Assembly: GCA_035602395.1 (NCBI GenBank)
Contig: DATNMH010000037.1
Span: forward strand, 1,378-65,377
From: Candidatus Acidiferrum sp.
Lineage (GTDB): Bacteria > Chloroflexota > Dormibacteria > CF-121
Length of the DNA: 64,000 nucleotides
Direction of reading: 5' to 3'
The translations under genes and the position numbers were made by a program. The notes below the pieces were generated by a model that had not been told where the DNA came from, made no database searches, and was given only the letters and a program-made list of their open reading frames with translations. Within the stretch, counting starts at the first letter, position 1. Each line of letters starts with the position of its first letter. This document shows positions 1 to 64,000 of the stretch, in pieces.

Positions 1-806
1 AGGGCATACGCGACCATCGCGCCCACCGCGATCAGAGGCGCGGCACGGGGGAGTAGCCGGCCGATGGCCTGCTGCATGATCTTTGCAAGGAGGCTGACCT
101 TTAGCCCCGAGATGACAACGATGTGGATCAGCCCGCTCGCGATCATCTGCTGCTGGAGCCCCGGCGGCAGCGCCGCGCGATAGCCGAACACGACCCCCAG
201 CACCAGCGCCGCTTGCGGTTCCGGGAGGGCTCGGTCGACGGCATCGACGAGGGCGTGGCGAAACGCAAACAGGGCCGCGTGCACCGGATCGCCGGCGCCG
301 GAGGTCACCCGAACCAACCGCGCGGAAGGCATCACGCCCGCAATCCCCTGCTCGGCAAGGTAAGCGCGATAGTCGAATTGGTCGAAGCGCGGCGCCTCTT
401 GGATATCGCCCCCGACTAGCACGAGGTCGCCGTAGTGAACGGGCGTCAGACCATAGACGGTTGACAGCACCCGCAGGTCACTCGTGGTCTGCCCCAAACT
501 CGAGCTGATCCGATCGACCTTGATGACCAGGCGATGCGTGGTCTTGCGATCGACGGGATCGTCGTCAACGCGGCCTGTGACGAGCACATTCTGTCCAGCA
601 ATGCCGTCCGGCAGGGCGGGCATGGTCGCGACCACCCCTCGCCCGGCGCCCAGCATGAAGGCGACAAGAGAGAGGCCGACCAGCAGCGCAGCGTCGCGTT
701 TCACGATGGCGACCGCGATCGCGAACAACGCGGCGAGGGCCAGCCATGGATACAGCGGGCTCAACAGCATTGCCGTTATGACGCCGACACTCCATCCCGC
801 CAGCAC
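1..806 (-). CDS. comEC: ComEC/Rec2 DNA-internalisation channel, N-terminal part (gene runs off the window start)
   Basis: Absent from the ORF track because it is truncated by the window edge. My minus-strand translation gives ...RFDQFDYRAYLAEQGIAGVM...ALPEPQAALVLGVVFGYRAALPPGLQQQMIASGLIHIVVISGLKVSLLAKIM..., which is the DUF4131-plus-competence-domain pattern. It lies directly downstream of comEA. The GTG start at 806 is approximate. Confidence 0.75.
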   Translation of the reverse strand, partial: MLAGWSVGVITAMLLSPLYPWLALAALFAIAVAIVKRDAALLVGLSLVAFMLGAGRGVVATMPALPDGIAGQNVLVTGRVDDDPVDRKTTHRLVIKVDRISSSLGQTTSDLRVLSTVYGLTPVHYGDLVLVGGDIQEAPRFDQFDYRAYLAEQGIAGVMPSARLVRVTSGAGDPVHAALFAFRHALVDAVDRALPEPQAALVLGVVFGYRAALPPGLQQQMIASGLIHIVVISGLKVSLLAKIMQQAIGRLLPRAAPLIAVGAMVAYA

Positions 807-877
807 GGCGGCCAGGCTCCACCACCGAGGTTCTCTCTCCCCTATCCCGGACGAGGGTCTGGCTGGGGCGTCTATCT

Positions 878-1471
878 TCAGGGCACGACCAGCGACTTCG
901 CCAATTGCTTGTAGGTGGCGGCATCCAGACCCATCGCCGACTTGAGCTCGGTTAGCGCGATGAAGCCACCAAAGTCCTCGCGATATTTGATGATCGCGTC
1001 GGCCAGCGGCCCGTCCATGCCGGGTACGAGTAGCAACTGGTCTCGCGTCGCGGTGTTGATGTCGAGCTTGACCTTCTTTGCTTTTGCGCAGTGGCCCGTG
1101 AAGGGTACCGCCACCTGCTTGGCATCTTTGACACGGGCCGCGAGGTTCGGTAGGCAATTGGGGTCGGCATCCAGCGTCAGGCCGCCCGCGGCAACGATGG
1201 CGTCGCTGACCCGCAGAGTCGCGGCAATCGTGTACAACCCAGGGTGCTGCACCGCGCCACTGACGTAGACGATCACGGTGCGCTCCTGGGCCGCGTCGAC
1301 CTGGTCCGCCGAGATGACCGCTGGCGGCGTCGCCGCAGGCACCGGCCGTGGCCAGAGCACGTAAACCGCCACGCCGACTACCGCCACCGCCAGCACACCG
1401 GCCAGCTGCCAATCGTGGCGATAGAGCCAGCCGAGCAGCCTGGCCCTCAACAGTTCTGTATGCTTGCGCAC
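878..1471 (-). CDS. comEA: ComEA-type DNA receptor (membrane anchor, SLBB-like core, helix-hairpin-helix)
   Basis: 197-aa ORF with an N-terminal hydrophobic anchor (LAGVLAVAVVGVAVYVLW), a VIVYVSGAVQHPGLYTI...VSDAIVAAGG core and a C-terminal HhH (INTATRDQLLLVPGMDGPLADAIIKYRE). GTG start. Confidence 0.85.
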   Translation of the reverse strand: MRKHTELLRARLLGWLYRHDWQLAGVLAVAVVGVAVYVLWPRPVPAATPPAVISADQVDAAQERTVIVYVSGAVQHPGLYTIAATLRVSDAIVAAGGLTLDADPNCLPNLAARVKDAKQVAVPFTGHCAKAKKVKLDINTATRDQLLLVPGMDGPLADAIIKYREDFGGFIALTELKSAMGLDAATYKQLAKSLVVP

Positions 1472-1523
1472 GCTTAGTCCGTGAGGCGCGAACGATCCGC
1501 GAATTGCAGGAGCACGCCCGGGC

Positions 1524-3983
1524 TTAAGCGGTGACCAGGTTGATCAGCCGGTCGGGCACATACACCGCGCGACGCACCGCGCGGTCACCGATCGCGCGGC
1601 GGACGTTCGCACCCTCCAGCGCGAGCTGCTGCGCAGCCGCCTCATCGATCCCGGCGGGCATCTCGATTCGGTCGCGCACTTTGCCGTCGACCTGGATCAC
1701 GACGGTGACCTGGGCGCGACGCAGGATGGCCGGGTCAGGCTGCGGCCATGGTTGAAACACGACCAGGCCCTCACCACCGAGGCGCTGCCACAGCTCTTCG
1801 GCGAGGTGGGATGCGAACGGCCCGAGCATCAGGGCCAGGTCGCGGCAGACCGCCTCCCAGGCCTCGTTGCGCTCGCCGCCGGCCTGCAGGTAGTCCTGCA
1901 TTGAATTCGAGAGTTCCATCAGCGCCGACATGGCGGTGTTGAAGTGGAAGGCCTCGACGTCGCGCGTCACCTTCTCGATCGTCTCGTGCAGTTTGCGGGT
2001 GAGGTCTTGGTTCGATACGGGCGCCATCCCGGGGACCACCTCGTCTTCCTCGGCAACGACGTGCCGCCACACTCGGTGGAGGAAGCGGGCGACGCCGTCC
2101 ACGCCGCGGTCATTCCATTCGGCGTCCTGGTCCGGTGGGCCGATGAACAGCTCGTAGACCCGACCGGTGTCCGCGCCATATTTCTCCACCATGTAGTCCG
2201 GTGTGATGCCGTTGCCCTTCGACTTCGCCATCACGTAGCCGTTGCGATGGATCATCCCCTGGGTGAAGAGCGCGGCGAAGGGCTCGTCGACCGAGACCAT
2301 GCCCGCGTCGAAGAGGGCCTTCATGAAGAACCGCGAGTAGAGCAGGTGGAGGATCGCGTGCTCGATGCCGCCAGTGTATTGATCGACCGGCATCCAGTGG
2401 TCCACCCTCTTCTTGTCGAACGGAAGGGTCTGGTTGTGCGGGTCGGCGTAGCGGAGGTAGTACCAGGACGAGTCGACGAAGGTGTCCATGGTGTCGGTCT
2501 CGCGGCGGGCGGGCTTTCTACAGATGGGGCAGGTGGTGTTGAGAAACGAGGGCGTGTGCAGCAGCGGGTTCTGGCCGTCCGACCGGAATTCCACGTGGTC
2601 CGGGAGGCGCACCGGTAGCTGGTCGTAGGGCACGGGGACGATGCCGTGATCAGGACAATAGATGATCGGAATTGGCACGCCCCAGTAACGTTGCCGGGAG
2701 ATCAGCCAGTCGCGGAGGCGGAAGGTGACGGTGCGCTGGCCGATGCCCATGCGCTCGGCCTCGGCGCTGATCCGCTCGATCCCCTCCTTGACGCTGAGCC
2801 CGCTGAAGGATCCGGAGTTCACTAAGACGCCCTCGTAGGCCTCGAACGCCTGGTCGAGCGGTTGGCTCGACGCCTCGCGACTGATGCTAATCACCTGTCG
2901 GATCGGCAGCTTGTACTTGCGCGCGAACTCGAAGTCGCGGCTGTCATGGGCGGGTACGGCCATGATCGCGCCGGTGCCGTAGGTGGCAAGCACGTAGTCG
3001 GCGATCCAGATCGGGATCCGCTCTTTGGTGAAGGGGTTGATGGCGTAGGCGCCGGAAAAGACACCGGTCTTCTCGTGCTCCGTGGAGAGGCGCTCGATCT
3101 CGGTCTCTACTTTGGTGCGTTCGATGTACCCATCGACGGCGGCGCGCTGGTCGGGCGTCACGATTTTCGGGACGATCTCGTGCTCGGGGGCCACCACCAT
3201 GAAGGTTGCGCCGAACACCGTGTCGGGCCGGGTCGTGAAGACGCGCAGCTTGCCGTCTTGCTCGATAAAGAACTCGAGCTCCGCGCCCTCACTCCGGCCG
3301 ATCCAGTTGGCCTGCATCACCTTGACGCGCTCCGGCCAGCGATCGAGCTTGTTCAGGTCATCGAGGAGCCGCTGGGCGTAGGCCGTGATCTTGAAGAACC
3401 ACTGCTCGAGTTCCTTTTTGGTGGGCTTGGTGCCGCAGCGCCAGCAGGCGCCGTTGACGATCTGCTCGTTGGCGAGCACGGTGTTGTCCTTCGGGCACCA
3501 GTTGACCCACGCCTTCTGCTTGTAGGCGAGGCCCATCTCCAGAAATTTCAAAAATAGCCACTGGGTCCATTGGTAGTAGTCCTCGTTGCAGGTGGTTACC
3601 TCGCGGTCCCAGCCATAGAGCACGCCCATGATGTCGAGCTCGTGCTTGGAAATCGCGATGTTGCCCTCGGTGGAGACCCGCGGGGGAATGCCGCTCTTGA
3701 TGGCGGCGTTTTCCGCCGGCAGACCGAAGGCGTCCCAACCGAACGGGTTCAGGACGTTGAAGCCCCGCATGGCTTTGTAGCGGGCAAAGGCATCGCCAAT
3801 GACGTAGTTGCGGAAATGCCCCATGTGCAGGGGGCCCGAGGGGTAGGGAAACATAACGAGGTTGTAGAACTTGGGCTTACTCGAGTCCTCGGTGACGCGA
3901 AATAAGCCGGCCTTCTTCCAGGCCTCGCGCCACTTGGGCTCGATCGCCTGCGGATCGTAGACGGGTGCGACAGTTCTGGCCAT
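1524..3983 (-). CDS. leuS: Leucyl-tRNA synthetase
   Basis: Class I motifs PSGPLHMGHFRNY (HIGH-type) and VMAKSKGNG (KMSKS-type), with overall LeuS layout. The ORF-track start at 4178 is rejected because 3997-4072 is a tRNA. The ATG at 3983 gives MARTVAPVYDPQAIEPKW. Confidence 0.95.
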   Translation of the reverse strand: MARTVAPVYDPQAIEPKWREAWKKAGLFRVTEDSSKPKFYNLVMFPYPSGPLHMGHFRNYVIGDAFARYKAMRGFNVLNPFGWDAFGLPAENAAIKSGIPPRVSTEGNIAISKHELDIMGVLYGWDREVTTCNEDYYQWTQWLFLKFLEMGLAYKQKAWVNWCPKDNTVLANEQIVNGACWRCGTKPTKKELEQWFFKITAYAQRLLDDLNKLDRWPERVKVMQANWIGRSEGAELEFFIEQDGKLRVFTTRPDTVFGATFMVVAPEHEIVPKIVTPDQRAAVDGYIERTKVETEIERLSTEHEKTGVFSGAYAINPFTKERIPIWIADYVLATYGTGAIMAVPAHDSRDFEFARKYKLPIRQVISISREASSQPLDQAFEAYEGVLVNSGSFSGLSVKEGIERISAEAERMGIGQRTVTFRLRDWLISRQRYWGVPIPIIYCPDHGIVPVPYDQLPVRLPDHVEFRSDGQNPLLHTPSFLNTTCPICRKPARRETDTMDTFVDSSWYYLRYADPHNQTLPFDKKRVDHWMPVDQYTGGIEHAILHLLYSRFFMKALFDAGMVSVDEPFAALFTQGMIHRNGYVMAKSKGNGITPDYMVEKYGADTGRVYELFIGPPDQDAEWNDRGVDGVARFLHRVWRHVVAEEDEVVPGMAPVSNQDLTRKLHETIEKVTRDVEAFHFNTAMSALMELSNSMQDYLQAGGERNEAWEAVCRDLALMLGPFASHLAEELWQRLGGEGLVVFQPWPQPDPAILRRAQVTVVIQVDGKVRDRIEMPAGIDEAAAQQLALEGANVRRAIGDRAVRRAVYVPDRLINLVTA

Positions 3984-3996
3984 GTCAGTGAAGGAG

Positions 3997-4072
3997 TGGT
4001 GGAGCCGACGAGATTCGAACTCGTGACCTATTGCATGCCATGCAATCGCGCTCCCAGCTGCGCCACGGCCCC
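3997..4072 (-). tRNA. tRNA-Ala (anticodon GGC), CCA encoded
   Basis: Reverse complement is GGGGCCG TG GCGC AGCTGGGA GCGC G ATTGC ATGGCAT GCAAT AGGTC ACGAG TTCGAAT CTCGT CGGCTCC A CCA. It folds as a cloverleaf with a G3:U70 identity pair and anticodon loop AT-GGC-AT. It lies 13 nt upstream of the leuS start. Confidence 0.9.
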
Positions 4073-4210
4073 ACACGCGCGGGTCGAGGGTCAAGTTTAG
4101 CGAACTCACCGGATCGAGAGCGGCGGACGGCATCGCCACCGTCTCAGTATACACGGATTTGTGTAACTGTACCGGCAAACCAGCCGGGGTCGGCTCCTAT
4201 CATTCCTGCG

Positions 4211-4702
4211 ATGCAGCACCTCTGGGCGCCCTGGCGGAAGGAATTCATCAAGGGCCCCAAGCCCGAAGGCTGCTTCTTCTGCGCCGCGGCGGCCGCCGAC
4301 CCCTCGCAGGATGCCGATCACCTCCTGCTCGCCCGCTCCGACCTGGCGCTGGCGATTCTCAATCGCTATCCGTACAACAACGGGCATCTAATGATCGCCC
4401 CCAGGGCGCACCTCGCAAACCTGGAAGAGCTGCCGCCGGCGACGGCGAACGAGGTGATGGCCCTAACGCAACGCGCCCTACGCGTCCTGCGCCAGGTGCT
4501 CTCGCCGCACGGCTTCAACCTCGGAATCAACGCCGGCAAAGTTGCCGGCGCTGGCATCGCCGACCACGTGCATCAGCACGTCGTCCCGCGCTGGGACGGC
4601 GATACCAATTTCATGCCAATCCTTAGCGACACCAAGATCCTTAACGAGAGCCTTACGACGAGCTACCAGGAGTTGCGCGCCGGTTTCGATCGACTGCCGT
4701 AA
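4211..4702 (+). CDS. HIT-family nucleotide hydrolase/transferase (GalT-like / Ap4A-phosphorylase-like branch)
   Basis: Histidine triad HVHQHVVPRW and an N-terminal WAPWR...CFFC element. The ATG at 4211 (MQHLWAPWRKEF) is preferred because the upstream part of the track ORF overlaps the tRNA region and is low-complexity. Confidence 0.8.
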   Translation: MQHLWAPWRKEFIKGPKPEGCFFCAAAAADPSQDADHLLLARSDLALAILNRYPYNNGHLMIAPRAHLANLEELPPATANEVMALTQRALRVLRQVLSPHGFNLGINAGKVAGAGIADHVHQHVVPRWDGDTNFMPILSDTKILNESLTTSYQELRAGFDRLP

Positions 4703-4786
4703 CGGCCATCGTTATTCGATCACGGCTCAATTAGGTCCATACGGCGGATGAGCCGCACGGAATGTGGTGCTACCGTCGTTCTAACC

Positions 4787-5062
4787 ATGAAGAGACATCG
4801 CAGCAAATCGGGGCAGGCACTGATCGAATATGCCTTCCTCATGGTCTTGCTGGCGACCGTCGCTATCGCGGTGATCATCATGGCCGGCACCCAGCTCACG
4901 ACCCTCTACAACGACGTGAGTTACGAATTCACCCACCTCACCGACTCCACCACGCTCGCGCCCGACGGCGTCACCACCGTGAGCCCGGGCGCGTCGCCCT
5001 CTTCCTCATGTCCCGCCGGCAAGACGCTGCAACTGCAAGGGCACAAGTGGAAATGCAAATAG
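4787..5062 (+). CDS. Flp/Fap-type pilin-like protein with extended Cys-loop C-terminus
   Basis: Basic leader MKRHRSKSG followed by QALIEYAFLMVLLATVAIAVII (the G/xxxxEY class III signal motif plus a hydrophobic helix). An unusual roughly 55-aa C-terminal part ends in CPAGKTLQLQGHKWKCK. Confidence 0.65.
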   Translation: MKRHRSKSGQALIEYAFLMVLLATVAIAVIIMAGTQLTTLYNDVSYEFTHLTDSTTLAPDGVTTVSPGASPSSSCPAGKTLQLQGHKWKCK

Positions 5063-5361
5063 CGCCGGTTGACCTGCGACGCCCGGCCGGCCCACGCGGG
5101 CTGAACCGGCTGCTGGCCAACCGCCAGCTCTGGAAGAACGCGATCTACTCGATCGCGATGATCACCTACCTGTGCTCGTTCCTGTTCTTCGGACTCGCCA
5201 TCGCCGAGGTTCGCGACTCGGGCGCGACCATGACCGCGCTGATCGACCTGATCGTGGCCCTGTATTTCCTGGTGCAGGTGATCTTCCTGTTTGTGCTCTC
5301 CGGCGTCGTCGAGCGTCGTCGCCAGAGCCAGCCGATCGACTTTCCGGATCGGCGCAGCTAG
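5053..5361 (+). CDS. Small two-TM membrane protein overlapping the Flp-like gene by 10 nt
   Basis: The ATG at 5053 lies inside the last codons of the Flp-like gene (aAATGCAAATAG). The product MQIAPVDLRRP...IYSIAMITYLCSFLFFGLAIA...LIDLIVALYFLVQVIFLFVLSGV has two clear hydrophobic helices. No family was recognised. Confidence 0.45.
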   Translation: MQIAPVDLRRPAGPRGLNRLLANRQLWKNAIYSIAMITYLCSFLFFGLAIAEVRDSGATMTALIDLIVALYFLVQVIFLFVLSGVVERRRQSQPIDFPDRRS

Positions 5362-5379
5362 GGGCCGGCCCGCCGGCCC
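5362..5379. terminator. GC hairpin 1 nt after the stop codon in a convergent intergenic region (terminator candidate, no U-tract)
   Basis: GGGCCGG CCCG CCGGCCC forms a 7-bp perfect stem with a 4-nt loop. It sits between the plus-strand gene ending at 5361 and the minus-strand thiolase ending at 5464. There is no T-run, so the call is weak. Confidence 0.2.
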
Positions 5380-5474
5380 ACGCGAGCCGCGCCGAGGCCT
5401 CGCCCCACGCGAGCCGCGCTTCAGTGCGATGCGAGCGTTTGAGAGGTTAGTGCGATGCGAGCGTTAGAGGCGTT
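5375..5474. repeat. Tandemly duplicated repeat modules Y (x2) and Z (x2); same family as 36270-36316
   Basis: Module Y is ggcccacgcgagccgcgc (5375-5392) and gccccacgcgagccgcgc (5402-5419). Module Z is agtgcgatgcgagcgtttgagaggtt (5423-5448) and agtgcgatgcgagcgttagaggcgtt (5449-5474). The last copy includes the thiolase stop codon and its last codons. Confidence 0.8.
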
Positions 5475-6618
5475 CCACGATCGTCGCGATGCCCATGCCG
5501 TAGCCGATGCACATCGTGCTCAGCCCATAGCGAGCATCCTGCCGCTCGAGCTCGTGCAGCAGCGTCGTGATCAGACGGGCGCCGCTAGCGCCGAGCGGAT
5601 GTCCGAGGGCGATCGCCCCACCGGAGTAGTTCACCTTTTCCATGTCGGCGCCGGTCTCGTGTTGCCATGCGAGCACCACCGGGGCAAAGGCCTCATTGAC
5701 TTCAAAGAGATCGATGTCCTTGAGCTGCAGCCCCGCCTTCTTGAGCACTTTCGCGGTCGCGGGGATCGGGCCGGTCAGCATGATCGTCGGCTCCGACCCG
5801 ACAATCGCCTGGGCGACGATCCGTGCCCGCGGCTTGAGCCCCAGCTCTTTCGCCTTTTCCTCGGTCATGACCAGAACGGCCGCGGCGCCATCGCTGATCT
5901 GGCTGGAATTGCCGGCGGTGACGACACCATCCTCCTGGAATGCCGGCTTGAGCTGCGACATCTTCTCGCGTGACGGGGGCATGCGCACCCCCTCGTCGAT
6001 GGCGAATTCATGGCTGCTGCCGTTCTGCTTCACCTGGACCGGGAAGATCTCGCGCGCGAACCGGCCTTCTTTGATCGCCTGGCCCGCCTTCATATGGCTC
6101 TGGTAGGCGAACTCGTCCAGCTGCTGCCGGCTGAATCCCCACTTCTTGGCGATCATCTCGGCGGAATTGCCCTGCGGGATGATCTCGAACAGATCCATCA
6201 GCTTGGGGCTGACCGGACCGTCACCGGGCCCAAACGCATCCGAGCCCATGGGCACGCGCGACATGTTCTCCACGCCGGCGCCGATCACAATGTCTTGCGC
6301 ACCGGACATCACGCCCTGGGCAGCGAAGTTGACGGCCTGTTGGCCGGAGCCACAGAAGCGATTGATCGTCGTCCCCGGAACTTCGATTGGAAATCCCGCG
6401 ATCAAGGCGGCGGCGCGGGCGATGTTCATGCCCTGCTCGCCAGTCTGGGTGACGCAACCCGCCACGACGTCGTCGACCTGCGCCGGATCGACGCCAGCAC
6501 GCGTCACGAGTTCGCGCAGCGTGAGGGCCAGGAGATCATCCGGCCGGACCGGGCTGAGCGAGCCGCCTCGGCGGCCGATCGCCGTCCGGACGGCTTCAAC
6601 GATTACGGCTTGGCTCAT
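5464..6618 (-). CDS. Acetyl-CoA acetyltransferase (thiolase II family)
   Basis: 384-aa ORF with the acyl-Cys region INRFCGSGQQA, NEAFAPV, GGAIALGHPLGASGARL and the C-terminal CIGYGMG motif. Confidence 0.92.
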   Translation of the reverse strand: MSQAVIVEAVRTAIGRRGGSLSPVRPDDLLALTLRELVTRAGVDPAQVDDVVAGCVTQTGEQGMNIARAAALIAGFPIEVPGTTINRFCGSGQQAVNFAAQGVMSGAQDIVIGAGVENMSRVPMGSDAFGPGDGPVSPKLMDLFEIIPQGNSAEMIAKKWGFSRQQLDEFAYQSHMKAGQAIKEGRFAREIFPVQVKQNGSSHEFAIDEGVRMPPSREKMSQLKPAFQEDGVVTAGNSSQISDGAAAVLVMTEEKAKELGLKPRARIVAQAIVGSEPTIMLTGPIPATAKVLKKAGLQLKDIDLFEVNEAFAPVVLAWQHETGADMEKVNYSGGAIALGHPLGASGARLITTLLHELERQDARYGLSTMCIGYGMGIATIVERL

Positions 6619-6723
6619 GAAACAAAACTCCCTGTGATGATGACCTACCCAGCCCCTACGAGTCTAAACCCCGAGTTCGCTTAGAATGTTCCGGCACATG
6701 CGAGCTAGGACGGGACGGGCCTT

Positions 6724-6819
6724 TTGGGCTCGGTAATCAAGAAGCGCAGAAAAAAGATGCGCAAACACAAGCACAAGAAGATGCTCAAGGCGACGCGTTG
6801 GCAGCGCCGGACGAAGTAA
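6724..6819 (+). CDS. bS22-like ribosomal micro-protein (31 aa, TTG start)
   Basis: Too short for the ORF track. Hand translation: TTG GGC TCG GTA ATC AAG AAG CGC AGA AAA AAG ATG ... TAA = MGSVIKKRRKKMRKHKHKKMLKATRWQRRTK. As I recall it, the MGSVIKKRRK(R/K)M...RTRxQRR pattern matches actinobacterial bS22 (AURKAIP1/COX24-domain family). Confidence 0.65.
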   Translation: MGSVIKKRRKKMRKHKHKKMLKATRWQRRTK

Positions 6820-6867
6820 CGAGCGTTTGAACTAGGCGACCCGCAATAGGTAAAACGGGTCCGTACG

Positions 6868-6895
6868 CCGGTTTTCCCCCGAGAACCGGGCTTTG
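6868..6895 (+). terminator. Hairpin plus short T-run downstream of the bS22-like ORF (terminator candidate)
   Basis: CCGGTT-ttcccccgag-AACCGG followed by gctttgg. A second hairpin, GACCCG-12 nt-CGGGTC, lies at 6838-6861. The T-tract is weak. Confidence 0.25.
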
Positions 6896-6907
6896 GCCGC
6901 AAACGAT

Positions 6908-7536
6908 TCACTTCCCGCTAGCTACCGGGTGTAGCACGCCGGTCACGCTCACCTTGCCATAACGGTTCGCCAGATAGCGGATCGTCGCTGGGTCTGCGAC
7001 CACGACGCCAATGCCGAGGGTGTCGCCGCAGGTGATGATCTCCGTCACAGTGATACCCTGCGCCTTCAATGCGGCTTGGTCATCCAGCACCTGCTGTTGG
7101 CGCGGAGGCATGCCAGACGCAGACGATGTGCCTGGTGGCTGGATGCAGGGGTCCGGCACTAATGTCGCCGGCGCCCCTCTCTTGGGCTGCTCCGTGAGCG
7201 TCAGGCACCCCCGTCCCAATTGCCCACCAGGTGCATCACGGGCGTCATCAGGGTACCGTTCGAGTAACGCGTAATGCCGGGGATGTGCTCGATGTCCGCC
7301 CCATTCACTCGGATTCCTCCGCCGCACTGCGGCGGAAGCGACTGCAGGATTAGCAGGCAGGCATATACGGGGCCACCTTTCTCCGACATCAGCACCGTGG
7401 CAACGTCATAGGTAACCCCGCGAATCGTCACGGGACGCTCGGCGCTGCCCACGCCGAGCACGCCCAGGCCCACAGCCACCAGGCCAAGGCCTAGGGCGAC
7501 CAGCCTGCCACGAATGTCCACAATGGAGGAACGCAC
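6908..7536 (-). pseudogene. Signal-anchored secreted protein split by a frameshift at a C5/G5 homopolymer
   Basis: ORF 7201-7536 (MRSSIVDIRGRLVALGLGLVAVGLGVLGV...HLVGNWDGGA*) and the protein-like distal part of ORF 6908-7327 (...LTLTEQPKRG...ITVTEIITCGDTLGIGVVVADPATIRYL...) are in different frames. They abut at the run ccccc (7208-7212), and one extra G on the coding strand would fuse them (..NWDGGCLTLTEQ..). No family was recognised. Confidence 0.5.
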
Positions 7537-7613
7537 GAACTGATCAAAAGTTCCCGCGGTGAGACCCGTTCCGTGCGGCCCGTACCTTGTTCAGGTGGCC
7601 GCTCAAAGGCGCG

Positions 7614-8135
7614 CTAATGCACCGTTACGAGCTTCTGAACGAGGTTCTCCAGGTGAGCCTCGGACGTCTCCCCTGGATAACGATTGACGACCACACCGCG
7701 CTGGTCGATGAACACGAACGATGGCGGCGAGTCGACTCGGTAGGCGGCCGCCAGGCTGCCGGCATCGTCGTACAGGCTCGGGTAGGTCACCTTGAACTCG
7801 GCGACGAACGCCCTGGCGAGCGCGCGGTCGTGGTCGAGGAGGTCGACACCGACAAAGCGGATGCCCTGCCCGGCATACTTGGCCGCCAGTGCATTCAGGC
7901 CGGGCTGTTCCTGGCGACAGGGTCCGCACCAGGCGGCCCAGAAGACCAGGACGGTCTTGGACTGGCGAAAGTCGACTGAAAGGTGGTCGCCGGCTAGCGC
8001 CTGCCCGGACAACGGTGGCGCCGCCGTTCCCACCCGCCCATTGGGGGCCGCCTGCGAGACATCCGGCTGGAGCGTACAGGCGGACAACAGCACGGCGACG
8101 GCCAGGATCAGGCCGGCGAACGCGCGGCGCGGCAT
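7614..8135 (-). CDS. TlpA/ResA-like thiol-disulfide oxidoreductase lipoprotein
   Basis: Thioredoxin-fold WAAWCGPC active site and a lipobox LLSAC after a signal peptide. The ATG at 8135 is preferred over the TTG at 8159. Confidence 0.85.
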   Translation of the reverse strand: MPRRAFAGLILAVAVLLSACTLQPDVSQAAPNGRVGTAAPPLSGQALAGDHLSVDFRQSKTVLVFWAAWCGPCRQEQPGLNALAAKYAGQGIRFVGVDLLDHDRALARAFVAEFKVTYPSLYDDAGSLAAAYRVDSPPSFVFIDQRGVVVNRYPGETSEAHLENLVQKLVTVH

Positions 8136-8159
8136 CCCGCTGGGCCTGCGCCCCTGCAA

Positions 8160-10547
8160 TTAGTTGACCGTGCCGGGTTGGGTGTCGCCGAGCGGCCGCC
8201 GGAACCCGAGTCCCGGCGTCGATGGCCGGGCCGCCGCCGGCAGCAGGGCTTTCGCCAGCACCTCGTCGACGTGCTTGACCATCACGAGCTCCATCGATTG
8301 CTTGACCTCGTCCGGCACCTCGTGCAGGTCTTTGCGATTTTTCTCCGGCAGGATGAAGACCTTGATGCCGGCACGATGCGCCGCCAGTAGTTTTTCCTTC
8401 AGGCCTCCGATCGGCAGCACTTTGCCGCGCAACGTGATCTCCCCGGTCATCGCCACGTCGCGCCGAACCGGCCGGTCCGTCAGGACCGAGACGACGGCGG
8501 TCGCCATCGTGATCCCTGCCGACGGTCCGTCTTTGGGAATAGCCCCGGCCGGCACATGGATATGGAAGAAATGGTCCTCGAAGAAGCCCGGCTTGAGGCC
8601 CAACTCGAGGGCGTGCGAGCGCGCGTAGCTCACCGCCGCTCGCGCGGACTCTTCCATGACCTTGCCAATCTGCCCGGTCAGGGCGAACTCCCCGCGTCCC
8701 TGCATCAGGATGGCCTCCACCGTCATCACGTCGCCGCCGTATTCGTTGACCGCTACTCCGGTGACCGCGCCCACCTGGTCTTCCAGCTCGGCAACGCCAA
8801 ACTCGAAGCGGGGTGGACCGAGGTAGGCCATCAGGTCGGTCGGTTCCACCGTGACTTTCTCGGTTTGGCCTTCGGCGATGCGGCGGGGAATCTTACGGGC
8901 GATATTCGCGATCTCGCGCTCCAGATTCCGCACCCCGGCTTCATGGGTGTACTCACGAATAAGCATGCGCAAGCTCGGCTCGGGCAACTCCAGGTTCTCG
9001 TCCGTGAGACCGTGTTCGCGCAGCTGCCGCGGCACCAGGAACTGCTTGGCGATATGCATTTTCTCGTCTTCGGTGTAGCCCGGAAGCCGGATGATCTCCA
9101 TCCGGTCGCGCAGCGGCGGAATGATGGTGTCGACGACGTTGGCGGTCGTGATGAACAGAACGTGCGAGAGGTCGTAGGGGACCTCCAGATAATGATCAGA
9201 GAACTCCCGGTTCTGCTCTGGGTCGAGGACTTCGAGCAGGGCCGACGATGGATCGCCGCGCCAGTCGGCGCCCACCTTGTCGATCTCATCGAGCATGAAG
9301 ACCGGGTTGCGCGCGCCCGCCACCTTCATTTGTTGAAGAATCCGTCCCGGCATGGCGCCGATGTAGGTTCGGCGATGACCCCGGATCTCCGCCTCGTCAT
9401 GGATGCCGCCGAGCGACAGCCTGACGAACTTGCGTCCGAGCGCCCGCGCAATCGACTTGCCGAGGCTGGTCTTCCCGACACCCGGCGGGCCCACGAAGCA
9501 CAGGATCGGCGAGCGCAGGCTCTGCGAGCGCTGCCGGACGGCCATGTACTCCAGGATGCGTTCCTTGATTTTCTCGACGCCATAGTGATCTTCGTCGAGC
9601 ACGGTCGCGGCGACCTTGATGTCCCAGCTCTCCTCGGGCGGCGGCCCCCAGGGCAGGGCGATCAGCCAATCGACGTAGGTGCGGATGATGCCGACCTCGG
9701 GCGACGCCGCCGGGATGCTCTGCATCCGGTCGATCTCTTTCAAGGCGCGTTCTTTGACGCTGTCCGGCATGCCGGCGGCCTCGATCTTCTCGCGTAGGCT
9801 GTGCAGCTCGGCGCCTTCCTCGTCTTCGCCGAGCTCTTTGCGGATCGCCTTGAGCTGCTCGCGCAGGATCTGGTCGCGCTGCAGCTTGCCGATCGTGCTC
9901 TGGACCTCGTTCTGGATCTTGGCCTTGAGCTCGAGGATCTCGACCTGCTTGCTCAGGAAAAGCGAGAGCAAGCGGAGGCGTTCGATGACGTTGGGCGTTT
10001 CCAGCATGTGCTGCTTCTGCTCGAGCGTCTGGTCGGGGGCCGCCGAGACCAGGTCGGCGAGGTAGACCGGGTCGTCCGTCTTGGAGACGGTGGCGGCGAT
10101 CTCCGGCGCGACCGCGGCGCCGGACTCGACGTACTTTTCGTAAAGGCTCTTGACCGAGCGCATGTGAGCCTCCATCTCGAGACCCTCCCCCACCTGGTCG
10201 GCGACGATGTCGATCTCGACTTCGATGAAGGGTTGAAACTGGACGAAGCGCACGATTCGCGCCCGCTGTGCGCCGGCGACCAGCATCTGCACGCCCGCCG
10301 GGGTCTGGCGCATGCCGTTGATCTCGGCGATGGTGCCGGTCGCGTACAGGTCTTGCTCGGTGGTGTCGTCGACCTGCGGGTCGCGCTGGGCGACCAGCAG
10401 GACCTGCTTGTCCTTCTCCATCGCCGCGGTGATGGCCGCAATCGACGTGCGTCGTCCGACGGACAGCGGCACGATCAGCTTGGGAAACACGACGTCGTCG
10501 CGCAAGGGCACGAGGGGAATCCGCCGCAACTCGACGGCGTCGGCCAT
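8160..10547 (-). CDS. lon: ATP-dependent Lon protease (LonA), intact copy
   Basis: N-terminal LON domain ([13 protein letters not shown]), ..ALPWG.., Walker [10 protein letters not shown], and a protease domain with PKDGPSAG (Ser) and ..[14 protein letters not shown] (Lys). The ATG at 10547 ([12 protein letters not shown]) avoids overlap with the ftsH stop at 10552. Confidence 0.95.
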
Positions 10548-10551
10548 CGCG

Positions 10552-12501
10552 CTAGACCTGGGCTCCCGCGTCACTGGTGGCCGCCCGCCAGGCCTTGGGT
10601 GAGGCAATGCCGCCTTCGAGCGCCCGCGGTCCGATCAGCCGCGCGATCTGGTCCTCGTCGAGAACTTCTTCCTGCAGCAGGGCCGCGGCCAGGGTATCGA
10701 GCTTGGCTCGGTTCGCGGTCAGGATGCTCTCCGCCGTCTGGTAACCCTCGGTGAGCATGCGGGTCACTTCCTCGTCGATGATCGCGGCCGTGCGCTGGCT
10801 GATGTGTGGGCTGCCGGCGAGCTCACGACCGAGGAACACGGCCTGCGGCGAGTCGTCGAAGGAGAACAGCCCCATCTTCTGGCTCATGCCCCAGCTCACC
10901 ACCATGTGCCGCGCCAGTTCGGTCGCGGTCTCGAGGTCGTTCTGCGCGCCGGTGGTGATCGAGCCGAGCCCCAGCTGTTCGGCCGCTCGCCCGCCGAGCG
11001 CCATCGCGATCCGCGCCTCGAGATATTCCTGCGAGAGGTTGTGCCGGTCGTCGGTCGGAATCGACTGGGTGACGCCCAGCGCCATGCCGCGCGGCACGAT
11101 CGTGATCTTATGCACCGGATCCGATTGCGGTTGGTACCAGGCGACCAGCGCGTGACCGGACTCGTGGTAGGCGATCACGCGGCGCTCCGCTTCGCTCAGG
11201 TAGATCTTGCGCTCGGAGCCAAGGACCACCCGGTCGAATGACTCCTCGAAATCCTCCATCGCCACCGTCGTCCGGTTGGTGCGCGACGCGTGCAGTGCGG
11301 CTTCGTTGACGAGGTTGGCGAGGTCGGCGCCCACCAGGCCCGGGGTCGAGCGGGCGATGATCTCGAGGTCGACATCGGGATCCAGCGGCACGCTGCGCGT
11401 GTGCACTTTCAAAATCGCGGCGCGGCCGCGGCGGTCGGGCCGGTCGACCACGACGCGCCGGTCGAAGCGGCCGGGACGGAGCAATGCGGGGTCGAGGACA
11501 TCGGCGCGGTTGGACGCGGCAACCACCACCACGGCCTCGCGCTGATCGAAGCCGTCCATCTCGACCAGCAACTGATTCAAGGTCTGCTCGCGCTCGTCGT
11601 TGCCACCACCGAGACCGGCGCCGCGCTGGCGTCCGACGGCATCGAGCTCGTCGACGAAGATCACCGAGGGCGAGTGCTTCTTTGCATCTTCGAAGAGGCT
11701 GCGGACGCGGGAGGCGCCCACGCCGACGAACATCTCGACAAATTCCGACGCCGAAATACTGAAGAAGGGCACGCCGGCCTCACCCGCGATAGCGCGGGCG
11801 AGCAGCGTCTTGCCGGTGCCGGGTGGACCAATCAGTAAGACGCCCTTCGGCATGCGGCCGCCCAGCTTCTGAAACTTCCCGGGATCGCGTAAGAAATCGA
11901 CCATCTCCTGCAGCTCGAACTGGGCCTGCTCTACCCCGGCGACATCGTGAAAGGTCGTCTTCGGGGTGCTCGGGTCCTGGAGGCGGGCGCGGCTGCGGCC
12001 GAAGCTGAAGATGCCCTGCGCCGCCTGGCCCGATCGCCGCACGAACCAGATCCAGATCGCGATGAGGACGAGGAACGGGAGCAGGCCGAACAATAGGGTG
12101 CCGATGCCGCCGGTGTCCGTCTTGACGTAGGTCGTGACATGGTTGGCCGTCAGGGCCGGAAAGAACGTGGGATCGGTCAACCCGACGTTGTCGGGGACGG
12201 TCGCGGTGAACTGGGTGTTGGTGACGCCATTGTTGGCAAACGCGACCTTGAGGTCACCCTGGGCCGACTGGCCCTGGATGGTGATGTCGGCGACATTGCC
12301 CTCCTCGACCTGGGTCTTCAGCTCCGAGTAGCTCAGGTCGACGCGCGCCGGTCCGCCCAATTTGCTGACGAACGGCGCCGTCAGGACCACCAGGTACAGG
12401 CTCAGGCCGGCCAGCAGGGCCAGGCGAAGCCACGACCCGGACTGCCGTGGAGTCTTGGGCGCCTGCGGGGGCGGCTTCTGGTCGGGCCGGAATTGGGCCA
12501 T
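10552..12501 (-). CDS. ftsH: ATP-dependent zinc metalloprotease FtsH
   Basis: Two N-terminal TM segments, AAA+ Walker [12 protein letters not shown], Walker [10 protein letters not shown], an SRH region, and the zinc site [10 protein letters not shown]. Confidence 0.97.
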
Positions 12502-12507
12502 GTAGCT

Positions 12508-12538
12508 AGTCTAGGCGCGCCTCATGAGAATGAAACAA
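12508..12538 (-). promoter_or_regulatory. Candidate ftsH promoter (-10 TAGACT 6 nt from the ATG, implying a leaderless mRNA)
   Basis: The minus strand reads TTGTTT-19 nt-TAGACT-AGCTAC-ATG. There is no Shine-Dalgarno sequence between the box and the start codon. The 19-nt spacer is long, so the -35 is doubtful. Confidence 0.3.
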
Positions 12539-12590
12539 GCTCGATCGGGCAAAGCCTTCGGTCGCTTGACCTGAACGTATAATCCCGACC

Positions 12591-12666
12591 GGGGCGATAG
12601 CTCAGCTGGCAGAGCGCCGCACTCGCATTGCGGAGGTCGAGAGTTCGAGTCTCTTTCGCTCCACCA
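12591..12666 (+). tRNA. tRNA-Ala (anticodon CGC), CCA encoded
   Basis: GGGGCGA TA GCTC AGCTGGCA GAGC G CCGCA CTCGCAT TGCGG AGGTC GAGAG TTCGAGT CTCTT TCGCTCC A CCA, with a G3:U70 pair. A TATAAT box at 12578-12583 lies 7 nt upstream of the mature 5' end. Confidence 0.92.
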
Positions 12667-12701
12667 AGCCCGTCACGCTGAACCCGGGCGTCGGGCGCCT
12701 G

Positions 12702-12944
12702 TCAGTGACAGTGGTACTTGTGCCCGTGCAGAACGGCCGTGCTGCCATCCGGGCACGTATAGGCAGACGTAGCCCCGGTATCGCCGGGATTGGTCACGGC
12801 TTCCTGGATGTCGGTGAACGTCAGGGACAGCTGGTTGCCGGTCAGCGCGATGGTGACGATCGCCACACACGCGACCAGGACGAGGATGAGCGCAAACTCG
12901 ACCATCCCCTGGCCTCGACGTCCGGTTCGGCTGCGTTTGATCAT
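12702..12944 (-). CDS. Flp/Fap-type pilin-like protein, paralogue of 4787-5062
   Basis: Leader MIKRSRTGRRGQG followed by MVEFALILVLVACVAIVTIAL (G/xxxxEF motif plus a hydrophobic helix). The C-terminus CPDGSTAVLHGHKYHCH aligns with the other copy, with the same C-x14-C spacing. Confidence 0.65.
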   Translation of the reverse strand: MIKRSRTGRRGQGMVEFALILVLVACVAIVTIALTGNQLSLTFTDIQEAVTNPGDTGATSAYTCPDGSTAVLHGHKYHCH

Positions 12945-13061
12945 GGTTCTGGCGGGCCAGAGCACGGCCTGTGCGCCCGCTACATCTATAAACGGATCCA
13001 GGGCTGAAAGGATCCGACCTTACAAATGGCCTAACGATCAGCCTCAGGCCAGGGACCGCCG

Positions 13062-14321
13062 CTAGGCCGCCGCCGGCAGCGCCCGGGTATCGTACGGAAC
13101 CACGGACGCGATCCCCGGGATGCGGGCAAAGGCGGCCCAGATCAGGATGGGGGCGGCGCCCGCCACCACCACGACGATGCGGGCAAGCAGCATCTGGTTC
13201 ATCGGCGCCACGAGCAGCAGGAAGCAGCCGATGCTCAGCACCCGCCCGATTCCCAGGCACAGCTCCTGGTGGACGATGTAGTCGTAACGCATGGTCGCCG
13301 GCGCGGGATCCCGGTCGATGACCTGCAGCGCCACCGGAGCCAGCGCATTCCCGTGGAGGGGGCCACCGATCGCGCGCAGCAAGCCGAAGCCGACGATCGC
13401 CCAGGCCGTCAGGTATAGCGGCAATAAGAAGGTGGAGAGCACCAGCAGCGAGCCCCCAACCAGGGCGCACGCGATCCGGTGCCTCGGTTTCATGAATGCC
13501 GCCAGCCCGAGGCTGATCCCGACCCCCAGCAGACCCATCAAGCCGTTGAAGTTCCCCACCTGCTGCTCGTTCTTGAGCACGAGGAACATCAGAATCGTCA
13601 GCACCAATCCGATCAAGCTCCCGGTGAAGCCATCGGCGAGCCGGGCGCGGGTCACCCAGCGCCAGTCCGGATTTCGTCGCGCCAGCGTGGCCACCCGACG
13701 CAGCGACAGGCGCTGGCGCGCGGATGACGGCAAGCGACCGGCCAGCACCATGGCGGCCATCAGGACCACGGCCGACAGCGCGAAGACCAATTGATAGCCG
13801 CGGTACGTCCCACCCACGCGCGTCCCCGCCACGATGATCGCCCCCGCCGCCGGCGGGAGGGTGGCGGTCAGGAACAAGCTCGCCGTTGCCTGCGCCCCGA
13901 AATACCGGTCGCGGTCTCGGTCCGACGTGGTGTCGTAGGTGACCAGGTGAAAGCCCGACCAGTAGAAGCCTTCCGCGACACCTCGGAGAAGGCCCAGCAG
14001 CACGACCCAGTGGGGGGCGTCCTTCCCCAGCATCAGGATCACGAGGTACGAGCAGCCACAGCCGAAGAGGCCGAGCCGGATCGAGGCGCCGGCGCCGATT
14101 CCCCGCCAGACCAACCCGTTGGCGACGAAGGCGGCGGGAATCATGAGCGCGCACAACCCGCTGTAGAGGGCGATCGGCGCCAGGTCGTGGCTGGCCCGCC
14201 AGAGAAAGATCGACAGGAAGGCGCCGGCCAGCAGGTTGGCCGCCGTGTAGGCGCCGTGAACCAGCACCATGGTGCTGGCGCGCCGGTCCAGCCCGCCCGA
14301 TAACACCCTCGGCCGAAACAC
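13062..14321 (-). CDS. MFS-type transporter (12-TM membrane protein)
   Basis: 419-aa hydrophobic ORF with about 12 helices and short basic loops (e.g. GRLPSSARQRLSLRRV in the central loop). The overlapping 570-aa ORF (12673-14385) is Arg/Pro/Gly-rich and rejected. The start could instead be the ATG at 14270. Confidence 0.65.
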   Translation of the reverse strand: MFRPRVLSGGLDRRASTMVLVHGAYTAANLLAGAFLSIFLWRASHDLAPIALYSGLCALMIPAAFVANGLVWRGIGAGASIRLGLFGCGCSYLVILMLGKDAPHWVVLLGLLRGVAEGFYWSGFHLVTYDTTSDRDRDRYFGAQATASLFLTATLPPAAGAIIVAGTRVGGTYRGYQLVFALSAVVLMAAMVLAGRLPSSARQRLSLRRVATLARRNPDWRWVTRARLADGFTGSLIGLVLTILMFLVLKNEQQVGNFNGLMGLLGVGISLGLAAFMKPRHRIACALVGGSLLVLSTFLLPLYLTAWAIVGFGLLRAIGGPLHGNALAPVALQVIDRDPAPATMRYDYIVHQELCLGIGRVLSIGCFLLLVAPMNQMLLARIVVVVAGAAPILIWAAFARIPGIASVVPYDTRALPAAA

Positions 14322-14595
14322 CCGTCCCTCTCTTTAGGCCCGTCCCGCAAGCCCGTATCCGGACAACGCCTCGAGCCACGACCACTTTCCCGGGTCATCG
14401 GCCTGTGACGAATACAACGGGACCGTCACGCCGGCCGGCCCGAGCGCCATGCCCACGTGCCGCAACGTCTCCCGCAACAGGCCGGCGGTAGCCTCCGCCT
14501 AGACGCTCGACCGAGCGCCATCCAAGGGGGTCGCCACCACGGAAATCAACGACGTCCGCTACACGACCAACGGAGTCCTGCCACGGCCTGCGGCG

Positions 14596-16086
14596 ATGCC
14601 GCTGCCGGCGGCCGCGCGTGAGTTGCTGGCGTCGCTCCAGCAGGGAGCGATCTCGGCGTCCGCCTACGATACCGCCTTCGTCTCCCGCCTGCGCCAGCCG
14701 GACGATCCCAAGGCGATGGCGTACCCGCAAACGCTGGGCTGGATCCTGCGCAGCCAGAACGCCGACGGCAGCTTTGGCACCACGCTCCCGATCCCGAAAG
14801 ACAAGCTAGTCTCGACCCTGAGCGCCCTGGTCGCGCTCGCCGACCTGCCGCAGCACCTCCAGGACGCGGTCGTCCATCGGGCGCGGACGAAGGCGCTGCG
14901 CTTCGTCTACGAGGATACCGGCAATTGGCAGACCGGCCCGGACATGGCGGGATTCGAACTCGTTCTCCCCGCCTTGCTGGACGAGGCCAAGGTCCGCGGA
15001 CTTCCGCTCCCCTACGAGCGCTTCATGGGGATCTCCGCCCAGCGCGACGCCAAGATCGGCCACATCCCGCCGCGACTCATCTACAACGTCAAAACGCCCT
15101 TGCTCCACTCGCTGGAGTACCTGGGCAACCGGCTCGATGTCGAGGCGGCCCGCGCGCAGCTTTCCCCCAATGGCTCCTTTGCCAACTCGCCCTCGGCCAC
15201 GGCGTATTTCCTGCTCAAGACGCGCGACGAACAGGCGAACGAGTATCTCGCCCTGCTGCTGCGCAACCGGGGCGACGGCAGCATTCCGACGGTGGCGCCC
15301 TTCGAAGTCTTCGAGATCGCCTGGGTCCTCTCCAACCTCGCGCGGGCCGACCACCGTCCCGCCGAAGCGTCACCACTGCTGCGCTACCTCGCCCAGTCGC
15401 TCACCGACGACGGGGTCGGCGTTTCACGGGAGGGTCTTCGGGCCGACGCCGACGACACGGCGCTCACCCTCAGCGTCCTGCACCGCTACGGGTACCCGAT
15501 CTCGGCGGGCCCGCTCCGGCCGTTCGAAGGCGTGAACTTTTTCTTCACCTTCCCGCTCGAGCGGGATGCCTCCGTCACCGCCAACGCCCACGTCCTCGAG
15601 GTGCTCCAGGTCGTACCGCCCTTCCCCCGCCAACATGTGATCGCGCAGAAAGTCGTCAAGTACCTGCGTGATGCGCGCGTAGACGGCGACCACTGGGTCG
15701 ACAAGTGGCATGGTTCCCCCTTCTATGCCACCGCCCACGCCGTCTTCGCGCTCACCGCGTCGGCACCCGACGCCTGCGCGAAGGCCTTCACCTGGCTGCG
15801 CGACAGTCAGCGCGAGGACGGCTCGTGGGGCTGGTTCTCGCGCGGGACCCCCGAAGAGACCGCCTATGCGGTCCAGGCCCTGATGCTCGCCCCAGCCGAG
15901 TTCCGGGACGGGTTGAAGCAACCGTTCGAACGGGCGGCGGCCTACCTGAATGAAACCGAGGGAGAGCCCGTCATCCCTATGTGGGTCGGCAAGACGCTCT
16001 ACGGGCCAACCCAGGTCGTCCGGTCGGCGGTCGTGTCCGCGCGAATGATGCTGGGCAGGAGCGAACATGCTAGATCGGCGAATTAA
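14596..16086 (+). CDS. Class II (DxDD) diterpene cyclase, copalyl-diphosphate-synthase-like
   Basis: 496 aa with SAYDTAF near the N-terminus, the QW-like repeats QNADGSFG and QREDGSWGWF, and DADDTA at codons 284-289 (nt 15445-15462). The size fits bacterial CPS-type enzymes rather than squalene-hopene cyclases. Confidence 0.8.
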   Translation: MPLPAAARELLASLQQGAISASAYDTAFVSRLRQPDDPKAMAYPQTLGWILRSQNADGSFGTTLPIPKDKLVSTLSALVALADLPQHLQDAVVHRARTKALRFVYEDTGNWQTGPDMAGFELVLPALLDEAKVRGLPLPYERFMGISAQRDAKIGHIPPRLIYNVKTPLLHSLEYLGNRLDVEAARAQLSPNGSFANSPSATAYFLLKTRDEQANEYLALLLRNRGDGSIPTVAPFEVFEIAWVLSNLARADHRPAEASPLLRYLAQSLTDDGVGVSREGLRADADDTALTLSVLHRYGYPISAGPLRPFEGVNFFFTFPLERDASVTANAHVLEVLQVVPPFPRQHVIAQKVVKYLRDARVDGDHWVDKWHGSPFYATAHAVFALTASAPDACAKAFTWLRDSQREDGSWGWFSRGTPEETAYAVQALMLAPAEFRDGLKQPFERAAAYLNETEGEPVIPMWVGKTLYGPTQVVRSAVVSARMMLGRSEHARSAN

Positions 16087-16975
16087 CAAACTCAAGGAGA
16101 ACCTGCTGGCGCAGGGCGACGAGCGCGCGGTCATCCGCCATCTCGTCGATGCCAACCCGCGCGGCGACGACATGCTGGGTGAGGTTTGCCGCGCCGCCGT
16201 CCTCCTCCACCCCAGCGCCAGCTTCGAGCAGGCGCTGACGCTTGCCCGCACCATGGCCTACATCGTCTACATCGACGACTACCTGGAAGAAGAACATCCC
16301 GAGCTCGACCTCGCCGATTACCGGCGAGTCTGCCAGAACTTCCTGCTCTGGCCCAACCGCGACCTCAGCCAGATGCCCCTGGTCAACGCCACCGTCACGC
16401 GCAAGATCGAGGAGCAGTTCCGCGAGGACGAAGTCCCCGAGGAATGGACGGCGATGCGGCGGTTGGTCTGGGAGAAGTCGATCTGGACCATGCTCCAGGA
16501 GAACCACTGGCTGAAGCACAAGGAGCGCGTCACGCTCGACGCCTACCTGGCCAACGGCATGTATAGCAGTTCCTTCCCCGTCGTCCAGGTCTCGATCCTG
16601 GCCTTTTCCTACCAGGATGTGTCGCAGGAGCTCAAGAACCGGATCTTCGGGCACATCTGCCAGGCGGCGCGCGTAGTGCGGCTGGCCAACGACCTGCGCA
16701 CGCACGAGCGCGAGGCGGCCCAGGGGCGCTTTAACTCCGTCGACCTGATCTTCGGCGCACCGGGCGAGCGCACCCTAGAGAGCGCGCGCGTCGCCGTGCA
16801 CCATCTGATGGAGGAAGAGTTCGAACAGCTCAAGAAAGCGATCGCGCGCGAGCGCCGCACCGGCATCACCCAGCAATTCTTGAGCCACTTGATCGACAGC
16901 ACCCAGGTGCTCCTCGACTTCTACGAAGTCCCGCGCGCCAAGCCTCGCTCGGACCGCCTCTTGAGGGCGGGGTAG
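16067..16975 (+). CDS. Class I terpene (diterpene) synthase
   Basis: 302 aa with IDDYLEE (nt 16274-16288, a DDxxD-type motif ending in Glu) and NDLRTHERE (nt 16688-16714, NSE/DTE triad) about 138 residues later. It overlaps the class II gene by 20 nt. Confidence 0.7.
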   Translation: MLDRRINKLKENLLAQGDERAVIRHLVDANPRGDDMLGEVCRAAVLLHPSASFEQALTLARTMAYIVYIDDYLEEEHPELDLADYRRVCQNFLLWPNRDLSQMPLVNATVTRKIEEQFREDEVPEEWTAMRRLVWEKSIWTMLQENHWLKHKERVTLDAYLANGMYSSSFPVVQVSILAFSYQDVSQELKNRIFGHICQAARVVRLANDLRTHEREAAQGRFNSVDLIFGAPGERTLESARVAVHHLMEEEFEQLKKAIARERRTGITQQFLSHLIDSTQVLLDFYEVPRAKPRSDRLLRAG

Positions 16976-16984
16976 GTCGAAACC

Positions 16985-19408
16985 ATGAGCAGCGCCATCA
17001 ACCTCAAGCTGGGCGCCCGTCAGCCGGCACAGCCGGGGAAACCAGATGCCTCAGCGATGGAGATGGAGCGCCGCATCATCTGGGTCCGCTGGCTCGCGAT
17101 TCTCGTCTCCCTCGGCGCCCTCCCCTTTCTGTCAACCAGTCTGAATCGGCAATCGCTCGTGACCCTGGCGGCCTTGATCGGCCTCGGCGCGATCTACAAC
17201 CTGACGCTGCTCGTCATCATCCTTCCGCGCAAGCCAGGGTGGCTGACCAGCGGCTACATCTCGGCGATCGGCGACACCCTGCTCGTCACCGGCGGCGTTG
17301 CCGTCACGGGCGGCCTGGACTCGCCCTTCTTCCTCGCCTATTTCGTGGTGACCGTCACCACCGCGGTGCGCTTCGGCGGTCTGGCCGCCATCGTCGCCGT
17401 CCTTACGATCGCCTTGAGCTATACGGCCGTCGTCTACTACGACAACACGGTCGCGGGCACGTCGCTCACCCTGAACGCCCTCACCAACCTGGCGATGCGC
17501 ACCGGCTTCGTCGCCATCACCGGCATCTTCGTTGGCTTCGTCGGCGACCGCGCCCGGCGCGCCGAGCAAGCGCTGGAGGAAGAGTTGCAGCGGGCGCACG
17601 CCTCGTTGTCCGAGGTGACCGTCGAGCTCAACCGCGACCTCGAGTTCGAGCAGACCTGCCTGCTCGCCGCCGAGAAAGGCCGGCTGCTGCTCAACGCCGA
17701 TGCCTTCTTGCTCCAGGTCCAGATGCCGCCCCTGATCGGACAGGACGAGTCGGCGCCCCCCGCCTCGTCGCTCTACATCGACTGGAACCCCGAGCTCAAA
17801 GCCGAGTACGCGGGCGTCGACATTACCGGAGCGCGGCTTTCGCTGACGCCGGCGATGGGCGAACAGGTCATCCCGCTCAGCGACCCGAACATCGTGCTAC
17901 CCGATAATCCCAAACCGCTGCCGGCCGGGCTCTGGTACCGCGTGCCGGTCTTCCACGGGGCGCGGGCGATCGCGGACATGATCGTCGGCTTCCAGAACCG
18001 TATCGAACCGCTTCGCCAAACCGAGCAGGAGCTGATGTTGACCTTCGCCGAGCGCGCGGGCATCGCGATGCGCAACGCGCACGCGCTCGACCAGGCACAA
18101 AAACTCTCGGTCACTGACTCGGTCACCGGGCTGCCGAACCACCGCTATTTCCACACCAGGTTCGACGAGGAGCTCGAGAGCACCAAGGAGACCGGCGGGT
18201 CGATCACGGTCATGATGATCGACCTCGACCGCTTCAAGGTCTACAACGACAGCTTCGGCCACGCCGCCGGTGACGTCGCACTCAAAGCGGCGGCGCGCAC
18301 CATCTCGTCGACGATGCGCCGCGAGGACACGGTCACCCGATACGGCGGCGAGGAGTTCGTGGCCATCCTTCCGGGGGTCGACATCCAGACCGCGCCGATT
18401 CGGGCGCAGGAGATTTGCGACACCCTCGCCAAGGTCTTCATGTACAACCCCAAGACCATCTTCGCGCCGCTGACGGCCTCGGTTGGCTGGGCGACCTATC
18501 CCGTCGACGCCAAGAACCGCGACGAGCTGCTGAACCGAGCCGACCTCGCCATGTACATGGCGAAGAAGCGTGGCCGCAACTGCATCTGCGGCGCCTGCGA
18601 ACTGGAGAGCGTCGCCGCGCTCGACTCGGTCTTGAGCGAGGTGGTGGCCCAGCTGGCGAGCGCCGACACGGTCGGGCCGGGCATGGTCGCGACCCTCGAA
18701 AAGCGCCTCGGCCAGATCGCCAACTCCTCTCACCTCGAAGAACTCGCCGAAGGCATGCTGTCGCCGAACAGCGAAGCGACGCTGGAGGCCCTCAACGCGC
18801 TGGCGGCCTCGATCGACGCCAAGGACCCGTACACCAGCGGCCATTCGCAGTCGGTCGCCAAGCTCGCCGAAGACCTGGGCGACATGCTGCAGCTGTCGGC
18901 GGCGCATAAGAACCAGTTGCGCCTCGCCGCCATCCTCCACGACGTGGGCAAGATCGGCGTGGTCGACAAGGTGCTGCTCAAGGAGGGCAAGCTCGACGAA
19001 GACGAGAAGCTGATCATGCGCATGCACCCCATCCTGGGGGCGCGCATCCTGCAGCCGATCAAAGCCTTCCGCCAGATCCTTAACGTCGTGCTGCACCACC
19101 ACGAGTGGTACGACGGGAGTGGCTATCCGGACGGGCTTGCGGGCCAGAACATCCCGCTGCACGCGCGCATCGTGTCGGTCTGCGACGCCTACCACGCGAT
19201 GACGTCCACCCGGCCCTACCGGCAGCGGCGCACGCCGGACTTCGCGCTGGCCCAACTCGAGGCGGGCAAGGGCACGCAGTTCGACCCGATCATCGTCGAC
19301 TACTTCGTCCAGATGATGCGCAAGCGCCAGGCGGAAAACCCGGACGCTCTCGAAGCTGACGTGCACGACGAACACCCAACACCGCCTGATGTCGAGGCGG
19401 CGAGTTAG
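16985..19408 (+). CDS. Membrane-anchored GGDEF diguanylate cyclase fused to an HD-GYP phosphodiesterase
   Basis: 807 aa. The N-terminal ~200 aa contain 5-6 hydrophobic helices, followed by a central sensor-sized region. The GGDEF domain carries RYGGEEF with RRED (RxxD I-site) five residues upstream. The C-terminal HD-GYP has HDVGKIGV and HHEWYDGSGYPDGL. Confidence 0.9.
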   Translation: MSSAINLKLGARQPAQPGKPDASAMEMERRIIWVRWLAILVSLGALPFLSTSLNRQSLVTLAALIGLGAIYNLTLLVIILPRKPGWLTSGYISAIGDTLLVTGGVAVTGGLDSPFFLAYFVVTVTTAVRFGGLAAIVAVLTIALSYTAVVYYDNTVAGTSLTLNALTNLAMRTGFVAITGIFVGFVGDRARRAEQALEEELQRAHASLSEVTVELNRDLEFEQTCLLAAEKGRLLLNADAFLLQVQMPPLIGQDESAPPASSLYIDWNPELKAEYAGVDITGARLSLTPAMGEQVIPLSDPNIVLPDNPKPLPAGLWYRVPVFHGARAIADMIVGFQNRIEPLRQTEQELMLTFAERAGIAMRNAHALDQAQKLSVTDSVTGLPNHRYFHTRFDEELESTKETGGSITVMMIDLDRFKVYNDSFGHAAGDVALKAAARTISSTMRREDTVTRYGGEEFVAILPGVDIQTAPIRAQEICDTLAKVFMYNPKTIFAPLTASVGWATYPVDAKNRDELLNRADLAMYMAKKRGRNCICGACELESVAALDSVLSEVVAQLASADTVGPGMVATLEKRLGQIANSSHLEELAEGMLSPNSEATLEALNALAASIDAKDPYTSGHSQSVAKLAEDLGDMLQLSAAHKNQLRLAAILHDVGKIGVVDKVLLKEGKLDEDEKLIMRMHPILGARILQPIKAFRQILNVVLHHHEWYDGSGYPDGLAGQNIPLHARIVSVCDAYHAMTSTRPYRQRRTPDFALAQLEAGKGTQFDPIIVDYFVQMMRKRQAENPDALEADVHDEHPTPPDVEAAS

Positions 19409-19411
19409 GCG

Positions 19412-20461
19412 ATGGCCCTCGACGCCAACGGTCACCCGGTTTCGAAGATCGCCCAGCGCAAGCTCGAGCACCTGCGTTTGTCGCTGGAAGCCTCGGTGCA
19501 GTCGACGCGCAGCGCCGGCTTCGAGCGCTACGCCTTCAGCCACGAGGCGCTCCCCGAGCTTGACCTGGACGCCATCGATATGACCACCAGTTTCCTGGGC
19601 AAGCCCCTCAAATTGCCGTTCCTGATCTCGAGTATGACTGGCGGCGCCCACGCGGCCGGCGACATCAACCGCCGCCTGGCGTTGGTCGCGCAATCGGTCG
19701 GGATCGCCTTCGGCGTCGGTTCGCAGCGGGCGGGGATCACCCACAAAGACCTGCGCGCCACCTACCAGGTGCGCAGCGTCGCCCCCGACGTCCTGCTGTT
19801 CGCCAACCTGGGTGCGGTTCAGCTGAACTACGGCATGCGCCAGGAGCAGGCGCTCGAAGCGATCGAGATGATCGGCGCGGACGCGCTGGTGCTGCATCTC
19901 AATCCGCTGCAAGAGGCGCTCCAGCCCGAAGGCGACCACAACTTCAAGGGACTGATCGAGAAGATCGGTAGCCTCTGCCGCGAACTCCCCGTTCCGGTGA
20001 TCGTCAAGGAGGTCGGCTGCGGCATCTCAGAGCGTACCGCGGGGCTGCTGGCGGCCGCCGGTGTGGCCGCCATCGACGTCGCCGGTCTCGGCGGCACCAG
20101 CTTCGCCAGGGTGGAGGCCTTTCGCCGTGAGCGTCCCGAGGAAGTCGAGCTGGCGCTTGCCTTTTCGGAGTGGGGCATCCCCACGTCGGAGGCGCTGATC
20201 GCGACCCACCGCGCCGCCCCCCAGCTGCCGCTGATCGCGAGCGGCGGCCTCAAGCATGGGCTCGACGCCGCCAAGGCGCTCGGACTCGGTGCCGACCTGA
20301 CCGGCTTCGCGCACGCCGTGCTCGCCGCCGCCTCGGAAGGCGAAGAATCCGTTCGCCACTTGCTCGACGGCTTCGCCTGGCAGCTACGGGTCGCCATGTT
20401 CTGCGCGGGCGCCCCCACGATCGCGGCACTCAAGAGGACTCCACCCGTCGAAGTGGGATGA
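19412..20461 (+). CDS. fni: Isopentenyl-diphosphate delta-isomerase, type 2 (FMN-dependent)
   Basis: 349 aa with FLISSMTGGAHAAG, VIVKEVGCGIS and LIASGGLKHGLD, the characteristic IDI-2 TIM-barrel motifs. It starts 3 nt after the preceding gene. Confidence 0.9.
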   Translation: MALDANGHPVSKIAQRKLEHLRLSLEASVQSTRSAGFERYAFSHEALPELDLDAIDMTTSFLGKPLKLPFLISSMTGGAHAAGDINRRLALVAQSVGIAFGVGSQRAGITHKDLRATYQVRSVAPDVLLFANLGAVQLNYGMRQEQALEAIEMIGADALVLHLNPLQEALQPEGDHNFKGLIEKIGSLCRELPVPVIVKEVGCGISERTAGLLAAAGVAAIDVAGLGGTSFARVEAFRRERPEEVELALAFSEWGIPTSEALIATHRAAPQLPLIASGGLKHGLDAAKALGLGADLTGFAHAVLAAASEGEESVRHLLDGFAWQLRVAMFCAGAPTIAALKRTPPVEVG

Positions 20462-21498
20462 AGACCAAGACCTTCGCCAGCCGCACCGACCGGCTGCAGG
20501 CGATGAACCAGGCGCTGGACCGCGAGCTGTCGCGCCTATCGCAGCGCGTCGGGTCCAGCCAGAGCTCGCTGCTGACGGAGATGGTGCAGTACCACCTCGG
20601 CCTGCGGAAGGCGGGCGAGCGTCCCGGAAAGCGCCTGCGGGCGAACATCGCGTTGCTCACCTGCGAGGCCTTTGGCAAGCGCTACGCCGATGCCTTGTGG
20701 GCGGCGGTGGCGGTCGAACTCGCACACAACTTCTCGCTGGTCTTCGACGACGTCCAGGATCATGACGAGCTCCGCCGCGGACGGCCCTCCGTCTGGAAAG
20801 TCTGGGGCCCGGGCCAGGCGATCAACGCCGGCGCGGCGCTGGAGGCACTCGTCACCCGGGCGGTGGTCGACCTGTTGCCGGCGCGCTACGCGGACCGCAC
20901 GCGGCCGGCGCTCCTCTTGCTCACCGATTCGATGCTCGCGCTCTGCCGCGGGCAGGTGCTCGACCTGCAGTTCGAGCAGCGGGTCGATGTCTCCGTCGAC
21001 GAGTACATGGAGATGGTGGGGCTGAAGACCGCCACGCTCTTCGACTGCGCCGCGCGGCTGGGCGGACTCTCCGCGGGCGTCGGCGACGCGGCATTGGACA
21101 AAGCGGGCAAGTTCGGCTACCACCTCGGGATTGCATTCCAGGTGATCGACGACATCCTCGGCGTTTGGGGGTCGACCAACCAGACCGGCAAACCGATCGG
21201 TAGCGACCTGAAGAACGGCAAGAAGACGCTGCCGACGCTGGTCGCGCTCAAGGGCGGCGCCGCCGGCAACCGGCGGGTGCTGCGATCGCTGCTGACGCGC
21301 GCGACCTTCAGCGCAACCGAGATGGAGACCGCCCGCGCCATCATCACCCAGTCGAGCGCGCAGGGGATCTGCCGCCGCCAGGCGGCGGAGCACCTCGCCG
21401 AGGCGCGCCTTCAACTGTTCGGCATGACCGACCGTCCAAACTGGGCCGTCCGGGCGCTGGCCGAGATGGTCACCACGCTGGAGTCGGGACTGGTCTAG
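20458..21498 (+). CDS. Polyprenyl diphosphate synthase, probably GGPP synthase
   Basis: The ATG at 20458 overlaps the idi stop (ATGA). First Asp-rich motif LVFDDVQDHDELRRGRP and second FQVIDDILG. GGPP specificity is inferred from context only. The longer track ORF from 20170 is a different upstream frame extension and is rejected. Confidence 0.85.
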   Translation: MKTKTFASRTDRLQAMNQALDRELSRLSQRVGSSQSSLLTEMVQYHLGLRKAGERPGKRLRANIALLTCEAFGKRYADALWAAVAVELAHNFSLVFDDVQDHDELRRGRPSVWKVWGPGQAINAGAALEALVTRAVVDLLPARYADRTRPALLLLTDSMLALCRGQVLDLQFEQRVDVSVDEYMEMVGLKTATLFDCAARLGGLSAGVGDAALDKAGKFGYHLGIAFQVIDDILGVWGSTNQTGKPIGSDLKNGKKTLPTLVALKGGAAGNRRVLRSLLTRATFSATEMETARAIITQSSAQGICRRQAAEHLAEARLQLFGMTDRPNWAVRALAEMVTTLESGLV

Positions 21499-21561
21499 CG
21501 GCGTGCCCGACGTTTGCGGGGGGCCCAGGGTCAGCCTGGCTGACAGAATAGGGGCAGGAGG

Positions 21562-22326
21562 ATGGGGTCAACGGCACTGCCGTCGCGCACCCCGAGGGTC
21601 GTGACATATCTCATTTGGATCGTGGTCCTACTGCTCGCCGTTGGCCAGCCGGGCACAAAAGCCCCGGTGATGGCCCCCAGCGAGGTGCTTGGCGTGCACG
21701 CCGGAACGGATAATCAGGGCTTGCAGGGCAAAGTCTACGTGGCCCTGGGCGACAGCATCAGCGCCGGCCGTTTTGCCACGGCCCAGGACGGCACCTTTCC
21801 CGCACTGGTCGCGGACAAGGTGGGTATGACGCTCGACCTGGTGGCGCGCAGCGGGGCGAAAGCGGCCTGGGGGTTGCCGCAGCTGGGCGCCGTCGAGGCG
21901 GCCCACCCGGCGCTCGTCACCATCGAGCTCGGCACCAACGACGTCGGCTTCAACACGCCGCTCGACACCTTTGCCGCGCAGTACGAGGCGATCGTCAGTG
22001 GCGTCTCCGGCGCGCAGACCCGAGTCCTCTGCATCGGCAGCTGGCTGCCGTCTGACGTGATCGATGCCATCATCGCGCAGACGTGCGAACGACATGGCGG
22101 GACCTACGTCACGCTGAACGGCTTCTATGCCGTTAACGCCTTCCACGGTACCGACGGCGGCTCGAGCTACCTCGGCCGCACCGACTGGTTCCACCCCGGC
22201 GACCAGGGCCACGCGGCGATCGCCGCGGCCGTGCTCTCGGCACTCGGCGCCGGGCCCGCGCCGGTCGTCGGCCCCTTGCCGTCGGTCTCGCAGATCCCCG
22301 ACGTGATCCGCACCCGACCGCAATAG
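21562..22326 (+). CDS. Secreted SGNH/GDSL-family hydrolase
   Basis: Signal/anchor (VVTYLIWIVVLLLAVG), block I VALGDSISAG, block III GTNDV, and block V WFHPGDQGH. A GGAGG SD lies upstream of the ATG. Confidence 0.8.
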   Translation: MGSTALPSRTPRVVTYLIWIVVLLLAVGQPGTKAPVMAPSEVLGVHAGTDNQGLQGKVYVALGDSISAGRFATAQDGTFPALVADKVGMTLDLVARSGAKAAWGLPQLGAVEAAHPALVTIELGTNDVGFNTPLDTFAAQYEAIVSGVSGAQTRVLCIGSWLPSDVIDAIIAQTCERHGGTYVTLNGFYAVNAFHGTDGGSSYLGRTDWFHPGDQGHAAIAAAVLSALGAGPAPVVGPLPSVSQIPDVIRTRPQ

Positions 22327-22359
22327 CGAGCCCCCGGTCACCGTGACGTCGCTAGCCTA

Positions 22360-23985
22360 TTAGGGTTCGAGCACCTCGCCAATCTTCAGCGCCAGATGCA
22401 GCGAGAGCCGGACTTCGGCATTGCGCAGGTCGACCCCGAGAAGGTCCTCGATCCGCCCGAGGCGATAGAGCACGGTGTTGCGATGCAAATGGAGGCGCTC
22501 CGCCGCGTCGGTCGGGCTCCCGTTGGTCGCCAGGTAGGCGGCGAGCGTCTGGAGCAGCACGCCGGCGCGATCTTTGGTCCGCAGCCTCGCCAGCGCGTCG
22601 TCGCGGAAGGCCCGCATCTCGGGCAGCGGCTGCAGCGCGTAGAGCAGGCGATAGAGGCCGAGGTCGTTGAAGGCGGTCGCGCTGTCCGGTCCAAAAAGAC
22701 GCCGGCCCATGGTCAGGGCTTGCTCCGCCTCCCGGGCGCCCGCCGCCACCTCGCTCGCGCCCGAGCGAACGCCGCCGTAGCCGACCGCCACCGGCGTATT
22801 GGCGGAGACGCGGGCGGCGCGGTGTAAGTGATCCACCACCGATCGCGCGTCGGGAGCCCGCCGCCCGGCAAGACTCACGAGCGCCAGCGTCGCCTCGCCG
22901 CGCTCCCGCACCAGCGCGCTGAGCCGCATGGTGCCCAGCTGACGTTCCCAGGCGGCCCGGATCCTGGGCGCGAGCCCAGGTTCCACCGGCTCGGCGGCGA
23001 TCACCAGGTAATTGGCATCCACGTCGAAGCCCTTGCGCTTGGCCCGTTCGCGAGCCGCCTGGTGGGTGCCCGGTCGGCCGGCGGTCAGCACGTCGAGCAG
23101 CTCCTCCTCCACCTCGTCGCGCGCGTCGCGTGCCGCGCGCGCGCGAACCAGCTCGATGGCGCACGCGTGCGCCGCGCGCCCGACCGCCAGCCGGTGCATC
23201 TCCCCCAGCTCACCGTCCGAGCCCAGCAACGACAGGAAGCCGGCGATACTTCCCTGCACCAGGATGGGCGCGATCAACCGAGTCTGGCCGTGCGCCAGCG
23301 GTCGTAACGCAACCGGCGGATCGAAGGCGCTGAGGGGAACCTCACGCAACCACTCTTCGAGCGCAGGACGCTCCTGCGCGATCAGCGCGGCCGCGCTCTC
23401 TGCGAGCCGGCCGGCGCCGACATAGTCGAGACCCGAGTCGCGCTCGAGCACCACCGGCACGCCGGTGAGCTCGTGGAGCCGGGCCAGCAGCGCCGGGAGC
23501 CCGCGTCCTGCCAGCGCCAGCTCGCTCAGCTGTCGGTGCAGGTCCTGGGCGCGCTCGTGAAGCTCGGCCCGCTGGTCGACGATGTAGCGCAACACCTGCT
23601 GTTCGACCTGGTCGAGCGGCAAGGCGGCCGGCAGCGCGAACAGCGGTAAGGCGTGCGCCTCCGCGACCCGACGCGCCTCGGGTGAGACCCGCCCGAGCAC
23701 CGCGGCCCCGGCGACCCCCTGGCCGGCGAGCGATTCCAGTAGGCGGGCGAGCGTCAGGCGCGAATCGACTGCCGTCAGCACCTGGGGATCGATCAGGAGC
23801 AGCTCGCCCCCGCGCAGCGGCGTGAAGGCCGGCTGCCGGGCGCGCAACGTCGTGCACCAGACGACCTCGCGACGAGACCCTGCACTCCCCGCCACCAGTT
23901 GCGTGCCCTGTGGTAGGGCGCCGCGCCACACATCGTCGACGGTGACGTGAGGGTGGGCCGGGGCGACGGGTGTCTTCGAGCCCAT
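22360..23985 (-). CDS. PucR/CdaR-family transcriptional regulator
   Basis: 541 aa with a C-terminal PucR-type HTH (AAERLHLHRNTVLYRLGRIEDLLGVDL) and an N-terminal purine-catabolism-regulator-like region. Confidence 0.85.
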   Translation of the reverse strand: MGSKTPVAPAHPHVTVDDVWRGALPQGTQLVAGSAGSRREVVWCTTLRARQPAFTPLRGGELLLIDPQVLTAVDSRLTLARLLESLAGQGVAGAAVLGRVSPEARRVAEAHALPLFALPAALPLDQVEQQVLRYIVDQRAELHERAQDLHRQLSELALAGRGLPALLARLHELTGVPVVLERDSGLDYVGAGRLAESAAALIAQERPALEEWLREVPLSAFDPPVALRPLAHGQTRLIAPILVQGSIAGFLSLLGSDGELGEMHRLAVGRAAHACAIELVRARAARDARDEVEEELLDVLTAGRPGTHQAARERAKRKGFDVDANYLVIAAEPVEPGLAPRIRAAWERQLGTMRLSALVRERGEATLALVSLAGRRAPDARSVVDHLHRAARVSANTPVAVGYGGVRSGASEVAAGAREAEQALTMGRRLFGPDSATAFNDLGLYRLLYALQPLPEMRAFRDDALARLRTKDRAGVLLQTLAAYLATNGSPTDAAERLHLHRNTVLYRLGRIEDLLGVDLRNAEVRLSLHLALKIGEVLEP

Positions 23986-24082
23986 AGTTCGTGCACCGCG
24001 CCCTAAGGCGAGTGGTTACCGGCTAGTATCGCACACGAACGGGGCCGAATTTAGTCTTGGCGCACAACCCACGGGGGGCCCT

Positions 24083-24520
24083 TCAGGCGGACTTGATTCG
24101 CCGTCTGGTCGGACGCGCCGGCTTCTTTACCGGCTTGGCGCGTTCTTTCGCGGGCGCCTTCCTCCCGTTCGCGGCGCTCGCGGCGGCGACCTTTCGAGTC
24201 GGCCCCTTCCAGAGCGACTCGAGATCGTAATACGAGCGCTCGCCCGGGAGGAAGACGTGGACGATAACGCTGGCGTAATCGAGGACGACCCACGACCCAT
24301 CGTCGTAGCCGGCCGTCCGCAACGGCCGCACCCCTTTCGCCTTGCAGGCCTCGACGATCGAGTCGGTGATGGCTCGCACCTGGCGATCGGTGTCGCCTTC
24401 GCAGATCACGAAGTAATCCGCGATCGAGCTCTTCTGCCGGATATCCAGCCGGACGATGCCCCGCGCCTTCTTCTCCGCAGCAGCACCTTCGATTAGCCGG
24501 CTGAGCTGAAGCGGAGTCAC
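24083..24520 (-). CDS. rsfS: Ribosomal silencing factor RsfS (Iojap) with a basic C-terminal tail
   Basis: Core IVRLDIRQKSSIADYFVICEGDTDRQVRAITDSIVE...WVVLDYASVIVHVFLPGERSYYDLESLW. The GTG at 24520 is chosen so the gene follows the nadD stop (24555). The tail is ...GRKAPAKERAKPVKKPARPTRRRIKSA. Confidence 0.85.
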   Translation of the reverse strand: MTPLQLSRLIEGAAAEKKARGIVRLDIRQKSSIADYFVICEGDTDRQVRAITDSIVEACKAKGVRPLRTAGYDDGSWVVLDYASVIVHVFLPGERSYYDLESLWKGPTRKVAAASAANGRKAPAKERAKPVKKPARPTRRRIKSA

Positions 24521-24554
24521 TGCCCTGATTATCCCAGTTGCCGTGGACGTGGCG

Positions 24555-25145
24555 TCAGGCACGGTAGAGGTGGTGCGACCGGATGTAGTCGGCAACGGCG
24601 GCTGGCACCAGGTCGTCGATCGGCGCCCCTCGCGCCAGGCGGTCGCGGACCTGGTGCGCGGCGATCGCCGGGGTGTCGAGATGAACGATCTGGGTTCGGG
24701 CGGGCGCAAAGCCGAGCTCGTGCAGCGTCTGCGGCGCCAGGGTGGTCTCGGGGCGATTGAAGATCACGAAGTGCGCGACGTCGAGCAGCGCATCGGCTTG
24801 GTGCCAGCTGCGGATCTGGAGCGCCGCATCCGATCCCAAGAGGATCGCGAATCGCCGCTCGGGAAACCGGCTCGCCAGCTCGCCAACCGTGTCGAGGGTG
24901 TAGGAGGCGCCGCCCCGGTCGACTTCGAGCGCGGAGGGCAACAGCCCCGGCTGGCCATCGACCGCCAGGTGCACCATCCGCAGCCGGTCGTCCGCGCTCG
25001 CGACCGGGGCCGCGCTCCGATGCGGCGGCATCGCATTCGGCATCAGCCAGACCTCCACGAGATCCGCGACGTCGCGCAGCTGGCGGGCCGCCGCCAGGTG
25101 CCCGTTGTGCACCGGGTCGAAGGTTCCCCCCATGATGCCGGTCAC
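24555..25145 (-). CDS. nadD: Nicotinate-nucleotide adenylyltransferase
   Basis: GGTFDPVHNGH motif immediately after the start. Start is the GTG at 25145 or the ATG at 25133, both after the obg stop at 25157. The upstream part of the 306-aa track ORF overlaps obg and is Arg-rich. Confidence 0.88.
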   Translation of the reverse strand: MTGIMGGTFDPVHNGHLAAARQLRDVADLVEVWLMPNAMPPHRSAAPVASADDRLRMVHLAVDGQPGLLPSALEVDRGGASYTLDTVGELASRFPERRFAILLGSDAALQIRSWHQADALLDVAHFVIFNRPETTLAPQTLHELGFAPARTQIVHLDTPAIAAHQVRDRLARGAPIDDLVPAAVADYIRSHHLYRA

Positions 25146-25156
25146 CTCGGGCACGT

Positions 25157-26467
<1,311 letters not shown>

Positions 26468-26548
26468 TCATAAGCGGCCCCGGTGTGGAAAGGCCGCGTG
26501 ATGTGTGGAAACGCGAGCGTGTCATTAAGCGGCCCGTGCCGCCGAGCG

Positions 26549-26809
26549 CTAAACGGCTTCGGCCAGGACCGAGACTTTCTTCCGCCCGTGACCGGTGCGC
26601 TCGAATTTGACCACCCCGTCGATGAGAGCGAAGAGGGTGTGGTCGCGCCCCATGCCGACGTTGGTCCCGGGAAAGATCGCCGTCCCTCGCTGGCGAAGCA
26701 GGATGGTGCCGGCGTTGACCGCCTGGCCGGCTCCGGTCTTCATGCCCAGCCGCTGGCCGACGCTGTCGCGTCCGTTGCGTGATGAACCTGCGCCTTTCTT
26801 GTGTGCCAT
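26549..26809 (-). CDS. rpmA: 50S ribosomal protein L27
   Basis: [22 protein letters not shown]... There is no N-terminal propeptide, consistent with the absence of a ysxB/prp gene between rplU and rpmA. Confidence 0.97.
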
Positions 26810-26812
26810 GGT

Positions 26813-27238
26813 TTACTCCTGCTTGCTCGCTTCCGCGCTCGCTTTCGTTCGACGCGCTTTCGGCGCCGGCATCTGCGCGGTCACGGGTCGTTCGCCCCTC
26901 GCCGATCCCCCCGCGCTCTTCCCCTCCGGGGGCCGGATAGCGCCGATGCGCAGCTCCGACAGCTGCTGCCGGTGGCCGGTCTTGCGCCGCTTGCGCTTGC
27001 GCGCCTCGAATTTGAAGACGATGATCTTGTCCCCCGACCGATGCGCGACCACGGTCGCCTCGACGGCCGCGCCCGAAACGAACGGGGTGCCCACCATCGG
27101 CTTGTCCTCGCCGCCGAACATCAGCACCGAGTCCAGCCGCACGGTCTGACCGACCTCAGCCGGCACCCGGTCGACCAGGATGCGGTCGCCTTCTGAGACC
27201 CTGAACTGCTTTCCGCTGGTAGCAACGATGGCATACAT
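26813..27238 (-). CDS. rplU: 50S ribosomal protein L21 with a C-terminal extension
   Basis: [24 protein letters not shown]... begins at the ATG at 27238. A roughly 40-aa basic/Ala-rich tail follows the conserved core. Confidence 0.95.
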
Positions 27239-27273
27239 GACAATAGCGCCCCCGGGCGCGACTCCGTAGTTTA

Positions 27274-27948
27274 TCACGGGATCGCCTCGGGACCCTTGTC
27301 GACGTGGTTCTCGTAAAACTGGGTGATGGCGTTCTGGTCGTACGTATCGAGGAACTCGATGTAGTCCCAGGCAACCAGCGCCACTTTCTTCTGCATTCCC
27401 TGGCTGTACGGCGTGATCACCATCTTGACTTCGTTGTAGGTTGGCTCAACCGGAGCCAGGTTGGTCACGTAGTTCTCGAGCGAGTTCTTGAGGCTCGTGC
27501 AGTCGGCACCCGTCGAGCAGTTGTAGAGGATGGCAATCCCGCCGTGTTCGAGGTTGTGGATGTACTGGCCCTCGACCAGGGGGCTGCTGGAGGTACCGAT
27601 CGTCTTCCACGCCACCGGGGCGATCCCCTGCGCCGAATAGTGCGGCCCGGAGGCGGGCGGATAGAACTTGTACGTTGGATTGGTCGAGGGGTCCACGTGA
27701 TTTCGCCCCTCGTCAGGGACCGGGGTGCCGATGGTTCCACTGACCGGCTGAAATTGGATCCGGTTCGCTAGCGCCACTTTCGCCGCCTGCTGGAGGGCAA
27801 GCGCGACCACCAGGATGGCAACGGCGGCCGTGCCCAGGATCCCGGCGATGATGAACAGGTTCCGACGGTCGCGCGCCCGTTGGCGTGCGGCCGCCTCCTC
27901 ACGCTGCTGCTGGCGGAGGGCCTTCAGTTCCCGTTGGGTTCTGGACAC
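27274..27948 (-). CDS. DUF3105-family membrane-anchored protein
   Basis: N-terminal coiled/basic segment and one TM (LFIIAGILGTAAVAILVVALAL), then YSAQG...HNLEHGGIAILYNC...VALVAWD, which resembles the DUF3105 core as I recall it. Confidence 0.6.
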   Translation of the reverse strand: MSRTQRELKALRQQQREEAAARQRARDRRNLFIIAGILGTAAVAILVVALALQQAAKVALANRIQFQPVSGTIGTPVPDEGRNHVDPSTNPTYKFYPPASGPHYSAQGIAPVAWKTIGTSSSPLVEGQYIHNLEHGGIAILYNCSTGADCTSLKNSLENYVTNLAPVEPTYNEVKMVITPYSQGMQKKVALVAWDYIEFLDTYDQNAITQFYENHVDKGPEAIP

Positions 27949-27998
27949 TCTTCGCTATTCTCCCAAACCGGCCGAAAGACCAGACTCATGAAACGGCG

Positions 27999-29339
27999 TC
28001 AGCTCGCCGTGACGATCACGGGCGCCTGGTCTGAGCCGCCGGTGATCTGGGCGTTGCTGCTATTGCCCGATACGACATTGGGGTGCGGCCCGAGCGAGGC
28101 GCCGGCGACTTTGGCGGTAAACGTGATCACGAGGGTCGAGCCGTTGAAGCCGCCCCCCGGGACGCTGAACGGCCCCCATTGCGGGGTCGCACTTCCTGCC
28201 GCCGGCTGCAGTCGCGACCCGGCGTTTTGCCCGTTGATCACGATGCTGTTGGTGGACTGGAAAACAAAGCCCAGCGGTAGCGTGTCGGTCACCGTCACCC
28301 CTCTGGCGGCGTCGGCGCTGTCGTTCTCGACCGTGATCACGTACGCCACGGTCCCGTTCTGTGAGGCATAGGGTGCGGTCGGGGCAACCGTCATCGTGAT
28401 CGGGATGGTCGTCCCTTTGCCAACGGCCACCGGGGCCGTGTTGCCGATCGTCTGCGGCGGGACGTCTTTGGCGCTGGTCACGGCGACGGTCAGGTTGTAA
28501 AGTCCTGGCACCACGGCGGCCAGCACCCGGGCCTGGAAGGTCAGGCGCAGCAGTCCGGCCGCCCCATTGACCGCCCCCGGGATATCCCAGGAGGACCAGA
28601 CCGGCAGCAAGCTGTTCCCGGGCGGATCGACGGCCGATGTCCGCACACTGTTGCCTTCATACCCGGTGGTCGTCGTGTAGAGAAACCCGGGGGCGAGGCT
28701 GACCGAGACGACCACGCTCTTGGCCACCGCCGAGCCAACGTTGCTGACAGAGATGACGTAGGTTGCCGCACCGCCGGTCGTTACCTGCGCCGTCGCGGCC
28801 GCCGCCGCGACCGTCAGCGCCGGGCGCGGCTCGACCACAAGGCCCACCGGATCACCCTGGGCGGCGTCCGAAGCCAGTGAGGTGGTGATCTTGACCTTGT
28901 TCTGGTAATCGCCGGGCTTGACCGCCGCCTGGACTTTGAAGCTGAGGATTAGCGCGCTAACCGTATTGCCGTTGCCCGCCGGAATCGTGAACGTGCCCCA
29001 GACCGGATTGCCCTGCGCCGCCGGATCGCTGGTCGCGGTGCGGATGGCGTTGCCGCCGAGCGTTGTCAGTTCGTAATAACGAAAGCCGGCGGGCAGGACG
29101 TCCTCGACCGTGACGCCGCGGGCCGCCCCCGCGCCGGTATTGCGGATCGAGAGCGTGATCCCGACGAATACGCCGGGCGCAAGGTGGCTCTTGTGGTCGG
29201 AGGCACTCGGCGCATCGGTGCTCTGCGTGACGACCAACCGCGAGGCTTCCCCTGGCCCGCAGGCGGTCAACGCGGCGGAGCTGAGCAGCAGGAGGCTAGC
29301 GGTGACGGCGGCGGTGCTGAGACGTGTGCTGCATTTCAT
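27999..29339 (-). CDS. Lipoprotein with tandem DUF11-type (CARDB-like) repeat domains
   Basis: Lipobox LLSSAALTAC. Four repeats each carry a V(T/V)V.D.LP.GF.Y-like strand (VTVEDVLPAGFRY, VVVSVSLAPGFLY, VTVTDTLPLGFVF). Confidence 0.7.
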   Translation of the reverse strand: MKCSTRLSTAAVTASLLLLSSAALTACGPGEASRLVVTQSTDAPSASDHKSHLAPGVFVGITLSIRNTGAGAARGVTVEDVLPAGFRYYELTTLGGNAIRTATSDPAAQGNPVWGTFTIPAGNGNTVSALILSFKVQAAVKPGDYQNKVKITTSLASDAAQGDPVGLVVEPRPALTVAAAAATAQVTTGGAATYVISVSNVGSAVAKSVVVSVSLAPGFLYTTTTGYEGNSVRTSAVDPPGNSLLPVWSSWDIPGAVNGAAGLLRLTFQARVLAAVVPGLYNLTVAVTSAKDVPPQTIGNTAPVAVGKGTTIPITMTVAPTAPYASQNGTVAYVITVENDSADAARGVTVTDTLPLGFVFQSTNSIVINGQNAGSRLQPAAGSATPQWGPFSVPGGGFNGSTLVITFTAKVAGASLGPHPNVVSGNSSNAQITGGSDQAPVIVTAS

Positions 29340-29922
29340 CCGGATTGTTCGCCGGAACCGGGATCCCGCATTCGCCCAGCAACCGCGTCAGCAGGCGCAT
29401 CGGCATCCCGACGACGTTGTCATACGGCCCGCGGATCGATGCGATCAGGCGCCGGCCCTTGCCCTGTATAGCGTAGGCACCGGCTTTATCCTGCGGTTCA
29501 CCGGTTCGGACGTAGGCGGCGATCTCGCTCGACGAAAGTTCACGCATAGTGACATGCGTCCGCGAAATGCCTTGCGCTCGCCGGCCAGAGCGCCCATCGA
29601 TCACCTGGACCGCGGTGTAGACCTGGTGCGTCTTCCCCGATAGCGCGCGCAAAAAGGCGGCGGCCTCCGCGCGATCCTTTGGCTTTCCGAAGATTCGCCC
29701 GCGCAAGACGACCTCGGTGTCGGCAGCCACGACGACTCGGCCTGCCGCCCTCGCGGCGACCGCCTCGGCCTTCGCTTTCGCCGCCCAGGCGACAAAGCGC
29801 ACCGGCCCGAGCGGCACCGGCGGCCGCTCATCGATGCCGGGCGCCAGCGCGCGAAACGGGATGCCGGACCGCGTGAGAATGTCCATCCGTCGCGCCGAGG
29901 TCGACGCCAGCAGGATGATCAA
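29296..29922 (-). CDS. maf: Maf-like nucleoside-triphosphate pyrophosphatase
   Basis: (L)IILLASTSARRMDILTRSGIPF...VVAADTEVVL...KAGAYAIQG. The TTG start at 29922 overlaps the upstream stop (TTGA). The first ~95 aa of the track ORF overlap the upstream membrane gene and are rejected. Confidence 0.85.
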   Translation of the reverse strand: MIILLASTSARRMDILTRSGIPFRALAPGIDERPPVPLGPVRFVAWAAKAKAEAVAARAAGRVVVAADTEVVLRGRIFGKPKDRAEAAAFLRALSGKTHQVYTAVQVIDGRSGRRAQGISRTHVTMRELSSSEIAAYVRTGEPQDKAGAYAIQGKGRRLIASIRGPYDNVVGMPMRLLTRLLGECGIPVPANNPDEMQHTSQHRRRHR

Positions 29923-31487
29923 CGAGCCAGTTGGATCATCCGCAACACCAGGGCCGGGGCGATGCCGCAGCCGATCGATAGCGCCGGGCCCACCCACTGC
30001 AACGCCGACCGCGGCCGAACCGAAGTCGTTACGGCGTGGCGATCGACGAGCGGGGCCAGCTGCAATGCCGCGAGCAACGCCGACGCGAGCAAGCCGAGCG
30101 CCAACCCTGCCTGGAGGGCGGCGATCACCGTGATGGTCGCGGCGGCGAAGGTGATCGATCCTGGCCAGTTGGAACGCGCCAGCACGACCAGCCGCGACCA
30201 CGGCGAAGCGGGCGCTGGGATGTCATCGATGCGAACGATGGCTGCGTCGATCAGGAGGAGCACGGCGGCAAGCGTGCCGAGACCGAGGGCATCGCGGGCG
30301 CTGATCGCTACGATCAGGAGCGCCGCGATCAAGCCGTCGCGCAGCACCTCGCGCCCACCGGTGTCCGCCGGCAACCAGGTCAACGCCGTGCGCGCGACGA
30401 GGAGCAGGGCGCCGACCGCGGCGATCCATTGGAAGCGGACCAGCCCGGCGACGTTGACCGACCCGAGCGCCAGCATTACGACCAGCGCGGTCGTCGGCAG
30501 CACGAGCACGCGCAGCGTCGCCGCGCGCGCGGCGAACAGCATCACGACCAGGCCGGCGGCCAGCGCCACCACCTGCACCCGGGCGCTCCATGAGGGCGCC
30601 GCCAGCGGCAGCAGCACGGAGGTCATCGCGAGGGCGCCGACCGCCAGCCATGCCGGACGTTCGCCGCGCCGATCGAAGGTCGTGGCCACCGCGATCAATC
30701 CCGCGAGCGCGGCCCATCGAAGACCTGGCGCGGCGGCCGCGAGCGTCAGAACGCCAAGTGCGGCGGCCCACTCGATGCCGATTGGGGTGGCGGCCGCCCC
30801 CGCGACCAGGAGGATCGCCGCACCCACCAGCATCAGGCTGCTGACATTCAGCCCGATGTCGGACAGGACCAGGACGACATTCACGGCAGCCAGGGCCGCG
30901 ACCAGCGCCGCCGCCGCGGCGAGCATCAGCAGCAGCGCACTCAACGCCGGGCGAAGACGGCCGGGCAGACGCCAGTGCTCGCCTGCGATCGGCATCAGCG
31001 CCATCGCCCCAGCGAGCGCCGCGGTCAGCGGCCCGGCGGGGACCGCGGCCAGGAGGATCGCCGCCGTCGCTGCGACCATCAGCGCCTGGCCTTGCAGCCG
31101 CTCAGGTTGGTCAATCGGGCTGATAAACCAGGCCGCGCCGAGCGCGCCCAGAACCCACGGCACGGCGCTCAGCAGGACGGGGTTCTCGCCGACCGGCAAT
31201 CGTGATGCGAGGAAAATCGCGACGACCAGCGCGCCGACGATGGTGATCACGCGCCGGGTCAGCCCTTCGAAGCTCGATCGGGCCCGCGCGCCGCGGCGCG
31301 GGACGAGCAGCGTCGCCACGATGGGACCGATGGCCCAGGCCATCAGACTCGGGTCGACCAGCAGCGCGAGCGACCACGCCGCCGCCAGCACCGCCGCAAT
31401 CGTCGCCGCCTGTCGCGGCCGGCCCACGGTGCCATAGGCCACCAGCAGGCTGACCGCGAACAGGGCTGCGGGCAGATAGAGGATCAT
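29919..31487 (-). CDS. Polytopic Ala/Leu-rich membrane protein of unknown function (522 aa)
   Basis: At least 12 hydrophobic segments by eye. ATGA-coupled to the upstream 520-aa gene and TTGA-coupled to maf. No family motif was recognised. Confidence 0.55.
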   Translation of the reverse strand: MILYLPAALFAVSLLVAYGTVGRPRQAATIAAVLAAAWSLALLVDPSLMAWAIGPIVATLLVPRRGARARSSFEGLTRRVITIVGALVVAIFLASRLPVGENPVLLSAVPWVLGALGAAWFISPIDQPERLQGQALMVAATAAILLAAVPAGPLTAALAGAMALMPIAGEHWRLPGRLRPALSALLLMLAAAAALVAALAAVNVVLVLSDIGLNVSSLMLVGAAILLVAGAAATPIGIEWAAALGVLTLAAAAPGLRWAALAGLIAVATTFDRRGERPAWLAVGALAMTSVLLPLAAPSWSARVQVVALAAGLVVMLFAARAATLRVLVLPTTALVVMLALGSVNVAGLVRFQWIAAVGALLLVARTALTWLPADTGGREVLRDGLIAALLIVAISARDALGLGTLAAVLLLIDAAIVRIDDIPAPASPWSRLVVLARSNWPGSITFAAATITVIAALQAGLALGLLASALLAALQLAPLVDRHAVTTSVRPRSALQWVGPALSIGCGIAPALVLRMIQLAR

Positions 31488-33046
31488 GGCCGGGTCGCGA
31501 CCGCGCCGACGACGGCGGCGAAGGCCCCCCAGAGGACAACGTGACTCCAGGACGGCAACCTGGGCAGCCGGGGGAGTGCCGGCATAAATGACGGATAGCC
31601 CGGTTCACGGCCGGCACCGCCCGCGCGCAAGGGGAACCGCCCCTGGAGGCGCCAGCCCATCAGCCCGAGCAGGAGGCCGACGACCACCGACACCACGAGC
31701 GCGGGCCAGGCCCCAAAATCGGTGGTGAGCCCGAAGGGGCTGACGCCGATCATCCCCCGGGGGACGAGGCGGACAGTCGCCGCGGCGGGAACGACCAGCG
31801 TGCCGATCGCGATGATCGGAAAAGCGGCGGCCAGCAGCAACACCCCCGCCCATACGGTCGCGACGTCGAACCGGCGGGGTCGCCGCACCGGCCCGTGACT
31901 GAGGGCCGCGAGCGCCGACACGACGACCACCAGCCCGACCGGGATCATCGCGAAGAGCAGCCCACGCTCGTTCAGGGCAAGAGCGCCAAGCCAAAGGCCC
32001 ACGAAGGCGAGGCTCCCGGGAACCATCGCCAGGCTCAGGAGCGTCAGCGCTTCCGGCGTCGACCCGTCACGGGGGCGAACCGAGGCCACGCCGGCCACCG
32101 GCACCAGCGTCAACCAGAGCCACGTGCTCGCCACGGTCATTAGCGGTTGATCGCCGGTCGACAGCGCGATGGCGAGCCCGGCTTGCGCCGCCAGCAATAA
32201 GCCCGCGAGCCGCGGTCCGGCGCGCGTAAAGAGCGCAAGGCCCGCGAAAATCAGCGCGCCGATCACCCCCACCGCGAACAACACGACCGCGGTCGCCCGG
32301 TCCGGAAGCCGGCCGCCCATCAGCGCCAGTAAGCGCAACAGCAGGTATCCCGCGGGCGCCACCCACGCGATCGCGGGCTCGAACGCCACCGCCGCCTTGG
32401 GCCCGCCCCAGACGCGGGTAAGCGCAAGGGTTCGGACCATGACTGGCAGCAGCACGAGCACAAACGTCGCCAGCCCGAAGGTGTCCGAGGGCACACCGGA
32501 GAAGGCGCTCGTGCCCACCGATTGGATCGCGCTGGCCGCCGCCAGCAGCAGGCCGATGTCGGCCACCTGGACGACCAGTCGCAGGCCCCGCCGGCGCGGC
32601 GAGGCTTCGTCGAGCGCCCCGCTCCATGCCAGGGTGAGGAGCTGAAGCGCGATGTAGACGAGCAGCAGGTTGTCGGCGAGGATGACGGCGCAGGTCGCCG
32701 CACTCGTGAGCAACCAGCCGGCCCATGGGTCCCGGCGGTCGCCCGGGACGCGCTGCCTGGCCAGCATCAGCAGCGCCGCCGTGATCAGCACGATGGCGGC
32801 GAAGGCGAGCGAGAGCCCATCGAGACGAATACTGAGGTCGGCGTAGGGAAAAGTGGTCAGGTAGAGAACGTCGACGTGTTCGCCGGGAGAAAGGCGGAGC
32901 AGCTCCACCAGGGCGATGAGCCCCGCGAGTCCGGTGGCGCCGGCCGCGATCCAACCGTTGCCCTCGCGGCGAGGTGGCTGTCGCACGATCGCGGCGGCTC
33001 CCAGCAGGGCGATAAATGGGAGCAGCGCCTGTAGCGCTAACGGCAT
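31484..33046 (-). CDS. Degenerate NuoL/NuoM/MrpA-like (proton-antiporter-module-like) membrane protein (520 aa)
   Basis: The N-terminal third follows the complex I antiporter-subunit layout: ...DLSIRLDGLSLAFAAIVLITAALLMLA..., ILADNLLLVYIALQLLTLAWSG (cf. the ADNLLxLFxxWExxG block) and LLPVMVRTLALTRVWGGPKAAVAFEPAIAWVAPAGYLLLRL (cf. GKSAQFPLHxWLPDAMxxPTPVSALxHAATMVxAGxYLLxR). Key charged residues are substituted. Confidence 0.5.
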   Translation of the reverse strand: MPLALQALLPFIALLGAAAIVRQPPRREGNGWIAAGATGLAGLIALVELLRLSPGEHVDVLYLTTFPYADLSIRLDGLSLAFAAIVLITAALLMLARQRVPGDRRDPWAGWLLTSAATCAVILADNLLLVYIALQLLTLAWSGALDEASPRRRGLRLVVQVADIGLLLAAASAIQSVGTSAFSGVPSDTFGLATFVLVLLPVMVRTLALTRVWGGPKAAVAFEPAIAWVAPAGYLLLRLLALMGGRLPDRATAVVLFAVGVIGALIFAGLALFTRAGPRLAGLLLAAQAGLAIALSTGDQPLMTVASTWLWLTLVPVAGVASVRPRDGSTPEALTLLSLAMVPGSLAFVGLWLGALALNERGLLFAMIPVGLVVVVSALAALSHGPVRRPRRFDVATVWAGVLLLAAAFPIIAIGTLVVPAAATVRLVPRGMIGVSPFGLTTDFGAWPALVVSVVVGLLLGLMGWRLQGRFPLRAGGAGREPGYPSFMPALPRLPRLPSWSHVVLWGAFAAVVGAVATRP

Positions 33047-33090
33047 GTCTACTGGGTTAGCAGCTCAGCGAACCCGCCGGGCGAGCGGGG

Positions 33091-33561
33091 CTACCGAGCG
33101 ATGCGCGGCGTCGAGGAAACGGGCCCCTGGAGGGGGACTTCCTCGGCGCAATAGGGGCACACGCTCCATCCGAGCTTGAGCTGCTTGTTGCACCGTGGGC
33201 AGAGTTTACTGAACTGTGTCTTGCAGTGCGGACAGAGCACGTACTGCGAATCGATCGGCTCGCCGCAGCTGGGGCACGGCCGCAGCTCGCGCGCGGGACC
33301 GCCCGGCTCCGAGAGCGCTTGCGTCTCCAGCTCGAGCGCCCGGCGCTCCGCCATCGTCAGCGGCGGCCGGATGATCATGTAGATGAACAGCCCGAAGATA
33401 GGCAGCACCAGCGACAGGCCGGTGGCGAAGACATGAAAGAGCACGCTGTTGGAGCGCTCCCGGGCGTCCCTGAACGCCCAGTAGGAGAGGCTGAGCCAGA
33501 AGGCCAGCAGGTAAAAGATCACGATGTAGAGCAGCGGTTTTAGCGACGTTAGGTTGGGCAA
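33091..33561 (-). CDS. Membrane protein with an N-terminal two-TM (PLD-N-like) module and a C-terminal double zinc ribbon
   Basis: TTG start with a GAGGAGG SD. Two TMs (LLYIVIFYLLAFWLSLSYWAF, GLSLVLPIFGLFIYMII), then CPSCGEPIDSQYVLCPHC...CPRCNKQLKLGWSVCPYC. Confidence 0.65.
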   Translation of the reverse strand: MPNLTSLKPLLYIVIFYLLAFWLSLSYWAFRDARERSNSVLFHVFATGLSLVLPIFGLFIYMIIRPPLTMAERRALELETQALSEPGGPARELRPCPSCGEPIDSQYVLCPHCKTQFSKLCPRCNKQLKLGWSVCPYCAEEVPLQGPVSSTPRIAR

Positions 33562-33600
33562 GGCGCCTCCTCAGCAATCAGGGAATTTAACTCCGCTACC

Positions 33601-36204
33601 TTACCCTAATTCGGCCGCTTCGCCCAAGAGGCCTCGTAGCCGCTCCGCCGCCTGCTGCGCCTGGAGAAGGCGCGCCCGCTCTCGCTCCACCACTGCCTGT
33701 GGCGCTTTCCCGGTGAAGGCCGGGTTGCGCAACTTCCCCTCCAGGAACTGGATCTCCTGCTCTTTCTTTTGCAGCTCGGCCCGCAGCCGCTGGGCATCCG
33801 AGCCGCCGCCCGCCGGCAGCCCGAGGCGCACGGTGGTCGCGCCGACCACGACCACCGCCTGGGGCGCCCCCTCGGGGAGCTTGCCATTGAGCTCCAGCTG
33901 CGCCAGGGTAGCGAGGTAGCGGCGGCCGATCGGCTCTGTCAGAAGCGGCCGGGGTGAGCTGATCTCGGCCGGTTGCCGGCGGGCGCGCGGATCGGCGCTG
34001 TGCCGCACGTTGCGCACCGCCCGGACCACCTCCCGCAGGTGCGCCATCTCCTCCATCAACTTCTGGTCTTCGATCGTCTCGTCGGGCAAGGGCCAGGGCG
34101 CGTACATGATCGTCTCGCCCTCGTGCGGCAGCCGCTGCCACAGCTCCTCGGTCACGAACGGCATCACCGGATGCAGCAGCCGGAGAATTGTTTCCAGCAC
34201 ATTGACCGCGACCGATAGCGCGGTCGCGGTGGACTGGTCGCCAGTCTGCAGTCGCGGCTTGATCAACTCGAGGTAGTCGTCCGCCACCTCCTTCCAGGCA
34301 AAGTCGTACAGAGCCTCGATCGCCGGACCAAACTCGAGCCGCTCAAACGATGACGTGACCAACCGCGTAACCGCGCTCAACCGGCCCAAGATCCACAGAT
34401 CCGCCGGCTCCAGCTCTGCCTCATCGATCGGCATGGGCGCCGCGCCCTCCGGTAATTTGAACAACAGCAGGCGCGTCGCGTTCCAGAGCTTGTTGGCAAA
34501 GCGCTGGTACGACTCGATCTTCTCTTCCGAGAAACGGATGTCCTGCCCGCCGGTGCCAAAGTAGGCGGCCCAGGCACGGGTCGCGTCGGCGCCGAAGCGC
34601 TCGATGAGATCCAGCGGGTCGAGTCCGGTGCCGAGCGACTTGCTCATCCGCCGCCCGTCCGGCGCCAGCACGGTGCCGTGGATCAGGACGTCGGAGAAGG
34701 GGACCACGTTCAGGAAATGCAGGCTCATGAAGACCATGCGCGCCACCCACAGGTAGAGGATGTCGCGCGCCGTGTCCAGCACCTGCGTCGGGTAGAAGCG
34801 GCGCAGGTCCCCCGTGTCATTCGGCCATCCCAGGGTGACGAACGGCCACAGTGATGACGAGAACCAGGTGTCGAGCACATCGGGATCCTGCGTGAGGTGC
34901 CGGTCACCGCACTGCTCGCATTCCGTCGGGTCTTTCAGATAGGCGATGGCGTGACCGTTAGCGCAGGTCCACACCGGAATGCGATGGCCCAACCACAGCT
35001 GGCGCGAAATGTTCCAGTCGCGGATGTTGTGCATCCAGCGCAGGTACTGCTCGCGCCAGCGCTCCGGGTGGAAGCGGAGGACATCGGTCTCGGCCACGGC
35101 AATCGCCGGCCCCGCCAGTGGTTTCATCTTGACCCACCACTGGGCCGACACCAGCGGCTCGATCACAGCGCCGCATCGGTCGCAGTGACCGACCGAGTGG
35201 CGGTAGGGCTCGATCTTTTGCAACGCAGCCTCGGCGCGCAGCATCTCGACGATGCGCTCGCGTGCCTTGGGCACCGGTAGTCCATCGAGCTCGGGGACTT
35301 CCGGGATGTTCATGCTGCCGTCGAGATGGAGGATGGTGCGGACCTCGAGGTGATGGCGTTCACCGATTTCGTAATCGGTGACATCGTGTCCGGGGGTCAC
35401 CTTGACGGCGCCGGTGCCAAACTCCTGGTCGACGGCGTCGTCGGCGACGATCGGCACCCGGCGGTGCACGATCGGCAGCGTCACCGACTTCCCGATCAGG
35501 TCCTTGTAGCGCCAGTCATCGGGGTGGACGGCGACTGCCGTATCACCGACCATGGTTTCCGGCCGCGCGGTCGCGACCGAGATCACGCCGCCGCCATCGA
35601 CCGGGTAGTCGAGGTAATAAAGGTGACCGTCGGTCTCCTCGTACTGGACCTCGAGGTCCGAGATCGCGCTCTGGTCGTGCGGACACCAGTTGACGATCCG
35701 CGGGCCGCGGTAGATGAGCCCCTCTTTCCAGAGCCGCACGAAGACGTAACGGATCGCCTCGACATAGGTCGGATCCATGGTGAAGCGAATGCGCGACCAG
35801 TCGGCGGAGAAGCCGAGTCGTCGCATCTGCTGCAGGATGGTGTGGCCGGTGGTCTCATACCATTCCGCGACCAGCTTGTCCCAGGCCTCGCGTCCGATCT
35901 TCTCTTTGGTCGTGCCTTTCTTCGCCAGCTGTTTCTCGAGCACATTCTGCGTTGCGATCGCCGCATGATCCGTGCCCGGCACCCATAGCACGGCATCGCC
36001 AAGCATCCGATGCCAGCGAATCAATACATCCTGCAGCGTGTACATCGCGTGCCCCATGTGCAGGTCGCCGGTGATGTTCGGCGGCGGCATCGAGATGGTG
36101 AAGGTCTTGCCGGTCAGGCTCTCCCGCGGTTTGAAGTAGCCGCGCTCATCCCAGATGGCGTACCAGCGCTGCTCGACGATCTTGGGGTCGTAGCGCGTCT
36201 CCAT
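33601..36204 (-). CDS. valS: Valyl-tRNA synthetase
   Basis: PPPNITGDLHMGHA (HIGH), GRRMSKSLGTG (KMSKS), a CP1 editing region, and a C-terminal coiled coil. Confidence 0.97.
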   Translation of the reverse strand: METRYDPKIVEQRWYAIWDERGYFKPRESLTGKTFTISMPPPNITGDLHMGHAMYTLQDVLIRWHRMLGDAVLWVPGTDHAAIATQNVLEKQLAKKGTTKEKIGREAWDKLVAEWYETTGHTILQQMRRLGFSADWSRIRFTMDPTYVEAIRYVFVRLWKEGLIYRGPRIVNWCPHDQSAISDLEVQYEETDGHLYYLDYPVDGGGVISVATARPETMVGDTAVAVHPDDWRYKDLIGKSVTLPIVHRRVPIVADDAVDQEFGTGAVKVTPGHDVTDYEIGERHHLEVRTILHLDGSMNIPEVPELDGLPVPKARERIVEMLRAEAALQKIEPYRHSVGHCDRCGAVIEPLVSAQWWVKMKPLAGPAIAVAETDVLRFHPERWREQYLRWMHNIRDWNISRQLWLGHRIPVWTCANGHAIAYLKDPTECEQCGDRHLTQDPDVLDTWFSSSLWPFVTLGWPNDTGDLRRFYPTQVLDTARDILYLWVARMVFMSLHFLNVVPFSDVLIHGTVLAPDGRRMSKSLGTGLDPLDLIERFGADATRAWAAYFGTGGQDIRFSEEKIESYQRFANKLWNATRLLLFKLPEGAAPMPIDEAELEPADLWILGRLSAVTRLVTSSFERLEFGPAIEALYDFAWKEVADDYLELIKPRLQTGDQSTATALSVAVNVLETILRLLHPVMPFVTEELWQRLPHEGETIMYAPWPLPDETIEDQKLMEEMAHLREVVRAVRNVRHSADPRARRQPAEISSPRPLLTEPIGRRYLATLAQLELNGKLPEGAPQAVVVVGATTVRLGLPAGGGSDAQRLRAELQKKEQEIQFLEGKLRNPAFTGKAPQAVVERERARLLQAQQAAERLRGLLGEAAELG

Positions 36205-36213
36205 CGTTGGGCT

Positions 36214-36219
36214 AGTCTA
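36214..36219 (-). promoter_or_regulatory. Candidate -10 box TAGACT 9 nt upstream of the valS ATG
   Basis: The minus strand reads GGGTAGACTAGCCCAACGATG. It shares the TAGACTAGC string seen at ftsH. There is no SD and no convincing -35. Confidence 0.25.
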
Positions 36220-36240
36220 CCCAGCCACGCTTTCATATTC

Positions 36241-36334
36241 CCCTCCCCCGCGTACGGGGCGGGCCCGTCGGCCCACGCGAGCGGCGCTTTAGTGCCAGGC
36301 GAGCGTTTGAGACGTTCGGGGCAGGGTGGGGGCT
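36241..36334. repeat. Composite GC-rich repeat (modules X-Y-Z-W) in the lon2/valS intergenic region
   Basis: X is ccctcccccgcgtacggggcggg (36241-36263). Y is ggcccacgcgagcggcgc (36270-36287). Z is agtgccaggcgagcgtttgagacgtt (36291-36316). W is gcagggtgggggct (36321-36334). Y and Z match 5375-5448, and X and W match 57371-57407. Confidence 0.8.
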
Positions 36335-36335
36335 T

Positions 36336-38774
<2,439 letters not shown>

Positions 38775-38784
38775 ACGCTGATCC

Positions 38785-40052
<1,268 letters not shown>

Positions 40053-40056
<4 letters not shown>

Positions 40057-40784
40057 CGGGATGTCTTGGGACCTTCGGGTTCGGGCTGGAGGCGCGGCTC
40101 GGGCCGGCCGCCGCCGGCGGTGCTCAGCTCGAGGCGGCCGTCCTTCTTGGCGGCGGCGCCGTCGACATCGCGTGCAGTGCTCACGATGATGTCATCGATG
40201 ATGCCGTACGTCTTGGCTTCGTCCGCGCTCATGAAGAAGTCGCGCTCCGTATCGCGCTCGATCTTCTCGATCGGCTGACCGGTGTGCGTGGCCAGGATGT
40301 CATTGAGCGTTTTGCGGATGCGCAGGATTTCCTGGGCGTGGATCTGGATGTCACTCGCCTGCCCCTGGAAGCCGCCCGACGGCTGATGGATCAGGATGCG
40401 GGTGTTGGGCAACGCGAAACGCATCCCCTTGGTTCCGCCAGCGAGCAGGACCGTGGCCATGCTGGCGGCCAACCCCATGCAGACGGTCGACACGCGCGGG
40501 CTGACGTAGCGCATGGTGTCGTAGATCGCGAGTCCGGCGGTAACGACGCCGCCCGGGCTGTTGATGTAGATGTTGATGTCCTTGTCGGGATCCTCGGAGG
40601 CGAGGAACAGCAGCTGCGCCATGACGACGTTGGCCACCTGGTCGTCGATCGGCGTGCCGATGAAGATAATGCGGTCCTTGAGCAGCCGGGAGTAGATGTC
40701 GAAGGCTCGCTCCCCGCGGTTGGTGGTCTCGATGACCATGGGAATCAGGGCTTCGGGACGCCGGCTGAGCCGTTCGAAATTCAT
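40053..40784 (-). CDS. clpP: ATP-dependent Clp protease proteolytic subunit ClpP (with a ~45-aa C-terminal tail)
   Basis: [22 protein letters not shown]..., catalytic Ser in [16 protein letters not shown]. The ATG at 40784 has an AGGAGA SD. The stop overlaps the clpX start (ATGA). The tail is ...[40 protein letters not shown]. Confidence 0.93.
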
Positions 40785-40866
40785 GCGAGGCTCTCCTGTC
40801 GCCATTATAGGATCCAATTCTTACAATCCAGTCGTCTGCGTACTCACTTTTGAATACGTAGTTCGG

Positions 40867-42288
40867 TCAGCGTTGCTTCTTCCCTTTGGGCTTTTGCTCC
40901 CCGCGTGACGCCGACTTCCCCGCGCCCTCGAGCTCTTTCGCGGCTGGAGGCGGCTCCATTGTATCCGAAGATTCTGGCGATGCCACCGTACTCAAAAAGT
41001 CAATGGTCTTTCGCATCAAAAGCTGGTGCCGAAAGTAGGCACGCACGGGGTCGGCGGTACGGAGATCGCCGTGTTGATGACCGGCGTGATCCTCCTCCGC
41101 CAGGGCGTTGGCGACCGCCTCCTCCACCTCCGCGTCGGAGACCGTCAGCCCTTCGCGCTCGGCCACGGTTTCGAGCGCAAGCTCGAGGCGGACCTTCTGC
41201 ACCGCCTGGGGACGCTGCTCCGCCTGGAGGACATCCAACGAGGTGTTCGTGTACTGAAGATAGCGCTCCATCTTCAGGCCTTGCTCCTCGAGCCGGACCT
41301 CCAGCTCGCGGACGCGCCGGTTGACTTCGCGCTCGATCAGCGCCTCGGGTACCTCGACCTCCATCCGCTCGTCGAGGGCCTTGAGGACGTCGTTCTCGAA
41401 CCGCTGCTCGTCGCCCCGGCTGGCGGCATCCTGAAGTTCTTCGCTGATGTCGTGCCGAAGCTCTTCGAGCGTTTGGCGGGCCGGCGTGTTCGGGCCGGTC
41501 TCACTCGGCGCCATCAGCTGTGGTAGCTCCTCGGCTGGCGGCAACTGGCGTTCCTTGATCGACTTCACGGTGACGCGAAAAACGACGTCAGACCCGGCGA
41601 GATCTTTCTTCGGATAGTCGGCCGGAAGCGTCAAGCGGATATCGCGGGTCTCGCCCTGGGCCTGACCGGTAAGTCCCTCGGCCAACCCCGGAATCAGTCG
41701 TTCCTTGTCCACCTCGAGCTGCGCGTCCGTCTGGCTTTCCCCGATGAGGACGGCGCCCGATTTGACGATGTGGGTGTCAACCGTCAGAAAATCGCCCGCC
41801 TGCACCGGCCGCTCGACGGCATGCAGCTCAGCGTACCGATTGCGCAGCCGCTCGATGGCTTCGTCCACATCGCTATCACCAATCTCGGTTTGCGGCCGAG
41901 GCACCCGGATGTCGTTGTAGTCCTTGAGCGTGATTTCCGGCTTGATCGACACCGTGGCGGTGAACTTCATCGGTTGGCCGCGGTCGAACTGCTGCACCTC
42001 GACCCGGGGTACGTCGATCGGGTCGAGCCCAGCTTCGTCGAGCGCCGAGTTGTAGGCGGTTGGAAGGATCAGGTCGAGCGCCTCCTGACGCAGGGCGGAC
42101 CAGCCGATCTCGCGTTCAACCATCGGTCGCGGCGCCTTGCCCGGCCGGAAGCCAGCAATGCGGACGCGCGGCGCCAGCCGGCCGTACGCCTGGTCGATCG
42201 ACTTCGAAACCTGGTCGGCGTCGACCTCGACCGAGAGGACGACTTGCGAACCAGGCTTGCGCTCGGTGTCGACTTTCACCGCTGCCAC
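40867..42288 (-). CDS. tig: Trigger factor
   Basis: Ribosome-binding signature IAGFRPGKAP and a central FKBP-like PPIase segment. Gene order is tig-clpP-clpX. GTG start. Confidence 0.93.
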   Translation of the reverse strand: MAAVKVDTERKPGSQVVLSVEVDADQVSKSIDQAYGRLAPRVRIAGFRPGKAPRPMVEREIGWSALRQEALDLILPTAYNSALDEAGLDPIDVPRVEVQQFDRGQPMKFTATVSIKPEITLKDYNDIRVPRPQTEIGDSDVDEAIERLRNRYAELHAVERPVQAGDFLTVDTHIVKSGAVLIGESQTDAQLEVDKERLIPGLAEGLTGQAQGETRDIRLTLPADYPKKDLAGSDVVFRVTVKSIKERQLPPAEELPQLMAPSETGPNTPARQTLEELRHDISEELQDAASRGDEQRFENDVLKALDERMEVEVPEALIEREVNRRVRELEVRLEEQGLKMERYLQYTNTSLDVLQAEQRPQAVQKVRLELALETVAEREGLTVSDAEVEEAVANALAEEDHAGHQHGDLRTADPVRAYFRHQLLMRKTIDFLSTVASPESSDTMEPPPAAKELEGAGKSASRGEQKPKGKKQR

Positions 42289-42364
42289 GGAGACTTACGC
42301 TACCAGTTCCCCGGATCGCCGCCAACGTCCAACAGCCCCTTGCTATCGAGTGGTCTTTCAAGGC

Positions 42365-42449
42365 TGGTGCGGGCGAAGGGACTCGAACCCTTATGGCTTA
42401 CGCCACACGGTCCTAAGCCGTGCGCCTGTACCAATTCGGCTACGCCCGC
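42365..42449 (-). tRNA. tRNA-Leu (anticodon UAG), long variable arm, CCA encoded
   Basis: Reverse complement is GCGGGCG TA GCCGAATTGGTACAGGCG CACGG CTTAGGA CCGTG TGGCGTAAGCCAT AAGGG TTCGAGT CCCTT CGCCCGC A CCA. Confidence 0.9.
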
Positions 42450-42484
42450 AGGCCCCATGAATATTAGCGACGTAAGATCGCCAC

Positions 42485-43387
42485 GTGGCTCCGTTGACGA
42501 TCTCGCCCGACCTGCAGCACGCGCGCCAGAGTGGCAAGCCGATCGTGGCGCTCGAGTCGGCGGTGATCACCCACGGCCTGCCCAAGGCGGCGGCGATGGA
42601 GGCGGTTCGCCGGCAGTGGGTGGCCTGCGCCGAAGCTGGGGCGACACCCGCGGTGGTCGCGGTCTTCGACGGCACGCTCCGGGTCGGTCTGTCGCTCGAC
42701 GATTGCGCCGTCCTCGCGGCGCGCCGCGACGCCGTCAAGGTCTCACCCTGGAACCTGGCATCGGCCATCACGAATCCAGGCTTTGGCGGCACGACGGTCG
42801 CCGCCACGATTGCGGCCGCAGCGCTGGCAGGTATTCCGGTCGTCAGCACCGGCGGCATCGGTGGTGTCCACCCCGGACGCGACGGCCAGGATGTCTCGGC
42901 GGACCTGAGCGAGCTCAGCCGGCGCGCCGTCTGCGTCGTCTGCGCCGGCCCCAAGTCGACGCTCGACGCCGGAGCCACGCTGGAGCGCCTCGAGACGCTC
43001 GGTGTGCCGGTCATCGGCTGGCAGTCGTCACTGCTCGCCGGGTTCCTCGCGACGTCGGCCGGGCTGCGCCTTCCGATCCGAGCCGATACGGTCGACGAGC
43101 TGGCCTCGATCCTTCGGGCTCACTGGGCGTTGGGCGGCGCCGGCGCGGTCGTGAGCCAGCCACTCACGTCAGACCTCGCGATTCCGATCGCCGAGCTGGG
43201 CGCGGACGAGTCGGCGCCGGTTCGAGGCCCGGATCGCACGCCGGCCGAGCTGAGCCGGCTGCAGGCCCGACTCGGCGACCGGGTCATCCAGGCCAATGTG
43301 GCGCTGCTCGAACGAAACGCCGCGCTGGCTGGGGCGCTGGCCGTCGCCCTTGTTCGCCTTCAGGTGGCAGCTCCCGCCCATGGCTGA
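42485..43387 (+). CDS. psuG: Pseudouridine-5'-phosphate glycosidase (IndA/PsuG family)
   Basis: GKPIVALESAVITHGLP, GGTTVAATIAAA, VVSTGGIGGVH and VCAGPKSTLD motifs. GTG start. Confidence 0.88.
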   Translation: MAPLTISPDLQHARQSGKPIVALESAVITHGLPKAAAMEAVRRQWVACAEAGATPAVVAVFDGTLRVGLSLDDCAVLAARRDAVKVSPWNLASAITNPGFGGTTVAATIAAAALAGIPVVSTGGIGGVHPGRDGQDVSADLSELSRRAVCVVCAGPKSTLDAGATLERLETLGVPVIGWQSSLLAGFLATSAGLRLPIRADTVDELASILRAHWALGGAGAVVSQPLTSDLAIPIAELGADESAPVRGPDRTPAELSRLQARLGDRVIQANVALLERNAALAGALAVALVRLQVAAPAHG

Positions 43388-43583
43388 CCTGCCACCGACC
43401 GAGGAGCAGCTCCGCCGGCTGAAGAACACGGTGATGGGCGCTGGCTATCGCCTCTCCGAGCTGGCCCGGTTGGGCGAGCTACACGCGGGTGCTGCTACGG
43501 AACTCGCCTCGATTAGCCGCGATCTGAACGAGGCGGTCGGGCGGTTAGAGCGGCTGCTGGCCGCCCTCCAGCGTGATCGGTAG
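43380..43583 (+). CDS. Small helical hypothetical protein (67 aa)
   Basis: The ATG at 43380 overlaps the psuG end. MADLPPTEEQLRRLKNTVMGAGYRLSELARLGELHAG...LERLLAALQRDR looks coiled-coil-like. No family was recognised. Confidence 0.35.
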   Translation: MADLPPTEEQLRRLKNTVMGAGYRLSELARLGELHAGAATELASISRDLNEAVGRLERLLAALQRDR

Positions 43584-43919
43584 CGGTTCGGGCTTGAGCG
43601 CGCGGTAGACGGCCGCCGCCGCGCCGATCGCCACGATCAAGCAGGCCGCTGCGGCGGTAAAGAGGGCGATGACGATCAGCGGCGACGTGTTATGGCCGGC
43701 GGTGAGATAGAGCCCCGCCGCCAGCGTCCAGAAACCGGTCAGGGCGACCGCCAGCCGGGCCCAGATCGGGGCCGCCTTCCGGTAGCGCTCGTGCGTGCCG
43801 AGCTGCATCGGAAGCCGCTCCGACCAATTCGGCCGAAACGCCCACGCCGCCGCTAGCGCTGCCCATGAGGCGGCGTTGAGCAGGGCAAAAACGGTCAGGA
43901 ATCCCCGCAGCAAATCCAT
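43545..43919 (-). CDS. Small membrane protein (4 hydrophobic segments), hypothetical
   Basis: 124 aa: MDLLRGFLTVFALLNAASWAALAAAWAF...WARLAVALTGFWTLAAGLYL...LIVIALFTAAAACLIVAIGAAAA. Confidence 0.5.
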   Translation of the reverse strand: MDLLRGFLTVFALLNAASWAALAAAWAFRPNWSERLPMQLGTHERYRKAAPIWARLAVALTGFWTLAAGLYLTAGHNTSPLIVIALFTAAAACLIVAIGAAAAVYRALKPEPLPITLEGGQQPL

Positions 43920-43948
43920 ACCGAAATAACGTCGGCAACTCCCCTTCC

Positions 43949-45001
43949 CTACGGCCGGTCGCCGGCCGCCGGTGACGGCTTCCGCTCGTCCAGGACGGCG
44001 CGGAGCCGGTCGGCGGATTCCTCCGCGAGGGTGTCGTTGATAAAGACCCCGGCGCCCGATTCCGAACCCGCCAGGTATTTCGGTTTCGCCCGCTCGCGGA
44101 GGATCGGATAGAACTCGACGTGCAGGTGCGCCTGCTCGGTCACCTCCGCCGGCGATTGGTGCATCGCCATCATGTAGGGCATCGGCACCTCGAAAAGGCG
44201 ATCGTAGGCGCGCGTGATCCGCTGCATCGCGACCAGCAGCGCCCGGCGACCCCCGGGCGAAAGGTCGGGAAGCGCCGGCCGATGCGCCCGCGGCGCCACG
44301 TGCACCTCGTAAGGCCAGCGGGCGTACCCGGGAACGTACGCGACCAGGCCGCCCTCGTTAATCAGCACCCGGTGCCGCGCTTTCAGTTCGTCGGCGACCA
44401 GCTCGCATTGCAGGCATTCGCCGGTGCGGCGAGCCAGCTCGCTCGCCGCCACCGGCGGGACGAAGGGGTATGCATAAATCTGCCCGTGTGGGTGGTGCAG
44501 CGTGACTCCGACCTGTTCGCCACGGTTTTCGAAGATGTAGACGTACTTGATGCCCCGGCGAGCGCTCAGGTCCCGATAGCGATCGGTCCAGACCTCGGCC
44601 AGTCGCTCGAGGCGTGATGCGGGCAGCGTCGCAAACGATCCCTCGTGCTCGTCGGTATAGACGACGACTTCACAAATGCCGCCTGCCGGCGGCCAGGGCA
44701 CCATCGCCGGAAAGCGATTCTCGAAAACGGCGGCCTCGTACGCGGCGGCCGGAATCTCGGTCGAGTGCCCCGGTCGCGAGGGGCACAATGGGCAATCAGC
44801 GCGATCCGGTAGAAACGTCCGCCCCTGGCGCGACGCCGCCACGAGCACCCATTCGCGGCGTAGCGGGTTCCAGCGACGCTCGTAGACGCCGTTGGGCATC
44901 GCCGGTGCCTGGTAGCCCGCGGGTGCCGGGGCCAAGTCGCCGTAAAGGTGAACGTGCCGGCCGTCCGGCTGGACGATGTCGGTGCGGGCCGCGCGCGGCA
45001 T
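43949..45001 (-). CDS. galT: Galactose-1-phosphate uridylyltransferase (GalT, HIT superfamily)
   Basis: Zinc site CPLCP, ..FENRG...GVTLHHPHGQIYAYPFVPP (HxHxQ active site), and a second half-domain ...AHLHVEFYP. Confidence 0.88.
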   Translation of the reverse strand: MPRAARTDIVQPDGRHVHLYGDLAPAPAGYQAPAMPNGVYERRWNPLRREWVLVAASRQGRTFLPDRADCPLCPSRPGHSTEIPAAAYEAAVFENRFPAMVPWPPAGGICEVVVYTDEHEGSFATLPASRLERLAEVWTDRYRDLSARRGIKYVYIFENRGEQVGVTLHHPHGQIYAYPFVPPVAASELARRTGECLQCELVADELKARHRVLINEGGLVAYVPGYARWPYEVHVAPRAHRPALPDLSPGGRRALLVAMQRITRAYDRLFEVPMPYMMAMHQSPAEVTEQAHLHVEFYPILRERAKPKYLAGSESGAGVFINDTLAEESADRLRAVLDERKPSPAAGDRP

Positions 45002-45131
45002 CGCGACGAATCATAGGGCGAGCGCTTGGATTTCCCCCAAAAGTACGGATCGGCGGATCTGACTGGGTGATGCCGAAAACGCCAACGCACCGCATGCTCG
45101 ATCTACCTCTTCATTTAGCAAGGAGTACGAC

Positions 45132-46226
45132 ATGGCAGACAATCTGGCGGTGGCGGACAAACTGGCGGTGATGGCGAACTCGCCTGCGGACTATCAACGT
45201 TTGGGCCTATCGCCCACCTCGATCGCGCCGTGGGAGGATGGCGCTCGCACCGATGACTCGGCGGGAACCTACGAATGGTGGTACTTCGACGCGCATCTAA
45301 CCGATGGGGCGAAGCTGGTCGTTTCGTTCATGAACAAGGACATCGCGACGCCGGAGAAGCCGCTATCCCCACTGCTTCGGCTGAATCTCGATCTTCCCGA
45401 CGGGCGACACTTCGAGAAGCTCGTGCACTATCCGCCGAGCGAATGGTCGGCGGCCAAGGATCAGGCCGATGTGCGCCTCGGCGAGAACCGATTCACGGGT
45501 GACCTGCACCGCTATCACATCCAGGCGACGGCCGAGGAGATCTCGGTCGATATCACCTTGACTGGCGAGGTTCCTCCATGGCGCCCGTCGACCGGATACA
45601 TGCTGTTCGGTGCGGATCGGTCGCTCGAATTCGCCTGGCTTCCCTCAGTGCCCGAGGGTGCGGTCACGGTCACCTACTCGGTTGGCGGCGAGCGCCACGA
45701 GACGACGGGCGTCGGCTACCACGACCACAACTGGGGCAATGTCGGTCTGATGAAGGTGGTGCACGACTGGTACTGGGCTCGCGGTCAGGCCGGACCGTAT
45801 TCCGTCATCGCCTCCTACATCACCTCCGCGAAAATGTACGGGTTCGAGCCGCTTCCGATCTTCATGCTCGCCCGTGACAACCTTCTCGTCGGCGACGACC
45901 CGGCCAAGGTCACCTTCGAACGCGAAGGGGTCTACACCGATCAGAAGACCGGCAAGCCGGTCGCGGGGACGACGCGCTATTCCTACCGGGACGGCGAGGA
46001 GCGATACGTGGTGTCGTTTACCCGCACCCACGACCTGTCGATAAACCGGATGATCGACACCATCACGGGCGTTAAGCGCATCGCCGCCAGGCTGGCGCAG
46101 TTCGACGGGGCCTACCTGCGATTCGTCGGTAACCTCGAGATCTCACGGTATCGGGGTGATGAGCTCGTCGAGACGCACAAGGACGACGCGATCTGGGAAT
46201 TGATGTACTTCGGCCATGCCCGCTGA
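45132..46226 (+). CDS. CrtC/AttH-like (carotenoid 1,2-hydratase family-like) lipocalin-fold protein
   Basis: 364 aa with an AAGGAG SD. The N-terminal GTYEWWYFDAHLTDGAKLVVSF and the later GVGYHDHNWG resemble the hydroxyneurosporene-synthase-like family as I recall it. The assignment is tentative. Confidence 0.45.
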   Translation: MADNLAVADKLAVMANSPADYQRLGLSPTSIAPWEDGARTDDSAGTYEWWYFDAHLTDGAKLVVSFMNKDIATPEKPLSPLLRLNLDLPDGRHFEKLVHYPPSEWSAAKDQADVRLGENRFTGDLHRYHIQATAEEISVDITLTGEVPPWRPSTGYMLFGADRSLEFAWLPSVPEGAVTVTYSVGGERHETTGVGYHDHNWGNVGLMKVVHDWYWARGQAGPYSVIASYITSAKMYGFEPLPIFMLARDNLLVGDDPAKVTFEREGVYTDQKTGKPVAGTTRYSYRDGEERYVVSFTRTHDLSINRMIDTITGVKRIAARLAQFDGAYLRFVGNLEISRYRGDELVETHKDDAIWELMYFGHAR

Positions 46227-46251
46227 GGGCGCCACAACGCCAAAGAAGAAG

Positions 46252-46325
46252 TGCGCCCAGGAGGATTTGAACCCCCGCACCCGGGTCCGTAGCCCGGTGC
46301 TCTATCCAGGCTGAGCTATGGGCGC
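46252..46325 (-). tRNA. tRNA-Arg (anticodon ACG), CCA not encoded
   Basis: Reverse complement is GCGCCCA TA GCTC AGCCTGGATA GAGC A CCGGG CTACGGA CCCGG GTGC GGGGG TTCAAAT CCTCC TGGGCGC A, followed by CTT rather than CCA. Confidence 0.88.
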
Positions 46326-46339
46326 ATCGCGGAGAGGCC

Positions 46340-46951
46340 CTATTGTAGATCGAAGGTCGTCAGCGTCGTGTAGCGCGGGGGTCCACCGCCCAACTGACTC
46401 CGGATAAGCCGAACCTGGGCCACGGGAACATCGCCGAAGCGCGCCGCTTCCCATCGACTGGTCCAGTCGCGCAGCACGGGCCGCTCTGGGGGCTTGAGCG
46501 GCCGGCGGACCCGGCCCAACGTGAGATGTGGACGGAACCGCTCTCCTTCGAGAGTCACGCCAGTGGTTCGCAGCGCGTTACCCAGCTCCGCCTGCAACGC
46601 GGTCAACCGTGGCAGCTCGGCCCCAGTGATGCCGGCCCAGAGCACCCGCGGGCGAGCAATCGTCGGAAACGCGCCCACACCCTGCGCCACCAAGCCAAAA
46701 CGATGATGGCGCGCGACGACGGCACCGAGCGGCGGCGCCAACTGCTCGACAACCAGACGAGGCAGGTGTCCGAGGAAATGCAGGGTCAGATGCATTCGCT
46801 CAACCGGGTTGATTCGAATCGACTCATGGAGCTGCTGCAGCGCCTCGAGCGGGCTGGTCAGCTTGTGGCGGACGGCGTCCGGAATTTCGATCGCGAGAAA
46901 GACGCGCCAGCGTTCACCCTCATCCGCCGGCATGGCGGGCAACCTTGACAT
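46340..46951 (-). CDS. thpR: RNA 2',3'-cyclic phosphodiesterase (ThpR/LigT, 2H family)
   Basis: Two HxT motifs, HLTLHFLG and HLTLGRV, at the spacing typical of 2H phosphoesterases. Confidence 0.85.
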   Translation of the reverse strand: MSRLPAMPADEGERWRVFLAIEIPDAVRHKLTSPLEALQQLHESIRINPVERMHLTLHFLGHLPRLVVEQLAPPLGAVVARHHRFGLVAQGVGAFPTIARPRVLWAGITGAELPRLTALQAELGNALRTTGVTLEGERFRPHLTLGRVRRPLKPPERPVLRDWTSRWEAARFGDVPVAQVRLIRSQLGGGPPRYTTLTTFDLQ

Positions 46952-47789
46952 CGATCTTGCCGGCGCGCCGGAGCGCCGCCTCTCGGTCGTCGATGAACTT
47001 GGTGAACCAGGTGGGCGTGCCCAACGGCCCGAACGAGTCGACGGCAGGCGCGAGGACGAGGATGACCGCGAGGTGGACCTGATCGGTGCGTCGTTCGAGC
47101 ACGGTGGCGATCACGTCACCGCGATTCGTCTGTATGATGCCGGTCACACTTCCGGCCGCGAGCGACTGCACCGCCGCCGCGAGCGCGGGCTCCGGGATCC
47201 CGGCCGGCTTCAACCAGCCGGCGTCGCCGCCTCGAGAGAACGTCCCCGTGTCATCGCTCCAGCGCGCCGCGACCGCGGTGAAGGTGCGTCCGGACTTCAG
47301 CTCCTGCGCCGCTGTGCCGGCCCGGTCCTTTGCCATCGCCTGGATCAGCGCCACCTCGGTGAGCAAGGTGCGCTCGTAAGCGCCGAAGCTGTCGTTGGTA
47401 AACCCGTTTCGGCTCAGCGCCGCGCTGAAGGCAGCGGCACCGGCGCGAGCGCGCAGCGCATCGATCCGGGACTGCACTGCGTGGTCACTGACCGAAAGGC
47501 CACGCTTCTCGGCCTCCTGACGCACGATCTCTTCGCGAACTAACTGCTCGATCGTGAAGTCCTCGAGGCGCTGCGTGGGCGCAGGGCTCGGGATCGCCTC
47601 CGGGATGCCCGCGAATGGGTCGCGATGGCGGCTCACGCCGAGACGGGCCTGGTAGGCCTTCATTGAAATCTCGTGTCCATCGACGACAGCTGCCGCAGGC
47701 TCGGAGAGGGCGGCGGCCGGAACGTCGCAGGCACTCAAGGCGCCGCCAAGAACCAGGAGGAGGACCACGCGCCGCAAGGCGGCACCCAT
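46920..47789 (-). CDS. Parvulin-type peptidyl-prolyl isomerase lipoprotein (PrsA/SurA-like)
   Basis: The ATG at 47789 (MGAALRRVVLLLVLGGALSAC, lipobox) overlaps the upstream stop (TAATG). There is a SurA-N-like helical region, then a parvulin core ...FSRGGDAGWLKP...TGIIQTNRGDVIATVLER. Confidence 0.75.
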   Translation of the reverse strand: MGAALRRVVLLLVLGGALSACDVPAAALSEPAAAVVDGHEISMKAYQARLGVSRHRDPFAGIPEAIPSPAPTQRLEDFTIEQLVREEIVRQEAEKRGLSVSDHAVQSRIDALRARAGAAAFSAALSRNGFTNDSFGAYERTLLTEVALIQAMAKDRAGTAAQELKSGRTFTAVAARWSDDTGTFSRGGDAGWLKPAGIPEPALAAAVQSLAAGSVTGIIQTNRGDVIATVLERRTDQVHLAVILVLAPAVDSFGPLGTPTWFTKFIDDREAALRRAGKIDVKVARHAGG

Positions 47790-48889
47790 TAGATCACGTT
47801 TCGCTCTGGCTGCAGGCCGCCGGCGGCAAAGCGATCGGGGGCAAAGGCTCGCAGCTCGGCGGTCGGGGATCCGTCTGTCATCCACGTCGCCAGCCATCGG
47901 CCGACCACGGGCGCCATCATGAACCCGTGGCCGGAAAAGCCGGCCGCAATCCATAGGCCGGGTTGCAGCGGACCAATCAATGGCTGGAAGTCGGGCGTGT
48001 TCTCGTACAGCCCCGCCCAAGCGGACTTGACAGGCGCGTCGAGCAGCAGCGGCCAGCGTCGCTCGGCGACGGCGGTGATGCGCTCGAGAAATGACCAGTC
48101 GACCGCTGTGTCGTAGCCCGGCGGCGCGGCGGGGTCGCTCATGCCGAACAGCACGCCGTCCCCTTCCGGGTGGAAATAGAACGAGGTGTGGAAGTCGATC
48201 GTCATCGGACTCCGGCGGCCGAGCCCATCAAAAGGCTCCGTCACGAAGGCCTGGCGACGGGATGGCTCGATCGGCAGCGCCAGACCGAGCATGGCGCCCA
48301 CCGGGGCAGACCAGGGGCCGGCGCAGATCACGGTGTCGGCGCATGCAATCTCAGCGGCACCGGTCCGGATGCCGCGCACCGCTCCACCCCCGGTGAGGAA
48401 TCCGTCCAGCGGCGTGTCCTCGAGGATGACCGCGCCCAGGCGCCGCGCGGCGTTCGCGTAACCGTAGGTCACTTCGTTCGGGCCCGCGAGCCCGTCGCTC
48501 GGACAAAAGGTGGCGCCGCTAAGGTCGTCCGTCCGAAGCCCCGGCACCATCGCACGCGCCTCCGCCGGAGTGAGCTCGACCACGTCCTCCATCCCGAGTC
48601 GACGCTGGAGCCGAACGCCATCAGCGAAGCGCTGCCGCTCATCGTCGGTCGTCAATAAGAAGAGGTATCCGACCTGGCGAAAGTCCGCGGTCTGGCCGGT
48701 TTCCGCCACGAAATTTGCGAGGACGCGCTTCGCCTCCATTCCGATACGGATGTTGACCTCCGTAGAGAACTGGGCCCGAATGCCGCCGGCGGCGGCAGCG
48801 GTCGCACCCTGACCGATCTTGCCCCGATCGATGACGATGACCCGCCGTCCGGCGCGGGCCAGGTGATAGGCCAGGCTGCAACCCATCAC
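47789..48889 (-). CDS. FAD-dependent oxidoreductase (DAO / sarcosine-oxidase-beta-like family)
   Basis: (DVAVVGAG)VMGCSLAYHLARAGRRVIVIDRG...GATAAAAGGIR... The first canonical start (GTG 48889) falls inside the GxGxxG motif. The in-frame codons for DVAVVGAG lie upstream without a start codon (see findings). Confidence 0.8.
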   Translation of the reverse strand: MMGCSLAYHLARAGRRVIVIDRGKIGQGATAAAAGGIRAQFSTEVNIRIGMEAKRVLANFVAETGQTADFRQVGYLFLLTTDDERQRFADGVRLQRRLGMEDVVELTPAEARAMVPGLRTDDLSGATFCPSDGLAGPNEVTYGYANAARRLGAVILEDTPLDGFLTGGGAVRGIRTGAAEIACADTVICAGPWSAPVGAMLGLALPIEPSRRQAFVTEPFDGLGRRSPMTIDFHTSFYFHPEGDGVLFGMSDPAAPPGYDTAVDWSFLERITAVAERRWPLLLDAPVKSAWAGLYENTPDFQPLIGPLQPGLWIAAGFSGHGFMMAPVVGRWLATWMTDGSPTAELRAFAPDRFAAGGLQPERNVI

Positions 48890-48911
48890 GCCGGCGCCAA
48901 CGACGGCTACA

Positions 48912-49823
48912 TCAGGCGGTTGTTCCGAGCTTCACCATCCCGATGTATTCGAAGATGAACTTCAGCGCCGCCAGGCTGGTGACGTACCCGACATCGAGCG
49001 GCGGCGCGACCTCATCGACGTCGAGCCCGGCGAGCCGCACGCCGCGGAGCTGGCGAAGGAAGTCGAGCAGCTCGCGCGAGGTGAGCCCGCCCGCCGAGGG
49101 GACGCCGGTGCCGGGCGCGATCGATGGATCGAGCGAGTCGATGTCGAGCGAGATGTGCAGCGCATCGCTGCCGATGCGCGAGCCGATCTCGTCGGCGAGC
49201 TGACTGCCGGTCCAGCGATGCGCGGTGGCAGCGGGGATCAGGGTGATGCCCATCTTCCGAATGAACTCGACCTCCTCCCAGTCGTAGTCCCGGCATCCCA
49301 GCAGCGTGACTTTCCTGGGGTCGATCTGGCCGAGCTCCAGGCCGCGCCGCAAGGCGCAGCCATTAGACCAGCGGCTATGTCGCGAGGAATCATTCAAATC
49401 AGGATGCGCGTCAATGTAAAGGATGCTCATCCGTCCGTTGAGGCGGCGTTGCTGCGCGATCAGGGTCGGGCTCGCGGTCGTGTGGTCGCCACCGAGCACG
49501 ATCGGCAAGGTCCCCTCCGGCGTCTTTTCGATTTCCTTGGCGACCGCGTCGACGTTCACGCCCATGTCTCCATCGACGAGGGTCAGGTCGCCATCGTCCT
49601 GAACAGTGACCGTGTCGAACAGCTCCGCTTGCTCACTGACCGGCGCAAAGATGGCCGAGAGCTTTCGTAGCTCGGCTGGCGCCTTCGCGGCACCGGGCCG
49701 GTACACCGAACCGCGATCCATCGGCACGCCGAGGATGCGGATATCGGGCGCTTTACCGGCGGGTGCTAGCGGGAGGCCGCCCCAGGGTTTGAGCCCCGTC
49801 GTGTTGAAATCGTGCTCGCTCAC
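48912..49823 (-). CDS. Ureohydrolase (agmatinase/arginase/guanidino-acid hydrolase family)
   Basis: Mn-binding motifs IVLGGDHTTASP, YIDAHPDLND and HISLDIDSLDPSIAPGTG. The GTG start at 49823 overlaps the upstream stop (GTGA). The upstream part of the 380-aa track ORF is Arg-rich and overlaps the hydrolase gene. Confidence 0.85.
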   Translation of the reverse strand: MSEHDFNTTGLKPWGGLPLAPAGKAPDIRILGVPMDRGSVYRPGAAKAPAELRKLSAIFAPVSEQAELFDTVTVQDDGDLTLVDGDMGVNVDAVAKEIEKTPEGTLPIVLGGDHTTASPTLIAQQRRLNGRMSILYIDAHPDLNDSSRHSRWSNGCALRRGLELGQIDPRKVTLLGCRDYDWEEVEFIRKMGITLIPAATAHRWTGSQLADEIGSRIGSDALHISLDIDSLDPSIAPGTGVPSAGGLTSRELLDFLRQLRGVRLAGLDVDEVAPPLDVGYVTSLAALKFIFEYIGMVKLGTTA

Positions 49824-50713
49824 GTCTTGAGAAACGCAGAAATGGCCTCGACCTGCGCCGCAATCAGGGTCGGGGTCCATCCGTGGCCGGCGGATTCGAT
49901 CACACGGATCTCGGCTTGCGGCATCAAGTCGCGCAGGCTGCGGATGGCGTCCACGTCGACGGTCCGATCGTCGGCCGCGACCACCACCAGCGCGGGCTTG
50001 CGCCAGCCGTTCAGGAAGTTGCGATAGTCGCGGGTGATCCCGTCGCGCAACCATTGTCGGGCGGCGCGGCCGTCGGCCCGCTGCTGGTTCTCGAAGTTCA
50101 CCTGCGCATCGTAAGGATCGACGCCCGGACCTTCAACCAGAAACCGCTTATAGAGATCTGACACCAGTCGATTCCGTCGCAGGCCATCGACGGCCCAGAA
50201 GATCGGGCCGGCGGTAAAGGCGGCGACCTGCCTCTTGAAGGCTGGCCGCAACGTCCGAGGTGAGTAGATCGGCGTGTGCAGGACCAGCCGTGAGATCCGG
50301 TCCTGGAAGCGCGAGGCGTACTCGAGAGCGACGGTCGCGCCCAGGCAGATGCCGCCGACGTCGTGCTCCGTGAGTCCTAGCCGTTCCACGAATGCGTGCA
50401 GGAACTCCGCGTGGGCGGCCACCGTGAATGGCGGATCGCCGGCCGCGGTCTCGCCGCATCCGGGCAGGTCCGGGATCAACACCCGCCGGTCACTGCTGAA
50501 CGCCGGCCCCCAGGTATGGAAGTTCTCCAGTGAGCCGATGAAGCCATGACACAGAAGCAGCGGGTGGCCCGATCCCTGGTCGAGGTATCGGACCCTCCGC
50601 TGCCCGACGTCGATGAACTGGATGTTTTGCGTACTGACCGCGGCTGTTATTCTCCCGTGTCGATCTGCGCCCGCTGCAGCCGGCCGCTGTAGTCGACGTA
50701 GATCGTCTTCCAC
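49820..50713 (-). CDS. Alpha/beta-fold hydrolase
   Basis: HPLLLCHGF (oxyanion HG), nucleophile elbow GICLGATVA, and C-terminal ESAGHGW (His). The start is uncertain. The only canonical start (GTG 50713) overlaps the ALDH gene by 67 nt. Confidence 0.75.
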   Translation of the reverse strand: MEDDLRRLQRPAAAGADRHGRITAAVSTQNIQFIDVGQRRVRYLDQGSGHPLLLCHGFIGSLENFHTWGPAFSSDRRVLIPDLPGCGETAAGDPPFTVAAHAEFLHAFVERLGLTEHDVGGICLGATVALEYASRFQDRISRLVLHTPIYSPRTLRPAFKRQVAAFTAGPIFWAVDGLRRNRLVSDLYKRFLVEGPGVDPYDAQVNFENQQRADGRAARQWLRDGITRDYRNFLNGWRKPALVVVAADDRTVDVDAIRSLRDLMPQAEIRVIESAGHGWTPTLIAAQVEAISAFLKT

Positions 50714-52160
50714 TCCGTGAACTCGTCGAGCGCCACGGTGCCGGCCTCGCGATGCCCGTTGCCGGTGTTCTTCACGCCGCCGAACGGCAGTTGGATCTCG
50801 GCGCCGATCGTGGGCGCGTTGACGTAGACGATCCCCGACTGCATCTCGTCCATCGCGTGAAAAGCCTTACGCAGGTCGTTGGTGTAGATCGACATGGAAA
50901 GCCCGTACTGCGTCGAGTTGGCGACATCGAGGGCTTCCTCGAGGTTGTTGACCGGCAGCACCAGCGTCGACGGCCCGAAGATCTCTTCCTGGGCCATCCG
51001 CATGTCCTTCTTGCCATCGGCGAAAATCGTCGGCCGGTAGAACCAGCCCTCGCTCCCGGCGAAGTCGCCACCGTGCACCAGCCGGGCGTGTTCCTTCTTG
51101 CCGATCTCGGTGTACTCGTGGACCTTCTTGAGCGCGGCTTCGTTGATCACCGGCCCCATGTCGGTGTCCGCCTGCAGGCCGTCGCCGACCTTCATTTTCG
51201 CCGCCCGCTCCTGGAGCAGGTCGACGAAATCGACCGCGACCTTGCGGTCGACGATCAGGCGCGAGGCGGCGGTGCAGCGCTGGCCCGAGGTCCCGAAGGC
51301 CGCCCAGAGCGCGCCGTCGACGGCTAGCGGCAGATCGGCGTCATCGAGCACGACGATCGCGTTCTTGCCACCGAGCTCGAGCCCCAGGCGCTTCAAGTTG
51401 CGGCCGGCGATCTCCGCGATGTGGCGGCCGGCGTCGGTCGAGCCGGTGAATGAGATGCCCTGGATCCGCGGATCCTTGACCAGCACATCGCCCACATCTT
51501 TGCCGCTGCCGGTCACGAGATTGAGCACCCCACCGGGCAATCCCGCCTCTTCGAGGATCTCCACCAGCTTGGTGGCCACGATCGGTGTGTCGGACGCGGG
51601 CTTGAACACCACCGCGTTGCCCGCCATCAGGGCCGGAAAGATCTTCCACGAGGGGATCGCCATCGGAAAGTTCCACGGCGTAATGCAGGCCACGACCCCG
51701 AGCGGTACGCGCACCGTCATCGCCCACTTGTTTTTGAGCTCGGAGGGCACCGTCTCGCCGTGCGGATGACGACCGAGGCCGGCCGCATATTTGCCCATGT
51801 CGATCGCTTCCTGGACATCACCGCCCGCTTCTTTGAGCACCTTGCCCATCTCCTGGGTCATCAGCCTCGCGAGCTCCGCCTTGCGCGCCTCGATGATCAG
51901 AGCCGCTTTGAGGATGATCTCGCCCCGCACCGGCGCCGGCGTATGCCGCCAACCGGTGGAGGCCTTGTGGGCCGCCTCGATGGCGGCGTTCACGTCGTCC
52001 GCGTTCGACGCTTGCATCACGCCGAGGACCTGGTCCTTGTGCGCGGGGTTGGTCGAGGTGAAAGTCTTTCCGCTCTTCGACTCCACCCAGTGACCGCCGA
52101 TGTAGTTCTTGTAGGTCTTGGCCTCGGTCTTTTGGCCACGCTCGCTGGTCATCGTCTGGC

Positions 52161-52164
<4 letters not shown>
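50647..52164 (-). CDS. NAD(P)-dependent aldehyde dehydrogenase
   Basis: ALDH motifs FTGSTDAG, LELGGKNA (Glu) and GQRCTAASR (Cys). The ATG at 52164 overlaps the aminotransferase stop (ATGA). Confidence 0.92.
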
Positions 52165-53477
<1,313 letters not shown>

Positions 53478-53633
53478 GTTGCCTCCTTAATACAGCGTCC
53501 GAGTCGGGATTCGGCCCGTGCCCGGCCGCCGGTGGAGGCTGCCCGTCGTTGGAGGCCCACCAGGTGCAGGAAATGCGACAGCTCCTCATGATCTCTGCCG
53601 TGATGCAACGGCGAGCTTATGGTAGTTCTTTGC

Positions 53634-54380
53634 TCAGCGCGAGGCGACCGGATTGAGGGTCGCGGCCCGGCGAGGGGCCCGCTGCGCGGCCAGGAAGCCG
53701 CCGAACATGACCAGCACCCCGATCGCCTGGCCGACGTAGAAGACCTCATAGACATGGAAGACTCGCGTCAGGCTCGAGGCCCCTGCGACGACGAACGCGC
53801 CGGCCGCGATCAAGACGTTCGCCAGCACGCGCGAGGAAGCCCCGCCCCGACGCCAGGCGGCGTACGCGGACCAAGCCGCGCCACCGATCAGGATGATGCT
53901 GCCGGCGACGTTGATGAGGATCGCCATCAGGATGGCCAGCACGCTGAACAGGCCGCCCTGGACCTGGATGGTGTCGGCGTTGGGGACCTGGTGGGTCTCG
54001 AGCTTCACCGCCTGCAACTGCGCACCCAGGACCCCCGCCAGGCCGATGGCGGCGAGCACGATCAGGACCCACAGGGCGATGCGGCTGAAGCGCGGGGACA
54101 GTAGGTAAATCGTGCCGAGGGCCAGGACGCCCACCAGGATGATGGCTCCGAAAAAGTAATAGGTCCGATACAGCAACGACGTCCACCCGCCGGCAGCGCC
54201 GATGACTTCGGTCAGGGCGGCAATCGCATAAAACGCGAGGGCAATGGACCACACGAGCAGGTACGGTCGCGGCTTGGCCCGATACTGCAGCCACAGGGTT
54301 CCGGCAAAGGCGGCACTGACCAGGGTGGCGACGAGAGCATAGAAAACCACGCTTAGCGCCAGTCTAGGCAACCGCGGCAT
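53634..54380 (-). CDS. Seven/eight-helix membrane protein, hypothetical
   Basis: 248 aa, hydrophobic throughout (e.g. LALSVVFYALVATLVSAAFAG, LVWSIALAFYAIAALTEVIG, IALWVLIVLAAIGLAGVLG). No family was recognised. Confidence 0.55.
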   Translation of the reverse strand: MPRLPRLALSVVFYALVATLVSAAFAGTLWLQYRAKPRPYLLVWSIALAFYAIAALTEVIGAAGGWTSLLYRTYYFFGAIILVGVLALGTIYLLSPRFSRIALWVLIVLAAIGLAGVLGAQLQAVKLETHQVPNADTIQVQGGLFSVLAILMAILINVAGSIILIGGAAWSAYAAWRRGGASSRVLANVLIAAGAFVVAGASSLTRVFHVYEVFYVGQAIGVLVMFGGFLAAQRAPRRAATLNPVASR

Positions 54381-54414
54381 CGGGCGTGTACCTGACTTGT
54401 CCAGAACGCCGAAC

Positions 54415-54443
54415 TTGACGGGACAGCCACATTCAAGTTAAAT
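54415..54443 (+). promoter_or_regulatory. Sigma-70-type promoter candidate for parA-like gene
   Basis: TTGACG (54415-54420), a 17-nt spacer, then TTAAAT (54438-54443), about 40 nt upstream of the TTG start at 54483. Confidence 0.4.
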
Positions 54444-54482
54444 AGCCCCAACTACGTTCCAGCACAGAGGTCTAGCCACCGT

Positions 54483-55292
54483 TTGAGCAGAGTCATCGCA
54501 GTTGCCAATCAGAAAGGCGGGGTTGGCAAGACGACGACCGCAGTAAATCTGGGATGCGCACTCGCTGAGCTCGGGAAGCGCGTCCTCCTCATCGACCTTG
54601 ATCCCCAGGGGCATCTGACCATCAACATGGGTTTCAAACAGCCCGACCAGATCGAGCTCACCCTCTATCACCTGCTCCTCGATCCGCAGGTCACCCTCGG
54701 TCACGTGGTCAAGCACAGCAACCTGGGCGTCGACTTCATCCCGTCGAACATCGAGCTCTCCGGCGCCGAGATCCAGCTGGTTTCGGAGATGGGCCGCGAG
54801 ACCTTCCTCAAGGAAAAGCTCGCACCCGGCCAGGACGAATACGACTTCATGGTGATCGATTGCCCGCCGTCCCTTGGCCTCCTCTGCGTCAATGCCCTGG
54901 TCGCCTCCACCGAGGTCATCATCCCGTTGCAGTGCGAGTACTTCGGCATGAAGGGGATGCAGTTGCTGCACAACACGATCGAGCGGGTGCGGGCCAAGCT
55001 CAACCCCAACCTTCGGATCAGCGGCATCCTCGCCACCATCCACAAGTCGAGGACGCTGCACTCGCAGGAAGTGCTGGAGCTGGTTCGTGAGCGCTACGGC
55101 GATGTCGTCTTCGACGTCGTCATCAAGGACAGCATCCGGTTCGCGGAAACGCCGCTCGCTGGCATGTCGATCCTTCAGTACGCCGGTAGCTCCGAAGGCG
55201 CGAACGCCTACCGCGCCCTCGCCAAGGCGGTCATCAAGCGCGCGCCGGCCGCCCAGGTCGAGACGAAGCAGCCCGTTGCCTCTCGTGTTTAA
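54483..55292 (+). CDS. ParA/Soj-family P-loop ATPase
   Basis: (M)SRVIAVANQKGGVGKTTTAVNLG deviant Walker A, DLDPQG, and VIDCPPSLG. TTG start. Confidence 0.9.
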   Translation: MSRVIAVANQKGGVGKTTTAVNLGCALAELGKRVLLIDLDPQGHLTINMGFKQPDQIELTLYHLLLDPQVTLGHVVKHSNLGVDFIPSNIELSGAEIQLVSEMGRETFLKEKLAPGQDEYDFMVIDCPPSLGLLCVNALVASTEVIIPLQCEYFGMKGMQLLHNTIERVRAKLNPNLRISGILATIHKSRTLHSQEVLELVRERYGDVVFDVVIKDSIRFAETPLAGMSILQYAGSSEGANAYRALAKAVIKRAPAAQVETKQPVASRV

Positions 55293-55599
55293 GCGGGTTT
55301 CGCTGGAGGGGTCAGCAGAGCTCTTTCGGGAGACCTCCAGCACACCCGAGGTCCTGGCTGAGACCGACCCGGACCCGGTTCAGGCGCCGATCCATCATCT
55401 GCCGCTGCAGCGCCAGGTCTATGGAGAAACCGTTTCGTACTACGAGTACCGGCTGACGGAGGCCCAGGTGCAGTCCCTGATCGATGCGGTGCAGAAGATC
55501 AAGTACCCGCACAACCTGAAGAACACGACGAAGCTCGGCATGGAGGAATTCGAGCGCCTCGAAGCGCTGCGCCAGCTTCTACTCGACGGCCTGCGGTAA
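55285..55599 (+). CDS. Small acidic/helical protein downstream of parA-like gene (no ParB features)
   Basis: The GTG at 55285 overlaps the parA stop by 8 nt. The product is ...SAELFRETSSTPEVLAETDPDP...YYEYRLTEAQVQSLIDAVQKIKYPHNLKNTTKLGMEEFERLEALRQLLLDGLR. Both start and function are uncertain. Confidence 0.35.
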   Translation: MFKRVSLEGSAELFRETSSTPEVLAETDPDPVQAPIHHLPLQRQVYGETVSYYEYRLTEAQVQSLIDAVQKIKYPHNLKNTTKLGMEEFERLEALRQLLLDGLR

Positions 55600-57363
55600 C
55601 CGTTCCTCGTCCGCGCGCTGCGACGTCGCCACGTCCCAACGGCGGGCCAGCTGCTGCGCCCGGTAAAGCGTCGCGTAGAGACCAGGCGCGTCGGCCAGGT
55701 CATCGTGGCGGCCCCGCTGCACCACGCGCCCGTTGTCCAGGACCACAATTTCGCTCGCCTGGCGGATGGTCGAGAGTCGGTGGGCGATGACCAGCACGGT
55801 CCGCTCCGCGACCAGCTGGGCAAGCGCCGCCTGGATCAGGTGCTCCGCCTCGGGGTCCACCGATGATGTCGCTTCGTCCAGGATCAAGATCGGCGCGTCG
55901 TGCAGCAGGGCCCGGGCAATCGAGATCCGCTGCTTCTGCCCGCCGGACAGCCTGACGCCTCGCTCGCCGAGCAGCGTGTCGTAGCCCTTTGGCAGTTCCT
56001 CGACGAACTCGTGCGCATACGCGGCGCGCGCCGCCGCCACCACCTGCGCGTCGCTCGCGTCCGGGTTCCCCATCTTGATGTTGGCTTTGACGGTGTCGTT
56101 GAAGAGGAAGACGTCCTGCAGCACCAGGCTGATCGAACGATGGACGTAGTCCAGTGGTAGCTCGCGCAGGTCGATGCCGCCGAGCCGCACCGCGCCCTCC
56201 TGCGGGTCCCAGAAGCGGGCGATCAGGTTCGCCACCGTCGTCTTGCCTGCGCCGCTCGGCCCAACCAGGGCCAGCACCGTGCCTTCCTTCAGGTCGATCG
56301 ACACGTCGTGGAGAACTGGTCGGCCCACCTCATAGGAGAAAGTCACGTGATCGAGCGTGATGTCATAGCGCTGCTGCTGCGGAACCCGTGCGGCCGGCGA
56401 GTCCTGCACGTCAACCGGTGTATTCAAGATCTCGAAGATCCGGTCGGTGGCGGCTTCCGCATTGCGGAGGCCCTCGAGCTGCCGGTTGAGCTCGGTGACC
56501 GGTCGGTAGAGGAGCGTGGTGAGGAAGACGAAGAATACAAGGTTGGGGACACTAAGCTGGCCCGCATTGGCCATGAGTCCCCCGACCAACAGCACCAGCG
56601 CCACGGGGATGGCGGCCATCCACTCGACGCCGGAGAAGTACCAGGTATGGAGCAGGTTGGCTTGCGTCGCGGCCTGCTTCAGCTCATCGCTTCGCTCATC
56701 GATGGCGCGACGAGCATGGCCGAGCGCCCCGAATGCCTTGAGCACGCCGACGCCCTGGATGTAGTCGATGATGATCCCGTTCAACCGGCCGAGCTCGTCC
56801 CGGTAACGCTTGAACGCCTCCATGGCGGAGCGCCGAAACGCCACCAGGAGGAGCAGGATCAGCAGCAGCGGCGCAAGGGCCACGAGCGCGAGCTTCCAGT
56901 TGACGAGCAGCATCACGATGCCGATCAGCAAAGGGACCGTCGCCGCGCTGATCAGCTGGATGCCGGCGTGGGCGGTAAAGAACTCGAGAGTCTCGACGTC
57001 GCCGATGACCTTGGCGGCGATCGTGCCTGACTGCTGCCGGGTGTGGTACCCCATCGACAGCCGCTGCAGTTGCTCATAGATTCGCATCCGCATGTCGTGC
57101 AGGACCTTGAAGGCGGCGATATGGCCAAACCCGCCTTCGAGGTATCGGCTGATCGCCATCAGCGCGGTCGCGCCGACCATGCCCAGACCGAGCCAGACGA
57201 GTGTCGAGGTCGGCGACTTTTGTGCGAGCGCCGTCAGCATCTGCCGGATGATCAGCGCGGGCAGGATGCTGAGCGCCGTATACAGGATGGAGCCGGCGAC
57301 CGCGATCGACAGCAGGACGCGATGGCCGCGCGTGATCGCCAGCATGCGGGAGAGGAACATCAT
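55579..57363 (-). CDS. ABC exporter, fused permease-ATPase half-transporter (MsbA/ABCB-like)
   Basis: Six N-terminal TM helices, Walker A GPSGAGKTT, signature LSGGQKQRISIARAL, and Walker B ILILDEATS. The ATG at 57363 overlaps the hemH stop (ATGA). Confidence 0.92.
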   Translation of the reverse strand: MMFLSRMLAITRGHRVLLSIAVAGSILYTALSILPALIIRQMLTALAQKSPTSTLVWLGLGMVGATALMAISRYLEGGFGHIAAFKVLHDMRMRIYEQLQRLSMGYHTRQQSGTIAAKVIGDVETLEFFTAHAGIQLISAATVPLLIGIVMLLVNWKLALVALAPLLLILLLLVAFRRSAMEAFKRYRDELGRLNGIIIDYIQGVGVLKAFGALGHARRAIDERSDELKQAATQANLLHTWYFSGVEWMAAIPVALVLLVGGLMANAGQLSVPNLVFFVFLTTLLYRPVTELNRQLEGLRNAEAATDRIFEILNTPVDVQDSPAARVPQQQRYDITLDHVTFSYEVGRPVLHDVSIDLKEGTVLALVGPSGAGKTTVANLIARFWDPQEGAVRLGGIDLRELPLDYVHRSISLVLQDVFLFNDTVKANIKMGNPDASDAQVVAAARAAYAHEFVEELPKGYDTLLGERGVRLSGGQKQRISIARALLHDAPILILDEATSSVDPEAEHLIQAALAQLVAERTVLVIAHRLSTIRQASEIVVLDNGRVVQRGRHDDLADAPGLYATLYRAQQLARRWDVATSQRADEERLPQAVE

Positions 57364-58352
57364 TCTCTTTCCCTCCCCCGCTCGCGGGGGAGGGCAGGGT
57401 GGGGGCTCCGCTGAGCGACCAGCGCATGCAGCGCCTGTGCCAGGCGGGGATCGGCATTCAGCATCGGCGTGCGCCGCAGCTCGATCCCGAGCGCATCGGC
57501 CCTTTCCTTCGCCTCGATATCGATGTCATAGAAAATCTCGAGATGGTCGGCGATGAACCCAACCGAGGCGACCAGGATTGCGCGATGGCCCTGTGCGGCA
57601 AGCTCTTCGACCGTGTCGACCAGATCGGGACCGAGCCACGGCTCCCCGGTCTGGCTCTGGCTCTGGTAGGAGAAGCGCCACTGTTTGATATTGGCCCGCT
57701 GGGCAACCAATTCTGAGGTGCGCAGCAGCTGATCCTGGTAGGGATCACCCTCATTCAGGATGCGCGCCGGCAAACTGTGGGCCGTGAAAACGGCGACGAC
57801 GTCCTCGGGGTGCGCGAACTCTGCCCGCACATGCTTGACGTTCTCGGCGACCGCGTCAAGGTAGCCGTCGAGTTCGTACCAGCTCTCGACGAAGTCCAGG
57901 TCGACCGGTGACGCCGAACCGTTGGCCGTTGGCTTTCCCTTCGGCGCCGCAAGCGCCGCCTCGATCTTGCGCCGGTAGCCTTCGGTGCTGATCTTGGAGT
58001 AATGGGGCGCCAGCACGATCGCGATCATCCGGTCGGCGCCGCTCTCCAGGATCTCCTCCACGGCGCTTGCGATGTGGGGCGTCCAGTGCTTCATGCCGAG
58101 GTGGACGGTATAGATCTCTTCATCCGGAGGGTTGAGGTTCAAGAGTCGTTCGAGTTCGCGCCCAAGCGCCATCGAAACGGCGAGCAAGGGCGTGGGAACC
58201 CCGACCCGGCGATAGCGCGAGGTCAGCTCTTCGATCGCCTCGCGCGACGGCGTCCGTCCGCCGCGGATATCCGTGAAGTACGGTTCGACGTCTTCGAGGC
58301 GATTCGGGCTGCCGTACGCCATCAGCAGCACCGCCGTGTGCCTAGGTGGCAT
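57360..58352 (-). CDS. hemH: Ferrochelatase (probably coproporphyrin ferrochelatase given the hemQ context)
   Basis: MPPRHTAVLLMAYGSPNRLEDVEPYFTDIRGGR, FTAHSLP (His ligand) and FIADHLEIFYDID. The ATG at 58352 is preferred over 58442. Confidence 0.9.
   Translation of the reverse strand: MPPRHTAVLLMAYGSPNRLEDVEPYFTDIRGGRTPSREAIEELTSRYRRVGVPTPLLAVSMALGRELERLLNLNPPDEEIYTVHLGMKHWTPHIASAVEEILESGADRMIAIVLAPHYSKISTEGYRRKIEAALAAPKGKPTANGSASPVDLDFVESWYELDGYLDAVAENVKHVRAEFAHPEDVVAVFTAHSLPARILNEGDPYQDQLLRTSELVAQRANIKQWRFSYQSQSQTGEPWLGPDLVDTVEELAAQGHRAILVASVGFIADHLEIFYDIDIEAKERADALGIELRRTPMLNADPRLAQALHALVAQRSPHPALPRERGRERE
57371..57407. repeat. Repeat modules X-W: perfect 11-bp hairpin plus CAGGGTGGGGGCT, inside the hemH 3' coding end
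   Basis: CCCTCCCCCGC-tc-GCGGGGGAGGG (57371-57394) is followed by cagggtgggggct (57395-57407). The same modules flank the composite repeat at 36241-36334. On the coding strand it encodes the hemH tail ..SPHPALPRERGRERE*. Confidence 0.8.
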
Positions 58353-59412
58353 GGACGTACCCAACCAATCGCTGCAGATTTTCGACCGGGGTGTCCGGTA
58401 GCACCCCGTGACCCAGGTTGAAGATATGGCCGGGGCGGCCACCGGCGGCCTCGATCACCCGTCGCGCACCATCTTCGACCACGGACCACGGTCCGAGAAG
58501 CAGAGCTGGGTCCAGGTTCCCCTGGATGCCGCGGTCGTATCCGATCACGCGCCACGCCTCGCCCAGGTCGACTCGCCAATCCACACCGATCACGTCGCCG
58601 CCAGCCTCACGCATCAATGAAAGGATGCCGGCGGTTCCCGTCCCGAAATGGATCGAAGGTGCTCCGGCGCGTTGCAGGCCGCTAAAGATGCCGGTCATGT
58701 GCGGCAGGACGTACCGCCGGTAGTCCGACGGCGACAGTGCGCCGACCCAGCTGTCGAAGACCTGGACCAGCTGGGCGCCGGCGTCCACCTGGGCGATCAA
58801 GTACTCGAGCACCAGCCGGGAGAGGCGCGTCATCAGTGCATCCCAGAGCGCAGGATCCGCGTACATCATGGCCTTGGTCTTGAGGAAGTCGCGGGACGGT
58901 TTGCCCTCGATCAGGTAGCCGGCAAGCGTGAATGGCGCTCCCGAGAAGCCAATCACGGCGACCGAGGGATCCAGCTGGCGGCGCAGGAGCTTGATGGTCT
59001 CGAGGACGAAGGGAACGGCCTCCTCAGCGGGCTTCGACTGCAACCTATCTATGTCGACCTGGCCGCGAATCGGGCGTTCGACAATAGGTCCGACGCCGTC
59101 CACCAACTGCAGCTCGACCCCCAGCCCGAAGGCTACCGGCAGCATGATGTCGGCGAACAGCACCGCGCCGTCGACGCCGAGGCGCCGCACCGGCTGGAGG
59201 GTGACCTCAGCGCAGAGCTCCGGGTTCTGGCAGATCGTGAAGAGGTCGTAGGACTCGCGGATCTTCCGGTACTCAGGGAGCGAGCGACCGGCCTGCCGCA
59301 TGAACCAGACCGGCCGTCGGTCCACGATCTCGCGGCGCGCCGCCCGGACCAGCGTCGGCAGCAGGTGATCGGTCGCCGACCGGCCGACCTCGCCCTTCTT
59401 GACCGCCCTCAT
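58342..59412 (-). CDS. hemE: Uroporphyrinogen decarboxylase
   Basis: RRPVWFMRQAGRSLPEYR signature and C-terminal GHIFNLGHGV. The ATG at 59412 overlaps the hemQ stop (ATGA). The upstream part of the track ORF is Arg/Gly-rich. Confidence 0.93.
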   Translation of the reverse strand: MRAVKKGEVGRSATDHLLPTLVRAARREIVDRRPVWFMRQAGRSLPEYRKIRESYDLFTICQNPELCAEVTLQPVRRLGVDGAVLFADIMLPVAFGLGVELQLVDGVGPIVERPIRGQVDIDRLQSKPAEEAVPFVLETIKLLRRQLDPSVAVIGFSGAPFTLAGYLIEGKPSRDFLKTKAMMYADPALWDALMTRLSRLVLEYLIAQVDAGAQLVQVFDSWVGALSPSDYRRYVLPHMTGIFSGLQRAGAPSIHFGTGTAGILSLMREAGGDVIGVDWRVDLGEAWRVIGYDRGIQGNLDPALLLGPWSVVEDGARRVIEAAGGRPGHIFNLGHGVLPDTPVENLQRLVGYVHAT

Positions 59413-60167
59413 CGGCCCGCGATCAGGCTGACCTGTTGCTGAAGGTCGCGCTCCTCGTCCCGGTCCGGGACGTTCAGCCCGAGCGCCAGTTGCAGCGCGT
59501 CGGAGGGCGCCATCAGGACGCAGGTGAAGATCGGCGTCTCTCGTTCGGTGTAGCGACTGGCCTGTGATTCGCGGAGCTCCATCACCAGATCGAGGAAGGC
59601 GGCCGGCTCGTCGCACTCGAAGGCCACCACGAATTCCTGGTCATCGAGGCCGAAGGAGTACGCGGTGTTGATCTTGACCTGCGGGTAGCGGTGGCCGATC
59701 GCGAAGTGCTCGATCATCATCGCCTTGCGCTTTTCGTAGGGCAGCCGATACCAGGTGCGCTTCTTCACCATGGGGTAGACGAAGAGGTAGCGCGCGCCGG
59801 ACGGCTTGAGCCGGGTGCGCCGCCCCTCCTGGTCAGGGTGCCGGTGACGGCCGAGGTACGGGGAGGGGCGCGTCATCGCGAGGAAGGAGTGGGCGACTCG
59901 CAAATACGGCCCAAGGCGGGTGGCGCGCCATTGCGACTCCGCCCGCTGGACCGCGTCGACCGTGTCGGCGGCCTGCCAGATGAGGAGATCGCAGTCGCCG
60001 CGCAGCCCCACGGTTGAGTAGGCGAGAAGCGTCTCGGCCGTCGGACCGGCCTCGAGCAGATCCGTGAACTCGTGGACGGCGGCCTCCCGCTCGTCGATTG
60101 GCCAGCCGAGCACCGCCGGATCGATTTTCAGAAACGTGTACTTGACGACCTGGCGAGCCTCAGCCAC
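59409..60167 (-). CDS. hemQ: Chlorite-dismutase-family coproheme decarboxylase (HemQ/ChdC)
   Basis: 252 aa with YTFLKIDPA..., YLFVYPMVKKRTWYRLPYEKR and EHFAIGHRYP. Operon position is upstream of hemE-hemH. GTG start with a TACGCT box 7 nt upstream. Confidence 0.8.
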   Translation of the reverse strand: MAEARQVVKYTFLKIDPAVLGWPIDEREAAVHEFTDLLEAGPTAETLLAYSTVGLRGDCDLLIWQAADTVDAVQRAESQWRATRLGPYLRVAHSFLAMTRPSPYLGRHRHPDQEGRRTRLKPSGARYLFVYPMVKKRTWYRLPYEKRKAMMIEHFAIGHRYPQVKINTAYSFGLDDQEFVVAFECDEPAAFLDLVMELRESQASRYTERETPIFTCVLMAPSDALQLALGLNVPDRDEERDLQQQVSLIAGR

Positions 60168-60206
60168 CGCCTAAAGCGTATCAAGCCGCTGGCCTAATCT
60201 TGAATC

Positions 60207-60788
60207 GTGGCCCGTCTCTCGATTCAAAAGGTGCACGTCGGTAAGAAAGACACCAACTGCTACGTCATCGCCTGCGCCGATACCAAGGAAGCCGTGGTGA
60301 TCGACCCCGGGGATGACGCGCCGAAAATCCTTTCCCAGCTTGACGGCCTCGACGTGAAGTGGATCGTCTTCACCCACGCCCATCCGGGTCATACCGGCGC
60401 GAAGGACGAGGTGAAGGCCGCGACTGACGCGACGACGGCGATGCACCTGGCCGACGCCACGACGTACCTGAAGTCGGCGGAGCGATACCTGGTGTCGACG
60501 GATACGCTGCCGTTCGGCGAGTTTGCCCTTGAAGTCCTGATCACCCCTGGCCACACCCCGGGCGGCCTCTCGTACAAGGTCGGCAACCATGTCTTCACCG
60601 GCGACACGCTGCTCGCGGGAAAGATCGGTCGCGTCGACTTGCCCGGCTCCAGCCCGCAGCAAATGTTGCTCAGCCTGCACGGGCAATTGCTGACCCTGCC
60701 CGACAATACGGTCGTTTATCCGGGCCACGGGCCCAACACGACGATCGGCGCCGAGCGCATCGGGAACCCGTACCTGCGGATTCGCTAA
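60207..60788 (+). CDS. MBL-fold metallo-hydrolase (glyoxalase II-like) with variant HxHxGH motif
   Basis: VIDPGDD..., FTHAHPGHTG (nt 60375-60392; canonical HxHxDH has Asp where Gly is found), TPGHTPG, GDTLL, and VYPGHG. Confidence 0.8.
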   Translation: MARLSIQKVHVGKKDTNCYVIACADTKEAVVIDPGDDAPKILSQLDGLDVKWIVFTHAHPGHTGAKDEVKAATDATTAMHLADATTYLKSAERYLVSTDTLPFGEFALEVLITPGHTPGGLSYKVGNHVFTGDTLLAGKIGRVDLPGSSPQQMLLSLHGQLLTLPDNTVVYPGHGPNTTIGAERIGNPYLRIR

Positions 60789-61447
60789 GTGGTGCGCTGT
60801 GCACTTATCAGCTCGGTCTCATAGTCGAGCGTGATCGAGCCGCCCAGTCGGTCGATGACAGCGCCGACAGCCTTGTAAAGCCTTACACGTTGCTGCGGCT
60901 CGAGAGCGATGTGATCGCTGTGCGTACCCAGCTGGTCAAGCCACTCCTCCCGCGAATACTGGTGGGTCCACGCGTAGGTGCGCAGCTGGCATGGTGCGAA
61001 TAGGCGAGTAGCCGCGATGGCGGCCATGTCGCCGGACCTGTCTGACGGCTTGTCACCAATTGGGATCGATTCCTTGGCGAGGCCGGGTGCGAATCGTAAG
61101 TAGGCCTCATCGAGTGCGGCCTTGGTCGGGGCGTCATGCCGGCCCCGATTCCAGAAGATGGCCAACCGCCTCCCAGGTGGCAAGATCGCCGCGGCCTTGC
61201 GGGGGCCCACCGCGGGATCGACCCAATGCCAGGCCTGTCCCGAAGCCACGAGGTCGAACATTCGATGCGCCGGATTCCAGAGCTCGAACGTTGCGACCTC
61301 CACTGGGATGCCATGCGCTCGGGCCACCCCTGCCATCCGCGTGTCCGGCTCGACCCCGAGCACCTCGCAGCCCCTGGCGAGGAACAGGCGTGCCACCTTG
61401 CCTGTTCCGCAACCAACGTCGAGCACTCGGGCCGGTTTGCTGGCCAC
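60785..61447 (-). CDS. Class I SAM-dependent methyltransferase (conserved N-terminus extends upstream without a canonical start)
   Basis: Motif I VLDVGCGTGKVARLF. The in-frame upstream sequence (to ~61556) reads LVAEHHENRRRAESFGEDAERYDRTRPSYPTALVDDL, typical of this family, but contains only CTG/ATA as possible starts. Confidence 0.8.
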   Translation of the reverse strand: MASKPARVLDVGCGTGKVARLFLARGCEVLGVEPDTRMAGVARAHGIPVEVATFELWNPAHRMFDLVASGQAWHWVDPAVGPRKAAAILPPGRRLAIFWNRGRHDAPTKAALDEAYLRFAPGLAKESIPIGDKPSDRSGDMAAIAATRLFAPCQLRTYAWTHQYSREEWLDQLGTHSDHIALEPQQRVRLYKAVGAVIDRLGGSITLDYETELISAQRTT

Positions 61448-61551
61448 CAGGTCGTCGACCAGCGCAGTTGGGTACGACGGGCGAGTCCGATCGTAGCGCT
61501 CGGCGTCTTCCCCGAAGGACTCCGCACGTCGGCGATTCTCGTGGTGTTCCG

Positions 61552-61998
61552 CTACCAGGTGGGTCCTGGCTGATATTGGCCGTAGATAAGGCAGAACTCA
61601 TTACCCTCGGGGTCCGCCATGATTCGCCAGCTATATCCGTCTTCGTGGTAGTCCTCGTAAGGGAGTCGTCTTCCTCCGAGTTCAGTAATCCGTGAGGCCG
61701 CTCCATCGACGTCCTGGACGGCGACATCAAGATGAAGGCGATTCTTCGTCATCTTGGCCTCCGGCACCCGTTGAAAGCAGACGCGCGGTCCGTCCGGCGT
61801 TGCCGGAGCGAGATTCACGTATTGCGGTGGGTTGCCAAACCGGTCCTCAACCTCGACCCCCAGCACGGCTCCCCAGAACGCGGCCAGCCGCTCCGGGTCA
61901 TGACAATCGGTCTGAATCCAACCGATCTTGGCGATGGGCTCAGGCGGTCTTTTTTTCGCTGTAGAGGGCTTCGATTTGGGCACCGTATTTCTCCACAA
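61552..61998 (-). CDS. VOC-family (glyoxalase/bleomycin-resistance fold) protein
   Basis: IGWIQTDCHDPERLAAFWGAVLGVEV...RLHLDVAVQDVDGAASRITELGG...RIMADPEGNEFCL. The start is uncertain (59-nt overlap with the fadD-like gene). Confidence 0.75.
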   Translation of the reverse strand: MWRNTVPKSKPSTAKKRPPEPIAKIGWIQTDCHDPERLAAFWGAVLGVEVEDRFGNPPQYVNLAPATPDGPRVCFQRVPEAKMTKNRLHLDVAVQDVDGAASRITELGGRRLPYEDYHEDGYSWRIMADPEGNEFCLIYGQYQPGPTW

Positions 61999-63754
61999 TC
62001 CGCTTCCGCTTGACCTTCATCGTCGGGGTCAGCTCGTCGCCCACCACAAAGTCCGCATCGAGAATCGTCCACTTCTTGATCTGCTCCGGATGGGAGAGGC
62101 TGTGGTTGACGTCGGCCACCGCCTCGTCGACCAGGCGTTTCGCCCCCGGATCGTTCGGGCCGTTTCTGGTTTCAGCGACGTCCGGATCGAGCGTGATCAG
62201 CGCCGATACGAAGGGACGTCCATCCCCGAGGACGACCGCCTGCGCGATGCCGCGGTGGTCGCGAAGGCTGGTTTCCATCGCGCCCGGCGCGATGTATTTC
62301 CCGCCCGAGGTCTTGAAGAGATCCTTCTTTCGATCGGTGATCCTCAGGAACCCGTCCTTGTCGAGTTCCCCGATGTCGCCAGTCTGGAGCCAGCCGTCCA
62401 CCAGCGCCTCGCGCGTCGCCTTCACGTCCTTGAAGTAGCCGCTGAACACGTTGTTGCCCTTCACCAGGATCTCGCCGTCGGGCGCGATCCGGATCTCAAC
62501 TCCCGGCAACGGCGGGCCGACGGTACCGAAGCGAGCTTCGCCCGGCCGGTTGAAGCTCGCCGGCGCGGTGGTCTCGGTCAGCCCGTAGCCCTCGAGTATC
62601 TCGATACCCAGGCCGTAGAAGAACCGCAGGATGTCCGGGGAGACGGCCGCCGACCCGCTGATGCAGATCTGCACCTTGTCGAATCCGAGCCGTTCGCGGA
62701 TTTTGCTGAACACCAGCCGGTCGGCCGCCGCCCATTGCCAGCGGACCCAGGGCGACGGCGCCTTGTCCTGCTCGTAGGCGGCGGTCCGCAGCGCGCCCAT
62801 CAGCAACGCCCAGTCACGAATGACCCGGCGCGGGCCACGGACCTTGTCCATTTCGGCGCGAACCCCAGCAAACATCTTTTCCCAGAGCCGCGGCACCGAG
62901 GTGAAATAGGTCGGCCGCACCTCGCGCACCACCTCCCTCACCTGGTCGATGCTGGGACAGAAATAGACCTGGCAGCCGGTACAGAGTTGGCGTAGATGGC
63001 TGACGACGCGCTCGAGAATGTGCGCCAGCGGAAGATAGGACACCACCCGATCATTGGCGTCGCCTCGGAAGCATTCGAGGGTCGCGATCGCCGTCCACGT
63101 CAGGTTGCGATGGGTCAGCATGGCGGCCTTCGGGATGCCGGTCGTGCCCGAGGTGTAGATCAGGCTGGCGGTGTCATCCGGCTCCAAGGCCTGCCAGCGG
63201 CTGGTGAGGAGCCCCGGCCGCCCGCGGCCGAACTCGTCTCCGCGACCCATCGCCTGCTCCCAGCTGATCGCCCATCCCTCGACGGCCGGAACGTCGCCCT
63301 GGAGCAAGATGACGCGCTGCAACGCCGGCAGCTCGCGACGCATCGCGGAAACCTGGTCGAGGAGCCTGGCATCCTCGACGATGAGGACCTTCGACTCCGA
63401 ATGGCTGAGCAGGTACTTCACCTGGTCCTGCGCGAGCGTCTGATAGATGGCGACGGTTACCAGCCCGGCGTGGAGGATCGCGAGGTCGGCGATCTGCCAT
63501 TCCGGCCGGTTCGCGGACCAGATGGCGACGCGATCCTGCGGGTGCAGGCCCTCGGCCAGCAGCGCATTGCCCAGCCGGGTGACGGCCCGGCCGTATTCCG
63601 ACCAGTTGATCGGCACCCAGCGCTCCCCGGCCTTGAAGAAGAGCGCCGGCTGATCGGGCCGGCGCGCCGCCGTGCGTTGAAAGAGCGCCGGTACCGTCTC
63701 CGGCAGGTCCGTCGTGTGGGGCGCAGGCTCGGATGCCCGCAGGGCCGCGCTCAT
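61940..63754 (-). CDS. Long-chain-fatty-acid--CoA ligase (AMP-forming, FadD-like)
   Basis: AMP-binding motif LIYTSGTTGIPKAAMLTH, GYGLTETT, GDIGELDKDGFLRITDRKKD, and GKYI. Confidence 0.9.
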   Translation of the reverse strand: MSAALRASEPAPHTTDLPETVPALFQRTAARRPDQPALFFKAGERWVPINWSEYGRAVTRLGNALLAEGLHPQDRVAIWSANRPEWQIADLAILHAGLVTVAIYQTLAQDQVKYLLSHSESKVLIVEDARLLDQVSAMRRELPALQRVILLQGDVPAVEGWAISWEQAMGRGDEFGRGRPGLLTSRWQALEPDDTASLIYTSGTTGIPKAAMLTHRNLTWTAIATLECFRGDANDRVVSYLPLAHILERVVSHLRQLCTGCQVYFCPSIDQVREVVREVRPTYFTSVPRLWEKMFAGVRAEMDKVRGPRRVIRDWALLMGALRTAAYEQDKAPSPWVRWQWAAADRLVFSKIRERLGFDKVQICISGSAAVSPDILRFFYGLGIEILEGYGLTETTAPASFNRPGEARFGTVGPPLPGVEIRIAPDGEILVKGNNVFSGYFKDVKATREALVDGWLQTGDIGELDKDGFLRITDRKKDLFKTSGGKYIAPGAMETSLRDHRGIAQAVVLGDGRPFVSALITLDPDVAETRNGPNDPGAKRLVDEAVADVNHSLSHPEQIKKWTILDADFVVGDELTPTMKVKRKRIVEKYGAQIEALYSEKKTA

Positions 63755-63816
63755 GCCGCCACTATAAGAGAACTTTTCGCGGCGCCATCAGCCTTTGTCG
63801 AGATGTTACGTATCCT

Positions 63817-64000
63817 ATGGATACAGACATGGTCGTGGGCACCTGCGAGCTCATTTTCCAATTGCCGGAAAACCACAGCCTCAAGGGGAAACGCCAGGTA
63901 AGCCGCTCATTGGTGCAACGGATCCGTAGCCGTTTCAATGTCTCGGTCGCCGAGGTGGCCGACCTGGACCGCTGGCAGACGCTGGCCATCGGGGTAACCT
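63817..64000 (+). CDS. DUF503 (YlxP-like) protein, N-terminal part (runs off window end)
   Basis: Hand translation from the ATG at 63817 or 63829 gives (MDTD)MVVGTCELIFQLPENHSLKGKRQVSRSLVQRIRSRFNVSVAEVADLDRWQTLAIGVT, matching the DUF503 pattern (..L.LP...SLK.KR.V..S...R...RFNVSVAEV..). Confidence 0.7.
   Translation, partial: MDTDMVVGTCELIFQLPENHSLKGKRQVSRSLVQRIRSRFNVSVAEVADLDRWQTLAIGVT

Follow-up and report, generated by a model that had tools for sequence, protein, structure and literature searches.

Introduction

In Xanthomonas, the RpfF signal synthase is accompanied by RpfC, a polytopic sensor kinase, and by RpfG, a REC-HD-GYP protein. In the ComQXPA system of Bacillus, ComQ, which is related to polyprenyl synthases, is encoded beside ComP, a polytopic histidine kinase that senses an isoprenylated signal. 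The genes for the RpfF signal synthases of Burkholderia adjoin the gene for their receptor, the GGDEF-EAL protein RpfR (PMC6361424). The six-helix region of PilS binds the pilin PilA within the membrane via its transmembrane (TM) segments (PMC6058289). The sole documented case found of a terpene synthase operon with nucleotide-second-messenger genes is that of the cnb genes (Crp/Fnr-type, cyclic-nucleotide-binding), which flank the 2-methylisoborneol and geosmin synthase genes of cyanobacteria and actinomycetes (PMC3072421). Lastly, I4EKS1 of Nitrolancea hollandica is a class II enzyme reported to be a clerodane diphosphate synthase, partly characterised (PMC12164552); the reports on I4EKS1 and on Mycobacterium tuberculosis Rv3377c mention no associated sensor or c-di-GMP gene.

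The locus described here lies in a 64,000-nucleotide stretch of DNA from Candidatus Acidiferrum sp. (contig DATNMH010000037.1), the whole of which is hereafter called the window. It holds the gene of a 6TM-GAF-GGDEF-HD-GYP signalling protein inside a terpene operon, and no published description of such a 6TM-terpene cyclase sensor system was found in the literature. By analogy with the DSF/Rpf systems, the gene for a lipophilic-molecule synthase would adjoin that of its receptor, with c-di-GMP turnover as the read-out. The TM-histidine kinase (HK) and REC-GAF-HD-GYP proteins of one relative (L134) form an RpfC/RpfG-like pair, and the window protein resembles a fused, one-component version; adjacency of candidate receptor and synthase genes across lineages is found in the 6TM family as well. 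Unlike those systems, the present one would involve a putative cyclised diterpenoid and terpene cyclases instead of a cis-2 fatty acid and a crotonase; in sequence, its 6TM domain is related neither to the input of RpfC nor to the PAS domain of RpfR, and GGDEF and HD-GYP domains are joined in one membrane protein. With PilS (PF25323, 6TM_PilS) and KdpD (PF13493, DUF4118) it shares a six-helix N-terminal membrane input with minimal outside loops, whereas its genomic partner is a terpene cyclase and that of PilS is a pilin, with PilR. The cnb proteins are soluble cNMP-binding, transcription-factor-like effectors, which neither sense at the membrane nor synthesise or degrade a messenger, their messenger is cAMP or cGMP instead of c-di-GMP, and the products of their operons are volatile C11/C12 terpenoids. 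ComQXPA likewise sets an isoprenoid-handling enzyme gene beside a polytopic membrane sensor gene; its signal, however, is a prenylated peptide and not a free terpenoid, its sensor domain is another one, and it has no c-di-GMP output.

Results

The first gene of the operon (positions 14,596 to 16,086, + strand) encodes a class II diterpene cyclase (cII) whose DxDD motif reads DADDTA. Its best solved relative is the M. tuberculosis halimadienyl-PP synthase Rv3377c (PDB 6VPT, E 2.5e-63), and its further PDB matches are ent- and syn-CPP synthases (E 1e-41 to 1e-44 for the ent-CPP synthases 3PYA and 5BP8). The class II assignment rests on these characterised homologues, on the DxDD motif and on D284 and D286, which are invariant in a five-sequence cII alignment. 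Overlapping it by 20 nt is the gene (16,067 to 16,975, +) for a class I terpene synthase of the type that utilises cII products (cI). It matches Terpene_syn_C_2 (PF19086, 61.2 bits) and Terpene_synth_C (PF03936, 54.4 bits), and its translation contains the metal-binding motifs DDYLE and NDLRTHERE; its PDB matches, to the bacterial proteins Sat1646 and Stt4548, are weak. The ORF of the signalling protein (16,985 to 19,408, +; 807 aa, ATG start) begins 9 nt after the cI stop at 16,975, and its own stop at 19,408 lies 3 nt before the start of idi at 19,412, gaps that agree with those given in an earlier note on this DNA. The idi gene (19,412 to 20,461, +) codes for a type-2 (FMN) isopentenyl-diphosphate isomerase (TIGR02151, 407 bits for a cut-off of 281). 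It overlaps by 4 nt a gene (20,458 to 21,498, +) for a polyprenyl diphosphate synthase, probably a geranylgeranyl diphosphate synthase (GGPPS; Pfam polyprenyl_synt, 214 bits), for which none of the best NCBIfam models, GGPP synthase IdsB among them, reached its equivalog cut-off.

The earlier note took co-transcription to be very likely, and the tight packing of the genes speaks for it, as does the outcome of a search that found neither a promoter-like nor an intergenic terminator-like site between the operon genes: each of the six terminator-like sites observed (4.2 ± 1.7 expected) lies either in a coding sequence or ahead of cII. Upstream of the operon, neither a riboswitch nor any other Rfam element was found, and no c-di-GMP effector was identified near it.

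Conservation in the 807-aa protein was assessed on an alignment of 36 homologues (33–96% identity); orthologues are 95–64% identical to it, and the next full-length group 33–37%. The GGDEF domain (18,110 to 18,580, +; residues 376–532, Pfam GGDEF E 5e-43) scores 147.1 bits against PF00990 (cut-off 23.8) and 161.2 bits against TIGR00254 (cut-off 37.4). Its active site is intact, with RYGGEEF at residue 452, and an RxxD I-site, the hallmark of product-inhibited diguanylate cyclases, is present as RRED (445–448) five residues before GGEEF. D413, D415, K418, N421, D422, R452, Y453, G455, E457 and F458 do not vary in either clade of the alignment, and conservation is 90% or more at R445, R446, D448 and E456. 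Judged by model match, active site and I-site, this is a predicted diguanylate cyclase. The HD-GYP domain (18,803 to 19,288, +; residues 607–768, Pfam HD_5 E 2.1e-38; PF13487, 132.2 bits for a cut-off of 27.2) carries HDVGKIGV at residue 652 and HHEWYDGSGYPDGL (HHEWYDGSGYP) at residue 705. Its metal-ligand set is complete, H620, H652, D653, K656, H681, H705, H706, E707, D710, G711, G713, P715 and D734 being invariant in the 36 sequences, and model and motifs together predict a c-di-GMP phosphodiesterase. The GGDEF and HD-GYP motifs that the earlier note had listed are thus all borne out by the translation.

That note had further described five to six N-terminal TM helices and a central region of the size of a sensor. 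A polytopic N-terminus is indeed present, and the exact number of helices is six in the AlphaFold (AF2) model of the protein (pLDDT 79.7): residues 20–49, 55–88, 91–107, 114–130, 132–157 and 163–215, the sixth continuing as a long signalling helix. This 6TM intramembrane input domain with its exit helix (16,985 to 17,629, +; residues 1–215) has cytoplasmic N- and C-termini and stands N-terminal to the signalling outputs; the N-tail and the inside loops are rich in K and R and the outside loops are short. Since these extracytoplasmic loops comprise only 3, 6 and 14 residues, sensing must occur within the membrane or in the cytoplasm. Alignments give the signature ERRxxxxRW ... D97 ... TGGxxSPFxxxYF ... 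RFG. R35, D97 (in the middle of TM3), G109, G110 and S113 are kept in at least 90% of 84 family representatives. The conserved polar TM residues might serve signal transmission instead of ligand binding.

At E ≤ 1e-10 the 6TM family comprises 165 clusters out of 1.84 billion; it is small, essentially undescribed and scarcely covered by Pfam. The 6TM region of the window protein matched no Pfam family even at E ≤ 10. Among nine 6TM relatives scanned, the only recurring families were 6TM_PilS (four of the nine, best E 4e-7) and DUF4118 (three of the nine, best E 3.9e-5), which at E ≤ 1e-4 were matched by two and three, respectively, of the 84 representatives. On sequence resemblance, the domain is akin in kind to 6TM_PilS and DUF4118 without being a demonstrable member of either. 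The outputs found in the 84 full-length representatives are HisKA (56), GGDEF (17), HD-GYP (11), EAL (5) and SpoIIE (2).

The central region is a domain as well (17,645 to 18,112, +; residues 221–376), which has an alpha/beta fold and which AlphaFold and Foldseek identify as a divergent GAF domain: the top Foldseek matches of the 1–376 model are DosS/DosT GAF-A and the PtsP GAF (TM-score 0.62–0.68 on the target, E 6e-5 to 1e-3). Residues 1–375 of the window protein have no match in Pfam; in homologues, GAF_2 reaches 24.3 bits (L124, under the 28.6-bit cut-off) and 36.8 bits (L029, over it). The GAF domain might be the true ligand site, yet the sensor of L036 lacks it, as apparently does the 390-aa sensor of L129.

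The synteny comparison suggested in the earlier note places the 807-aa gene between cI and idi in all 35 Dormibacterota-type loci that hold both (35/35), and no relative was found in which the terpene genes are contiguous and the sensor gene missing, the case that would have spoken against a functional link. This placement is kept while the identity of the sensor half falls to 58%. The sensor half and cII diverge to similar degrees (mean identity 82.7% vs 83.9%, minimum 58% vs 60%), and the output half stays 96.7% identical on average (minimum 89%). Divergence that is faster in TM and GAF regions than in catalytic ones is common and is therefore not specific evidence for co-evolution with a ligand. 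Taken alone, conservation within Dormibacterota is weak evidence, because the whole neighbourhood is syntenic, with MFS, FtsH and Lon genes upstream and PucR, RsfS, Obg and L27/L21 genes downstream.

The coupling extends beyond this lineage. In Thermobaculum-like Chloroflexota, homologues of about 35% identity again follow a cII-cI pair (L005, L006/L007, L024, L062, L126–L128), with unrelated flanks and without idi and GGPPS, and in two further loci the sensor comes directly after cII (L124, where a polyprenyl synthase follows the sensor, and L125, which stops within the sensor gene). Relatives of cII that are 36–44% identical adjoin the same TM domain. Fusions of 6TM to a histidine kinase also adjoin cyclase genes (L036, L033, L129–L131, L132, L029, L135–L137, L138). 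They account for at least six additional arrangements, with REC-GAF-HD-GYP, GGDEF-EAL and REC-GAF-nucleotide cyclase proteins and an OmpR regulator among the downstream partners. In L134, the TM-HK gene is followed by that of the REC-GAF-HD-GYP protein, and in L029 an OmpR-type DNA-binding response regulator is encoded directly upstream of cII and TM-GAF-HK downstream.

In all, the candidate receptor gene stands beside cII or cI in eight of ten TM-family lineages, in more than eight distinct arrangements; the context of nine of these lineages was retrieved regardless of terpene genes, and the tenth (L124/L125) was first met in a TM-based metagenome scan. Of the 72 TM-positive loci, 65 contain cII or cI; in five of the seven that do not, the sequence is truncated at the 5' end of the sensor gene. 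The sensor is found without a nearby terpene gene in two lineages (L133 and L004, where it is 64% identical and flanked by SDR and beta-propeller genes), and conversely some 60 cII loci of Anaerolineae and actinomycetes have no sensor. The constant partner of the cyclases is therefore the N-terminal 6TM domain and not the c-di-GMP enzymes, and the universal partner of that domain is cII rather than cI, coupling to idi and GGPPS being restricted to the Dormibacterota version. The coupling of diterpenoid synthesis to c-di-GMP turnover that was read from the window alone is thus supported, with two refinements. It recurs in distant lineages with unrelated flanks; what is conserved is the link of cII and cI, above all cII, with the 6TM domain, while idi and GGPPS may be missing and the output be swapped for a histidine kinase. 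Such swappable outputs on a constant 6TM input fit the earlier suggestion that the polytopic module is a sensor.

BLAST detects no similarity between the cI proteins of one main clade and those of the other, so that the end products of these clades probably differ; a receptor of the product would then have to recognise a shared scaffold or to co-evolve. The cII of N. hollandica (L025), which is 42% identical and followed by cI, is placed by the cII tree within the clade that is linked to the sensor. The contig stops just past cI, before any sensor position. I4EKS1, from the same organism, may be encoded by the L025 gene.

Discussion

The domain content of the 807-aa protein, its intact catalytic motifs, the operon-like packing and the recurrent adjacency of the TM domain to cII or cI, with swappable outputs, are best explained by an intramembrane receptor dedicated to the diterpenoid, in which sensing of the product sets the balance of diguanylate cyclase and phosphodiesterase; I give this reading about an even chance of being right. 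The protein would be a one-component signalling enzyme whose 6TM input and GAF domain set the GGDEF diguanylate cyclase against the HD-GYP c-di-GMP phosphodiesterase. Idi and GGPPS would supply GGPP, which cII and cI would cyclise to a clerodane- or halimadane-like diterpenoid. Being hydrophobic, this compound would partition into the membrane and be detected there by the 6TM domain, much as PilS senses pilin and RpfC senses DSF, and the signalling helix and the GAF domain would relay the change, switching between c-di-GMP synthesis and hydrolysis. What the ligand is, which way the switch turns and which targets c-di-GMP acts on belong to the conjectural part of this scheme, and known intramembrane-sensing kinases often sense via partner proteins, which counts against direct sensing of a ligand. 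Since a 6TM sensor accompanies cyclase genes in many unrelated bacteria, it is probable that these organisms have a dedicated receptor with which they sense their own terpenoid lipid or control it; as far as can be inferred, the terpenoid may be either the sensed ligand or the regulated output.

The latter case draws on the same adjacency data as product sensing. The 6TM domain would sense the state of the membrane (fluidity, desiccation, envelope stress) and control, via c-di-GMP or a phosphorelay, the expression or activity of the co-encoded diterpenoid pathway, the product of which would remodel or protect the membrane; it would be a regulator dedicated to a hopanoid-like lipid. The OmpR-cII-TM-GAF-HK order of L029 is a classic two-component layout for regulating neighbouring genes, the sensor is purely intramembrane, and the Dormibacterota operon stands amid housekeeping genes (Lon, FtsH, Obg, L21/L27, LeuRS, ValRS), so that it looks like core physiology and not like a mobile secondary-metabolite island. 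However, the fused GGDEF/HD-GYP versions offer no evident route from c-di-GMP to the operon, with neither an Rfam element nor a nearby effector, the sensor half co-diverges with cII, and a generic membrane-state sensor is not expected to stay beside cII through so many rearrangements and swaps of output. I therefore consider control of the pathway by membrane state doubtful, if a serious contender. That the TM domain belongs to an unrelated hitch-hiking c-di-GMP gene, its synteny reflecting close kinship among Dormibacterota, is very improbable and strongly disfavoured: the wholly syntenic Dormibacterota neighbourhood and the 64%-identical homologue outside a terpene context (L004) would fit, yet the adjacency recurs with different flanks, gene orders, strands and outputs and with cII proteins merely 36–44% identical. 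Terpene synthase genes make up some 0.1% of bacterial genes (a rough order-of-magnitude estimate, not a computed value), so that their adjacency to the sensor in eight of ten lineages is not due to chance.

Two further proposals assign the protein a part in the biosynthesis itself. The 6TM domain might tether cII and cI, both soluble, to the membrane or organise them there, forming a metabolon or a site where the hydrophobic product is handed on, or it might act catalytically on the cII product; in either case the signalling domains would report occupancy as a secondary matter. The gaps of 2–13 nt between cI or cII and the sensor in several lineages, which suggest co-translation and similar stoichiometry, would suit such a role, as would the persistence of cII as partner even where no cI is nearby (L124, L125, L029) and the conserved acidic residue D97 inside the membrane. 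But wherever it occurs the 6TM domain is joined to signalling outputs (HK, GGDEF, HD-GYP, EAL, SpoIIE), which marks it as an input domain and not as an enzyme or an anchor; on reading its sequence, Asp-rich prenyl-binding motifs of the UbiA type are absent, and its sole Pfam resemblance is to the TM domains of sensor kinases (6TM_PilS, DUF4118). Such a role is improbable. By analogy with 1-tuberculosinyl-adenosine, the product of Rv3377c and Rv3378c, the GGDEF domain might instead supply c-di-GMP or another guanine nucleotide as acceptor of the diterpenyl group, giving a terpene-nucleotide conjugate. Rv3377c is the nearest relative of cII with a solved structure, and in M. tuberculosis its product becomes linked to adenosine; here, however, the partner is a canonical class I synthase with DDxxE and NSE motifs and not an Rv3378c-type transferase, and in many cyclase-linked relatives histidine kinases replace GGDEF/HD-GYP, so that nucleotide supply cannot be the conserved function. 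This last proposal is hardly credible.

If product sensing is taken a step further, the cyclised diterpenoid could serve Dormibacterota and Chloroflexota as a hormone or autoinducer, an endogenous signal that is carried in the membrane and read by an undescribed receptor family that travels with cII and is wired to c-di-GMP or cNMP by fusion or by phosphorelay. The wiring would run through GGDEF/HD-GYP, REC-HD-GYP or GGDEF-EAL proteins for c-di-GMP and through REC-GAF-cyclase proteins for cNMP. I hold this broader proposal to be plausible, at somewhat less than even odds; if true, it would be the first bacterial signalling system to be described in which a terpenoid ligand has a receptor dedicated to it. 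The roles of most bacterial terpenoids are obscure, and genome mining files terpene synthase loci as secondary-metabolite clusters. The recurrent and evolutionarily robust link between a diterpene cyclase pair and a dedicated membrane sensor, with c-di-GMP, cNMP or a phosphorelay as its output, suggests that the physiological role of the diterpenoid lies in signalling or in homeostasis of the membrane. This link is found in uncultured soil phyla (Dormibacterota, Chloroflexota) that are otherwise little known. To the known input domains of bacterial signal transduction the 6TM domain adds a new one, and it comes with a strong hypothesis on the ligand, something seldom available for sensor domains embedded in the membrane.

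Two flanking genes are uncertain members of the operon unit. The final gene on the same strand, 63 nt past GGPPS, encodes a GDSL-family lipase/acylhydrolase (21,562 to 22,326, +; Lipase_GDSL_2, 76 bits) with an N-terminal hydrophobic segment; its position is kept in Dormibacterota loci, and none was seen in the distant versions. Upstream of cII, a divergently transcribed gene (13,062 to 14,321, − strand) codes for an MFS transporter (Pfam MFS_1). It was not seen among the distant loci with listed called genes; in L001 and L002 it occupies the identical divergent placement, and it is possibly an exporter.

Architecture of the predicted c-di-GMP enzyme

The 807-aa open reading frame at 16985-19408 (+) is a genuine gene with the organisation described in the earlier note. 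Pfam and NCBIfam models assign residues 376-532 to a GGDEF domain (E 5e-43) and residues 607-768 to an HD_5 domain of HD-GYP type (E 2.1e-38), and recognise nothing in residues 1-375. The motifs quoted in that note are present: RRED at 445, RYGGEEF at 452, HDVGKIGV at 652 and HHEWYDGSGYPDGL at 705. In homologues down to 33% identity the active-site residues of the two output domains are fully or almost fully conserved, including D413, D415, K418, N421, D422 and the GGEEF motif in the GGDEF domain, and H620, H652, D653, H681, H705, H706, E707, D710 and D734 in the HD-GYP domain. Judged from sequence, both activities are predicted to be intact.

An AlphaFold model (36 homologues, pLDDT 79.7) shows six transmembrane (TM) helices, at residues 20-49, 55-88, 91-107, 114-130, 132-157 and 163-215, the last of which continues out of the membrane as a long signalling helix. 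Beyond the TM bundle lie, in order, an alpha/beta domain (221-376), the GGDEF domain, a helical linker and the HD-GYP domain. A Foldseek search of the PDB with a separate model of residues 1-376 matched the GAF domains of DosS/DosT (GAF-A) and PtsP (TM-score 0.62-0.68 on the target); it matched the GAF part only, and returned no similar solved structure for the TM bundle. Lysine and arginine residues sit in the N-tail and the inside loops, and the outside loops comprise only 3, 6 and 14 residues. Such short outside loops, with the K/R residues inside, suggest a protein that senses an intramembrane or cytoplasmic signal and has no periplasmic domain.

The sensor gene is tightly packed among diterpene genes

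Names attached to near-identical proteins and contigs place the source organism in Candidatus Dormibacterota. The neighbours assigned to this gene in the earlier note were confirmed by motifs and models. The class II diterpene cyclase (cII, 14596-16086) carries a DxDD motif and has as its best solved relative 6VPT, the halimadienyl-diphosphate synthase Rv3377c of M. tuberculosis (E 2.5e-63). It is followed by the class I terpene synthase (cI, 16067-16975; motifs DDYLE and NDLRTHERE), the sensor gene, the type-2 isopentenyl-diphosphate isomerase gene idi (19412-20461; TIGR02151, 407 bits) and a polyprenyl synthase gene (denoted GGPPS, 20458-21498; Pfam profile match). The cII and cI genes overlap by 20 nt, gaps of 9 nt and 3 nt separate the sensor gene from cI and idi, and idi overlaps GGPPS by 4 nt. 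Terminator-like matches were at background level, with none between the operon genes. A promoter scan, which covers the sigma-70 consensus only and is weak evidence in this phylum, found no sigma-70-like site, and an Rfam scan of the window returned four tRNAs only, with neither a c-di-GMP riboswitch nor another leader upstream of the operon.

Homologous loci were collected from three sources: the contexts of proteins found by look-up, GTDB species genomes searched with a cII alignment (80 loci), and JGI metagenomes searched with the TM-domain alignment A3 (41 loci, mostly close relatives that represent few independent lineages). The components of all loci were mapped by tblastn and HMM. Orthologues of the window protein range from 95% to 64% identity, after which identity jumps to 33-37% for the next full-length homologues. 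The comparison of gene order across relatives proposed in the earlier note gave a uniform result: the sensor gene lies between cI and idi in all 35 Dormibacterota-type loci that hold both genes, cI being directly followed by idi in none of them, and this order persists even where the sensor half of the protein (TM plus GAF) is only 58% identical. Taken alone, Dormibacterota synteny would be weak evidence of coupling, because the entire operon neighbourhood is syntenic across the phylum.

GC content is not anomalous. A recent insertion of the gene was rejected on the strength of this normal GC, of an N-terminus and position kept in 35/35 loci, and of the housekeeping surroundings.

The two halves of the protein evolve differently. 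When the window is compared with L001-L123, the output half, within the Dormibacterota, (GGDEF plus HD-GYP, 18110-19408) is the most conserved part of the operon, with a mean identity of 96.7% and a minimum of 89%, compared with means of 89.7% for idi, 89.1% for GGPPS and 90.1% for cI. The sensor half is the most variable part (mean 82.7%, minimum 58%) and diverges at the pace of cII (mean 83.9%, minimum 60%). Purifying selection of this strength is unusual for an output module, and points to numerous interaction constraints or to a role at the centre of physiology.

The association outlives phylum, flanks and gene order

Decisive evidence for coupling comes from distant loci with unrelated flanks. 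Thermobaculum-like Chloroflexota, together with related MAGs, carry homologues at about 35% identity (L005, L006/L007, L024, L062, L126-L128). At each of these loci the sensor gene lies directly 3' of a cII-cI pair, in surroundings that bear no relation to the Dormibacterota version and hold neither idi nor GGPPS. At locus L125, cII is followed directly by the sensor gene, where the contig ends. Locus L124 runs DUF1284, cII, sensor, polyprenyl synthase, and cI is missing from the series. No class I synthase was found in L124; a 430-aa ORF without a Pfam match, which follows the polyprenyl synthase gene (9860-11152), could encode a non-canonical second-step enzyme. The DUF1284 domain upstream of cII belongs to a 323-aa protein (2971-3942).

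One homologue, at locus L004, departs from this pattern. It is 64% identical to the window protein, of which it is the closest out-group homologue, and lies between an SDR gene and a WD40-like beta-propeller gene on a 4.4-kb contig without any terpene gene. Its output half is 83% and its sensor half 44% identical to that of the window protein, and its setting reflects either recruitment of a paralogue to a different input or break-up of the operon.

MAG names alone are no guide to taxonomic spread, since two odd labels are likely to reflect binning contamination: L020, named 'Candidatus Binatus', holds a complete Dormibacterota-type operon (80-97% protein identity to the window), and L062, named 'Rubrobacter', holds the cII-cI-sensor trio of the Thermobaculum-like group.

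The TM domain is a portable input module

With the TM-domain alignment A2 as query, a word-indexed protein search reached no out-groups and yielded just fragments of close Dormibacterota orthologues; the wider family was gathered with the divergent set A6 as query and with an exhaustive HMM search. The family is small: among 1.84 billion cluster representatives, 1762 proteins pass E<=1e-3, 165 pass E<=1e-10 and 20 pass E<=1e-30. According to Pfam, 84 full-length representatives carry HisKA (56), GGDEF (17), HD-GYP (11), EAL (5) and SpoIIE (2) outputs. Since its outputs are swapped in this way, the TM domain behaves as a classic signal-input module. Five positions are at least 90% conserved across the 84 proteins, namely R35, D97 (in the middle of TM3), G109, G110 and S113 in the window numbering, which was assigned by correspondence with alignments A2 and A7. 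The domain is alike in kind to PilS- and KdpD-type TM sensor domains, without sharing their Pfam membership: 6TM_PilS matches 2/84 and DUF4118 3/84 representatives, and no Pfam model recognises the copy in the window.

The domain, of about 190 aa and with the signature ERRxxxxRW ... D ... TGGxxSPFxxxYF ... RFG, is also found fused to histidine kinases (HK) beside cyclase genes, in several arrangements. Locus L036 has cII, cI, TM-HK, and L138 pairs a TM-HK gene with a convergent cI. Response-regulator (REC) genes accompany the kinase at L129-L131 (cI, cII, TM-HK, REC and a hybrid REC-HATPase-REC protein) and at L132 (frameshifted cI and cII, REC, TM-HK, with a GGDEF-EAL gene near). Locus L033 has cI, cII, TM-GAF-HK and a soluble GAF-GGDEF-HD-GYP protein; a marine MAG (L135-L137) has cII, cI, TM-HK, REC and a REC-GAF-nucleotide cyclase (Guanylate_cyc); and at L134, on a contig cut just upstream of the sensor gene, TM-HK is followed by REC-GAF-HD-GYP in an RpfC/RpfG-like pair. 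Compared with the two-component circuits of L134, L135-L137 and L033, the protein of the window resembles a one-component version made by fusion.

At locus L029 an OmpR-type regulator gene precedes cII, next comes a UbiA prenyltransferase gene on the reverse strand, and TM-GAF-HK follows. A class I synthase was not detected there, and the locus may encode a modified pathway, with an aromatic or lipid acceptor receiving the cII product. The UbiA-family gene lies at 2411-3376 (-), between cII and TM-GAF-HK. Second-messenger partners again lie 3' of kinase-type sensors at L134 (328-3598), L135 (3543-9295) and L033 (11963-15820).

Terpene synthase genes adjoin the sensor gene in eight of ten TM-family lineages. 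Of the 72 TM-positive loci, 65 hold cII or cI, and five of the remaining seven are cut at the sensor gene's 5' end. For nine of the ten lineages the context was fetched blind to terpene genes, the tenth (L124/L125) having first been met in the TM-based metagenome scan; the independent contexts are limited to about a dozen lineages, mostly Chloroflexota-related MAGs. The two lineages without a nearby terpene gene are L004 and L133. Contigs cut just upstream of the sensor gene, as at L003 (P0077) and L134 (P0262), are uninformative on adjacency, and the Nitrolancea contig L025 ends directly after cI. About 60 cII loci of Anaerolineae, Streptomyces and Pseudonocardiaceae hold no TM sensor. A rough neighbour-joining tree of cII, without support values and used for two points only, distributes the sensor-linked cyclases over three lineages and contains a large Anaerolineae clade and an actinomycete clade without a sensor.

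The TM domain is thus a constant partner of these cyclases, and stays linked to cII in the genome across different phyla, flanks, gene orders and output domains. The earlier note had described the c-di-GMP gene as an insert in a terpene operon; its embedding holds in 35/35 loci, but the gene belongs to a conserved cII(-cI)-sensor module and is not an insert. The coupling of terpenoid synthesis to c-di-GMP turnover proposed there gains support, and is sharpened, from the operon-like packing and the recurrent adjacency of TM domain and cII.

Possible function of the module

I infer that the TM domain serves a diterpenoid circuit as its dedicated receptor. The reading I favour, with about an even chance of being right, is that this domain senses the product of the operon: cII and cI would yield a hydrophobic diterpenoid that partitions into the membrane, the 6TM bundle would detect it there, and the signalling helix and GAF domain would then shift the balance of diguanylate cyclase and phosphodiesterase activities. 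There is a precedent for intramembrane detection in PilS, whose TM segments bind pilin inside the membrane (PMC6058289). The diterpenoid probably belongs to the clerodanes or halimadanes, because the closest solved relative of cII is Rv3377c and because the class II enzyme I4EKS1 of Nitrolancea hollandica is a reported clerodane diphosphate synthase (PMC12164552). I4EKS1 is probably the cII of L025, which falls within the sensor-linked clade of the cII tree. In the main rival reading the arrow is reversed: the sensor would read the state of the membrane, and the diterpenoid would be the output under its control, protecting the membrane. Both the order OmpR-cII-sensor at L029 and the housekeeping surroundings of the operon fit this possibility, which I consider less probable than product sensing.

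Recurrent adjacency to the cyclases and swappable output domains make two further explanations much less likely, namely that the TM domain serves as a scaffold or an enzyme, and that the c-di-GMP gene is purely a hitch-hiker. The swappable output also speaks against a supply of nucleotide for a terpene-nucleotide conjugate, as an analogy with 1-TbAd would have it; this idea was rejected because, in addition, cI is a canonical synthase.

The GGDEF, HD-GYP and GAF domains, like the neighbouring enzymes, are ordinary representatives of their families. As an analogy, the closest working likeness of the whole system appears to be DSF Rpf signalling, with a lipid-signal synthase, a membrane receptor and an HD-GYP read-out; DSF synthase genes also adjoin the gene of the c-di-GMP-metabolising receptor RpfR (PMC6361424). 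A literature search, with most subscription journals outside its coverage, found no description of a terpene cyclase linked to a c-di-GMP enzyme, to the present TM sensor or to a histidine kinase. The sole documented terpene operons with second-messenger genes that it found are those for 2-MIB and geosmin, which are flanked by genes for cNMP-binding proteins (PMC3072421); these encode effectors, in contrast to the sensor/enzyme of the window operon. The module would be of a known kind, a signal synthase and receptor with second-messenger output, here with a new input domain and a terpenoid partner.

Other features of the window

Two neighbouring ORFs of about 520 aa at 29919-33046 (-), without a Pfam match at E<=1e-5, lie in the highest-GC part of the window (0.72), where there is a strong AT skew (+0.37 in 30001-32000). 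A PucR/CdaR-family regulator (PucR, GGDEF_2 and HTH_30; 22360-23985 (-)) converges on the end of the operon and keeps the same position in the homologous loci L001 and L002; its GGDEF-like domain is of a degenerate, non-catalytic type. A thiolase (acetyl-CoA acetyltransferase) gene lies 8 kb upstream of the operon, at 5464-6618 (-); together with the type-2 isomerase, it may point to a mevalonate route to isoprenoids in this organism.
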